Source: Felis catus (taxonomy: Eukaryota). From it: a stretch of 64,000 bases of DNA. The position numbers and the translations under genes are program-made. Shown piece after piece: positions 1-64,000 of the stretch. The DNA lies in assembly GCF_018350175.1 (NCBI RefSeq), contig NC_058368.1, positions 88,910,001 to 88,974,000 of the forward strand, written 5' to 3'. Every line of letters starts with the position of its first letter. Position 1 is the first letter of the stretch. The notes beneath the pieces are model-generated. The model was not told the DNA's origin, did no database searches, and was given only the letters and a program-made list of their open reading frames with translations.

Positions 1-1159
1 TGTTTCTTTTTTACCGACATTTGGAGCCACACAGTGGATACAGTTCTTTACAGCAGGAGTAGGTTTCAGAAAAAGCAAGGAAGTGTCCCATTTTGCTCTG
101 ATCTTGTGGTCCAGTGCACAGACCACGTGTCCAGATTTTGTCAGTGCCACAGGCCCTTTCCATGGTAGTGTTCCACCAGTTGGGATAGTTACAGTGTAAG
201 CAGTATTTTACTCCCCATTTATGGTTCATCTGCTGGCTGTAATACAGAGGGAAGAATGTGCTGAAATGTATTAATTCCTGATTGATGGGCTGCCAGGGCA
301 TTGCCAGGGCTGCTGAAATCGTGGCTTGCCAGCCTGGCTCCTGGCAAGGCCGTGCCTGGGGAGTGACCACAGACAGCCTGTACACAGGCGTATGCGAATT
401 GCTGCAGAGGCCATGGCCATAAACCTCATTTTAGTCTTTGTGCGTGAAACCCAGAAGCTGGGCACTGGGGAGGGCCACACCCCAGTCTAGCTGTGAGCTG
501 GGTCAGAGGACTCCCAACTGGGGTGTAAGTAGCATGAAGACATGAGTGGGCTTTGGGAGTTGATGTGTCTGAATGACTGATCGAGGACCAAGAATGGAGA
601 GTGAAAGCAGCTTAGTCTTTTGTAAATGGCCCCAGCCGGCATTGCCTTGTTGGAGCTGTCAGTGAGAGCTGGAGTGTCCATCAGAGCAGCAAACTCTTCC
701 AGTTAGCCGGTACTTTCAGATCCTACATCATCTCCACAACAAAGGTATTTGGAACATGGCTTTCTGCAAGTGAATTTCTTGGCTTTTCGCTGTGTTATTA
801 CTGGTAAAGTGTGATGGCATCTTGTGCAAGTAACCTCCCATTTCACCATCCAACTCGGGGGGCACATGGGTGGCCTGCTGGTTCTCATTTAGCACCAGGA
901 CTCGCGCCTTCAAGCCCAGCCCCCCGCCAGACTGTGAGCCATGCATGTGAGGGCCGGGCCATATTCCGCCGCATCCCACTGCTCCCCTCACATGCCTGGC
1001 ACACCATCTGGGCTCAGTGGAGCTCGTGGCTTCTCAAGGGCTCTGACATCTTCTGTCAGGTGGTTTTTCAGAACCCATTTATCGTTTCCTTCACAGACGA
1101 TCTGTTGCCCATTACTGGTATCGCAGTGGGTATTTTAAACGTTGACAGTTGACCAGTTT

Positions 1160-1436
1160 ATAAAACAGGTGAATGCTGTACCTCATTATATGTTTTTGAA
1201 TGTGTTTATGGCTAGTGCTGTTGACCATTCTTTATGTTTTGAACTGATTTACTTTCATAAGTAACTTTCTTGGGTAGTTTTCAGCAGGCTTATATATATT
1301 TTCTCATTGCACAGTAATTTTTGGTAGAGTTTTCACAAATGCAGATGTTTCCCCAATTTGTTTTACTTTCTAATTCTTTTCCTACTTGACACCATTTAAA
1401 ATTTGTATATGGTGATGTAGACCAGTTTTCCTTATG
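1160..1436 (-). mobile_element. Very old L1 (L1M-type) fragment
   Basis: T-rich, degenerate sequence resembling the antisense of an L1 ORF2 3' region (e.g. gctagtgctgttgaccattctttatg, cagatgtttccccaatttgtttt). Recognised by eye only. Confidence 0.3.
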
Positions 1437-2404
1437 TCCCGGACTTTTCCTTGGGAGGATTTTTCTCACCTGTGCACACGAGCAGTCAGGAGTCTCTGGG
1501 GCTGACACTGCAATCTGGCTGTCATCATCACCCTGGGTGAGATGTCTGCTCATGTTTGGGTGACATTTCAGCATGGGGAGCACCCCACATGCACCCCTTG
1601 ACCCCCCTGGAGGTCGTGCACCCACACTTTCAGGAATGTGCAGTCTTGTGATGGTTAATCTTTCTTTCCATTTGGCTATATTATTAATAGTTTGAGTGAG
1701 ACAGCATTTTGCTGATTGATTTAAAGACCCATTTATCCTTCGAGGAATTATTTTTGACTTAATTAGGTTAAAGGGAGTAAATCAGTTTAATGGATTGATT
1801 TATAATCAGTTTGTGCTTTCAGATTATCATGACTCAGGCAAGCTTACTGTCTGTAAAAATGTCTGCCATCTGCCTTCTGAAGGATGGGAGTCTTTATGGT
1901 CCCCTGATGGCAACACAGCCCACGAAAGAAGGTAGCCTGCCCCTTTCTACTTGTGTTTCTTTGTGTCCCTAAATGCTGTGACTGTATGTGACTGAGCGCT
2001 TTCGTCCTGTGACCTGACGAGAGGTCCCCAGCACCTCTGGTGGCCACTGTGGGCTCTGAGGACACTGGGCCCCGGGGTCCTGGACCCTCACCTGTGTGTA
2101 TGTGGAGGGCGCGAGCATGCAGCATGGTTGGCTGTCTGTCCTCCCCCCCCTCCCTCTTCCTGGCTCCGCACCACTTCCCTGTGGACATCGGCAGCCTGTG
2201 TGCTCCTCAGACACTAACTGCCCTCATGGTCCTGGTCAGTGCCCCTCCTGTCCTGGTGCGTACGTTCTACTGTGGGGAGGCAGCACCGAGGCCGCGTCAC
2301 TGAGCCCTCTGAGTGGCCTCCCAGTGAGCTGAGCACCTCAGCCAGGCTCCCTTCTCTCCCCAGAGCTCCAGGGGACCGGCTGTTCCTCTGAATGGGGACA
2401 CAGA

Positions 2405-2720
2405 TGACTTCATACACTCAGCAGGCATCTGTGAAATGTCCTCTGTGTGCTGCGTCCTGGGTGTACAGTGATGGATTAGCGTCCTTTGTTGGGGAAGTCT
2501 TACCAGGTTAGATGGCGGACTGAGAGAACAACCTTGCGCAGCCAGCTTCCTAGTTCTCTGGAGCAGTCGGAAGGGAGTCGGGGAGGGCCTTGCAGGAGGC
2601 GGACGCTAGTGCCCAGGCTTGCGGGGGTATCTGCTGTAGTGAGCGAGGGGAGGGCAGTGTGAAGCCACAGAGCCGCGTGGGGACCTGTAGGTGGTTGTGC
2701 GGGCAGAGCGGATGGTGCGG
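2405..2720. mobile_element. Possible degenerate L2 remnant
   Basis: catactcagcaggcatctgtgaaatgtcctctgtgtgc...ggtgtacagtgatgg loosely resembles the L2 3' end. Weak. Confidence 0.2.
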
Positions 2721-3034
2721 GAGGCCATGGCGAAGATGGTGCAGGCAGGGTGCGTTGCAGCGGGCCTGTGCCAGCCTGGATAGCCAGTGTGCATTTCCTC
2801 CCTAGCTCTGGGCTCAGAGGCGCTACATCACCATGCGGCCATGGCAGAGAGCCTACAGATCGGGGCCTCTTACCCCAAGAGCACAAGGGCTCCTGCTCCC
2901 TCCTGGCATGCCTGCTTAGATGTGCGCTCCCCCAGGGCCCCTGGGTCCAAGCCCTGCAACATCCAAAACAAAGCACTGCAACAGGAACACCTAGATCTAC
3001 TGATTTCACTAGATAAAAACTCCCATGTCAATCA

Positions 3035-3341
3035 TGTTAGGATGTCCCTGAAAGGGGACGGCCATCTCGCCAGCACGACGGAAGAAACTGAAGGGTAACC
3101 AATCACCGAGCAACAGCACAACCTGGCACGAAAGAAAGACCCACCTGAACCTAAACCCGGAACTGCTGCAGCTAAAAAACCCTACCCCACCATACCCAGG
3201 CATGACTTCCCCGACTCCTCTCACTCCCTGAGTCACGGAACCTTACCCAGAACCTTAGTACCCAATAAAGCCTTAAACTGCAAAAAAATTCTTTTTGACT
3301 CTAACTCCTATCTTTACCCTTCCCAACTCCTGACACTAACA
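3035..3341 (+). repeat. 5' LTR of the ERV-Fc provirus (307 bp)
   Basis: TG...CA termini, CCAAT box, AATAAA near 3264, followed directly by the PBS. Matches 16703-17101. Confidence 0.95.
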
Positions 3342-3343
3342 TT

Positions 3344-3361
3344 TGGTGTCGAAACCTGGGA
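3344..3361 (+). promoter_or_regulatory. Primer-binding site, tRNA-Phe
   Basis: TGGTGTCGAAACCTGGGA vs canonical Phe PBS TGGTGCCGAAACCCGGGA (2 C>T changes), just after the LTR. Confidence 0.9.
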
Positions 3362-5016
3362 GAGGTGGTAGCTCTCCTCCCTCGGTTGAACCCCCCCCTC
3401 CTCACCAAGCCAGATGCCAACCACCCTACTCCCAAGAGCCTACAGGAGCTGGTAAGTAGGACAGACCCCTCCTTCCCCCCTCCAACTATGGCTGACACCC
3501 AGGAGAGACGTCTTGCAAGTCAGTCTCCTCTCCCCCGCATGCTGTAAGGCCCACACGCGGAAAGGCCCGCACGCCAATAGGCCCCTTATTGCAACGCGAG
3601 GGACGCCTCGCCTTGCCACACCAATGGGGAGTAACGAGTCTAAACCGACTGCATCTCTTACCCCCCTCCAAAGTCTGTTAAACTTCCAGCTCCTGGGCTT
3701 ACAAGGCGAACTTCGTGGTAACCGACTTGTCCGCCTTTGCACTGTAGTCTGGCCTCAAAACAAATTAGATAATGATTTTCAATGGCCGCCTGAGGGGTTT
3801 TTACAATACCAAATCTTAACCAATCTGGACAACTTCTGCCATCATCTGGGAAAATGGGGATAAATACCCTACATTATGGCCTTTTGGGACCTCAGGTCTC
3901 GCCCCCACGTTCCTCCCGCCCCTCTGAATGTGTGCTCCTTATCCGCCCACAACCCCCTAATGACCCCAGCTCACCAACTTCCCCGATCTCCGACCCGTTA
4001 GAGGATCTAGCCACGCCACCCACCAGCCCTCGCCCCCCTCCACACTCCAAACCTCCAGCCATCCCGCTCGCTTCCCATATCATCCCAAACTTGTGCTCAG
4101 GCCCCACCCAGTGAACAGACCCCAGTGGCCATCTTACCTCTCGTGAGGTAGCAGGACCTGAAGGCCTGGCTCACGTTCATGTCCCCTTCTCCCTCCAAGA
4201 CTTGTCCGCAATTGAAAAGCAACTAGGGTCATTCTCAGCAGACCCCACGCAATAAATTAAGGAATTCCAATACCTCACCCAAGCCTACAGTCTCACATGG
4301 CAAGACATTCATGTGATCCTCAAATCTACCCTCACCCCTGAGGAGAGGGAGCGCATCCGGGCCGCAGCCAGAGAGCATGCAGACCAAACCCACATGACTG
4401 ACCCACTATGCCCGTAGGTGCCGATGCTGTCCCGGTGGCCGATCCCAATTGGAACGACCAACACGCAGGCAATGGTCACCGGCGCCAGGACCAGATGATC
4501 CAATGCCTACTAGCAGGCATGAGGGCAACCTCAAACAAATCAGTAAATTTTAACAAACTTCAAGAAATAATACAAGACCCCCATGAAAACCCCGCAACCT
4601 TCCTTAGCTGGCTCACAGAGGCACTTACTCAATGTACCAGACTAGACCCTACCATCCCTGCCAGGGCCACGGTATTGGCCACCTATTTTATTTCCCAATC
4701 AGCCCCTGATATTCGAAAAAAACTAAAAAGGGCCGAAGACGGCCCTCAAACCCCTATGGTTGACCTGGTAAAGATGGCTTTTAAAGTTTTTTTTTTTTTC
4801 AATATATGAAATTTATTGTCAAATTGGTTTCCATACAACACCCAGTGCTCATCCCAAAAGGTGCCCTCCTCAGTACCCATCATCCACCTTCCAACCCTCC
4901 CACCCCCCATCAACCCTCAGTTTGTTCTCAGTTTTTAAGAGTCATGCTTTGGCTCTCTCCAACTCTAACCTCTTTTTTTTTTCCTTCATCTCCCCCATGG
5001 GTGTCTGTTAAGTTTC

Positions 5017-8000
5017 TCAGGATCCACATAAGAGTGAAAACATATGGTATCTGTCTTTCTCTGTATGGCTTATTTCACTTAGCATCACACTCTCCAGTTC
5101 CATCCACGTTGCTACAAAAGGCCATATTTTGTTCTTTCTATTTGCCACGTAGTACTCCATTGTGTATATAAACCACAATTTCTTTATCCATTCATCAGTT
5201 GATGGACATTTAGGCTCTTTCCATAATTTGGCTATTTGAGAGTACTGCTATGAACATTGGGGTACAAGTGGCCCTATGCATCAGTACTCCTGTATCCCTT
5301 GGGTAAATTCCTAGCAGTGCTATTGCTGGGTCATAGGGTAGGTCTATTTTGAATTTTCTGAGGAACCTCCACACTGCTTTCCAGAGCGGCTGCACCAATT
5401 TGCATTCCCACCAAGAGTGCAAGAGGGTTCCCGTTTCTCCACATCCTCGCCAGCATCTATAATATCCTGATTTGTTCATTTTGGCCACTCTGACTGGCGT
5501 GAGGTGATATGTGAGTGTGGTTTTGATTTATATTTCCCTGATGAGGAGTGATGTTGAGCTTCTTTTCATGTGCCTGTTGGCCATCTGGATGTCTTCTTTA
5601 GAGAAGTGTCTATTCATTTTTTCTGCCCATTTCTTCACTGAGTTGTTTTTCGGGTGTGGAGTTTGGTGAGCTCTTTATAGATTTTGGATACTAGTCCTTT
5701 GTCCAATATGTCATTTGCAAATATCTTTTCCCATTCCGTTGGTTGCCTTTTAGTTTTGTTGGTTGTTTCCTTTGCTGTGCAGAAGCTTTTTATCTTCATA
5801 AGGTCTCAGTAGTTCATTTTTGCTTCTAATTCCCTTGCCTTTGGGGATGTGTCGAGTAAGAGATTGCTACAGCTGAGGTCAGAGAGGTCTTTTCCTGCTT
5901 TCTCCTCTAGGGTTTTGAGGGTTTCCTGTCTCACATTCAGGTCCTTTATCCATTTTGAGTTTATTTTTGTGAATGGTATGAGAAAGTGGTCTAGTTTCAA
6001 CCTTCTGCATGTTGCTGTCCAGTTCTCCCAGCACCATTTGTTAAAGAGACCGTCTTTTTTCCATTGGATGTTCTTTCCTGCTTTGTCAAAGATTAGCTGG
6101 CCATACGTTTGTGGGTCTAGTTATGGGGTTTCTATTCTATTCCATTGGTCTATGTGTCTGTTTTTGTGCCAACACCATGCTGTCTTGATGATGACAGCTT
6201 TGTAGTGGAGGCTAAAGTCTGGGATTGTGATGCTTCCTGCTTTGGGCTTCTTCTTCAAAATTACTTTGACTATTCAGGGCCTTTTGTGGTTCCATATGAA
6301 TTTTAGGATTGCTTGTTCTAGTTTTGAGAAGAATGCTGGTGCAATTTTGATTAGGATTGCATTGAATGTGTAGATACCTTTGGGTAGTATTCGCATTTTG
6401 ACAATATTTATTCTTCCAATCCATGAGCAGGGAATGTCTTTCCATTTCTTTAAATCTTCTTCAATTACCTTCATAAGCTTTCTATAGTTTTCAGCATACA
6501 GATCCTTTACATCTTTTGTTAGATTTATTCCTAGGTATTTTATGCTTCTTGGTGCAATTGTGAATGGGATCAGTTTTTTTATTTGTCTTTCTGTTGCTTC
6601 ATTGTTAGTGTATAAGAATGCAACTGATTTCTGTACATTGATTTTGTATCCTGCAACTTTGCTGAATTCATGTATCAGTTCTAGCAGACTTTTGGTGGAG
6701 TCTATCGGATTTTCCATGTATAATATCATGTCATCTGCAAAAAGTGAAAGCTTGACTTCATCTTTGCCAATTTTGATGCCTTTCATTTCCTTTTGTTGTC
6801 TGATTGCTGATGCTAGAACTTCCAACACTATGTTAAACAACAGCGGTGAGAGTGGACATCCCTGTCGTGTTCTTGATCTCAGGGAAAAAGCTCTCAGTTT
6901 TTCCCCATTGAGGATGATGTTAGCTGTGGGCTTTTCATAAATGGCTTTTATGATGTTTAAGTATGTTCCTTCTATCCCGACTTTCTCGAGGGTTTTTATT
7001 AAGAAAGGGTGCTGAATTTTCACAAAGGCCTTTTCTGCATCGATTGACAGAATCATATGGTTCTTATCTTTTCTTTTCTTAATGTGATGTATCACATTGA
7101 TTGATTTGTGAATGTTGAACCAGCCCTGCATCCCAGGAATGAATCCCACTTGAACATGGTGAATAATTCTTTTTATATGCTGTTGAATTTGATTTGCTAG
7201 TATCTTATGGAGAATTTTTGCATCCATATTCATCAGGGATATTGGCCTGTAGTTCTCTTTTGTTACTGGGTCTCTGTCTGGTTTAGGAATCAAAGTAATA
7301 CTGGCTTCATAGAATGAGTCTGGAAGTTTTCCTTCCCTTTCTATTTCTTGGAATACCTTGAGAAGGATAGGTATTATCTCTGCTTTAAACGTCTGGTAGA
7401 ACTCCCCTGGGAAGCCATCTGGTCCTGGACTCTTATTTGTTGGGAGATTTTTGATGACTGATTCAATTTCTTCGCTGGTTATGGGTCTATTCAAGCTTTC
7501 TATTTCCTCCTGATTGAGTTTTGGAAGTGTGTGGGTGTTTAGGAATTTGTCCATTTATTCCAGGTTGTCCAGTTTGTTGGCATATAATTTTTCATAGTAT
7601 TCCCTGATAATTGCTTGTATCTCTGAGGGATTGGTTGTAATAATTCCATTTTCATTCATGATTGTATCTATTTGGGTCATCTCCCTTTTCTTTTTGAGAA
7701 GCCTGGCTAGAGGTTTGTCAATTTTGTTTATTTTTTCAAAAAACCAACTCTTGGTTTCGTTGATCTGCCCTACAGTTTTTTTAGATTCTATATTGTTTAT
7801 TTCTGCTCTGATCTTTATTATTTCTCTTCTTCTGCTGGGTTTAGGCTGCCTTTGCTGTTCTGCTTCTACTTCCTTTAGGTGTGCTGTTAGATTTTGTATT
7901 TGGGATTTTTTTTGTTTCTTGAGATAGGCCTGGATTGCAATGTATTTTCCTCTCAGGACTGCCTTCACTGCATCCCAAAGCGTTTGGATTATTGTATTTT

Positions 8001-9067
8001 CATTTTCATTTGTTTCCATATATTTTTTAATTTCTTCTCTAAATGCCTGGTTGACCCATTCATTCTTTTTTTTATAATATTTTTTTAACGTTTATTCATT
8101 TTTGAGACAGAGAGAGACGGAACATGAAAGGGGAGGGGCAGAGAGAGAGGGAGACACAGAATCGGTAGCAGGCTCCAGCCTCTGAGCCATCAGCCCGGAG
8201 CCTGACGCAGGGCTCGAACTCACGGACCGCGAGATCGTGACCTGAGCCAAAATCGGACGCTCAATCGACTTAGCCACCCAGGTGCCCCCCCTACCCACTC
8301 ATTCTTTACTGGGTGTTCTTTAACCTCCATGCTTTTGGAGGTTTTCCAGACTTTTTTCTGTGGTTGATTTCAAGATTCATAGCATTGTGGTCTGAAAGTA
8401 TGCATGGTATGATTTCAATTCTTGTATACTTATGAAGGGCTGTTTTGTGACCCAGTATGTGATCTATCTTGGAGAATGTTCCATGTGCACTCGAGAAGAA
8501 AGTATATTCTGTTGCTTTGGGATGCAGAGTTCTAAATATATCTGTCAAGTCCATCTGATCCAATGTATCATTCAAGACCCTTGTTTTTTTATTGACTGTA
8601 TGTCTAGATGATCTATCCATTTCTGTAAGTGGGGTGTTAAAGTCCCCTGCAATTACCACATTCTTATCAATAAGGTTGCTTATGTTTATGAGTAATTGTT
8701 TTATATATTTGGGGGCTCTGGTATTCGGTCCATAGACATTTATAATAGTTAGCTCTTCCTGATGGATAGACCCTGTAATTATTATATAATGCCCTTCTTC
8801 ATCTCTTGTTACAGCCTTTAATTTAAAGTCTAGTTTGTCTGATATAAGTATGGCTACTCCAGCTTTCTTTTGGCTTCCAGTAGCATGATAAATAGTTCTC
8901 CATCCCTCACTCTCAATCTAAAGGTGTCCTCAGGTCTAAAATGAGTCTCTTGTAGACAGCAAATAGATGAGTCTTCTTTTTTTTATCCATTCTGATACCA
9001 TATGTCTTTTGGTTGGTGCATTTAGTCCATTTACATTCAGTGTTATTATAGAAAGATTTAGAGTCAT
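5017..9067 (-). pseudogene. L1 ORF2 (endonuclease/reverse transcriptase), broken by stops, frameshifts and a SINE
   Basis: EN motifs AGDFNTPL and SDHN; RT motifs QGCPLSP and FADDMILY; C-terminal [20 protein letters not shown]. Confidence 0.95.
8069..8292 (-). mobile_element. CAN-SINE (SINEC_Fc-type) inserted in L1 ORF2
   Basis: tRNA-derived head, (CT)n region and A-rich tail on the minus strand. 15-bp TSD acccattcattcttt (8054-8068) / acccactcattcttt (8293-8307). Confidence 0.95.
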
Positions 9068-9117
9068 TGTAATGTCCTTAGGTTTAATGCTTGTAGCAAT
9101 GTGTCTGGTACTTTGTC

Positions 9118-10010
9118 TTACAGGATCCCCCTTCGGATTTCTTGTAGGGCTGGTTTAGTGGTGGCGAATTGTTTCAGTTTTTGTTTGTTTGGGAAGACCT
9201 TTATCTCTCCTTCTATTCTAAATGACAGACTTGCTGGATAAAGGATTCTTGGCTGCATATTTTTTCTGTTCATCACATAGAAGATCTCCTGCCATTCCTT
9301 TCTGGCCTGCCAAGTTTCAGTAGAGAGATCAGTCATGAGTCTTATCGCTCTCCCTTTGTATGTTAGGGCACGTTTATCCCTTGCTGCTTTCAGAATTTTC
9401 TCTTTATCCTTGTATTTTGCCAGTTTCACTATGATATGTCGTGCAGAAGATCAATTCAAGTTCCATCTGAAGGGAGTTTTCTGTGCCTCTTGGATTTCAA
9501 TGCCTTTTTCCGTCCCCAGGTCAGGGAAGTTCTCAGCTATTATTTCTTCAAGTACACCTTCAGCACCTTTCCCTCTCTCTTCCTCCTCTGGAATACCAAT
9601 TATGCATAGATTATTTCTCTCTAGTGTATCACTTAGTTCTCTAATTTTCCCCTCATACTCTTGGATTTTTTTATCTCTCTTTTTCTCAGATTCTTCTTTT
9701 TCCATAATTTTATCTTCTAGTTCACTTATTCTCTCCTCTGCCTCTTCAATCCGAGCCGTGGTTGTCTCCATTTTATTTTGCAGCGCATTTATAGCATTTT
9801 TTAGCTCCTCCTGGCTGTTCCTGAGTCCCTTGATCTCTGTAGCAAAAGCTTCTCTGCTGTCCTTTATACTGTTTTCAAGCCCAGCGATTAATTTTATGAC
9901 TATTATTCTAAATTCACTTTCTGTTATGTTGTTTAAATCGTTTTTGATCAGTTCATTAGCTGTCGTTATTTCCGGGACTTTTTTTTAGGGGAATTCTTCC
10001 ATTTCGTCAT
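9118..10010 (-). pseudogene. L1 ORF1, frameshifted
   Basis: Coiled coil ARIEEAEERISELEDK, RNNLCIIGIPE and QPRILYPASLSF motifs. Confidence 0.92.
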
Positions 10011-11308
10011 TTTGGATAGTCCCTGGAGTGGTGCAGGACTGCGGGGCACTTCTTCTGTGCTGTCTTGAATAACTTGTGTTTTTGGGCGGGGCCATAGTGA
10101 GACCTGATGTCTGCCCCCAGCCCACCGCTGGGGCCACAGTCAGACTGGTGTGTGCCTTCTCTTTCCCTCTCCTAGGGGCGGGATTCACTGTGGGGTGGCA
10201 TGGCCAGTCTGGGCTACTTACACACTGTCAGGCTTGTGGTGCTGGGGATCTGGTGTATTAGCTGGAGTGGATCGGCAAGGTGCACATGGGCGGAGGGGCA
10301 GGCTCAGCTCGCTTTCCCTTCAGAGATCCGCTTCAGGAGGGGCCCTGCAGCACCGGGAGGGAGTTAGACCCGCCAGATGGATGGATCCACAGAAGCACAG
10401 CGTTTGGTGTTTGCACGGTGCAAGCAAGTTCCCTGGCAGGAACTGGTTCCCTTTGGGATTTTGGTTGGGGGATGAGGAAGGGAGATGGCGCTGGCGAGCT
10501 CCTTTGTCCCTGCAAAGCTGCGCTCTGTTGTCCGGGGCTCAACAACTCTCCCTCCCTTTATCCTCCAGCCCCCCCGCTCTCCAAGCAGAGCTGTTAACTT
10601 ATAACCTTCCAGATGTTAAGTCCCGCTTGCTGTCAGGACACACTCTGGCGCCTCTGCTTTTGCAATCCAGACTCGGGGCCTCTGCTTTGCTGGCGGGCTG
10701 CCCCTCCACCCTGGCTCCCTCCTGCCAGTCCGTGTAGCGCGCACTGCCTCTCCGCCCTTCCTACCCTCTTCCGTGGACTTCTTGTCTATGCTTGCCTCTG
10801 GAGAATCCATTCTGCTAGTCTTCTGGCAATTTTCTGGGTTATTTAGGCAGGTGTGGGTGGAATCTAAGTAATCTGCAGGATGTGGTGAGCTCAGGGTCCT
10901 CCTACGCCGCCGTCTTCCCAGAAGACCCACCAAGTATCGGCTTTTAAAGTTTTTAATGGCAGAGAGGAAGCTCAAGAACAACAGCGACAGGCCTGTCTCC
11001 AACAAAAGGTACAATTATAAACCCAAGCCTTGGTAGCTGCCCTGAGGCCAGCTGCAGTAAAGCCCTCTGGTCCACGGCCCCCACCTCGGCCTTGTTTTAA
11101 ATGTGGCCAAGAAGGCCATTGGTCTCCTCAGTGTCCCCATCCCAAAAAGCCTGCCAGTCCATGCCCATTGTGCCAGCAAATGGGCCATTGGAAATCTGAT
11201 TGTCCTAACCCAAAGGGCAACAGACTCGTAACACCTCCACGTGGCAAGGCTTCACCTGGATTGGACTCTGCCTTCCAACTGTTGGAGATGGAGGATGACG
11301 ACTGATGA

Positions 11309-14300
11309 GGCCCAGACTCAGTAACTCCAGTGACCCACGCTGAACCCAGGGTAAAACTCCAGGTAGCAGGTAAGTCCATCTCCTTTCTGTTGGACACGGA
11401 TGCTACCTATTCTGTCCTGCCAAGCTATTCCGGCCCCACTACGCCATCCTCCGTTTTGGTCATGGGCATAAATGGCACCCCCTCCATTCCCCCATGCACA
11501 CCAGTACTCACCTGCTATCTGGATGGCCTCCACTTCTCCCACTCCTTCCTAGTCATTCCCTCCTGCCCCATCCCCCAGTTGGGCCGAGACATCCTCGGTA
11601 AATTAGGAGCCTCTATACATTTACCAGCTATTTGCTCCTCTCCCTCCCCCACTCATCTCCTACTGGCCCTTATCACGGATGACACAGACCACAGCCTCAA
11701 CCCACACCCAGACCTCCCAGTAGACCCAGTCGTATGAGATACATCCACCCCAACAATTGTCACCCCATCACCAACCTGTCCTCATTAAACTCAAAAATCC
11801 ATCACAATTCCCATCTAGACCCCAATACTCAATCTCCCACACCCACCAACTAGGCCTGAAGCCCATCATCGATTGCCTACTCAAGGAGAGCCTCCTAATC
11901 CCATGTCATTCCCCCTGCAACACCCCGATCTTGCCTGTAAGAAAGCCAAATGGCTCATATAGACTAGTTCAAGACCTCCGAATAATCAATGAAGCTGTAA
12001 TTCCCATCCATCCAGTAGTGCCCAACCCATGTACCATCCTCTCCCCCCATCCATGACCCATTTTACAGTGCTTCATCTCAAAGATGCCTTTTTCACCATT
12101 CCCTTACATCCTGAGTCCCAACTCCTCTTTGCCTTCACATGGCAAGATCCAGTCACCTCTCTGGCCTGCCAACTCACATGGACAGTACTTCCCCAGGGAT
12201 TTCATGATAGTCCCCATCTCTTTGGGCAGGCCTTGGGCAGGGATCTCCTCAAAGCCCCCCTCTCCAGTCACTGTACTCTACTACAGTACGTAGATGACTT
12301 TCTATTATATGGAACCTCTTTCGACCACACCAAACAAGATACAGTCCAGATCCTAAATTTCCTGGCTAACCTGGGGTATCGAGTCTCCCCACACAAAGCC
12401 CAAATCTGTACTAATACAGTCACATTCCTGGGAGTCTCACTCACACCTACTACCAAGGCCCTAACCCAAGATCATCTCCAAGCCCTCCAGACCCTGTCCC
12501 CACCTGCCAATGCAGATGAAATCCTCTCCTTCCTGGGTCTAGTGGGCTTCTTCCAACACTGTATCCCTAACTTTGCTATACACGCAGCCCCCCTATACAA
12601 AGCAGCCAAAGAAACCCCCCAAGGCCCACTCTCCAGCCCGGAATCTGTCGCAAGGGCCTTCCAACGGCTGGTCACATCTCTAGTCACTCAACCGGTCCTT
12701 TCCCTTCCTAATGTTTCAAAGCCTTTCCTCTTATACACAGATGAGAGGGCTGGAATTGCAACAGGGCTCCTAACCCAACCATGTGGCCCTAAGTTACAAG
12801 CTGTCGCCTACCTTTCTAAACAACTGGACCCTACCATCAGGGGGTGGCAACCCTACCTCAGAGCACTTGCAGCAGCAGCCACCCTAACCCAAGAGGCACT
12901 CAAACTCATCCTACACTGCCCCCTAACGGTACTTTCACCGCGTCTATCTGATCTCCTTACACATAAGGCCCTGGCACACCTCTCCCCATCACGCATACAA
13001 TTGTTCCATCTGCTCTTTATTGGAAATCCTGAAATATCTCTCCAACTCTCCCCCAGACTCAATCCTGCCATGCTACTTCCACAAATCAACCCCAAAGACA
13101 CTTCACAGCCACTCTTTCACTCCTGCACTGAACTTAAAGATATTCTCTCTAAACCTCCATCTAACTTAAAGGACCTTCCCCTCACTTCCCCTGATTTCAC
13201 CGTATTTGTAGACGGTAGCTCACTAGTTGACTGCAGGGGCCACCGACGAGCAGCGTATGTAGTTACATTAAACCAAACTCTAGAGACCCAGACACAACCC
13301 ACAGGGACCACATCCCAGAAGGCTGAACTCACAGGCCTCATTAGGGCTCTCCAATTGTCCAAAAACAAAAGGGTCACAATATACACAGACTCAAAATATG
13401 CTTTCCTTATTGCACATACACACTCCCACTTATGGGAAGAAAGAGGATTCCTCACAACTAAGGGTACCCCCATCATCAACAGGCCACTCATAGAGAAACC
13501 CCTTGAGGCCCTCAAACTCCCACAGGAAGTGCCATTGTCCACTGCAAGGGCCATCAACCCCTAACCACAGAGATAGCTATAGGAAATCACAAGGCTGACA
13601 ACACTGCTAGACAAACAGCTCTCTCTCTCTTGACCCAGTTCCTATGGGCATCCTCACTGAAGATACAACTCCCGATTATACCCCAGATGAACAAAAACAA
13701 TACATGGCCCATCCCAATGCCCACACCAACGCAGGCTAGATCATGCTGGGCTCCCGACTAGCCCTCCCAAATAGCCTAGTCCCTTCCCTACTAACAAAAA
13801 TCCACAAAACCCTACACATTGGGCCAGAGGCCACCTTCCGCTTCCTTGAGCTCATTATGTACCACCCCCACCTACGACAACTGATCACCAAAACACACCA
13901 ACAATGCACCACATGCGCCACAGTCAGTTCCCAAGGGAGAATGAAGCACTCATCAGATGCGGGGCCATCTCCCAGGCGAAGACTGGCAAATAGATTTCAC
14001 TCACATGCCAAAACACAAAAAATTACGTTATCTCCTTACTATAATTGACACTTTTACAGGGTGGATAGAAGCCTCCCCCACCTCATCTGAAGGGGCCTCC
14101 ACAGTGGCTGAGATCCTTCTTAAGGACGTCATTCTCCACTTTGGTCTACCGAGAAGGATACAGTCTGACAATGGGCCTTGCTTTCATCTCAGCAGTCACC
14201 CAACAGGTCTCCAAAGCTTTAGGTATTACTTGGAAACTCAACATACCATACCACCCCCAGTCCTCAGGTAAGGTTGAAAGGGCCAATGGCCTCATAAAAG

Positions 14301-14825
14301 ACCATCTCACTAAACTCTCCATAGAGACTCGGCTTTCTTGGCCTCAACTCCTACCTATAGCACTCACCTGACTCCGAGCCGCTCCCCGAGGACCCACAGG
14401 CCCCAGCCTATTTGAACTCCTATACAGGCGACCCTTTCTGTTACCCCAACCCCTACCAAAAGATCCTCCTCCTTTGGCTGCCTATCTCCCTTACCTCAGC
14501 CTGCTCCGACACCTGATTTGACAGTACGCTGACCTTATTCTACCAGCTCCCACCGATCTCTCTTCCCCTTCACTATCCGTAAACCTAGGAGACTCAGTGC
14601 TCCTTCGAGTAAGACAAAAACCAACCCTTGCCCCCCGATAGGAGGGTCCCTACACAGTCATACTCACAACCCCCACGGCTGCTAAATTATTGCGCCACAC
14701 CCTGTGGGTTCACACCTCCGACCTCAAGCAGGCCCCCCTTTACCCCCCATACCAGAAGAGTCGTGGACCTCCCAACCAACCAGCTCCCTCACCCTCAAAC
14801 TAACCTGACAGGCCCCTTCATGACT
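11309..14825 (+). pseudogene. pol: ERV-Fc pro-pol (protease, RT, RNase H, integrase), disrupted; end approximate
   Basis: LLDTDATYSVL protease; YRLVQDLR, LPQGF and LLQYVDD RT; FVDGSS and YTDSKY RNase H; WQIDFTHMP, SDNG and PQSSGKVER integrase; GPY motif. Confidence 0.93.
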
Positions 14826-15017
14826 GACCCTTCCCCTTGGTTTTCCACCTTCACACTCACAATATTACATGAGCTACAACTCTCCCACTCATCTGACCCC
14901 ATCACCCTCCCCTTATTTCTCTCCTGGGTCTCGACTGTTGGCTTCAGGGAACTCTCTCCGATTTCTCCCCCATCGAAATCTCCTTCTTTACCTTTTTGCT
15001 AACGATACTTATATATC

Positions 15018-16692
15018 ATGATGATACTTCCCTTGTTACTCCTTATCATCCCCCTTATACCCTCACAACCCTCCTATAGGTGGGTTTTTTACCTATCCGA
15101 AACTTTTAATGGACACACCTCTATCATATCCTCTACCCCTTGCCCCATTGTTGGGTGCCAAAATCCAGTCACCTTTAAATTCCCCTCTTTCAACACCCTC
15201 CAAGCCTCCACACAGATTACTCCCGCCATTTGCTTTTTATATGACCAAACCAAGATATGCTCCCAAACCTCCCCCAACCAATATGGAGGATACCCCTATC
15301 ACTATTGTAATATACACTGGCTCAACCTATACTGTTTCACAGGACCAAGGACGGGCCACTTCTGCTTAAAAAATGGCAACTTTACCCTTACTATCCCTGA
15401 TCCATGGGATACCCGCTAGCAAACCGGAATAAAGGCAAACTGTATCAGAACAACCATTTCTCTAACCCCATCTCCTCTTTAACCATCTATCGAACCTATG
15501 AGTCCTCAATGTCTCCTTCCCTCTCCAACCTTAAAGATCTTACCCAAGTAATCATGGACCAAGAAGACCAGCTCAACACACAACTACAGACACCCCCTGC
15601 ACAACATCCCTTCTCATGGCTTACATTCATCAGACAAGGAGCGATCCTGCTTAACCACTCAGGCTTAACCAACCTGTCACACTGCTTTCTTTGTGCATCC
15701 TTTCAGCGGGATCCAGTAATAGCTGTCCCATTACCCACACCCTTTCCCAACACCACTAACTCCATCAACCACTCCAGAAGTCAAATCTCCCTACAGGTTC
15801 CCATCCTCACTGAGACCCCTCAAGGCAACATGTCTCACCCAATATGCTACTCCTCTCATGCCTCCCTAACTTGCCCCTCCCCCCTGCCTATGCCTAGCCA
15901 CGACCCTCCCCCAGGGGGATTCTATTGGTGTAATGGAACAGCTTATAAACAAATGCCAAAAAATGCTTTTGTCTGTCTCCCAGTCACCATTATCCCCCAA
16001 CTCACCCTATACGGACAGGAAGAACACCATCAACTCCTCGAATTCCATCTCCAAAAACGAGCCGTTTTCCTCCCACTAATGGTCGGACTATCCCTTGCCA
16101 CATCCCTATTGGCCGCCGGGGTTGGGACCGACTCCCTCGCACACTCTATTACCTCCTCCAGGGACCTGTCAGACTCCAAATTGCAATAGAAGCCTCAGCA
16201 ACCTCCCTATCCACCTTACAAAGGCAGATCAACTCCCTAGCACAGGTCACTCTACAAAACCGATGAGCCCTAGATCTCCTGACAGCAGAAAAAGGGGGAA
16301 CATGCCTGTTCCTGAGGGAAGAATGTTGCTACTACATCAATGAATCAGGCTTAGTTGAAACCAATATAGAACACCTAAAGGAAATCCAAAAAACTCTATC
16401 CACCCGCCCAGGATCCTCAGACCCCCTAACCTCCTGGTGGCAGTCACCCCTCTTAACTTGGCTCCTCCCCACAGTCACCCCACTAGTTGCTATCTGTATA
16501 ATACTTATGCTCTTACCTTGTTTTCTCTGTTTCATACGGACATGAATTCATGAAGTTTCCCAGTTCGCATTTCATCAAATGGTGGTCCGGCCCTATTCCC
16601 GCATTCCAACCTCAGATCCCACATACTATGGCATCACCCTTACACCCGCAAGAAGCAGCCAGATCAGATCCGTCACCCATTATCATCCATAA
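15018..16692 (+). pseudogene. env: ERV-Fc env (SU+TM), about 2 frameshifts and 2 stops
   Basis: Signal peptide MMILPLLLLIIPLIP; CFLC motif; furin-like LQKR followed by fusion peptide AVFLPLMVGL; ISD LQNR*ALDLLTAEKGGT; CX6CC CLFLREECC; TM anchor; TAA at 16690-16692. Confidence 0.92.
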
Positions 16693-16702
16693 GAGGTTGG
16701 AA

Positions 16703-17101
16703 TGTTAGGATGTCCCTGGAAGGGGACAACCATCTTGCCAGTGTGCTGGAAGAAACCTCGCCAGCGCGTGGGAAGAAACTGAAGGGCAACCAATCACCAA
16801 GCGCCAGCACAACCCAACAGAGAGCCCCGAGCAGTGCGCCAGAAGAAACTGAAGGTCAACCAATCACCGAGCAACAGCACAATCTGGCACGAAAGAAAGA
16901 CCCACCCGAACCTAAACCCGGAACTGCTGCAGCTTAAAAACCCTACCCCACCTTACCTGGGTATGACTTTCCTGACTCCTCTCACTCCCTGAGTCACGGA
17001 ACCTTACCCAGAACCTTTGTTCCCAATAAAGCCTTAAACTGTAAAAAATTCTTTTTGACTCTAACTCCTATCTTTACCCCGCCCAACGCCTGACACTAAT
17101 A
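16703..17101 (+). repeat. 3' LTR of the ERV-Fc provirus (399 bp)
   Basis: Preceded by the purine tract aagaggttggaa. Homologous to 3035-3341, with ~92 extra bp of U3 repeats; ends ...ctaata. Confidence 0.95.
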
Positions 17102-18023
17102 AATCGCAGATCTCCACTTCTTGTATGGACCATGCCAGGGTGTGGGAAGGGGATGGGGAAATCCTCACAACTATTATTCTGCTTGACTCTGCCCAGTGGA
17201 GGGAGACAAGGGCAGGGGCACCCTAGATGGTGTGGGCACAGGGCAGGGTGAGACAGGACAGCCCTGAGAGTGCACAAGGAGGAGTTGTCTTCTCTGGGGA
17301 AAGCAACAAGGGATAAACATTCAGAGAAAAAACAAGACCAACCTCAGAGAAACAGATGAGAATGGAAAATCCAGAAGATTATACCTTTCCTCTTCAGAAG
17401 GATTGATTCTCCAGTCCCCTGAGTCAGATCTAGTGGAAAGGAGACATGACAACATTCAGGATGTTTGAATCTTGAATCAGATACCACGTTGCAAAAGGCT
17501 CCTCAGTATGAAATCAGCATTTAACAGTAAGATGAAACAAACAACGTGGGGGAGGGGAGAACATGTTTGTCTGAGATATGTTTCAGGAAACACCACCTGA
17601 GGGATCCAGAGGCACTCGACTTTCCAGGCCAATTTCAATATGAAATCATTTTTAGAGAAAAAGTAATCAACAGAAAATAGTATTCATTTGTATGACTACT
17701 TTAAAATGCACTCTAGAGGTTACCACACATCCCTGCATCCAGGAAGGGAAAGGGCACAACGTTGAAGGTAATGGAGGAGAGAGGCTTGTTTCAGGGTGAG
17801 GAGGTGGACTTGGGCCCCACTTCAAGGCACTCCACCCTAGGACTTCTTTCCCAAGAGGGAGGTGAATACAGGTGTTGATTTGTTCAGAAATGAGCTAAAG
17901 AGATGATCAGGAAGTGAGGTTGGGAATAAGGGATTGGGAACGTGGGACAGGGCTGTGGGGACAGAAGAATTCAAAGTGTGGGCTTATAGGCAGGCTCCAT
18001 TCAAACGTGGAAACGGGTATAAT

Positions 18024-18399
18024 TGTTATGCCCAGAATTCGTGATCCTCAAATACCACCAGGGAGCTGAGTCCGATGCAAAAGCAAAAGAGCCTTTGTTC
18101 GAGCTAGCTCGAGTTCAATCCCCTACCTGCACCGACGCAGCAGTGAGATACCAGGGAGAGAGAGTGAGTTTCAAAAGCACAAAGGTTTTATAGGGGTCTA
18201 GAGGCAGTTGGTGAGGTAATGGCTATGGCCTCAGCTGATTGGCTGGGGTAGGATCGGAGTCCTGTTACGCAGGTCGCTGGGCATGTTTTAATCAGGAAGT
18301 TTGAACGGGTAAGCGGGAGGTTACTCAAGGGGAGGAGGCATGGTCTAGGTGAAGGACACAGAACAAGATGGAGTCGGCCAGCATAGGCCCGCCCTTTCA
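18024..18399 (-). repeat. 3' LTR of the gammaretroviral provirus
   Basis: On the minus strand it starts TGAAAG right after the PPT and ends ...CATAACA. Contains CCAAT and TATAAAA. Confidence 0.95.
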
Positions 18400-18409
18400 T
18401 TCCCCCCTT

Positions 18410-18709
18410 GTCATGTAGCTTAGGGACCCAATCATGGGACCGGCTGCATTTATGGTGACAAGGGGAACAGAGTTTGGAGGTTTACGCAAAGTTCTGGGAA
18501 GCAAGTGTCCCTGGGGTGGCTCTGGGAGCTCTGATTATTGTCCCCGAGCTGGTGTCTATGATCTGCCAGGTGATGTTTTGGGGGGCGTGGGGACTCCCGG
18601 CAGCATGAGCAATGACAAGCAGAGTTAACAGAGTTACCAATATTAGGTGGGTCGAATGTGCTGTAGCTTGAGCTTGAGCAGGTTGTGTTGGTCCCGATTG
18701 AGGGCCCAT
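18410..18709 (-). pseudogene. env: env remnant (signal peptide plus first ~50 SU residues)
   Basis: HLILVTLLTLLVIAHAA signal, then GSPHAPQNITWQII (gammaretroviral SPH motif) and, after a frameshift, HPRDTCFPELCVNL. The PPT follows within ~50 bp. Confidence 0.82.
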
Positions 18710-21700
18710 CACATGACGAAGTCCTTCTGGATCGAGGAGGGGTCCGCTGGCCGAACGTGGGTATGATGGACCCAGGTCACGATGCCATCTACTTTGAGAC
18801 CGGTGGGGGTTGTCAGCACCACGATGTAGGGTCCCTTCCAGCGCAGCTCGAGGGTCTCTCGGTGGTGCCTCTTGACGTAGACCCAGTCTCCCGGCCTGTA
18901 CTGATGAGGTGTTGGGGTTGGGCCAGCCTCGTAGATGGCACGGAGGTGCAGCCAAATGTCCTCGTGCGCCCTCTAGAGCCCTCTCAAGGAAAGAAAAAGT
19001 TCTTGACCTTTAAACTCAGCAATAAGTTTAGCTCGAAGGCTGGGAATAACAGGGGGTGGCCTGCCAAACATGATCTCGTAGGGAGTAAAACCCAGAGTGT
19101 AAGGAGTGTTTCTAACCCGGTAAAGGGCGTACAGTAGGAGAGTCACCCAGTCCCCGCCAGTCTCCATGGTTAATTTGGTAAGGATCTCTTTTAGGGTTCT
19201 ATTCATTCTTTCTACCTGTCCTGAGCTCTGGGGCCTATAAGCACAATGTAATTTGCAGTTTGCCCCCACCGCCTTGGCTACTGCCTGTGTTACCTGTGAG
19301 ATAAAAGCTGGTCCATTATCTGATCCTACCATGACAGGAAAACCATACCTGGGTAAGATGTCTTCTAGTAGCTTCTTGGCCACCGTCTGAGCCATTTCAT
19401 GCTTGGTTGGGTATGCCTCCACCCAGCCAGAGAAGGTGTCTGTAAATACTAAAAGATATTTTAACCATACTTTCCTGGTTTGACTTCAGTGAAGTTGACT
19501 TCCCATTGGGCTCCCGGTCTGGTGCCTCTGAGCCTGGTTCCCTTTTTATTTGATGTGGCTCTCGCGTTGGTGAGTTGGCAGGTCTTGCAGGCAGATACAA
19601 CTTGCTCTATTTTGGTGTCCTGTTAGTGAATCTTGATTCCGGCATGTCGGATTAAGTCTTTTAATTTTCGGGCCCCCATGTGAGTAGACCGATGCATGTG
19701 CTCTAATATTGAGACTCTGAGCTGGTCTGGCAGCATGAGTTCCTTGTTAGTTGTATACCACCATCCCTTTATCTCTTGGGCCATGGGGAGTTTCTTGATC
19801 CGCTGTAACTCCTCCTGGGAGTATTTGGGCTGGTCTGGTAAAACTGGGTCTCCCAGGTCTGGTAGTTGTATGGTCACGGTGGGGACTGAAGTAAGGGCTA
19901 CTGCCTTGGCTGCCTGGTCAGCCTTTTGATTACCTCTAGCTACTGGGTTATCAGCTTTTTGGTGCCCTTGGCAGTGGATGATGGCTAGCTTGGCAGGAAG
20001 CCATAAGGCTGTAAGCAGGTTAAGTATCTCCTGCTTATTCTTTATAGTCCGTCCTTCTGCCATCAGTAACCCCCTCTCCTGATAAATTGCCCCATGAATA
20101 TGAGCTGTGGCAAATGCATAACGGCTGTCTGTGTAGATGTTAAGCCGTTTTCCAGCTCCCAGCATCAGAGCCTTGGTGAGGACTATGAGCTCTGCTCGCT
20201 GGGCTGACGTTCCGGAGGGTAGAGCCTCCACCCAAACGGTGTCCGTTTCGGTGACCACCGCTGCACCCGCATACCTGTGTCTGTCTCGCACAAAGCTGCT
20301 GCCATCAGTGAACCAAGTAGCCTTGGCATTGGAGAGGGGCCAGTTGGTCAGGTCCGTCCAGAATCCATGTACTTGTTTCAGGATTCCCGCACAGTCATGT
20401 AGTGGAGCACCTAGGTCAGGGTCAGGCAGCAGGGTTGCAGGATTGAGGACTGCACTGGGGTGGAATCGCACTCATGGAGGGTTGAGTAGGAGGCTCTGGT
20501 AATGAGTCACACACGTGTTGCTCATCCATCTATCAGGAGGCTGTTTCAGGACCCCTTCAATGGCTTGTGGGGTCGTGATCCAGATCTCCTGTCCTAGGGT
20601 CAGTTTGCGTCCTTGACTAGAAGTGCTGTCGCCGCAATTCTTAGGCATGGCGGCCAGCTGGCAGCCACTGGGTCTAGTTTCCTAGAGGACAGGTAAGCCA
20701 CTGGGCAGTTCCAGGGGCCTAAGGCTTGAGTTAGAACCCCTTTTGCTATTCCTTTATGTTCGTCTACAAAGAGGTGGAAGGGCTTCGTAATGTCTGGTAG
20801 GCCCAGGGCTGGGGCACTTAGGAGGGCCTTTTTTAACTGATTAAAGGCAGTTTCTTCTTTTTCAGCCCATTTAAATGTTTTCTCCTCTTTTGTAGCTTCA
20901 TATAGGGGCCTGGCGATCTCAGCAAAACCTGGAACCCAGAGGCGGCAGTAGCCGGCTGATCCTAGGAATTCCCTCACTTCTCTTCGGGAGGTGGGAGTAG
21001 GGATCTTTAGGACAGTTTCTTTTCTGGCATCTGATAACCACCTCTGTCCACCCTCCAGGATATATCCCAGGTAACTTACCCTCTCCCTGCATATCTGAGC
21101 CTTCTTCGCGGATGCCCAGTACCCTAAGGCCCCCAGGGTAGCCAGCAGGTCCTGGGTCCCTCGCTCACAGTCTTGGACCATGTCGGCAGCAATCAGGATG
21201 TCATCTACGTACTGTAGAAGGGTGAGGCCAGGGTGCTCCCTTCTGTACTCACCCAGGTCCTCGTGTAGTGCCTCGTCGAAAATGAGGTGAATTTTTGAAT
21301 CCCTGAGGTAGCCGTGTCCAGGTGAATTGCCCACTGTAGCCCTCCTCTCAATCATGGCACTCGAAGGCAAACAAGGGTTAGCTCTGGGGTGCCAGCGGCA
21401 GACTGAAGAAGGCGTCCTTTAAATCTAGCACAGTATACCAGACACTGGAGGGCGCCAAGGAGCTCAAGAGAGTATATGGGTTGGGAACAATTGGGTGTAT
21501 GTCTGTGACCCTCTTATTTACTTCCCGGAGGTCTTGTACTGGCCGGTAGTCATTTGTGTGAGGCTTTTTGACCAGCAGTAGGGGGGTGTTCCAGGCAGAC
21601 TACCAAGGAACTAGTACCCCTAGGCTTCGTAGTCTCCGGATGTGTGGCTGGATCCCCTTCCGGGCCTCCTGAGACATGGGGTATTGTTTGATCCTTACCG

Positions 21701-22228
21701 GACTCTCTCCTGGTTTGAGCTCTACCAGGACTGGGGTCCTGTGAGCGGCTAGTCCCATCCCCCCCGTCTCTGCCCAAACTGAGGGGAATTCTTGTAGCCA
21801 TCTGTCTATATTATCCTCTCTCGGGAGCGCCTCCTGGTGGAGGCGGTATTCATCCTCCAGTTTCATGGTCAGGACCTGGATGGGTGGCCCTTGCCATTGG
21901 TGACCTGAGGACCCCCTTGTCTGAAAGTTATCTGAGCTCCAATCTTGGTCAGTAAGTCCCGTCCTAACAGCGGGTAGGGGCATTCTGGTATTACCATAAA
22001 GGAGTGGGATACCCGGCCCGTTCCCAAATCTACTGTTCTTCGGGTAGTCCATGAATACTGGCTCATATCAGTTGCCCCTTGTACCCAGGACTTCTTCCTG
22101 GCTAGTTTTCCTTGTGGGGTGCGGAGGACTGAATGTTGTGCTCCGGTGTCAACAAGGAAGTCAACAGGGGACCCCTCCACTTTAAGAGTTACCCTGGGTT
22201 CGGGGAGAGGGTCCAAACCCCGACTCCC
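18643..22228 (-). pseudogene. pol: Gammaretroviral pro-pol, disrupted
   Basis: [10 protein letters not shown] and [10 protein letters not shown] protease; [21 protein letters not shown] and YTDSRYAF RNase H; SDNGPAF and [16 protein letters not shown] integrase. Confidence 0.95.
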
Positions 22229-23572
22229 CTAATCAGTTCATCTAGCTCTAGGACTTCTACTCGATCAGTCTTGCTTCCCTTCCTGCTGGCCCTTTTCAGA
22301 CAATCTCGGGCCCAATGCCCTATCTCCTTGCAGTATGTGCACTGATCCTTCTGCAGCCTCTGCTTCCCCCCCTTGGTGGTTCCTTTACCTTTTCTTGCAT
22401 TGTCTGCCAGCTGCCGGAGATGGAGGTCTCGTTCTTCGGGGAAGTCAGCAGTGGTAGCTAGTAGTATTCTGGCCAGGTCTCGAGTCTGCTTACTGCTGGC
22501 AGCCTCCATGGTGCGAGCCTGCTTGTCCTCAGGAGGCTCCCGGTTATTATATACCTTTTTAGTTACCACCAGTAAGTCCTGCAGACTTTTTTCTCCTAGT
22601 CTATCTATTTTCTGTAATTTTCTCCTAATGTCTATGGCCGATTGGTTTACAAAGGCCATGATAACAGCTGCCTTGCTTTCCGGAGCCTCTGGATCCATGG
22701 GGGTATAGATACGGAATGCCTCCATGATCCGTTCTAAAAAGGCAGCCGGAGATTCATCTTTTCCCTGTTGTACATTTCCTACCTTGGCCAAATTGGTTGG
22801 CTTTCTAGCAGCCATTCGGAGACCCCCCATTAGAGTCTGGCAGTAGACCCGGAGCCTCTCCTTACCTTCTGCCATGTTGAAATTCCACTGGGGCTGAGTT
22901 AAGGGGAAGGAGGCATCTATCTGAGCCTGGTTGGTGGTGGGATTCCCGTCTGCGCCCGGAACTAGTTTTTGGGTCCCATTGAGGATTCTTTCTCTTTCTT
23001 CAGTCGTGAACAAGACCTGCAAAAGCTGCTGGCAATCATCCCACATGGGCTGATGGGTAAAAAGAACAGAGTCTAATAAATCAATAAGCCCTGCCAGTTT
23101 CTCGGATAACTTAGGATTCTGGGCTTTCCAATTGTAGAGGTCACTAGTGGCGAAAGGCCAATAGTGATGGGGCTGATTCCCCTCCGCATCTGGGGGTCCG
23201 GTGGCTCGCAGGGGCAGAATAGTGGAGTCGGCGGTGGAGGCGGATTGCTCCCTCTGAGCCCTTTGGTAAAGGACGGGCTTCCCACTGGAGCGTTTCTGCC
23301 TCCCGCTCTCGAAAAGCATCTGCCTCCCCTGGAGGGGGAGGATGGTGTTCTTCTGGCATCCTAGAGGGGTTATACGGGGGAGGAAAAATTAATTCTTCTT
23401 CAGTACCCCCTTGTAGGACAGGGTAGAGGGATGCTGAAGGCTGGGTAAGACTTTTCTTGTTTTCCTTCTTTGTCCCCTGCAAAGCAAGAATGGGTTTGTC
23501 TCCGGAGGGAGCGAGGCTAGGAAGGGCTTAAGCCAAGAGGGTGGGTAGAGGGGTAGTCTGAGTCTGTCCCAT
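22229..23572 (-). pseudogene. gag: Gammaretroviral gag with most of matrix deleted
   Basis: MGQTQTTPL start at 23572; PPPY late domain; capsid WPFATSDLYNWK and QGKDESPAAFLER; single knuckle CTYCKEIGHWARDC; TAG-G read-through stop at 22229-22231. Confidence 0.93.
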
Positions 23573-24006
23573 AACGTCTGTCCAGTAAGTCCACAGAACA
23601 AAACAGAGAAACACAAAAACAAACAAACAGAGGGCCCCTAGAAAGTCTTCCAACTCCATGGAAGCAAAACTGAAAGCTAGCTTAGACCTTTGAGGGGATT
23701 CCACATCCCTCCAAAGACAACGGCCTCACGCCGACCAGCGGGAGCAACCTGCCTCATCTCAGACCTTTGAGGGGATTCCACATCCCTCCAAAACAGATGA
23801 GGGGATTCCACGTCCCTCCAGAAGGGAGGATCGGAACGTCTTCTGAAACTCCCGGCCCTTGGTCCTCCAGTGTGTCCACTGAGACCACGTCGGGCACTAC
23901 CAGAATTCCAGAAATGAGCTCACACAGAAAAGACAGAACAAACAGACAGACACTAACCGTGGCCAGTCAGGCTCTCCGGGTCGGGGGTCCCTCGGGGGTC
24001 TTGGGG

Positions 24007-24024
24007 ATCCCGGACGAGCCCCCA
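24007..24024 (-). promoter_or_regulatory. Primer-binding site, tRNA-Pro
   Basis: The minus strand reads TGGGGGCTCGTCCGGGAT, the canonical Pro PBS. Confidence 0.97.
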
Positions 24025-24026
24025 AA

Positions 24027-24390
24027 TGTTATGCCCAAAATTCGTGATCCCCAAATACTGCCAGGGAGCCGAGTCCGATGCAAAAGCAAAAGAGCCTTTA
24101 TTCGAGCTAGCTCGAGCTCAATCCCCTACCTGCACCAACGCAGCGGTGAGATACCAGGGAGCGAGTTTCAAAAGCACAAAGGTTTTATAGGGGTCTAGGG
24201 GCAGTTGGTGAGGTAATGGCTTGGCCTCAGCTGATTGGCTGGGGTAGGGTCGGAGTCCTGTTACGCAGGTCGCTGGGCATGTTTTGATCAGGAACTTTGA
24301 ACGGGTGAGCGGGAGGTTACTCAAGGGGAGGAAGCGTGGTCTAGGTGAAGGACACAGAACAAGATGGAGTCGGCTGGCGTAGGCCCGCCC
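24027..24390 (-). repeat. 5' LTR of the gammaretroviral provirus, missing its outer 5 bp
   Basis: Aligns with 18024-18394 (~20 substitutions and 2 indels by hand count). The terminal tttca (minus TGAAA) is absent. Confidence 0.93.
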
Positions 24391-26480
24391 CTGACTTCTT
24401 GAGAGGAGCTGATGCTCACAGAAGCAGACTGGGTTTCACTTGTGCTGGTTGCTGCAGCATTTGGCATCTTTGGACAAAACTGGTCGTATTCTAGTCAGAA
24501 ACTGGAAAATAGCTAATTCATACGTCCATAAATTGTCATGCTATCTTGCCATTTGATTTGCTTTAATAATGGGGAGATCATTGGAAATTGGATCTTTCAT
24601 GTTCACTCCACAAATATCAGTGAAACAAAGGCTAGATTTTGTCTGCATCTTGATTGTGTATATGTGCCCATATGTGTTAAAAGTGTGACCTATATTTTTT
24701 CTACCTCTGGATAGTATTCCTAAAAATAATTTATAGATGAGCTCTACTTAACTGGCTTAAAATCAAGCACTTGTGGAAGACTGTGCCTTCTAAACCTCAT
24801 AAAAATAAAAACTAAAAGTGTTTTTCAAGTTCACATGATCTGGGATGAAATCACCTACACTCAGCTTTCTTGTGACTCCATCATAAAGATGCCTCGTGGG
24901 GAGGATCCCAATTTATGGTCCAAAAAGATTAGGATGGGTGAAAATCTACAATACCGGACACTCTTGCCAATCATCAGAATAATGAGAAAAAGAAGAAGGA
25001 AGACAGGCTGACACTGGAAATATTCAATCCACCTCCTCAAGCAGGAGCACCAGCTGTCCAACCCATTTCCTGCTCCTCTGCCTCCACCAGAGGGCTCAAA
25101 AGCAAGTATAGAAAAAGACATGTTTTGCAGGAGGAAGAGACAGGAGTCGGTGACAGCAGAATGTTAGTCCAAACTTTGAACCTGCTTCTGGCCTTGCTGG
25201 TGGCATCCCTACCAACACACCTCAGCCCCTGCCTTCCCCTCCTCTAGTTCCTGTACTACCGGCAAGGCTTCCACTGTCACAGTGGACTCCTATCCTATCC
25301 TCCACACCTCTGCCACTATTAGATCTTGCTTCTCCTACCCTCACTGTTGAGGAGCAAAAGTACCCCAGGCTGTTGGGTTGCAGCCTTATGAGGCTCAGAG
25401 TGGAGCATCTACCAAAGCAACATGAAAAGGTTCCAGGCCTGCTCTGGGATTAAATTGCCCACTTCAGATTTCCCTATGGGAGCCCCAGGTAAAATTGTTG
25501 TGGAACAAAGTGATTAACTTTTAGTGGGTACAGGTGCCACATATTCCATACTAAACATTGTTCTTTCAAGGAAGAGAGATATGTCTTCCTGAGTTATTAG
25601 TGTCAAACGTGATATAGATAATCCACTTTTATTCTACCTGAATTTATTAGTTAAATTTATGTTGTAATTATTGCTGTCGGCAAGGATTCCTGAAAGTGCT
25701 GAATGATTTTGCCTATTTTATTAAGTATTCGCTGGTTTCATGAAGTTTACTAGATCAAAGGGTAAGTTGAGTTAATGTCACTAGATGTCTAAGTCTTCCA
25801 AAGAAGCTAAAACATTAAACCATTCATTGCTAAACAGAGGTTTATCAGTTTTTGGCTTCTTATTATAGAGATGTAAAGGTAAATATGGGTGTATTGGAAA
25901 CATGTTTCATGCATTATAAAAGAGTTGTACTATGAAAGAACATGTTCTAAAAGTTACAAAATATTCATGAATTTGCTAACCTAAAGAATTGTCCTGTGAT
26001 AATTCACAACTGGTCACTACTTAGTTTTCAGCAGATAAATGGAATTGAGACTGCTGAATATTATAATGAACAATCTTTTCTTTTTTTATTTTTATTTTTG
26101 AGAGAGAGAAAGAGCAAGCAGAGGTGGGGAAAAGATACAGAGAGAGATAAAGAATACCAAACAGCCTCTGTACTGTCAGTGCAGAGCCTGACTTGGGGCC
26201 TGAACTCACAAATCATGAGATCATGACCTGAGCTAAAACCAAGCATTGGACGCTTAGCGAACTGAGGCACCAGGGCACCCCGAAGGAAACAATCTTGTAT
26301 GTAAAAAATCATGAGACATATATAGAAGGAATGAGAAGTGAGAACACATTTTTCTTGAAAGAAAAGAATGTAATTTTGCCATGAAACAAGAGAGATTATT
26401 TGGAAAGGGAAAAACTTCGGACCAAATCTCAATGAAAGAGAAAGTTGTAGGAGAATGTGAAGGCAAATTTTCAAAAAAAA
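24391..26480 (+). mobile_element. Internal fragment of an older class I ERV (gag/pro remnant plus AT-rich internal region), no LTR
   Basis: Protease remnant ISLWEPQVKL.../LVGTGATYSILN at ~25468-25556. 26290-26470 resembles 37960-38140 of the other old ERV. Confidence 0.65.
26078..26281 (-). mobile_element. CAN-SINE (older subfamily)
   Basis: The minus strand reads gggtgccctggtgcctcagttcgctaagcgtccaa... with a CT region and A tail. Flanked by the repeat aacaatctt (26069-26077, 26288-26296). Confidence 0.88.
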
Positions 26481-26507
26481 AAAAATATGTATGGAAAGGA
26501 CTGACTG

Positions 26508-26957
26508 ACCTAACTTCAAGCTATATTACACAGCTGTAGTCATCAAGACAGTACGGTCCTGACATAAAAACAGGCACATAGATCAATGGAACAGAATACA
26601 AAACCCAGAAATGGATCCACAACTCTATGGTCTTCTAATCTTCAACAAAGCAGGGAAGAATGGCCAATGGGAAAAGGACCATCCCTTTAACAAATGGTGT
26701 TGGGAAAACGGGACAGCAACATGCAGAAGAAGGAAACTGGACCACTTCCTTACAGTGTACAAAAAGAAATCCAGACTGGATGCAAGACCTAAATGTGAGA
26801 CAGGAAACCATCAAAATCCTAGAGGAGAACACAGGCAGCAAAATCTTTGTCTTTGGCCTTAGCAAATTCTTACCAGGCACATCACCATAAGCAAGGAAAA
26901 CAAAACCAAAAATGAACTATTGGGAATTCCTCAAGATAAAACGTAAAACACCACCAC

Positions 26958-26989
<32 letters not shown>

Positions 26990-27339
26990 CAAACAAAACA
27001 AAAACTTCTGTGCGGTGAAGAAAACCATCAGCAAAAGTAAAAGACAGCCTATGGAATGGGAGAAGATATTTGCAAATGACATATCCAATCAAGGTTATTA
27101 TCCAGAATACATAAAGAGGTTATACAACTCGATGCCCCCAAAACAAAGAATCCAGTTAAGAAATGGGTAGAAGAGGCATGCTGGGTAGCACAGTTCTGTG
27201 TCCAACTCTTGATTTCAGCTCAGGGCATGATCTCATGGTTTATGGGATCGAGCTCCTCATCGGGTTCTGTGCCAACATCATGGAGCTTGCTTAGGATTCT
27301 CTCTTCTTCTTTCTCTGTCTCTCCCCATGTGTGTGTGTG

Positions 27340-27371
<32 letters not shown>

Positions 27372-27718
27372 AAATTAATAAATCTTTTACAAATGAAATA
27401 TAAGATATGAATAGACATTTTTGCAAATAAGACATCAAGATGGCTAAAAGACACATGAAAAGATGCTCAACATCACTCATCATCAGGGAAATACCAATCA
27501 AAACCATGATGAGATCCCACCTCACTCCTATTAGAATGTTTAACATTAACAACACAAGACATAATAGGTGTGGTGAGGATTCAGGGAAAGAGGAAGCCTC
27601 TTGTACTGATGGTGGGATTGCAAACTGGTACAACCACTCTGGAAAACTGTATGGAGGTGCCTGAAAAAGTTAAAAATAGAACGACCCTATGATCCAGCAA
27701 TTACGCTCCTAGTTACCC
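26508..27718 (+). mobile_element. L1 ORF2 3' fragment, truncated at both ends
   Basis: [17 protein letters not shown]...FNKWCWEN and MAKRHMKRCSTSLIIRE motifs. Confidence 0.9.
27175..27390 (+). mobile_element. CAN-SINE inserted in the L1 fragment
   Basis: Head ggcatgctgggtagcacag...gatttcagctcagggcatgatctcatgg, (CT)n, aataaattaataaa tail. Confidence 0.85.
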
Positions 27719-28070
27719 AAGCAAGCAGCAGAGGCCCAGCCTGCATCCTCCTCTGACCTGAAAGCAGGGACTGGCTGCTCTACTGAGAAGCAGAGCTATG
27801 GAACAGGAGGCACACAAGTGTCTGGGGTGTATCATGGGATGGGGCCTGAATGAGGCCCAGGCCTGGCCCTACACCCAGGCTGTGGCAGGGGTGCTGTTCA
27901 GGAGGTCAGAATTAGGGGAGTGTGGGCTCTTCCCTGCCCCCTGGCTCACTCCCAGGTACCCCGATGACCTCAGTGCTGGCTTGTCCTCTGAATTCCTCAG
28001 GTATCCACTCAGTCCCAGGGGTCGCTCCCTTCCCAAATAAGGCCTTAACCTCATAAAGAGTCTGTAGATA

Positions 28071-28152
28071 GTATTGAGGAGGGCACCTTTTGGGATGAGC
28101 ACTGGGTGTTGTATGGAAACCAATTTAACAATAAATTTCATATATTGAAAAA
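28071..28152 (+). mobile_element. Very short (~82 bp) 5'-truncated felid L1 3' end
   Basis: Closely matches the 3' terminus of the 4792-10938 L1. 16-bp TSD aaagagtctgtagata (28055-28070) / aaagagtctgtaaata (28153-28168). Confidence 0.92.
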
Positions 28153-28469
28153 AAAGAGTCTGTAAATATTGGAAACTGCAAGCTACACCTGAAAAATGTG
28201 TACAAATTATGTCCCCAAAATTGTTCTAGTTGTACCATTCTAAAGAAATAGAGATTAATGGTATACATGTACCCTTCAGTACAAGTATGAGAGTCAAAAT
28301 ATTGGAATTGGCCCAATTATTCAACTTGTAGAGACACAGAGTAAATGATGATGTGTGGCCACTGAGGATGCAGAAGGGGACAGGACTTGAGCCTGTCCAT
28401 TGTGGGGACATCAGGTACTAAAGAGCATACTGATGGAACCCTCCCCGCCCAACCTGTCACACAACTCAT

Positions 28470-28494
28470 ACACACACACACACACACACACACA
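28470..28494. repeat. (CA)n microsatellite
   Basis: Pure ac run of ~12 units. Confidence 0.9.
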
Positions 28495-28589
28495 AATTGC
28501 TGCACTCAAAGAGAAAGAACTGGAAGGATGGACACCGTGTCTAATGGCAAATATTTCTTGACAGGGGTATATCATTTTCTTCATTTGTA

Positions 28590-28781
28590 TTTGTATTTAT
28601 TTATTTAATATTTTTTCCTAATTATTAATTTTGAGAAAGAAAGAGAGAGAGAGAGAATCCTGAGGAGGGCTTCCTGCTGTCAGTGTAGAGCCTGATTTGG
28701 GGCTTGATCCCATGAACGATGAGATCATGACCTGAGACAAAATCAAGTCAGACACTCAACCAATTGTGCCACCTTGGCGCC
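28590..28781 (-). mobile_element. CAN-SINE (older subfamily)
   Basis: Minus-strand head ggcgccaaggtggcacaattggttgagtgtctgact...tcaggtcatgatctc, with (CT)n and A-rich tail. Confidence 0.85.
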
Positions 28782-29269
28782 TGTCATTATTCAAATTTTT
28801 ATTTTTTATTTAAGAAACAACATCGGTATAAAACCTATATCAGAAGTAAATGAGAAGATTTCATATTTGAATTTGATATTTATTTAATATGCACCTTAGA
28901 CTAATTTAAAAATGGCCTGTCCAGGAAAATGAAAGGTCTTCAAGGTATTACTCTGCTCCAGACATTTCTCTTGTGGCTTTTGGCTCTCCAGTCAAACTTC
29001 TAAATGAGATCCTTATCCCAGATAATGAAGATATTTCAAGTAGGGGGCTTCACATAATCTTTGCTCTTTGGGGAATATTCCTGTGTCATAAAAATATTAG
29101 TTTCATTGAATATTTAACCAATTATTAATCACTCTCATGTTATGTAGCCAGACACAATAAGCCATGTTGTGTGATTGCACACACCTGAAAACCCCAGAGG
29201 AGCTACAGCAGCAGAAACTGAGGCCAGTGGTTGCAGAGACCAGGGTGAGGGTTGAGCCATGGCTGATGG

Positions 29270-29660
29270 GTAGTATACATGTGTCTGTGATGGAAATGTT
29301 CTAGGAGTACATAATGGTCATGGTTGTATAATTCTGTGAATGTACGTAATGTCACGTCAATGTATAATTTAAAAAGATCAGAGTAGGGGCGCCTGAGTGG
29401 CACAGTCGGTTAAGCGTCCGACTTCAGCCAGGTCACGATCTCGCGGTCCGGGAGTTCGAGCCCCGCATCGGGCTCTGGGCTGATGGCTCAGAGCCTGGAG
29501 CCTGTCTCCGATTCTGTGTCTTCCTCTCTCTCTGCCCCTCCCCCGTTCATGCTCTGTCTCTCTCTGTCCCAAAAATAAATAAATGTTGAAAAAAAATTAA
29601 AAGAAAAAAAAATGTCAGAGTAAAATTTTATCTGAAGTTATGTTTTATTTACAAAGAAAA
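29270..29660 (+). mobile_element. Old L1 (L1M-type) 3' end, split by a SINE
   Basis: gtgatggaaatgttctagg...atggtcatggttgtataattctgtgaatgtac...gtaaaattttat resembles ancient eutherian L1 3'UTR ends. Confidence 0.55.
29386..29612 (+). mobile_element. Young CAN-SINE (SINEC_Fc-type)
   Basis: CpG-rich head ggggcgcctgagtggcacagtcggttaagcgtccgacttcagcc, (CT)n, AATAAA, A tail. tcagagta repeated on both sides. Confidence 0.95.
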
Positions 29661-30099
29661 TATCTAAGGCCGCTAAATATCTCTATACAAACCACAAAAA
29701 TTACAAAGACTGCAATGACAGCGGAAGGGAATTCATCCTTTGGGGCTGCAGCCAACATGAGCCACTGCTCAGGAGCTAAGGCTGGTTGCTCAGCTACAGC
29801 AGGTGGTTGCTCCAGCCCTTCCATGACCCCTCCAGCTGGGGCTGGAGGCTGCTCAGGTTGTGGGTCCACCAAAGGGGCAGGTGGCTCTTCCAGCTCCTGA
29901 CAGTGAATCAGAGCTGGGACTACCACTTGCACTGGTGGGGACGCTGCAGGGAGGGTCACCACTTCTTCTAATTGCTGAGCTCCAGAATGAGTGGTGGCTT
30001 CAGGCAGCCTGGGCTGTGAAGCTGCAGTGGGCACCACAGAGATAGCGGGGGCTAGCTCCTGAGGGACATCTGGATCTTGCTCTGGAGCTGGTGCCATAG
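29645..30099 (-). pseudogene. RALGDS-like terminal exon: Pro/Ala/Glu-rich linker plus hydrophobic C-terminus
   Basis: ttcttgaag|CTATGGCACCAGCT is in phase with the previous exon and open for ~150 codons to TAA at 29645-29647, which overlaps AATAAA (29644-29649). Confidence 0.75.
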
Positions 30100-30355
30100 C
30101 TTCAAGAATAGAAACTGTCATCACCATGATTGCCATTCCATGGCCCTTCCAAATAAAGGAAACCTCTCTCACAGACGTTGTCATCTGAGTCAAAGAACCC
30201 ACCAGGAAGAATTCTCCCCAGATGGCAGGCTAATGGTACAGTGATATGAGACTATGCGCTCCTCCTAGCCCAACTGCAGTCTCAGGAAACATGCACTGTG
30301 TGGCATACCTTGTCCCCTCCACATGCCCACATCTCCCACACAGAGTCCTCCTCAC

Positions 30356-30556
30356 CCACAGACTCTGGCTCATTGGGCTCAAGGTATCTCCACAATGAGA
30401 AGAGAAAGTGGGCACAGCGCTCCAGATCTGAGCCTTGCATGTTGAGCCACGTATGCCACGTATGCTAGCAGCATTTTCAGGCTGAGGAATTCTGGGGGCT
30501 GGAAAAATTCCTCAGGGTAGTAGTCCATCCAGGTGCCCAAAATGGAGGAGATGGCC
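30356..30556 (-). pseudogene. RALGDS-like exon (REM C-terminal part), 201 nt, frameshifted
   Basis: tatcgccag|GGCCATCTCC...TCTGTGG|gtgagg. Translation AISSILGTWMDYYPEEFFQPPEFLSLKMLLAYV/LNMQGSDLERCAHFLFSLWRYLEPNEPESV. 9-bp tandem duplication at 30448-30465. Confidence 0.88.
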
Positions 30557-31491
30557 CTGGCGATACAAAAATAGCCAGAAGAACCAGGACGGGGTGCTCC
30601 TCCCGCACTGATGTCTCAGGACATCCCTGTTGGACCTGGCCTCTATGCCTCCTGCTCCTGGCTGTCCAGAGGCTGTTCCTACACCTTGTGACTTCGGAGT
30701 CCTGCTTGAGATAGTTTAGTCACTGAAGAGGGGCTGGCCAAAGTCTTTTTGACTGGGACCCGTTAACCAATGATGTGGCCAAGTCTGTCCTTCTTGGGGA
30801 AGCCAGACATACTCCTTGGTGTGTCCACCTGCCTACCTCCCACTTGAACTGAACTCCGTGCGTGAGTGGCGGGGTGGTGTCAGGATGAGTCAGTGCCTTC
30901 ACTGCACACACTAGTGCTCCATGAAAATTTGAACAAATATGGGACAAAGGGACTCTGTCTCTTACCTGGGCTTGCTGGGACCCTCCTCATACCTTAAATG
31001 TGACGACCTGTGCCTATATGCTGCCTCATTCACTCAGTGCACATGTGGGTGTCCTCCCACTGACACTGGTCTCCCACAGGGTGGGAGATATCTGGTCCTT
31101 GAACCCTCACTGGGTCTCCTGAACACTTGCTAAGCACCCACTGTTGAAGTTCCACAAGGTGGTGAGCGTGCTCCTCCCCAAAACCTTTAATCTGGGTCCC
31201 CTGGTGGGGGTGGAGGCAGGGCTGGGAGTGGGAAGGGATAGGGTTGGACTCTCTAAGGGGCTGACTCTGTCCTCTGGTGCCCTTTTCTATTTCACTGTGC
31301 CCACAGCCTATCCTCTAACCTACAGGACAGGACCCTTTTCCTTGCTTCCAGGGAGAAGCCCTCAGACCTTTGCCCTCTCACAGGACTCTCAGATGTGTGG
31401 GATGCTGGGTCCTGCAGCCCCTCCCCCCCACAGTCCCGGCACTGCCCTCTTGGAGAAGGAAGGCCTTCTAGCATGACCTCAGCCTACTCAC

Positions 31492-31551
31492 ATTTTCTCC
31501 TGCTTCCAGGGTCCGCCATCCTCCTCAGTGTCAGGAAGGAAACAGCCATAT
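31492..31551 (-). pseudogene. RALGDS-like exon, 60 nt
   Basis: ggcctcctccag|ATATGGC...AAAAT|gtgagt. Translation (R)YGCFLPDTEEDGGPWKQEK(M), cf. RalGDS RYGCILPYSDEDGGPQDQLKN. Confidence 0.85.
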
Positions 31552-32152
31552 CTGGAGGAGGCCAGAAGGGCATCATATAAGTTGTCCTGTGGATACTACC
31601 TCTTGTCATATCCAGGGTCACTGACTGCTGACTAGAATGGAGCTCTGGAGGGGAGGGTGCTGTCTGCTCTGTGCATTGGATCCCAGTCAGCTCCTACAGA
31701 AATGCCTGCATGTAGTGGGGCTTCCTGTATGTTTGATGATTTTTAGGGCCCCATTCCACCCCATCACACATATTGGAGTGGGCCTGAGCCTCATGCTTAT
31801 TCCCCGGTATTTTGCTCTGGTTTGCCCCAGGATTCATACCCCCACATGGAGCCTCACATCTCATTTTCAAATGGGAAAACAGCCCAACTCAAGACCTGGT
31901 GACATTGAGTGATGAGGCAAAAACCTCATCATGGGGTAGAGGACAATGATATCCCAGGGAAGACACAGCCCTGCCAGCAGACCTTTCCACAGGGCCAGGG
32001 TCACTTTCCGTGCAGGGCCTCACTGTGTCCCTGTAATTATTCTACCCTGATCAGAGAAACAAACTGAGACTCGGGAAGGTTTGGTGAATTTCCCTAGACT
32101 CAAAGCCTTAAGGGGCTGAATCAAACTGGGCTGCGGAGGGCAGGGTGCTCAC

Positions 32153-32352
32153 CTCATAAACAATAGTTTCAGGACTTGTTGGGTGGTAGCAAAAGCTCTG
32201 TACGTGCCCAAGAATGTGCAGAGGTAGGTGTGGTCTCTCCCCAGGAAGGCAGGCACCAGGTGCTCCACTCGCTGTTCCAATAGCATCCAGCCTCCTTTGA
32301 TGGTCTACTCCACACAGTTCTCATTCTCATTCACGGGTGCGGCCTTTTTACC
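32153..32352 (-). pseudogene. RALGDS-like exon (REM N-terminal part), 200 nt, internal stop
   Basis: ctctgttctacctcag|GGT...ATGAG|gtgagc. Translation GKKAAPVNENENCVE*TIKGGWMLLEQRVEHLVPAFLG...TYRAFATTQQVL. Confidence 0.88.
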
Positions 32353-34527
32353 CTGAGGTAGAACAGAGGAGGGACACAAAGTCAGACACAGCACCATGGA
32401 CATCAGGAGGGTTGGGGTCCAGAATGCAGACCAAAACCTCCAGCCCCAAGTGACTTGTGGCAAGAGTGAGACCTGGGTGCCCACAGTAGGAAAAAGGATC
32501 TTGGCATTCACATGAGAATTTGAGGTGGGGAATGACTGAACACGTTAGGATCTGAGGTCAGATTGTTAGAGGAGTATGGACAGCACCTCCCTGCATTAAC
32601 AGCATCGTCCCTGTGATTACCAACAACACACTCCTTTCTAGAGATCAGAAAACAGGCATTTCCTGGGATGGGGTTGGAATCAGGATAATAGGACATGTAG
32701 GATGTTCAGTGCAGCACTGTGACATGGCAAAAGAAGAGAATCATGTGAAATCACCACAACTGTGAAGGGCTGAATGGGTGTGGTAACCAGTGTCCCTTCT
32801 GGAATGTTGTCTAGGCAGTGAGGCCCCTGTTCCTGATCTGGAGGGGCTCCAGGGATGTTTTCCTTGGCAACCAAACTGAAGGGCAACAACATAATATCAT
32901 GAACTGCAAGTCCCTTTGGGAAAATATCCCTGTTCATCATAATCATGTGCCAGATGTGGAGAAGGTGTGGAAGGATGGCCAGGCCAACAGGAACACTTGG
33001 AAAGAGGAGGTGGGAAAATATGTACAATAGTGCACACATGCTCTAGACAGAATGGGACGTGAAATGGTTTTAGGTCTCTTTTCTGATATTCCTACAGACA
33101 TGTGGAGAGTGACTTTTTATCTGGCCATGGCAAGGGCTGGGCCATAAGAACATGTTTGGGGAGGAGATCGGGTTCCAGGTTCATCTGGGGACAGAAGTAG
33201 TGTATAAGTTTCTAGGAATTTGTCCATTTCTTCCAGATTTCCCATTTTATTGGCATATAATTGCTCATAATATTCTCTTATTATTGTTTTTATTTCTGCT
33301 GTGTTGGTTGTGATTTCTTCTCTTTCATTCTTGATTTTACTTATTTTGGTCCTTTCCTTTTTCTTCTTGATTAAAGTGGCTAGTGGTTTATCAATTTTGT
33401 TAATTCTTTCAAAGAAAAAGCTTCTGGTTTCATTGATCTGTTCTACTGTTTGGTTTTTGTTTTTTTGTTTTTTTGTTTTTTTGTTTTTTTTTTTTTTGGT
33501 TTCGATAGGATTAATTTCTGCTCTAATCTTTATTATTTCCTGTCTTCTGCTGGTTTGGGGTTTTATTTGCTGTCCTTTTTCCAGCTCCTTAAGGTGTAAG
33601 GTTAGGTTGTGTATCTGAGATCTTTCTTCCTTCTTTAGGAAGGCCAGTATTGCTATATACTTTCCTCTTATGACTGCCTTTGCTGCATCCCAGAGGTTTT
33701 GGGTTGTGGTGCTATCATTTTCATTGACTTCCATATACTTTTAATTTCTTCTTTAACTCCTTGGTTAGCCCATTCATTCTTTAGTAGGATGTTCTTCAGT
33801 CTCCAAGTATTTGTTACCTTTCCAAGTTTTTTCTCGTGGTTGATTTCGAGTTTCATAGCATTGTGGTCTGAAAATATGCACGGTATGATCTCGATCTTTT
33901 TGTACTTACTTAGGGCTGATTTATGTTCCAGTATATGGTCTATTCTGGAGAACGTTCCATGTGCACTGGAGAAGAATGTATACCTTTCTCCTTTAGGATG
34001 AAATGTTCTGAATATGTCTGTTAAGTCCATCTGGTCCAATGTGTCATTCAAAGCCATTGTTTCCTTATTGATTGATTAGATGATCTGTCCATTGCTGTGA
34101 GTGGGGTGTTGAAGTCTCCTACTATTATGGTATTAGTAATCGATGAGTTTCTTGATGTTTCTGATTAATTGATTTACATATTTGGGTGCTGCCACATTTG
34201 GCACATAAATGTTTACAATTGTTAGGTCTTCTTGGTCTATAGACCCCTTGATTATGATATAATGCCCTTCTGCATCTCTTGATACAGTCTTTATTTTGAA
34301 GTCTAGATTGTCTGATATAAGTATGGCTACTCTGGCTTTCTTTTGTTGACCATTAGCATGATAGATGGTTCTCCACCCCCTTATTTTCAATCTGTAGGTG
34401 TTTTTAGGTATAAATTGGGTCTCTTGTAAACAGCATATAGATGGGTCTTGTTTTCTTATCCATTCTGTTATCCTATGTATTTTGATTGGATCATTGAGTC
34501 CACTGATGTTTAGAGTGAGTACTGATA

Positions 34528-34554
34528 GTGCTCGCTTTGGCAGCACATATACTA
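34528..34554 (+). pseudogene. RNU6: Tailless U6 snRNA 5' fragment (27 nt) retrocopy
   Basis: gtgctcgctttggcagcacatatacta matches U6 nt 1-27 with one C>T. Flanked by the TSD agagtgagtactgata / agagtgagtactgaaa. Confidence 0.92.
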
Positions 34555-34668
34555 GAGTGAGTACTGAAAGATATAAATTTATTACCATTATCATGCTTGT
34601 AGAGTCAGAGTTTCTGGTGGTGTTCTCTGGTCCTTTCTAATCTTTTTTTTTTTTTTTTTTTGCTGTTG

Positions 34669-34671
<3 letters not shown>

Positions 34672-34700
<29 letters not shown>
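34672..34700. repeat. (TA)n microsatellite in the L1 inter-ORF region, next to a T run
   Basis: Pure ta run. Confidence 0.85.
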
Positions 34701-34703
<3 letters not shown>

Positions 34704-37700
34704 TCTTTTGTCCCCTCAGAGATTCCCCCTTAATATTTCTTGCAGGGCTGGTTTAGTGGTCACAAACTCCTTTAATTTTTGTTTGTCTGGGAAACTTTTT
34801 ATCTCTCCTTCTATTTTGAATGACAGCATTGTTGGATAAAGAATTCTTGGCTGCATATTTTTCTGATTCATCACACTGAATATATCCCGCCACTCCTTTC
34901 TGACCTGCCAAGTTTCTGTGGATAGGTCTTCTGCAAACCTGATCTGTCTTCCCTTGTAGGTTAGGGACTTTTTTTCCCTTCCTGCTTTCATGATTCTCTC
35001 CTTCCCTTAGTATTTTGTGAATTTGACTATATATGCCTTGTTGATAGTCGGTTTTTGTTGAATCTTATGGGAGTCCTCTGTGCTTCCTGGATTTTGATGT
35101 CTGTGTCTTTCCCCAGGTTAGGAAAGTTTTACACTATGATTTGCTCACATAACCCTTCTACCCCTAGTTTTCTCTCTTTCTCCTCTGGACCCCTATGATT
35201 CTGATGTTCCTTTTTAATGAGTCACTGATTCTTAAATCGTGCTCTTTTGCCTTAATCTCCCTCTTTTTCTCTTTTTCTCTGCTTCATTATTCTCTATAAG
35301 TTTGTCCTCTATATCGCTGATTCTCTGTTCTGTCTTGTCCATCCTTGCCGCCACTACATCCATCCGTGATTGCAGCTCAGTTATAGCATTTTTAATTTCA
35401 TTCTGGCTATTTGTTACTTCTTTTATCTCTGCAGAAAGGGTTTCTAGTCTATTTTTGACTCCAGCTAGTCTTCCTATTATCCTGATTCTAAATTCTGGTT
35501 CAGACATCTTGCTTATGTCTGTGTTGGTTAAATCCCTGGCTGTCATTTCTTCATGCTCTTTCTTTTGGAGTGAATTCCTTCGTTTTGTCATTTTGAAGGG
35601 AGAAAAGGAATTAATGAGGCAGAAAATTCAAATTTAAAAATACTAAAATTAAAACTACACCCACACAAAAATCGAACAGATGATGCTAGATCCTAGGTGT
35701 ATTTTGGTCTGGGTGTAGAAAGTGGTTTCACAGATTAGAGAAACAAACAAACAAAAAAAAGGTGGGGGGAGAGAAAAAAAGGAAATTGAGAATTTGAAAA
35801 AATGAATACACTAAGGTAGACTAAAATACACAAACGTAGAGAATATAGTAGGAAAAATGATAGAAAAATATTTTTAATAAAAATTAAAAAGAAATATGAT
35901 TTTTTTCATTTTCTGTATTTAAGAAAAAAGAAAAGAAATGAAAAAGAAAAAAGATAAAAAATTAAAAAAGGAAAAGGCCAAAAAAGAAATCATTTGAAAA
36001 TTTGAAAAAGTGAATACACTGTAGTAGACTGAAATAAAATGATGGGAGTAACATAGAATTTGAAAAAGTTTACATAAAAGCAAAAAATATAGTAATAAGA
36101 ATTAAATAAAAATATTTTAAAAATAAATTGAAAGTAAAAATGAAATTTTTCTCTTTCTGCATCAAGAAAAAGAAAAGAAATGAAAAAGAGAAAAAAGAAA
36201 AAAAAGAAATTGAAAATTTGAAAAGGTGAGTACACTGAAATAGACTAAAATAAAATGATGGAAGTAAAGTAGAATTTGAAAAAAATACACAAAAGTAAAA
36301 AATATAGTAATAAAAATTAAAGACGGATAAAAGAGAAAAGGGAAAAAGAGGGAAAAAATTGAATAGATGAACCTGCTAACAGATTGAAGTAGGACTGAAA
36401 TTGCTTTGTTTTCCCCTAGAGGTCAGTCCATGTAGCTCTTTATAGTCCATAGATTAAGCTGGCAGTGAGGTTTGTGTTCTTGAAGAGTGAAGTTGGCCCA
36501 GTTGGGCAGGGCTTGGTGTAACAGCTCCGCTCCCCCCAGATGGTGCTGCTAGCCAACGGGGGTGGATTGTTGCGGTGCTCATGGGTGTGCATGCCCATGT
36601 GCGGGAGCGGTGAAAAAATGGCGCCACCCAGCCACCCAGTCTGTTCTCCCAGATCAGCAGTCATGCACCGGTCCTCTGTCTTCAGGGCTCATCCACTCCC
36701 CACTTTTCCATTGTCTGTGACCAGGCCCCAGGAAGTACCTCTCTCCCAAGTTTTGTCTCAGATGTGGCTGTTTTCCCTAGCCCCTTACTTCCAAAGGACT
36801 GTGGCTTTGACCCACTCCGCCCCTCTGCGGGAGGGTCTTACAGAGCGATGGCCAAATGAGCAATGGACACATGTCGGCTGCACCCAGGAACGCCCACTGG
36901 ATGCTGCTGTTGCCAGTGCCCAAGACTGCAGCCAGGTGCCAGCCCGCCTCCACAAAAAAATCACGAGACAGTGTAGCCTCAGCATTTCAGGAACCATGGA
37001 AAATCACAACACACATCTGACCCCAGGCTTCAGCCTCAACAACCTTGCCCCAGCACCAGTGAATGTGGCTGTCTTCTGGGGTCTGCTGTGACCAGGTGGC
37101 TTCAACAGTCTCTACCAAATGTCCTTCCAACAGTGGAACTGCTTTTCTCCATGTGGCTCGAGAACCTCCCAGACCCCACTCTGTTCCTGGGGATTCACCT
37201 TTCCCACCAGAGCACCGGCAGGTATCGAACGGTGCGGAGTTGCAGCCTTTGTGCTCCCCTTGTTTACAGTCTTCATGGAATTTAAACCCTCTCTTTTCTC
37301 CTTTTTCCCTTTTTAGTTTAGTCCCTGTGGCTGTTTCTAAATTTTCACTTTCTCTCCAGCTGCTTTTGTGGAGAGGTACTTTTCCCGTATGCTCCCCTAC
37401 TCCCCAGTCTCCATCCTCTCTCCGCCCGCAAAAGCAGTTCCCTACCTTTCGGGGCTTCTTGATCCCCAAGTTCAGCTCTTCAGATGTCATGTACCTGCTG
37501 AGTTCTGTGGCTCAGGTTGTGCAGATTGTTGTGTTAATCTTCCAATTGGTTTTCTAGGTGTTTAGGATGATTTAGTGTTGGTCTGGCTGTATTTCACTGA
37601 TGCAAGACACACAAAAAGCTTCCATGCTGTTCTGCCATCTTGGCTCCTCTCCTGTCTGTCTCAAAGTTTTAATGGGTAATGTTTTAGATAACTTTCAAGG

Positions 37701-40250
37701 TCCTTGGTAACCTGAAACTTTCCAAATAGGATGGGATGATAAAGCTTTGATTATTGAACATTTGTGTTTTTAACTTCTTATTGCTGTGAAATCAAGGCTA
37801 TAAGGACCTATTGAACAACATGCTTTCTACTTAATTTGTTTATGAATTTACCATCTAAATGGTTCTGGTGTAAATACCTCTCAATTGGTTACTAAGTCCT
37901 CAATTGGAGCCTAAGGTTTCCTAAGTTAAATTTCTGCTCAGTGTACATAAGACTGATGAATATAAAAAAAGCTACCCTGTATGTAGGAAAATAGGAGGTA
38001 TATAAGAAAGATATAAGGAATGGAAATACAGTTTTGTTTAGGGTAGAATAAAGTAATTTTGTGCTAAATGAGACTGGTTATTTGGAAAGAAATGGCTTTG
38101 GGACAAAATTTAGAAGCAAAAGAAAGTTGCAGAAGGTTGAGATGAATGGAACTTTTAAAGTACACTGGTATAAGTTTGAAATTCTGCTTTTCTCTCTGCT
38201 CAAATGATAAAGTTTTCTTGAACTGTTGATCTACTCTTGATAATACAATGCAAACAAAGGTTTATCCTCCAGGAAAATCAAAGTTTTAGCTTTCATCTTT
38301 CTCAGGTCTTTGATTACTTAATTAAAACTTCTCAATGTTAAAGGAGCTAGGTTTTGATAACAACTGTATAATGCTATACCATTCACCTTTGGGATCTTTT
38401 ATTGCAACTTTGGTTGAATAAATAAAATTGTAAGATTTGTAATAATCTGTAATCTTATTTAAGATTCACTTATGACTTCTGGGTTTTTAACAAACTTCTC
38501 TGGATTTAAATGGTAAATGAAGTCTTCTTGACCAATTAGGCCCTTTTATTTGGGGTGCTAAGTTACTTGGAAAAGCACTGTCATACAATGATAAGCCTGC
38601 CCAAATATATGCAATTCCTAAAATTTTAATGTTTTGATATAAGGTTATCACTTAATATTCTGATTACTTGCAATGTTATGTGTCACAGAAATAACAGAAT
38701 TTCTTTGTCAATTGCATCATAATGAACTCTCATCAGATCTTTAACAATGTCTATTTCTGAGATTTTGCCATTTATAATTGTTCTTACTCTCTCACAAAAC
38801 GTGTTTCTTCTTCAAGGAGATTTATAAAAAGGACTTTGGGGACAAATACAGGTATCCGAGATCTTTAAGATTAATACTAAAATGGGTAAGAATTTCCAGA
38901 GCTAAAAAGATGCATTCAAATTAAACAAGAATTAGGAACATTTTGTGATTCTTGTTGAAAATATTGCTGCTTCTCTAATGTTTCCTCTTCCAGATTAAGG
39001 AAAATTTCTCTTAAGATATCTATGATATACAAAAATGTCGTAAAATATTCACTTATAAACTAAAGCATTTATCTTTTCTCTGTACATAATTCCCCTGAAA
39101 CTCAAAGCTCTCAATGAGTATTCTTTCTTTCATGGCAATTACAATTTTTTGCATAAGTTCAATAAGAATTTGTTCATCTTATAACAGGTCACTATTGAAA
39201 ATACTGGTTGTTTTACCAAGGCTCTGACTGGAATGTCATATTTGAGGATGACATTCATAGACTCAGATATGACCAGACAGCTTTAAGGAACTAGGATTGG
39301 AATTATAAAACATGGGCCCATAAAGCCCCTTGGAAATGTTGGTCTGGTGCCTTGCTTACAGTTCTCCCAGCAGCCTCACCAGGTAAGTAAAGAAGGTCAC
39401 TTCCTGGCAGGTGCAGGAACCTCAAGATATCTTGAGGACCTCATGAAGAGGAATTCGCTCAATTCTACAGGTATTGAAGTCCTGTCCGATGGCAAGTATT
39501 TGGCTTGGCTTCTGGCCTGGAGAGGCTACTAAAAGTTCGACCCAGAGATTCCTTATAAAAGGTTCCAACAAAGCAAGCTTTAAAAGATCCTCATGATCAA
39601 TCACTACTCTTGCTGAGCTTATGTAAATAATTAGGCCAGATTTGTTAAGACTGGATTTGTTCTGCAAATGCATTGGTCTCAATTTGGCTATCTCTCGAGA
39701 GGGGGATTTTAGAGAGAACAACTATGTTTCAACAATGCACCGTTATGGATGTTAAATTCTAGTTATGATTGTCTTTAAATGTTTTTTGTTTGCCTAAACT
39801 AGACAACTTGAGGTAAACTTCATAAAAATTGTCATAGTATTTCATGTATAGGCAATCTTCTGTGTTTGTTATTCTGTGGGGATAATAAGACCGCATGGGT
39901 GCATGATTATTTAAACAACTGGAATGGATCTGTAAATATGCAAACCATATCTTCCCTAAGCCTGATCTGACAGTTACCAGAAACCCACCCCTTTCAAAGA
40001 CTTAGAGATGGAATTTATAGACATACAACCAAATAGAGGATTCAGTTTCAGGTATCACCCCATGGGTCAATCACTCCAGAGCTAAGAAGGCCAACTCCGA
40101 GGAACCCTCAACCTGGAGAAGCGATCCAGATCCAGTCAACCTGCTTAAACTGACCCTCAAAAAGACACTGGCCCCTGAGATCTCCAGCCCTGCTCCAGCC
40201 ACACCCAGAAGCTGGCTGGCCTACACACGGAAGAAGCTTGAGGAATCAAC

Positions 40251-41875
40251 ATGTGGACCAAGCCCAGGGGTTTGGATGCAACTCTGCCAGCCCTTTCCCC
40301 TCACTGGTATCATAGCCCTGATCTTACTTCTTACTGTTGGGCTGATAGAGACTGCACCAACAAGCTGGACATGGGACAAAAGATGCATGCTGGATCTCAC
40401 ATACCTCTTATGGATGGGAGCATTATTAAGTATTGCCTGTATATTGTGATAACCTCTCTCACCCTCACAACTGCCACTTAACCACTTTGCCCCCAGGGTT
40501 GTTATATGACAATAAAGGGGTCAAGGGCATTCAGTACCTTCACCTCCCTCCACAAAGATTGTTACAATGGAGAAACACCCACTCTGTCAGTCACCCACTG
40601 CCCCAAGGACTAAGTATTGGACCGTAGAGATAACCCAAAATTTCAGGAACACATGTCACAACGAGGGCCTCCAGAGAGGGAAGCGAGCTCGCTACACTTC
40701 CCTTCCTCAATGGGGGATCTCAGACAGGGGGGTTGGGGGGTGCAAGACAGAGCCTTTCAAAAAGTTATAGGATACCCAGGATAGGGTAATACAAGCCACA
40801 AAGGCAACCACTCCCCTGGCAGCCTACCAGGGATTGAACCTTTCATCCCTCAATCAAATACCAATTCCCCCACTCCAGCATTGGGCCAACTCTACAAGTC
40901 CTCCATAAAATAGATAATCACACCCAAACCTGCTGGATGTGATGGCCTTCAGCCAAAGAGCTTACCTAGCCACTCCTATCCCTTTGACATGGGAAGCTCC
41001 TGAAAATCTAAAAACCAACACCTCTGTCTTAATTGGACTCCTGGCCACTGGGATCCGTCTCACAAATGACAACAATCTAATCTGTACAGTTCCTGATGTA
41101 TGAACGGTACCTCTCTGTGTGAAAGAAATATAACTTTAAAGAGGAATACAACCCTATGTTCAACCCCTGGGGTGTTCTATCTGTGTTTTAATTTGGCCTA
41201 CCAATGCTTAGAGGCCAACTGGACTCAGATATGTTTTTCCATCCTCCTAACCCCAGAGATATCCGTGTACACTGAAGATCAATTCCTAACAGCATTTAGC
41301 CCCAAGTCCCAGGCTAAACAGGCAATTCTGCTACCTGTTCTTATAGGAGCAGGAATTGTGACAGGAATAGGAACCAAACTGGGGGACATAGATTCATCTA
41401 TAGGACTATACCATAGACTATCTCAAGAGATAAATGAAAACATGGAATGGGTGGCAGATTCTGTGGTAACCTTACAAAGCCAAATAAACTCCCTGGTGGC
41501 AGTGTTCCTCCAAAATAGGTGAGCCCTCAACCTCCTCACTTCAGAAAAAGGAGGGACTTGTATCTTTCTGGAGGAGGAATTTGGCTATTTTGTAAACCTG
41601 TCAGAAATAGTTACAACTAAGGTTAAGGGACTCAAGGAAAGAATTCAATGTAGACAACAGGAAAATAATCGAGAGAATGGGATCTCAAAGACTGGGCATC
41701 CTGGCTCCCTGCCCTGGCAGGGCCCCTCTTTTCCATAATTTTACTTGTGACCATTGGCCCTTGTATACTAAATACCCTGGTAAGTTTTATTGGAAACACT
41801 GTTGCTCGCCAAACTGCAGCACATATTTTAACCCTCCGAGGGTACCAATCATTAGAACTAAAAAGTGATGCCTAA
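40251..41875 (+). pseudogene. env: env pseudogene, ERV-W/syncytin-1-like TM; start approximate
   Basis: Degenerate furin site QAKQ|AILLPVLIGAGIVTGIGT; YHRLSQEINENMEWVADSVVTLQSQINSLVAVFLQNR*ALNLLTSEKGGTCIFLEEE. Several stops and frameshifts. Confidence 0.85.
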
Positions 41876-41909
41876 TAAAAGATTTTTAAAAAGGCATCAA
41901 AGGGGGGAA

Positions 41910-42213
41910 TGTTGGGAAAATGAATAAAGTTTACACAAGATGGCTGATGTGACTACAACAAGCTCTGGTCTCTGGCTTAGAAACCCCTCTTGCAGGTTCT
42001 TCTTGCCCTGTTTTTCCCACGAGTGAAACCACCCTCCCCCACAAATATGGAGGCTGACAACTATAAATTACACTTCCCGCTTGCATTCAGCGCTCAGAAC
42101 TTTGGAGAAATGGTCTCCTCTGAGCCCGCCAGTGTTAAATAAATCTCTGATCCACCAAGATCTCTGAGTGCCACTTGGTTTTTCCGCCTGCATTCCAGCC
42201 TGATTCAGTAGCA
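41910..42213 (+). repeat. 3' LTR (~304 bp) of the old ERV
   Basis: Starts TG right after the PPT; TATAAA at ~42062; AATAAA at ~42138; probable end ...gtagca. Confidence 0.75.
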
Positions 42214-45200
42214 TCAGGACTACACAATGAAAATTCTAGAGACTTCCAGGCTAGGACTCTCAGTCCCTCACAGGAAAACCTGCTTAGAAAAAGATCAAGG
42301 GAATTGGAAGGGATGAATTTGGTCCAAATTCATTGTCTCAGGTGACAATGGAATAAAACTCTGAATGAAGTGACTGGCACAACTCCCAAAGAAGGTTGAA
42401 ATCCTGGGACTAGGGAAAACCTGGGTACCATAGAGAAGTAGAACATATTTTACTTCCCCCTGGGAGTCCTAAAGTAGCATAAAAGCCCTACATCTGAATT
42501 CAAACAGTGTAGGAAAGCTAGGACACCTGCCAGCTTTTCAGATTTTCCTGCCAGAGGGTAAAAGCAGTATGATTTTGGGGGCAGAGTCTCAATATGGGCT
42601 GATGCCAAGGCTGTGGGACTGGGTTCTGAGTTTTAGGGTTTTGAGTCGTTTCTTTCATGTTTACCTGCTGTAAAATGGAATGGGCACACGGGAACACTTA
42701 GAGGCTCAGAAAGCAGGATGTTCAGGTAGTCTATGGCAGGGGCACAGAGCACAGCAATAAACACTGAACAAACCGACACTGAACAAACAAAACTTCCCAA
42801 GTTTTTAGGAGGGAAATATTTTCCTCTTGATATCAGAAATGAGTTGTTCTGGGAGTAGAAAGACAATATTCATATATGCTTGCTGGGAGTTAATCAGCTC
42901 AGTCTGTGTGATTTTTTCCTCTGAATGTGGCCCTGAAGGCCACATCCCCATCAGCTTTTCTCACAGAAGTGAGGCCAACTGTCTCCCAACAAAATATCAC
43001 CTGCCCTTACCCACAAGCAATCCTCCTGTGCTCAACACAATCAAGTGCCCAATACCTCCTGTTCCCAAGGTAGATCTGGAAGATACCCAAGGGGCACCTG
43101 TTCCTAAAGCTATTCCAAACTTATGGGAACTTGGCATGACTCCACAATTAAAATTGGAGAAAACTGCTGCCAGACTCTGGCACTAAAAGTCTCCCAGTGA
43201 ACACATGGCTAGGATAAGTGTAAGAGAATTGAAAAGGATACACTGAGACCTAGAGTTCATCATCTCATGTGAGAGCATAATGAAGCTGTAGATAATGTTA
43301 CAGGCACAATTCCCTGGGCAAGTTTGGTATCAAAGGAGTAAGAAAGACCTGTGGCCTGCCTGAAGAGAAGTGGAACATCTGCTAGCTATACCAGAGAATT
43401 AGGAAGCAAAAATCATGCACCCCAACCAACTTCAAGAAGGTCTGGAATGTGTCAAGCCATCTCCAGCTTTCAAGCACTGCCTTTCTGTGGACAGATACCA
43501 TTGTGAGTCACAAGGTAGGCTCTTGCTCCTGGCAAGTCTGCAGATTCGGGTTTGGTATTTCGGTCCTTGAGTATTTTTGTGCCCTAAGCTGCTCAGTGAA
43601 TGGACTTGACATGCATGAACCCCGAGGGTCTCAGGAGGTCAGTAGTTCAGACTTCCCTGAAAGGAGTGGACAGAGAGCAAGAAAATGGCCCTATGCCAAA
43701 CAGAACCCTGCCAAAAACAGAGTTTTCCTGGGAGAAGGTCAATCTTTACTTTTTGATAGCAGAAATTAACTGCTATGTGATGACACATGGTGTGAGTGCA
43801 GACTCCCCAGGAATTACTGGGCACTGTCTGAGGACAGCCCTGTAGCTGCTGAATTTGACCCTAGGCCCTTGCTCCAGAAAGTATATAGGATCCTTCCCAA
43901 CATCATCCGCCCCTGTGCACATGCAAACCTCTTCTGCTGACCACATTCAAAGCCCCTGTGCCTCTTTTGGTTAAGGCTTGTCTTGCAGAAGTGTTCCATG
44001 GACTCCCGTTGCCCAGCCTATTCCAGGTTACTGGGAGCTAGTCACAACTCTATGATTAAAATCAGAAAATGTTCCCCGATTATGTCTGTCAATGTCCCCT
44101 AATGCAATCTTCATTAATGTAAGAGCAAGGGAATCTGAAGGGAGGCACCGAGGGCCAAATGTCTTCATCTCAGAGGAAAATGGTAGAAAGCTTCACATGA
44201 GGGCACTAGCACTTTTCCCGAGGCAAGATTGGTGTCATCGCCAACATAAGTGGGCCACATCTAAGGAGAACATCCTTGAGCTAAACTTAGGGGCCCTGTG
44301 TGCAAAAGGGCTGTCACTCTTTTCCATTCCCTTCCTTCAGTGATATAACAGTGGTGGTTTGGAGGCTGTCTGGCTCCTGACTCATATCCACGTCTGTGGA
44401 AATGAGTTCTGGTGTTTTAGTTACTATGTTTACTTTTTCTATCCTTACCTCTCCAAGTATAGACTTTGCATGGGCAAACAATTAGAGCCTCAGAAGGAAG
44501 TATGTTCAGGCATTCCAGGAGGTGGTGAGAGCAGGGAGTGACCATCTGGGCCAACACAATCCTGCTAAGCACTGAGTTCTCAGCAACAGAACAACCTTTC
44601 TTCCCCAACATCAACAACTAATATCTATGTGGCAGGACACCACTAGAGTGGGAACTTGACTAGTTTCTTGTCACTGTCTGAGGGAAGACCAGTATCTGCT
44701 GACTCTAACCCCTAATGTCAGTCTTTTTTTTGCCCCTGAAGCGAGGTGGGCTCTTTCCAGCACCACCTGCATTGAAGTGCATTTGGGTTTTATATTCTGT
44801 ACTCTATTTCATGTCTAACCTGATTGTTTTGCAGCATGGTATCTTTCTTTGTATTGCATTAAACACACAGTGACACATCACTCTTTGTTTTTTGTCTTCA
44901 GCTATTTAGACAATAATATAACATTGGACTAAAGTGGGAAGCCTTCTGGATGTTGAGCTTTGAGTCATTCTGTGTGATCTCCAAACAGGTAACTGATATC
45001 TGACACAAGTATAGAAATACCTAAACTCACGTGAAAGGCAGTCTGTCATTTGTGGTTGTTGAATTCTGTCAAATTCTACTATCACACGGGAATAGTGAGT
45101 TTGAATATTTTGAAACACTTCTGATTAGAAAATGTAAAGAACCACTGAAGTTTCATGATATCACATTCTTCTCCCATTTTTTCTTAATGTATTCTAAATA

Positions 45201-45369
45201 TTTGAGTGGCAAACAGTTGATTTTATGATATTACTGATGAACTGTAAGTATAAAGACAAAATAAAAACAAGCATACTTGGAATACGTAAGTTGATCACTG
45301 TAAATCATTAGGCTTTTGTTTTTCTGTTTTTCTTTTTTGTGTGTGTGCTCTTTGGAATATGTTCCGCAA

Positions 45370-45908
45370 TGAAGCCTCCAGCTTTGCTTTTCTTTTTCCG
45401 GATTAATTTGGCTATTCAGGCTCTTCTGTGATTCCATGCAAATTTTGGGATTGTTTGTTGTACCTGTGTGAAAGATGCTGGTGGTACTTTGATAAGGATT
45501 GCATTAACTCTGTAGATTGCTTTGGGTGTAAGAGATATTTTAACAATGTTTCCATTTCCAAGCCATGAGCATGGAATTTTTTCTTATTTCTTTGTATCGT
45601 CTTCTATTTCCTTCATAAGTTTTCAGAGTGCATATCTTATACCTCTTTGGTCAGGTTGATTTCTAAGTATCTTACAAAGTATCTTTGGTGAAATTGTCAG
45701 TGAGATTGATTCAGTGATTTCTTTTTCTGGGTGGGTGGGGTATGGGATAGATGGGTGATGGGTATTGAGGTGGGCACTTGTTATCATGAGCACTGGGTGT
45801 TGCCTGTTCGAGATGAATCACTTAATTCTAATCCTGAAACCAATATTGCATGCTAACTATGTTAATGAATGAGAATTAAATAAAAATTTAGCATACAACT
45901 GGAAAAAA
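45370..45908. mobile_element. L1 with an inverted internal part: minus-strand ORF2 piece (~45370-45729) joined to a plus-strand 3'UTR and tail (~45730-45908)
   Basis: gcctccagctttgc...gattgcattaactctgtagattgctttggg is antisense ORF2. gggtattgaggtgggcacttgttatcatgagcactgggtgttg is a sense carnivore L1 3'UTR. Confidence 0.75.
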
Positions 45909-48049
45909 ATGAGCAGATTATTTTATCTTGCTACTTGTACACTTGCATTTTGACCCTTCTATCCTGACTCAGAATTTTATCTTGGAGAATTTAGCTCCTG
46001 CACACAATTTTTTTTTTTGGTATTGTGCTTAATAAACATGAAAATCAGACATACATCAACATAAGATGCCTTGGGATAAAGTGTTTTCAGGGAAAAAATA
46101 ATAAAACACTTCAAATCCTTGATCAATTTAAAAAAGTGCAGCTCAACATACCAGTTCTAGTTTATCTGAATTTATTTCATAATGAATTATTTTTCTTCAG
46201 GACCAATTAATTGTTATGTAAATGATTGGATGTTCTAGCCCCACCATAATGCATTAAGTATAGATTTTGCCTTTTAAAATTAAAAAAAGGAAATTATATC
46301 CTGACATGTTAGAGCAGGGAGATCAATGATATGTGATCTCTAATGGTGGGCAAGCCATAATCAGTTATAGACTAGCCACATCTGGGGATCATTTATATGA
46401 AGAAGAAATATATCTGTAGTCTGTTTGTGTCACTGTTACTTTGACATCTACTGCAGGTGCCCAAACCTCACCCTTAAGCAAAGCAAGAACTTTGACATTG
46501 GAGCACTGTGTCACTTTGGAAAGGATCTGTGTCCTTCTGAAGGACAGATCTCTGTACGTCTAGCAGCAGAGGCAGGTGTAGAAGTAGGCTCTATGATTCT
46601 GAGATATAGTGCTTCTGCTTGGTTGATATCTAGGCCTTCTCTTCTGGGAACTGTACGTGGTAGTGTGGTGGGTGGTTGCTCAAGACCCACTTCTTGTGTG
46701 GAGCCTTTGCTGAATTACCATGCCTCTTAAAACAGGGAGCACACTCATGCACTGTTGTGTTAGTGCTGGACATAGACCTGATTTTTCCTCCAAATTTTGG
46801 CTCCAAACGTTTGCCTGTTTTATGCAGGTTTTTAGGCACACAGGGACACTTAGTGTACAGGTGTGGCTGAACACTCCTCACCTGACACCCTATGCAGTGT
46901 TAAGGGAAGCTGACAGACATCCCATCTTCTAGAGAAGTGGCTTTTGTAATTCTCTATGCAAGCTCTCATTGTACCGTAGAGTGACTGATCTGATCAAGAG
47001 ACTAGGACTGGCCCAGGTCACAGGAGGTGGGAAGAGTCCAGAAGATAAGGCTGGGCTCTGCCTTTTTAGGCCATGGCTCAAATCCCTCCCATCAGGTTTG
47101 CTTTAGAAATGAGAGAGTCTAATGTTCTGGGAGGAATCGTGCCCACTTGCTCTCCATGTGTGGTCATTTTACCATCCAGTCTCCACATGTGCACTGGCAC
47201 ACACATACTGATAGTGCATTCAAGAAAAATCAGACCTGGGTAAGTGACAAGAGAGAAAGAAGAAAGAAGATAGAGTTCTGTCATGGGGCTGCAGCATCCA
47301 TTTTCTTAGCTGTGTGTTCAAAGTCCCAAACATGGTTAAGGAATTCCTGAAATTGGTAGGTTTCTGCTGGACACAAGGTCATCCTTAGCCCACCTCCAGA
47401 GGAAAGGACTAGGGTAGTGCAGTGTAACTCTGTGGTCATCTGGAATTATGATGAGCTAACTCCCCATAGGGTATACAATAAGTACAGAAGAAAAGGCTTC
47501 CATGTTCTCCTGTAGTGTGTTGTGTTATCAGTGGGTTTCTCCAGGGTTCCATGTAATTGGAGTGGGTCAATTGGCCTTGGCTCTCCATCAATGGATGTCT
47601 GTGTTCTAATTTACTAGATAAATGCTTTATACTTGCCAGAAGCCTTTGAGAGCCAAGAGAAGCTTGGAGCCTTGGGTTGGTGAAGACTTGGGATAGGGAA
47701 GGGCATGTCAGAACACTTTACACTGAGTCTACAGTTCAAGCACAATAGCAGTCCTTTTTGGGCCACCAGGGTTTTCATTTGGAAATATGGGGCTCATTGT
47801 CCTGGTGACATGAGGATGCCTCATAAGTAAATAGTATACACTGGGATGGACAGAGAAAAAGGAATCGCAGAAGCCTGAGATCTCTTGCACAGCCCAGGTG
47901 CCTGTAGATCCTGAGCTTTATCCTGGAACCTTAAAGGGCCACTTCCTTCATGTCAGCCACATAAAGATGCTGAGTTTGGGGGTTTCATTCCTGTGGCTCC
48001 AGTGTTAGTGCTGGACATCAGAGAACAGGCAGAATCCTGTGTCAATGGT

Positions 48050-48188
48050 GTTTTCTTCTCCTCCTCCTTCTCCTCTTCCTCCTCCTCCTCTCCCTCCCAC
48101 TCCCTTTCTTCTTTTTCTTCTTTTCTTCTTTTTCTTCTTTTCTCCTCCTCCTCCTCCTCCTCCTTCTTCTTCCTCTTCTTCTTTTCCT
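48050..48188. repeat. Polypyrimidine simple repeat (TCC/TTC-type)
   Basis: ~140 bp almost entirely C/T. Confidence 0.9.
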
Positions 48189-49460
48189 GACTGACACATT
48201 AATTATTTAGTAGCATGGTATTTAACCTCCATGTATCTATGGTTTTTGCAGATGTTTTCTTGTGGTTGACTTTCAGTTTCATAGTGCTGTTGTCAGAAAA
48301 GGTGCATGGAATGACTTCAGTCTTTTTGTATTTGTGAAGGTCCATTTTATGACCTAAAATGGGATATGTTCTGAGAATGTTTCATGTGCACTTGTAAAGA
48401 ATATGTATTCTGCTGTTTTAGGATGGAATGATCTCAATATATCCGTTAAGTCCATCTGGGCCAATAGGTCATTCAAAGCCATGTTTCCTTGTTTATTTTC
48501 TGTTTAGATGGTCTACCCATTGTTGTAAGTGGGGGGTTAAAGTCCCCTACTAGTATTGTATTCTTATCAATTAGTTCCTTCATTCATTAGTAAGTGTTTA
48601 ACGAATTTGGGTTGTCCTAAGTTGGGTCAATATATATTTACAAGTGTTGTATCTTCTTGTTGGATTGTTCCCTTTATTGTGATATAGTGACCTTTTTGTC
48701 TATTGTTACAGTCTTCGTTTTAAAGTCTATTTTGACTGATATAAGATTGCTATTCCAGCCTTCTTTTGATAACCATTTGCATGAAAAATGCTACCCCATC
48801 CTCTCATTTTCAATCTGTAGGTGACTTTAGGTCTAAAATGGGTCTCTTGTAGGCAGCATGTGGGTGGGTCTTGTCTTTTAATCCATTCTGCCTCCCTATG
48901 GCTTTAATGGATTAATTTAGCCCCTTTACATTCAAAGTCATTATTGATGGATACCATTTTATTACTTGTCTTGTGATTTTTTTGAAGATTTTCTCTGATC
49001 ATTTTCATGACATTATCTCTTTCATGTTTTCCTGATTTTCTTTAGTGATATGTTTGGATTCCGTTATGTTAATTCTTTGTGCATTATAGTGGTTTTTGAT
49101 ATTTGCCAACCTTTAGGTTTGTATATAACCTCTACTATATATAGCTCTCTACATTAAGTTGATCATAATTTGACTGAACCCCTTGTTTTCTCCTTTCCTC
49201 CACACGTTTGAGGTTTATGGTATATGTTTTCTATCCTTTTCTGTGAATTCTTTGAATGGTTTCTGTACAGAAAAATTCATTTCACTGCATTGTATTTTCT
49301 ACTGACACTTTTCATCTGTCAATTCCACTGAAAGAGTTCCTTTTAATATTTCTTGATATTCTGGTTTAGTCATCATGATCTGTTTAGTTTTTGGTAGTCT
49401 GAGAAACTCTCCTCATATTCTGAATGATACCAATGCTGTAGAGAGTATTCTTGACTACAG
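48189..49460 (-). mobile_element. Old L1 fragment (ORF1 3' end, inter-ORF region, ORF2 endonuclease)
   Basis: Antisense EN-domain sequence (ccattgttgtaagtggggggttaaagtccccta; ggtctaaaatgggtctcttgtaggcagc), heavily diverged. Confidence 0.85.
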
Positions 49461-52400
49461 AAGCTGACCCTAAGGCTGACCCTCACACTAACAAATTCTC
49501 TCAACTGAGCCCTCCAAGTAGGCCTTTACCATTTTTCATGCACTAACCCTAAGCCAAACCATGGCTCTGACCCTAATAGGGCTTGAATGGTAGCTCTGAG
49601 GAAACTATTTGTGACACATGACTGATGCCAGATGACTCGACCAGGGACAAAAAAGCTAATGGTGCCATTTTCAATGACCAAGAGGCAGCCAAAGAGTAGG
49701 ATTCTGAGCAAAATCCTAACCCTGGACCACACAAACTGCCTAGGCCTTGCACCTTGAACCAAAGCCAGTCACAAATCCTGACAGCTCAGCACTGTGAGCT
49801 GTCCTCAGCTCAGCACTCTGTGGGGAGTTGTTCACTGCTGGTGGATGGACCACTACCATCTTCCAGACCCTATGCCTAACCCTAAATATGACTCTGTTAC
49901 TACCAAGGCCTGGATCCCAGGTCTGACCAAAAAAGGAATTTGGAAAACAGAACTAACTCCAGATAACTCAAACAGGAATGGAGAAGGAAGTTCTGCTGTT
50001 TGCAATGACCAGGATGAAGCTCGAATGTAGGATTGTGAGCCAACACCTAAGACTAACCCTCACCATCACCCTAGCCCTGAACATTATCCATAAGCCTGAA
50101 CCTCACCCTAACACTTGCCCTCCCATCAGAACTTTGGGAAGTGCTACACACCAGTGCTGGACAGGCAACTACCATCTCCTGGTGCCTAAAGCTAACTGTA
50201 GCCATGGCCCTGGCTCTTTACAAGCCTGAATCTCAGGTTGGTGGTAACAACAGAAATGAGACACATGACTGATGCAAGGTTATTCAGTCCCAAGCAGAGA
50301 AAAAAAAATCATGCCTTTTGCAACAACCAGGATGGAACAAGAAAGTTTGGTTCTGAGAGAGAATCTTACCCTAACTCATACCATCATCATAGCCCCTGAA
50401 CATGACCCTCCCCCTAAAACTCACCCTCACCTCAGCCCTCCAGGGAAGGCTCTGCACTGCTGGTGAATAATCTATTATCATCTAATAGACTCTAACCTTA
50501 ACCCTAGCAATGGGTCTGGCCCTACCTGGTTCCAGAGTACAGATCTTTGGAAACCACAATTTGGGGACACAGAACTAATGTGAGTTTACTTGGCCATGTA
50601 TGTAGTAGAAGGAATCATTGCCATTTCCAATGACCAGATCAAGTGACAGAGTAGGATTCAGAGTGAAACCCTAACCATAATCCACACCAACAGCTTAGCC
50701 TCTGAATATAAACCTGAAGACTGACCTTCACTCTGGCCATCACCCTCTACTCAGTCCTCCAGGTAGGGCTTTTCCCTGCCAGCAGATAGGCCCCTACAAT
50801 TTCCTGGGCCCTAACCCTAATTCTAGCATTGTCACTGGTTCTAACTTGGCCAAAATCCTATGTATGGGAAAAAACCAATTTGGAATACATGACCACTGCA
50901 AGATTATTCAACCAGGAACACAGAAGGAATCCATGCTCTTGGCCATGACTGGGATGGAGCAAAAGAGTAGGATTCAGACAGATAATCTAACCAGACCGCA
51001 TACCATCAGCACAGCCCCTGCACCCTGGGCTGTACCTAGGTTGATCCTCACCCTAACCCTCATCCTCAAAGACCTCTATAGTGAGAGCATTGTGCCTTGC
51101 TGTAGGATAGGGACCTATTGTCTCCCGGGCCTTAACGCTAACCTTTCCTATGGATGTGGTCCTCCCAAGCCCACATTTCAAGTCTCAAGAAACAATGGAT
51201 TTGGGACACAAGACTGACTGAAGTTGATGCAGGCAGGGACACAGTGGCAAACTGTGCCATTGGGCATGAGGATGGAACTAGAAAGTATGATTTTGTGTGA
51301 AAACCTGACCTTAAGTCACACAATCCACCTAACTCATGAGGCCAAAAACTAAGCCTCACCCTTACCTTAGTGTTACCATCACCCGAGCTCTCTGTGATGG
51401 GCTTGGCACTGCTGGTGGATAGGCCCCTACTATTTTCTGGGTCCCAACACTAACCCTAGCCATAGGTCCATCTCGACCCAAGCCTGAATCACAAGATGAC
51501 AGAAACAGTGGATTTAGGACAAATAACTGACTCAAGATGGCTCAATTGGACGCATAAGAAGAAATGGTGCTGGTTACAAAGATCAGACCTGAAGCAGAAC
51601 CTAAGGCTGACCCTCACACTGACACTTAACATCAACTGAGCCCTCTGTGTACATCTTCGTACTTCCAGAAGATAAGCCTTTACCATTTTCCTTGCCCTAA
51701 CCATAACCCTAGCCACGGCCCTGAATGGGCCTGAATGCTAGATTTGAGGAAACAATGGATTCGGAACACATGACTGACCCAAGTTGCTCACCCAAGTCCA
51801 TAAGAGGAAATGGTGCCATTTGCAAAGACCATGATGGAGCCAGAGTGTATGATTCTGTGTGAAAACCCTATCCTAGGCCACATAATCAGCCTAGCCCTTT
51901 ACCCCAAACCAAACCCTGATGGACACTCAGGCTCAACTGAGCCCTCTGTGTAGGTCTTTGCACTGCCAGCAGATAGACCTTTGCAATTTTTCACAGCCTA
52001 ACCCTAATCCTAGCCATTGGGCTGGCCCTACTTGAGCCTGAGTGCTAGTTCCAAGGATACAACTGGATTGTGACACATGAATGATGCAAGATGACTTGGC
52101 TAGGAACAAAGATGGATACAATGTCACTTGTAAGGACCAGGATGCAAGGACTGGCATGCAGCCTTGAGAGCAGGATTCTAATCAAAATCCTAACTCTAGA
52201 CCACAAAGTCAGCCTAGCCCTTGAATTGAGACCAAAGCCTGTCACAAATCCTGATTTTTGCCCTCAATCCAGCCCTAGATGGAGGGTTCTGCATTGCTGA
52301 AAAATTGACCCCTACAAACTGCCAGGCCCTAACCCTAACCCTAGTCATGACTATCCCTATTCAGACGCGGATCTCAGGTCAGACCAAACAAGGAATTTGG

Positions 52401-52653
52401 GACACCAGACTGATACAAGTTTACTTAGGAATAGAAAAGGAAGTTGTGCTGTTTGCAACAACTGGGATGGAGCTGGAGCGAAGGATTGTGGGCAAATACC
52501 CAACCTTAACCCTCACCATCACCTTAGAGGCCTAGGAACACAATCCATAAGCCTCACCCTCACCTAACACTCGCCCTCAACTCAACCCTTCGGGGAGTGC
52601 TCTGCACTACTGGCAAAGAGGTCACTACCATCTCCTCGTCCCTAATGCTAACA
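49461..52653 (+). repeat. Diverged satellite, ~10 monomers of ~315 bp, rich in TAACCC-like hexamers
   Basis: An anchor motif like tttgggacacatgactga recurs at ~49605, 49935, 50255, 50560, 50878, 51197, 51510, 51757, 52065 and 52395. Many cctaaccctaa runs. Confidence 0.88.
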
Positions 52654-54732
52654 TTTGCAAACTAGTTTCTTCCTAGGTGTCATTCAGAGTGAGTATCTCA
52701 GAGAAATATACATTCCTTTAAGTTGGGAAATCTGGCCAAGTCCTGATGTCTCTGGCATAATTGGGACACAGGACCCATCATTATTTACCTTTGAGAAGTA
52801 TGCTGACAATGGGAGGCATAGGGTCTTCAAAAATACCCAGCAGAGTGTCCATGTGCAGGCAATGCCAGGGCTTAGGAGGGAGCTGGCCTTACTTCTGGAT
52901 GAAGGAGAAACTATATTAGACATCTCATTCCCAACTTTATCCTAATCTCCTCTGTAATGTAGAAGCTTGCCCTTCCTTATAACCCTTCCCACCCATTTTC
53001 TGTTTTCATAACTAGGTCATGGGTCACAACCAGGTGGAACTGGTCTGTCAGCCACACAGCTGCATCTAGGATTTGTGGTAAACTACCACTCTGGTCCTGT
53101 GCTATGTGAAAGCAATCAGTTCCTTCATCTCAAAGAAGAACGACCTTCCTGTCCATGAGCACCTGTTGCTTGTCTGGCAATGGTAATCCCCATCGTGGGT
53201 GGCCAGCTTCCCTCCCTCCCTGGCTGACTGAAATGTCTTCATCCTATAAGGCAGGTGGATCAGGCATGCACAGTAGACTTCAGGACAATTCAGCCCAAAA
53301 AAGCCCTTACAAGGAATACTGCACCATGACTTGGTGACAATACCTAAAGCACCAACAGGACCCCTAACCTGCTATCACTGAATCACTTCCCTTTCTATGT
53401 CCTGATGGGTAGGGAATACAAACGAGCCAAGGTCAGGAGGCTTCTTTCTCTTTCTTAAAGAAAAGTGCAAGCCTTTTGCCACATGGGCACCCAGGTGTAA
53501 GTAATGAATGCTTCTCTTTGCCCCTGCCCGCCGGTGTTTCTTACTATAGACAACTGCTAGCCTCTCAGGAGATGGTGCTAGGCATGTCCTTCTCAGCTTC
53601 ATCTTGCTCTCCTTTGTAATGAAACACTTTGGTCCCTTGCCTATTTATTTCCATCCTTTTGCTCCTTTCTTCAAACTAACATCTCTCTGGAGTCCATTCA
53701 GATTCAGTGTCTCAGAGCACTATCTTCCAATTTAAACTGGGGCCTCTGGCTGAGTGCTGGTGACTCAGGCATAGATTGGTAACAGGACCTCTTGTAACTT
53801 CCTATGAGAACTCTGTTCCCAATGAGAGGTGTAGGGCATATGAAGGTGCCAAGATGGATATGGATAGATGTGGGTAGGTACTCATGAAAGTTTGGAAAGG
53901 GACTGGCCTTACACATGGAGCAAGGAGAAATGAAGGTAGATAAACGTGGCTAGCATAACTCATTACCATCAGTAATGTAGAGACTTGGCATCCCTTGTAG
54001 CCATTCCCACCAATTTGCAATTTTCTAAGTCTTGGGTCATATTCAGGGACAACTGGGCCGTTACTCACTTCACACAAGCAGAACCCAAAGATTGGTGCTA
54101 AACTGCCACTGTGGTCCATTGCTATGTGAGAGCAAACACTAACTTCAAATCAAGGGAAGGATGGCCTTCTTTCACTGAGTGCTTTGCGCTTGGCCAGCTC
54201 TGCTTAAATGGAGTAAAGGGAAGACATGCCTTCATTCTGTATCAAACATGATTCCCATATGCACACTATTCTTCAGACCTGGTGAACACAGAAAAGGCCC
54301 TTTGAAGAACTACTGTATCAGGTCCAGGTTCCAAACACTTGATAACCATCTGGGAGCAGGACACCCTTGCCTCTATATCAATGGTGCATTTATTTCCTGA
54401 TGGGAGGGACAGGAAAAATCGCCAAATACAGCTTTTCCTGTTTGTTAATGAAAATACGGAACTCCTGCAAATTTTCACTCTCATGTACAAGCAATAGAGG
54501 TTTCCTTTTCCACCAGCTCTCAGGATTTCTTTTCTGCCCAGACAGCCAGCCTGCCAGGAGACAGAAGTAGGCACTGAATTCTAACTTTAGCCCATTGTCT
54601 TCTGTAATGAACAGCTTTTGTCTTCCAGGTGCCTATTTGCATTTTATAGTTCTATTTTTCAAACTAGGTTCTACCCGGGAGCCATTCAGAGCAAGAGCCT
54701 CAGAAGAATGCACTTTGTTTAAACTAGAACAT

Positions 54733-57700
54733 TGCAAGGTTTTTATTAAGAAAGGATGTTGAATTTTGTCAAATGCTTTTTCTGCATAGACAGGATCATA
54801 TGGTTCTTTTCTTTTCTTAATATGATGTATCACATTGATTGATTTCCGAGTGTTGAACCAGCCCTGCAACCCAGGAATGAATCCCACTTGATCATGGTGA
54901 ATAATTCTTTTTATATGCTGTTGAATATGATTTGCTAGTATCTTACTAAGAATTTTTGCATCCACATTCATCAGGGATATTGGCCTGTAGTTCTCTTTTT
55001 TTACTGGGTCTCTGTCTGGTTTGAGAATCAAAGTCATGCTGGCTTCATAGAATGAGTCTGGAAGTTTTCTTTCCCTATGTTTTGGAACAGCTTGAGAAGA
55101 GTAGGTATTATCTCTGCATTAAATGTCTGGTAGAATTCCCTAGGGAAGCCATATGGTCCTGGAGTCTTATTTGTTGGAGATTTTTGATAACTGATTCCAT
55201 TTCTTCGCTGGTTATGGGTCTGTTCAAGTTTGCTATTTCTTCCTGTTTGAGTTTTGGAAGTGTATGGGTGCTTAGGAATTTGTCCATTTCTTCCAGGTTG
55301 TCCAGTTTGTTGGCGTATAATTTTTCATAGTATTCCCTGATGATCACTTGTATTTCTGAGGCACTGGTTGTAATAATTCCATTTTCATTCATGATTTTAT
55401 CTATTTAGGTCATCTCCTTTTTCTTTTTGAGAAGCCTGGCTAGAGGTTTATCAATTTTGTTTATTTTTTCAAAAAAACAACTCTGGGTTTCATTGATCTG
55501 CTCCAGTTTTTTTAGATTCTGTATGGTTTATTTCTGCTCTGGTCTTTATTATTTCTCTTCTTCTGCTGGGTTTGGGGTGTCTTCTGTTCTGCTTCTAGTT
55601 CCTTTAGGTGTGCTGTTAGATTTTGTATTTGGGATTTTTCTTGTTTCTTGAGATAGGCCTGGATTGCAATGTATTTTCCTCTCAGGACGGCCTTTGCTGC
55701 ATCCCAAAGCGTTTGGATTGTTGTATTTTCATTTTCGTTTGTTTCCATATATTTTTTTTAATTTCTTCTCTAATTTCCTGGTTGACCCATTCATTCTTTA
55801 GTAGGGTGTTCTTTAACCTCCATGCCTTTGGAGGTTTTCCAGACTTTTTCCTGTGGTTGATTTCAAGTTTCATAGCATTGTGGTCTGAAAGTGTGCATGG
55901 TATGATCTTAATTCTTTTATATTTATTTAAGGGCTGTTTTGTGACCCAGTATGTGATCCATCTTGGAGAATGTTCTGTGTGCACTCGAGAAGAAAGTATA
56001 TTCTGTTGCTTTGGGATTCAGAGTTCTAAATATATCTGTCAGGTCCATCTGATCCAATGTCTCATTCAGGGCCCTTGTTTCTTTATTGATTCTGTTAGAT
56101 GATCTGTCCATTGTTGTAAGTGGAGTATTAAGGTCCCCTGAAATTACCACATTCTTATCAATAAGGTTGCTTACGTTTGTGATTGTTTTATATAATTGGG
56201 GACTCCCATACTTGGCGCCTAGACATTTATAATTGTTAGCTCTTCCTGAGGGATAGACCCTGTAATTATTATATAATGCCCTTCTTCATCTCGTGTTACA
56301 GACTTTAATTTAAAGTCTAGTTTGTCTGATATAAGTAGGACTACTCCAGTTTTCTTTTGACTTCCAGTAGCATGATAGATAGTTCTCCATCCCCTCACTT
56401 TCAATCTGAAGGTGTCCTCAGGTCTAAAATGAGTCTCTTGTAGACAGCAAATAGATGGGTCTTGGTTTTTTTATCCATTCTGATACCCTATGTCTTTTGG
56501 TTGGAGCATATAGTCCATTTACATTCGGTGTTATTGAAAGATATGGGTTCAGAGTTATTGTGATGTCTGTAGATTTCATGCTTGTAGTGATATCTGTTAC
56601 TTTGTAGTCTTTGCAACATTTAACTCACAGAATCCCCCTTAGGATCTCTTGTAGAGCTGGTTTAGTGGTGATGAATTCCTTCAGTTTTTGTGTTTGGGTA
56701 AATCTTTATCTCTCCTTCCATTCTGAATGTTAGACTTGCTGGATAAAGGATTCTTGGCTGCATATTTTTTTTATGTTCATCACATTGAAGATTTCCTGCC
56801 ATTCCTTTCTGGCCTGCCAAGTTCAGTAGATAGGTCTGCTACTACTTTTATGTGTCTGCCTTTGTAAGTTAGAGTCTGTTTATCCCTAGCTGCTTTTAGA
56901 ATTTTCTCTTTATCCTTATATTTTATCAGTTTCACTATGATATGTTGTGGAGAAAATTGATTCAAGTTATGTCTGAAGGGAGTTTTCTGTGCCTCTTGGA
57001 TTTCAGTGCCTTTTTCCTTCCCCAGATCAGGGAAGTTCTTAGCTATGATTTAAGTACACCTTCAGCCCATTTCTCTCTCTCTTCCTCTTCAGAATTCCTA
57101 TGATACGGATATTGTTGTGCTTGATTGCATCACTTAGTTGTCTAATTCTGCCCTCATACTCCTGGATTTTTTTATCTCTCTTTTCTCAGCTTCCTCTTTT
57201 TCCATAATTTGTCTCCTAGTTCACCTATTCTCTCCTCTGCCTCTTCAATCTGTGCTATGGCCGTCTCCATTTTTTTTTTTTGCACCTCATTTATAGCATT
57301 TTTTAGTTCCTCATGACTATTTCTTAGTCCCTTCATCTCTGTAGCAATAGATTCTATGCTGTCTTCTATACTTTTTTCAAGCCCAGGAATTAATTTTATT
57401 ACTATTATTCTAAATTCTTGTGTCTTATATTACTGAAATCAGTTATGATCAATCCGTTAGCTGTCTCTACTTCCTGGAGTTCCTTTTGAGGAGAATTCTT
57501 CCATTTTGTCGATTTAGCTAGTTTTCTGTCCCTTATGCATTTTAAAAGCTTGGGTGCTCTGTACCTGTGAGCACTGCTATATTAATGGAGGGTATACACT
57601 GTCCAGAGCCTGACCCTTCAGAAGGTGTTTTTTAAGGGGTTGTTACTTGCTCTCTTTTGTTGTGACTTTGGTTATTTTATTACCCTACTCGTAGTAGTAT

Positions 57701-59349
57701 TTTGTACCCTCCACCAGGTGTGCTTTGATTTGTTCTTTGCAGTAGTCCTGTAAAGGAGAACAGATAGACAAACAGGAGACAAAATACACAAACACACAAG
57801 TAAATAACACAAAAAAATAAACAAAAACAACCTAAAGAGTAAAAAGAAAAAACCCAAAACACTGACTACAAGTAAAGAAGAGAGTGGGGGGTGGTGCTGA
57901 AAGAAGAGCACATACAAAGGGAGAAATGACAGGAGTGGGGAGGGGGGAGAAAAAATAAATGTTGATTAGGCAGAGAGACTAAAAGGCTTAATCCAGAGAG
58001 AGACAGGAAAATAAAGCAGGGGGTGGGGAAAACAAAACCAAGATAAAATACCCAGGCAGAGAAACTATATGGCTTGATTATTCCTGAGAGAGAGAAAGGA
58101 GTGTAAAGAAAGAGGTAGAGAACATGTATCAAGACAATGGATTAAATATGTCTCTTTAGACAGACCAATAACCAGAGTAACTAGACTAGGGGAGGGAAGA
58201 GATAAGGAGGAGAAATGGGGGGGGGGGGTGGAGAATATATCTTTGTATCCAGAATTGACCTAGAGTTAATCCAGGCAATGCTGCATCACTTGTAGGTAAT
58301 AGCTGTCCGCAGGGTCTGTGCTGCTCTGGTGGATACGCAGTTACCCAGTGCAAAGGGGGCATGGTTTGGTGTAATATGAACCCACCTCCTCTGTGGGCCC
58401 AGGAGTGATCCCAGAGGCCTTGTCTTGGCAGTGGTGGGGGCGGGGGAGGGGAAAATGGTGATTCCCTAGTCTCTTCTCCACGGAGCAGGACCCGGTGGAC
58501 TCCTTCAGAGTGGCCCTCACTGTGCAGCAGGCATAGATGGGCAGTACTTCTCTATCAGCCAACTCCCCCGACCCTGGGCTTGGCTAGGATTCAAAGTCCC
58601 ACTTTATGCGCTCTGCCGCTGTGGAAGCACCTCTCAGTGCAGTGATATGTGGTCCCGGCTGCTTTGTCTGTGTCACTGAACTTCAGGGAGGACTGTCTAC
58701 TGCACACTGAGCCACTGCCCTGGCGGCCGTGAGCCCCCAGGGTGGTGGATGTAGGCAGGCTTTATCTTTTCCCACAGCATGCCAGGGAAACGACCACATT
58801 ATCCTCCTGCAGACTGCGGCCTAGGCCCAGCCACTGCACCCAAGGGTGGCAGATGCAGACAAGTTCTGTGCTATCATGCATCCCTCTAGGGACGGAACTG
58901 CTTTCTCCAGCTGCAGACTGAGCCTCTGACCTACCACCACAGCCAGGCCTGGCTCCCCTCCTCCCCAGGTTCGTGAACAGGGACCCGGCCCCAGTCCAAA
59001 GAAAGCCCCGCAGTTAGAGATCAGATCCTTCTAAGTCTCAGTCCGAGGTCTTTCTTTTGTCCAGCTATGGTCCTGCACTTCCCTAGCCGCTCTTTCTCTT
59101 CCCTTCGTCTCTCCCTAGAAGGGGATCCCTCCCCTCTGTGACCATGCGGCCTTTTTTCTTTTTATCTCCCCCAGTTCGCAGTTAAGTACCTATCTTTTTT
59201 CCAGCTTTCCCATTTTCTTCCTAGTAGATTCAGTCTCTTTTCCTCCCAGGCTCTGGTGTTCAAAGTCTTTTGGCTTCTACACTTCTTTGTTTGAGAGACA
59301 CAGGATGTATGGATCCCCCTATTTCTCTGCCATGTTGGCCCCTCCTCCC
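54733..59349 (-). mobile_element. Felid L1 with intact 5' end, 3'-truncated in the RT domain
   Basis: The minus-strand start reads gggaggaggggccaacatggc. ~1.8-kb 5'UTR, ORF1 (~56630-57510), and ORF2 breaking off at [15 protein letters not shown]. Confidence 0.93.
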
Positions 59350-60493
59350 TGGAGACCATCTTTCAACTACATCTTGTTTCACCAAGAAGGGTTTGAAAAC
59401 CTGTGGGATCTTATGCGGATAGTGCCACACACTCAACTCTGTCAAACTGCCCTTTGGGGAAACCATTTTTCAAATAACATCTTGTATCACTGAGTTATAA
59501 GTGTTTGAAAACCTATGTGGGGCACGATGTGGAAAATGACATGTACTTGATACTCTGAAACAACCCTGTGGAGGAACCATCTTTCAACTAACATCTTGTT
59601 TGACTAAGTTAGAAGAGCTTGAAAGCATATGCAGACGTATATGATAAGTGCTATATACTCGACTATGTGAAACAACACGGTGGGGAAAACACCATTCAAC
59701 TAACATCTCCTTACTCTAAGTTAGAAGAGGTTGAACAATGATGGGAGACCCATACTGAAAGTGCCACATATTCACCTTTGTGAAACTGCACATTGGGTAA
59801 ACCATCTTTCAAGTAACATCTTGTATCACTAAGTTGGAATTATTTGAAATTTTATGCAGAGAACGATGTGGAAAGTGACATTTACTCCACCCTGTGAAGG
59901 AATACTGTGGAGAAACCATCTTTCAACTAACATCTTGATTCACAAAGGTAGAACCATTTGAAAACATATGTGGGGTCAACGCAGAAAGTGCGATATACTC
60001 AATTCTGTGAAACAACACTGTGTGGAAAACATTTTTCAACTAACATCTTATTTCACTAAGTTAGAAGTGTTTGAAAACCTATGGTGGCTTAAGCAGAAAG
60101 TGCCCTATACTCAATTATGTGAAAAAACACTGTGGTGAAACAATCTTTCTACTTATATCTTCTTTCACTAAATGAAAACTGTTTGAAAACTATGTGGAAC
60201 CTACAAGGTAAGTGCCATATAGTCAACAATGTGAAAGAACACTCTGGGGAGCCATATTTTAACTAACATCTAGTTTCACTCTGGTACAAGTTCTTGAAAA
60301 CCTATGCAGGGACTTTATGTAAAGTTCCATATCCTCAACTGTCAAACTTCACTTTGGGGAAACCATCTTTCAACTAACATCTTGTATCACTAAGTTAGAA
60401 GTGTTTGAAAACCTATGCAGGGCCTATGTGGAAAGTGACATATACTCAACCCTGTCAAACTGCACTTTGGGGAAACCATCTTTCAACTAACAT
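59350..60493 (+). repeat. Tandem array of ~112-bp monomers, ~10 copies
   Basis: gaaaccatctttcaactaacatctt recurs at ~59352, 59460, 59574, 59686, 59798, 59911, 60025, 60137, 60248, 60359 and 60471. Confidence 0.93.
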
Positions 60494-61782
60494 ACAACCA
60501 TGCAACACACGAATTACACAAACCAAACATATATCACACATATCACAATACACAACACAAATACAAAACATTTATGACAAACACACTACACATGACCACA
60601 TGTACACTTCTCTCGAGACACTTATAACACACATACACGCACACCCTGCCCATTCCACACACGTTGCCCTCTGCTTTAGCCACATTCATACTAAATACAC
60701 ACCTACATCACACATATATCATCTACAAATACATTGCATACACCATATATATATCACACACTCACCATGCATGTGCCACAAACACATCCAACACAGATCA
60801 CACATGCCCCACACACCTACAGTTATAACCCTCACACAGGATTACCACACTCAACACATATATAGCACACAATTTCCAAACAAACCACACATACACCCTC
60901 CACATAGACACCACACACCCCAAACCTACACCACATATACAGAAGGCAGATGTCAACTCCTCTACCCATCAACTACAAAGACACCACACACACTGCACAT
61001 ATAGACACAAATGTGACACATATACCACACAGCTACACCACTCTTACACCGAACACACAGCAACAGATAGTACAAACACACACCTCACATAACCCGTGAA
61101 TACCACACAAACACCTCACCCAGTCACAACATACACACCACTTACACATCACACAGATATCTTCCACACACTATTTACTACACATAATACACATATCACA
61201 CACTCACACATATATACACACCCTACACACATATGCCACACAAACACACTCCATATATACACCACATACATGCCAAACATATACCACACACAACACACAT
61301 ATACTACACAGACACCACATCTACAATAAGCACACCATGAGAATCCATACATCTATGATATATAGACACCATGCACACCACACACACCACACTTATACTG
61401 CACAAACTCCACCCATATGCTACACCACAAAACCACACATGCACCACGTACAAAACACACATGCCGTACAAAGACCATACACGAACATACATTCTATGTG
61501 GAGCATACATACATGACATATATAGTAAAATCACAACATATATACACTTAAAGACCACACAGAAAGACACATACATCACCTACAAACCATCGACACACCA
61601 TACACGCACATCACATTCACCACACAAATGCAGTACACAGAAACAAACCACATATACAACATACATGCCATCCATACAGAACAGGATCATGCACTCAATC
61701 ACAACTACTCCCAACATACACCACAAACACCACACACACCACACATATACCTCTCAATACACCCACCAGACGCCACCCACAC
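60494..61782. repeat. CA-rich low-complexity tract (degenerate (CA)n/(CACAT)n)
   Basis: ~1.3 kb dominated by C/A, with very few G on the + strand. Confidence 0.9.
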
Positions 61783-61887
61783 CTTGTGGTTTACTGCCTG
61801 AAATGACACTACTCAAGTGTCTTTCATGTAGCCTTTCACATACATCTCATAGACAGTTTGTTGAAACATTCTTTATTAGTGTGTGTT

Positions 61888-63322
61888 GGGAGAGCTAGCA
61901 TGGCAGCTGTTGTAGTCTGATCCTGTGAATATAGCTAGATCACTAGCAAATCATTCTAAATACCCCAGAAAGCAACACGAAGACTGACTAGCAAATCATT
62001 CTAAATACCCCAGAAAGCAACATGAAGACTGACGAAGACTGACTTGGTCACTGACGTGACCAAGGCCACGGTTACAGGGAGAGAAGAAGCCATATCAAAG
62101 AAACTAGGAAGTGCAGAGAGGGGGTTGGGGGAGAAATATATCAAGGGTGCTGCAGGGGAGAGGGAGCCCTCATTGAGGAAAGAGGGAGAGGAAGAGAAGC
62201 ACACAGAGGAGCACACAAGGTGACCCTTCCCCCAAAGACAATGAAAAGAGGCTCAACATCACTCATCATCAGGCAAATACAAATCAATACTACAATGAGA
62301 TATCACCCACGTCTGTCAGAAGGGCTACATTTGACAACACAAGGAACAAGTGGTGTTGGCAAGTTTGGGGATAAAGGGAAACCCTCTGACACTGGATGGG
62401 AATGCAAACTGGTGCAGCCACTCCGGAAAACAGTCCAAAGTTTTGTCGAATGTTGAGAATACGAGTGCCCTGGGGCACCTGGGTGGCACGGTCAGTGAGG
62501 TGCCTGACTCTTGATATCCATTCCAATCAGGATCTCACAGTCATGGGACTAAGCCCTTGTTGGGCTCTGCACTGACAGCATGGAGTGCGCTTGGGATTCT
62601 CTCTCCATCTCTCTCTGCTCCTCTCCATCTCTCACTCTCTCAATCTCTCCCTCTATAATAAATTAATTAATTGAAAGAATTGCTTACCCTTTAAAACTTA
62701 GGGTTGCCCTATGATCCAGCAATTGCCTTATGAGGTATTTATCCAAGGGATACAAAAATAAGAATTTAAAGGCACACAGCCACCCCAGTGTTTTTCACAA
62801 CACAATGAAAAATAGCCAATTAGGGAAAGGGCTCAAATGTCCACTGGCTGAGGAATGGATGGAGATGTGGTATATACATACAATGGAATATTACACAGCC
62901 ATGAAAGAGAATGAAATTTTCCTTTGCAATGATTTGGACGCAACTCAAGAGTAGTATGCTAAGTGAAATAAGTCAGTCAGAGAAAGGCTTATACCGTATG
63001 ATTTCACTCCTATGTGGAATGTGAGAAACAAAACAAAGAAATAATCATGGTGGAAAAAAGAGACTGGCAAAACAAGAAACATGCTCTTAACTATAGAGAA
63101 CAAACTGATAGATACCAGAGAAGAGATGGGTGGGGAGATTGGGTTATACTGGAGATGGGAATGAAAGAGTATACTTTGTGATGTGCATGGAAAGTTGTGT
63201 GGATGGGTGAAACAACTGATTTCTACACCACTGAATTCTACATCAACTACACAAATTACAACTGAAATCTACACCACTGTATGTTAACTAACTGGAATTT
63301 AAATAAAAACTTATAAAAAAAA
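61888..63322 (+). mobile_element. Internally deleted L1: ~350 bp of 5'UTR joined to the ORF2 tail and 3'UTR
   Basis: 61888-62235 resembles the 5'UTR start of the 4792-10938 L1 (ctaaataccccagaaa...gaagact; taggaagtgcagagag). From ~62240 it reads MKRGSTSLIIRQ...WECKLVQPL, then 3'UTR and aaataaaaac tail. Confidence 0.8.
62472..62690 (+). mobile_element. CAN-SINE inserted in the L1
   Basis: Head ggggcacctgggtggcacggtcagtgaggtgcctgactcttga, (CT)n, taataaattaattaa tail. Confidence 0.88.
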
Positions 63323-64000
63323 TTGCATATTAGCTGTAGGGAAAGGCCCAGTGCTGAAGTGCCCAAAGCGTTACTGTGCTTTAAGTGACATTCTTGTCTC
63401 TCGTAAACATATAGAGTAACACTTTGCTCACCTCTCTGTATCGACACTTGTACTTTACTGCTGAAAAGTTCCCTTTGCTGCAAGAGGGATTTAGAAAGCT
63501 TCTTGGGGATATTGAGTCATATGTATTATTAAACCCTTGTGTAGAAGCACCAAGAAATGCCCTAGGGTTAGGTGCCTAAAAGTAGAGTGTGACACACTGT
63601 GTCTGCCCCCTACACCAACCGAGATCCCTGGTTTGTAGGTGAGTTTCAAAGTCATTCCTGACACAATGCTCTCAGAGGCTGATATTCCATAGGAGAGCTA
63701 CCCCCAATGTCCCTGCTCTCCTGGTGCTGGGCAGGCAATAGTATCAGAGGAATGGGAGCCACTTGGACTCCCGCCCCTAATGGATGGAGCTACCATCCTT
63801 TGGAAGAACAGTCTGTGAAAATACACCATTCTCCATGATATGATCAGTGCACCAAAAGGCTTTTGAATAAATAGCACACCAAGGTTTGTTCCCACTTCAT
63901 GATCATCACATGGAAGCACATTCTTCATATCACAGAGCCACTGGTGACCCTCTCTACAAATACGATGGGCTGAAACCCACAAGAATTCAAAGTTGTGCTC

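Follow-up and report, generated by a model that had tools for sequence, protein, structure and literature searches.

A RALGDS-derived locus in the cat window

Analysis of the window, by which we mean the whole 64-kb stretch of cat DNA under study, revealed four spliceable exons on the minus strand (32352-32153, 31551-31492, 30556-30356 and 30099-29645), all with AG/GT ends. As the original prediction had claimed, they rebuild a REM region and the Pro/Ala/Glu linker that follows it, and they represent exons 3 to 6 of a gene family. Exon 3 (32352-32153) encodes the N-terminal half of the REM and is placed by its splice ends, by tblastn with paralogs, by a spliced joint in run X7 and by a match to the Pfam RasGEF_N model (PF00618; E 5e-7, above the curated cut-off). 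It contains an in-frame TAG at 32307-32305, at a position where the paralogs have Trp in the tblastn alignment. Exon 4 (31551-31492, 60 nt) has intact splice ends, is in frame and is skipped in some database isoforms (P0012 compared with P0093). Exon 5 (30556-30356) encodes the C-terminal half of the REM, and its frame is broken by a net +7-nt duplication near 30455-30449, seen as a 7-nt gap in the alignment with the seal gene. An assembly error was ruled out as the source of this frameshift, because a contig of an independent run (X6 record 6, 30311-30547) carries the duplication unchanged, with 0 differences over 237 nt.

Exon 6 (30099-29645) comprises 123 codons of Pro/Ala/Glu linker, a hydrophobic tail and the stop, and all 20 of its homolog matches were felid, in agreement with the felid SINEs of the region. 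It could be read directly as 150 open codons, about the length foreseen, with the C-terminal end AVIAVFVIFVVCIEIFSGLRYFLCK and a stop at 29647-29645 that overlaps an AATAAA (29649-29644), a candidate poly(A) signal also found at the stop of the seal gene. The tail is predicted to form a C-terminal transmembrane helix of about 22 residues (29722-29657), followed by 3 residues. Beyond the stop, the 3' flank (27718-29622) is non-coding, 67-72% identical to the seal locus, interrupted by a SINE inserted at about 29386-29614 and without a CDC25 exon. The CDC25 and RA parts of three full-length relatives (P0247, P0055 and P0199) gave no CDC25 match in the 64-kb window by tblastn. The REM control in the same search matched at 1e-15, and the single strong P0199 match falls on the REM exon, the P0199 model containing a third REM. 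The expected absence of a downstream CDC25 exon was thus borne out over the whole window.

On the 5' side, the sequence at 32353-33183 is what remains of the intron that precedes the first REM exon. Its homology to the seal gene (L001 1776-2467, 73%, blastn) stops at about 33183, beside a 3'-truncated L1, an ORF2 fragment that extends from about 33199 upward. L001 1-1775 and the paralog N-termini, which cover exons 1-2 and the start codon, had no match anywhere in the 64 kb; these exons were not found further upstream in the window either. The window copy is thus a dead, 5'-truncated duplicate with three lesions: the TAG and the frameshift, both already proposed, the latter now traced to the 7-nt duplication, and the loss of exons 1-2 at the L1 junction, which we add. 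It is an unprocessed duplicated pseudogene, with its introns kept, its frame disabled and intact paralogs elsewhere.

An amplified carnivore family and its transcription

The family was assembled as a set of 320 proteins from homolog searches, cluster look-ups and a profile search (best 150 of 256 profile matches), a set that is redundant, rich in isoforms and biased by its query; the search was seeded on the tail. All full-length family sequences are annotation models. The family behind the window copy is real and carries automatic labels only; the multi-copy models found across carnivores confirm the amplification that had been proposed. In the annotations many of its loci are mislabelled as GEF-like, or as proline-rich, taperin-like or app1-like.

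Of the proteins in this set, 174 could be aligned to the distal linker, isoforms included; the tail lies at the C-terminus in 103 of them, is internal in 10 and is absent in 61, the last group including a few rows from outside the family, such as RALGDS itself. Tail-bearing models were named in 10 felids (Felis, Leopardus, Neofelis, four Panthera, two Prionailurus and Acinonyx) and also in Suricata, Halichoerus, Phoca, three Ursus and Mustela, which with the felids makes five carnivore families. A fox model has the same hydrophobic segment in an internal position. The tail is therefore common to paralogs, as anticipated, and the tails of meerkat, seal, bear and mink rule out a feature private to the window copy or to cats. 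It has been lost in many paralogs, including the P0022 cluster of lion, tiger, jaguar and snow leopard, the elephant seal, the otter and most dog models. Full-length family models begin with a Cys-rich MFSCC exon, and 31 of the 320 proteins run from MFSCC to the tail.

Scanning with Pfam detected PF00618 in 12 of 13 proteins, above the cut-off in 10, no CDC25 domain (PF00617) in the tail-bearing models scanned, and no RA domain in the family proteins scanned. No RA exon lies in the window either. None of the 8 CDC25-containing proteins among the 320 has the tail. REM-only, tail-less models with an MFSCC-type first exon were found in horse, pig, cattle, rabbit and elephant, and bats also have REM-only models. 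The tail is absent in all the non-carnivore models examined, with a best hydropathy of at most 1.65. The REM-only design with its new Cys-rich first exon is older than the carnivores, and the tail alone looks carnivore-specific.

The seal locus L001 was obtained from a metagenome scan that yielded at least one locus, and it is 95% identical to a grey-seal protein. It has all six exons, with intron positions matching the window, and the AATAAA overlapping its stop is the sole such hexamer in 2 kb. About 2 kb of its 3' flank are homologous to the window and non-coding. No CDC25 exon was detected by tblastn in the 4.5 kb downstream of the gene, which agrees, as does the tail's absence from CDC25 proteins, with the expectation that paralogs do not splice into CDC25 exons.

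Full-length felid models lie on contigs of 165-170 Mb or on unplaced scaffolds. The felid models on contigs of 238-244 Mb, among them the closest relatives of the window copy (P0010 and P0025), are without exception partial or tail-less. In a REM tree of 39 rows, a 95/88 branch sets all carnivore rows apart from the others. In this tree the carnivore REM branches are much longer than those of RALGDS; in addition, the REM or the linker multiplied repeatedly and independently in cats, rabbit and dogs, and the unplaced cat scaffolds bear many near-identical copies. All three observations would suit fast-evolving, amplified conflict genes, engaged in germline drive or in host-pathogen contests, in which the anchored REM serves as bait and turnover is adaptive. 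We regard this explanation as improbable.

Transcription was explored by mapping reads of four of the 24 runs listed (X6, X7, X8 and X24) at 80% likeness. One X7 contig is spliced exactly over the first intron (joint 31551-32153, 601 nt, GT-AG, minus strand), and the loose ends agree; other contigs of X6-X8 also span introns and may be DNA. At the tail, the loose ends in X6-X8 continue with tail codons of paralogs and not with CDC25. From the 12.9 million records of the oligo-dT run X24, 98 reads were recovered. These reads, of which 93 are second mates, are stacked at 29719-29900 at the end of exon 6 in an orientation that fits minus-strand RNA if the library is a standard stranded one. They stem from a divergent paralog with less than 90% likeness, in which the tail sequence turns into a run of nine T, so that its frame is not fixable; the tail is gone from P0192, the nearest collected protein. 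None of the four runs gave a transcript end. These data are consistent with splicing and minus-strand polyA+ RNA, seen for paralogs only. Alternative isoform models in RefSeq are normally built with transcript support, and the many such isoforms of the family suggest that it has this support.

Predicted structure and constraint on the tail

The hydropathy of the window tail is 2.77 (Kyte-Doolittle, over 19 residues), within the range of 1.96-3.37 seen in 103 relatives; the other frames of the window give -0.13 and none, and in the seal another frame reaches 2.04. An AlphaFold model of the intact cat paralog P0093, built with 30 sequences, has a mean pLDDT of 58.9 and displays two low-confidence N-terminal helices, a confident helical REM at about 100-223, a disordered linker and a terminal helix of 22 residues (356-377, pLDDT about 90). 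The transmembrane helix proposed for the tail is therefore upheld as a prediction. The best fold match of the P0093 REM is Rlf (rmsd 3.0, E 0.026), followed by SOS, with no match reaching 0.001, and Rlf is also the sole PDB match by sequence. Felid tails carry a Glu in mid-helix. No second hydrophobic segment was detected by hydropathy in MFSCC-type models, the tail-less Leopardus P0095 peaking at 0.58; a second hydrophobic stretch is present in P0138-P0142, models that start inside an intron. A modelled complex of the P0093 REM with the CDC25 domain of P0247 scored 0.00 in two runs, in which the alignments were unused, and speaks neither for nor against such a pairing.

Several observations raise the question of whether the REM is a passenger, in a protein whose two membrane anchors and disordered spacer act as a two-membrane tether or spacer, or as a structural membrane protein. 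In the seal, a 2-nt and a 1-nt deletion compensate each other: about 28 REM codons run out of frame before the frame is restored, so that the frame from MFSCC to the tail is held while half of the REM is scrambled. The models of grey, harbour and elephant seal all contain this scrambled stretch, and PF00618 does not match the one from the grey seal. Felids also have a paralog (P0001, P0003 and P0121-P0123), conserved in cat, tiger, lion, jaguar and clouded leopard, that combines a tripled linker and an intact tail with a REM that is small or missing in its models. Moreover, REM identity is 59% between cat and bear and 42% between cat and mink, against 88% between two RALGDS proteins. On the other hand, the REMs of cats, bears and mink are still predicted to fold and are still recognised by Pfam, and S-acylation of the N-terminus is itself inferred. 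The REM is the older conserved core, because non-carnivore members retain it without any tail. A passenger REM is an unlikely explanation.

The measures of selection come from a single cat-seal pair, that is, from two DNA sequences, in which constraint is measurable but modest and falls on frame and tail hydrophobicity more than on sequence. Over the 450 coding nt of exon 6 there are 0 gaps and 0 stops between cat and seal, compared with 23 indels in 1792 nt of introns (Poisson 0.003, or about 0.02 with a 6-nt gap next to the stop included), and in simulations at 30% divergence the chance that 150 codons stay open is 0.02-0.05. Among the tail codons, changes affect 3 of 27 second positions versus 20 of 54 first and third positions (Fisher p 0.018), and T survives at 15 of the 17 second positions that carry it, compared with 101/175 and 107/222 intron sites (48-58%). 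Under neutral mutation of 30%, a tail of KD>=2 survives in 17-27% of simulations.

Purifying selection on the amino acids is weak. Between cat and seal, dN/dS came out at 0.43 (0.28-0.66) for exon 6 and 0.54 (0.33-0.89) for the REM, but the dS of exon 6 is inflated by a GC3 shift (0.43 vs 0.63) and its dN of 0.33 is near the intron distance. Exons are also not better conserved than introns (62-75% vs 68-77% identity). These similarities would be expected of a duplication-prone segment of little function, with permissive transcription, decaying copies and a T-rich exon end that is hydrophobic by chance. The same reading could draw on the broken state of the window copy and many others, on the setting of the window copy, which L1s and ERVs surround and where no further host gene is apparent, and on the copy-number variation annotated as RALGDS in pigs (available part of PMC3716681). 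Nevertheless, it accounts poorly for the preserved frame, the constraint on second positions and a hydrophobic tail that is specific to one frame in the window, or for tails that persist in five families and frameshifts that are compensated in the seal and, by sequence, in the meerkat. We consider that duplication debris has a low probability, and that an anchored functional protein of some kind is rather probable.

Proposed protein and comparison with known systems

The preferred explanation, to which we assign a probability of roughly 0.55 as a whole, is that the window holds a dead duplicate of a carnivore family, derived from the 5' half of RALGDS, whose intact members are likely tail-anchored adaptors or decoys. 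The intact members are predicted to be non-catalytic proteins with a Cys-rich basic N-terminus, a REM, a long disordered linker and a C-terminal helix. We infer that an early eutherian, partial duplication of RALGDS joined a new Cys/basic first exon, likely S-acylated to judge from its Cys and basic residues, to the REM exons; the linker exon would then have turned terminal in the ancestor of the carnivores and acquired a transmembrane tail, and birth-and-death duplication would have followed. The tail may derive from a remodelled first CDC25 helix or from intron read-through. An FP motif lies 141-150 residues past the end of the REM in most members of the family; this distance is 144-145 residues in three RALGDS-like proteins (92 in the porpoise). 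A profile comparison of the tail with the first CDC25 helix (hhalign) was not significant (P 0.26 local, 0.87 global).

SOS contacts its substrate Ras through the CDC25 domain only, and its REM bears an allosteric site for Ras-GTP (available part of PMC6767298). The family has no CDC25 domain, and its protein should therefore carry out no exchange catalysis; a cytosolic REM would be held at the membrane by the tail, probably together with a second, acylated N-terminal anchor. Taken as a step on its own, a role of such a protein in Ras/Ral-GEF signalling, as an adaptor or decoy held at the membrane, is tentative. More speculative is a doubly anchored carnivore protein (acylated basic N-terminus, REM, disordered spacer and transmembrane tail), which cats would amplify in tandem arrays and splice into chains of up to 8 REM units, and which would serve as a lineage-specific, dosage-tunable Ras-Ral decoy or membrane tether and as the counterpart of the human orphan CDRT15 genes.

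The mammalian set of Ras-switch genes is described as near-invariant in the available part of PMC3141262, which gives a 96% conservation of orthologs across human, mouse and rat. If the preferred explanation is true, a REM-only offshoot of RALGDS, extending from elephants to cats, would be an overlooked, fast-evolving branch of the Ras pathway, with a membrane anchor specific to one order and copies that turn over rapidly. The family would let REM function be tested without a CDC25 partner and would be a clear example of a new transmembrane domain born at the end of a truncated duplicate. If it is only duplication debris, its value is limited to annotation; the window locus itself is an ordinary dead duplicate either way.

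Among the matches listed in full-text literature, no paper describes a tail-bearing RalGDS family in its title or the start of its abstract, and gene-family tables that accompany cat and carnivore genome papers may list such loci. The available part of PMC2453318 concerns RGL2 only, and in that of PMC11216403 the whole word 'ral' is absent. The family N-termini matched no Pfam model, and an Atlas search with P0069 1-60 gave no usable match. Human CDRT15 and CDRT15L2 may resemble the family in the first exon and in a late hydrophobic segment, and are not known to have a REM. CDRT15 is a protein of 188 aa predicted at the plasma membrane (PMC10403009, in part), and rat Ralgdsl11 lies about 40 kb from Cdrt15l2 in the accessible portion of PMC13477028, which also tabulates a new RalGDS-like gene. 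No title among the CDRT15 matches listed concerns a link to a RalGDS-type family.

The non-carnivore REM-only models share with the family the MFSCC-type first exon, the REM as only domain and amplification, but those examined are tail-less and bear automatic labels with no described function. RGL4/Rgr retains a CDC25 domain and is not known to have a REM, the reverse of the family, which has a REM without CDC25. The two are alike as mammalian offshoots of RALGDS with a patchy distribution, and RGL4 is among the mammalian Ras-module genes treated in PMC3141262, as far as its available part goes. Like tail-anchored proteins, family members are predicted to have a single hydrophobic helix, no more than 20 residues from the C-terminus, and a cytosolic-type domain ahead of it; unlike them, they have an additional predicted lipid anchor at the N-terminus.

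The closest comparison is with the Ral GEFs RALGDS and RGL1-3 (Rlf structures 4JGW and 5CM9). The family REM is 57-64% identical to that of RALGDS, the residues before the REM and the Pro/Ala/Glu linker are retained, and the best match in both sequence and fold is Rlf. In contrast to these proteins, the family has no CDC25 and RA domains and is predicted to lack exchange activity, and it is multi-copy and fast-evolving, with a Cys/basic first exon and a hydrophobic tail. Because the two defining domains are absent, the family is not, on its sequence, a member of the Ral-GEF family; judged in the same way, it is a truncated, non-catalytic paralog of RALGDS with a new C-terminal anchor, a hydrophobic tail found order-wide.

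Chained REM units in gene models and a tripled linker

In the database models P0002, P0004-P0009, P0011, P0079, P0161 and P0170, which come from cat, Geoffroy's cat, cheetah and leopard cat, 2-8 REM units are chained ahead of a single tail. Three further models (P0181, P0221 and P0228) belong to the same multi-REM group. In these models the chains arise by splicing from the linker exon into the next copy, an arrangement that may represent real read-through between copies or may be an artefact of tandem arrays. A four-REM form was also found in rabbit, independent of the felid chains.

The linker unit itself is present three times in a felid paralog (P0001, P0003 and P0121-P0124), the tail of which is intact. 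This paralog is retained in cat, tiger, lion, jaguar and clouded leopard, and its annotation labels include proline-rich protein 36-like and app1-like.

Frame-restoring lesions and flanking SINEs

The REM exon of the seal locus L001 (L001:2895-2995) carries deletions of 2 and 1 nt that compensate each other, and the frame is preserved to the tail. Similarly, the meerkat model P0175 shows a short off-frame stretch immediately ahead of the tail. A SINE is located just 3' of the AATAAA both in the cat copy (window 29386-29614) and in the seal copy (L001:5500-5950).

Retroviral elements and tandem repeats in the window

On the minus strand, 18021-24390 holds a broken endogenous retrovirus whose terminal repeats (18021-18394 and 24024-24390) are 92.5% alike and whose gag, pol and env frames are fragmented. 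At ~12000-17100 the plus strand carries another decayed, retrovirus-like element, which displays fragments resembling pol and env; the segment 16842-17099 is 93% similar to 3081-3339. The window also contains a tandem array of ~10 units of 112-113 bp (59351-60493, ~71% match) and additional degenerate repeats at ~49400-52650.

Possible relation to CDRT15

The first exon of the family may resemble CDRT15-type proteins. In the rat, according to a table in PMC13477028, Cdrt15l2 lies ~40 kb from Ralgdsl11.
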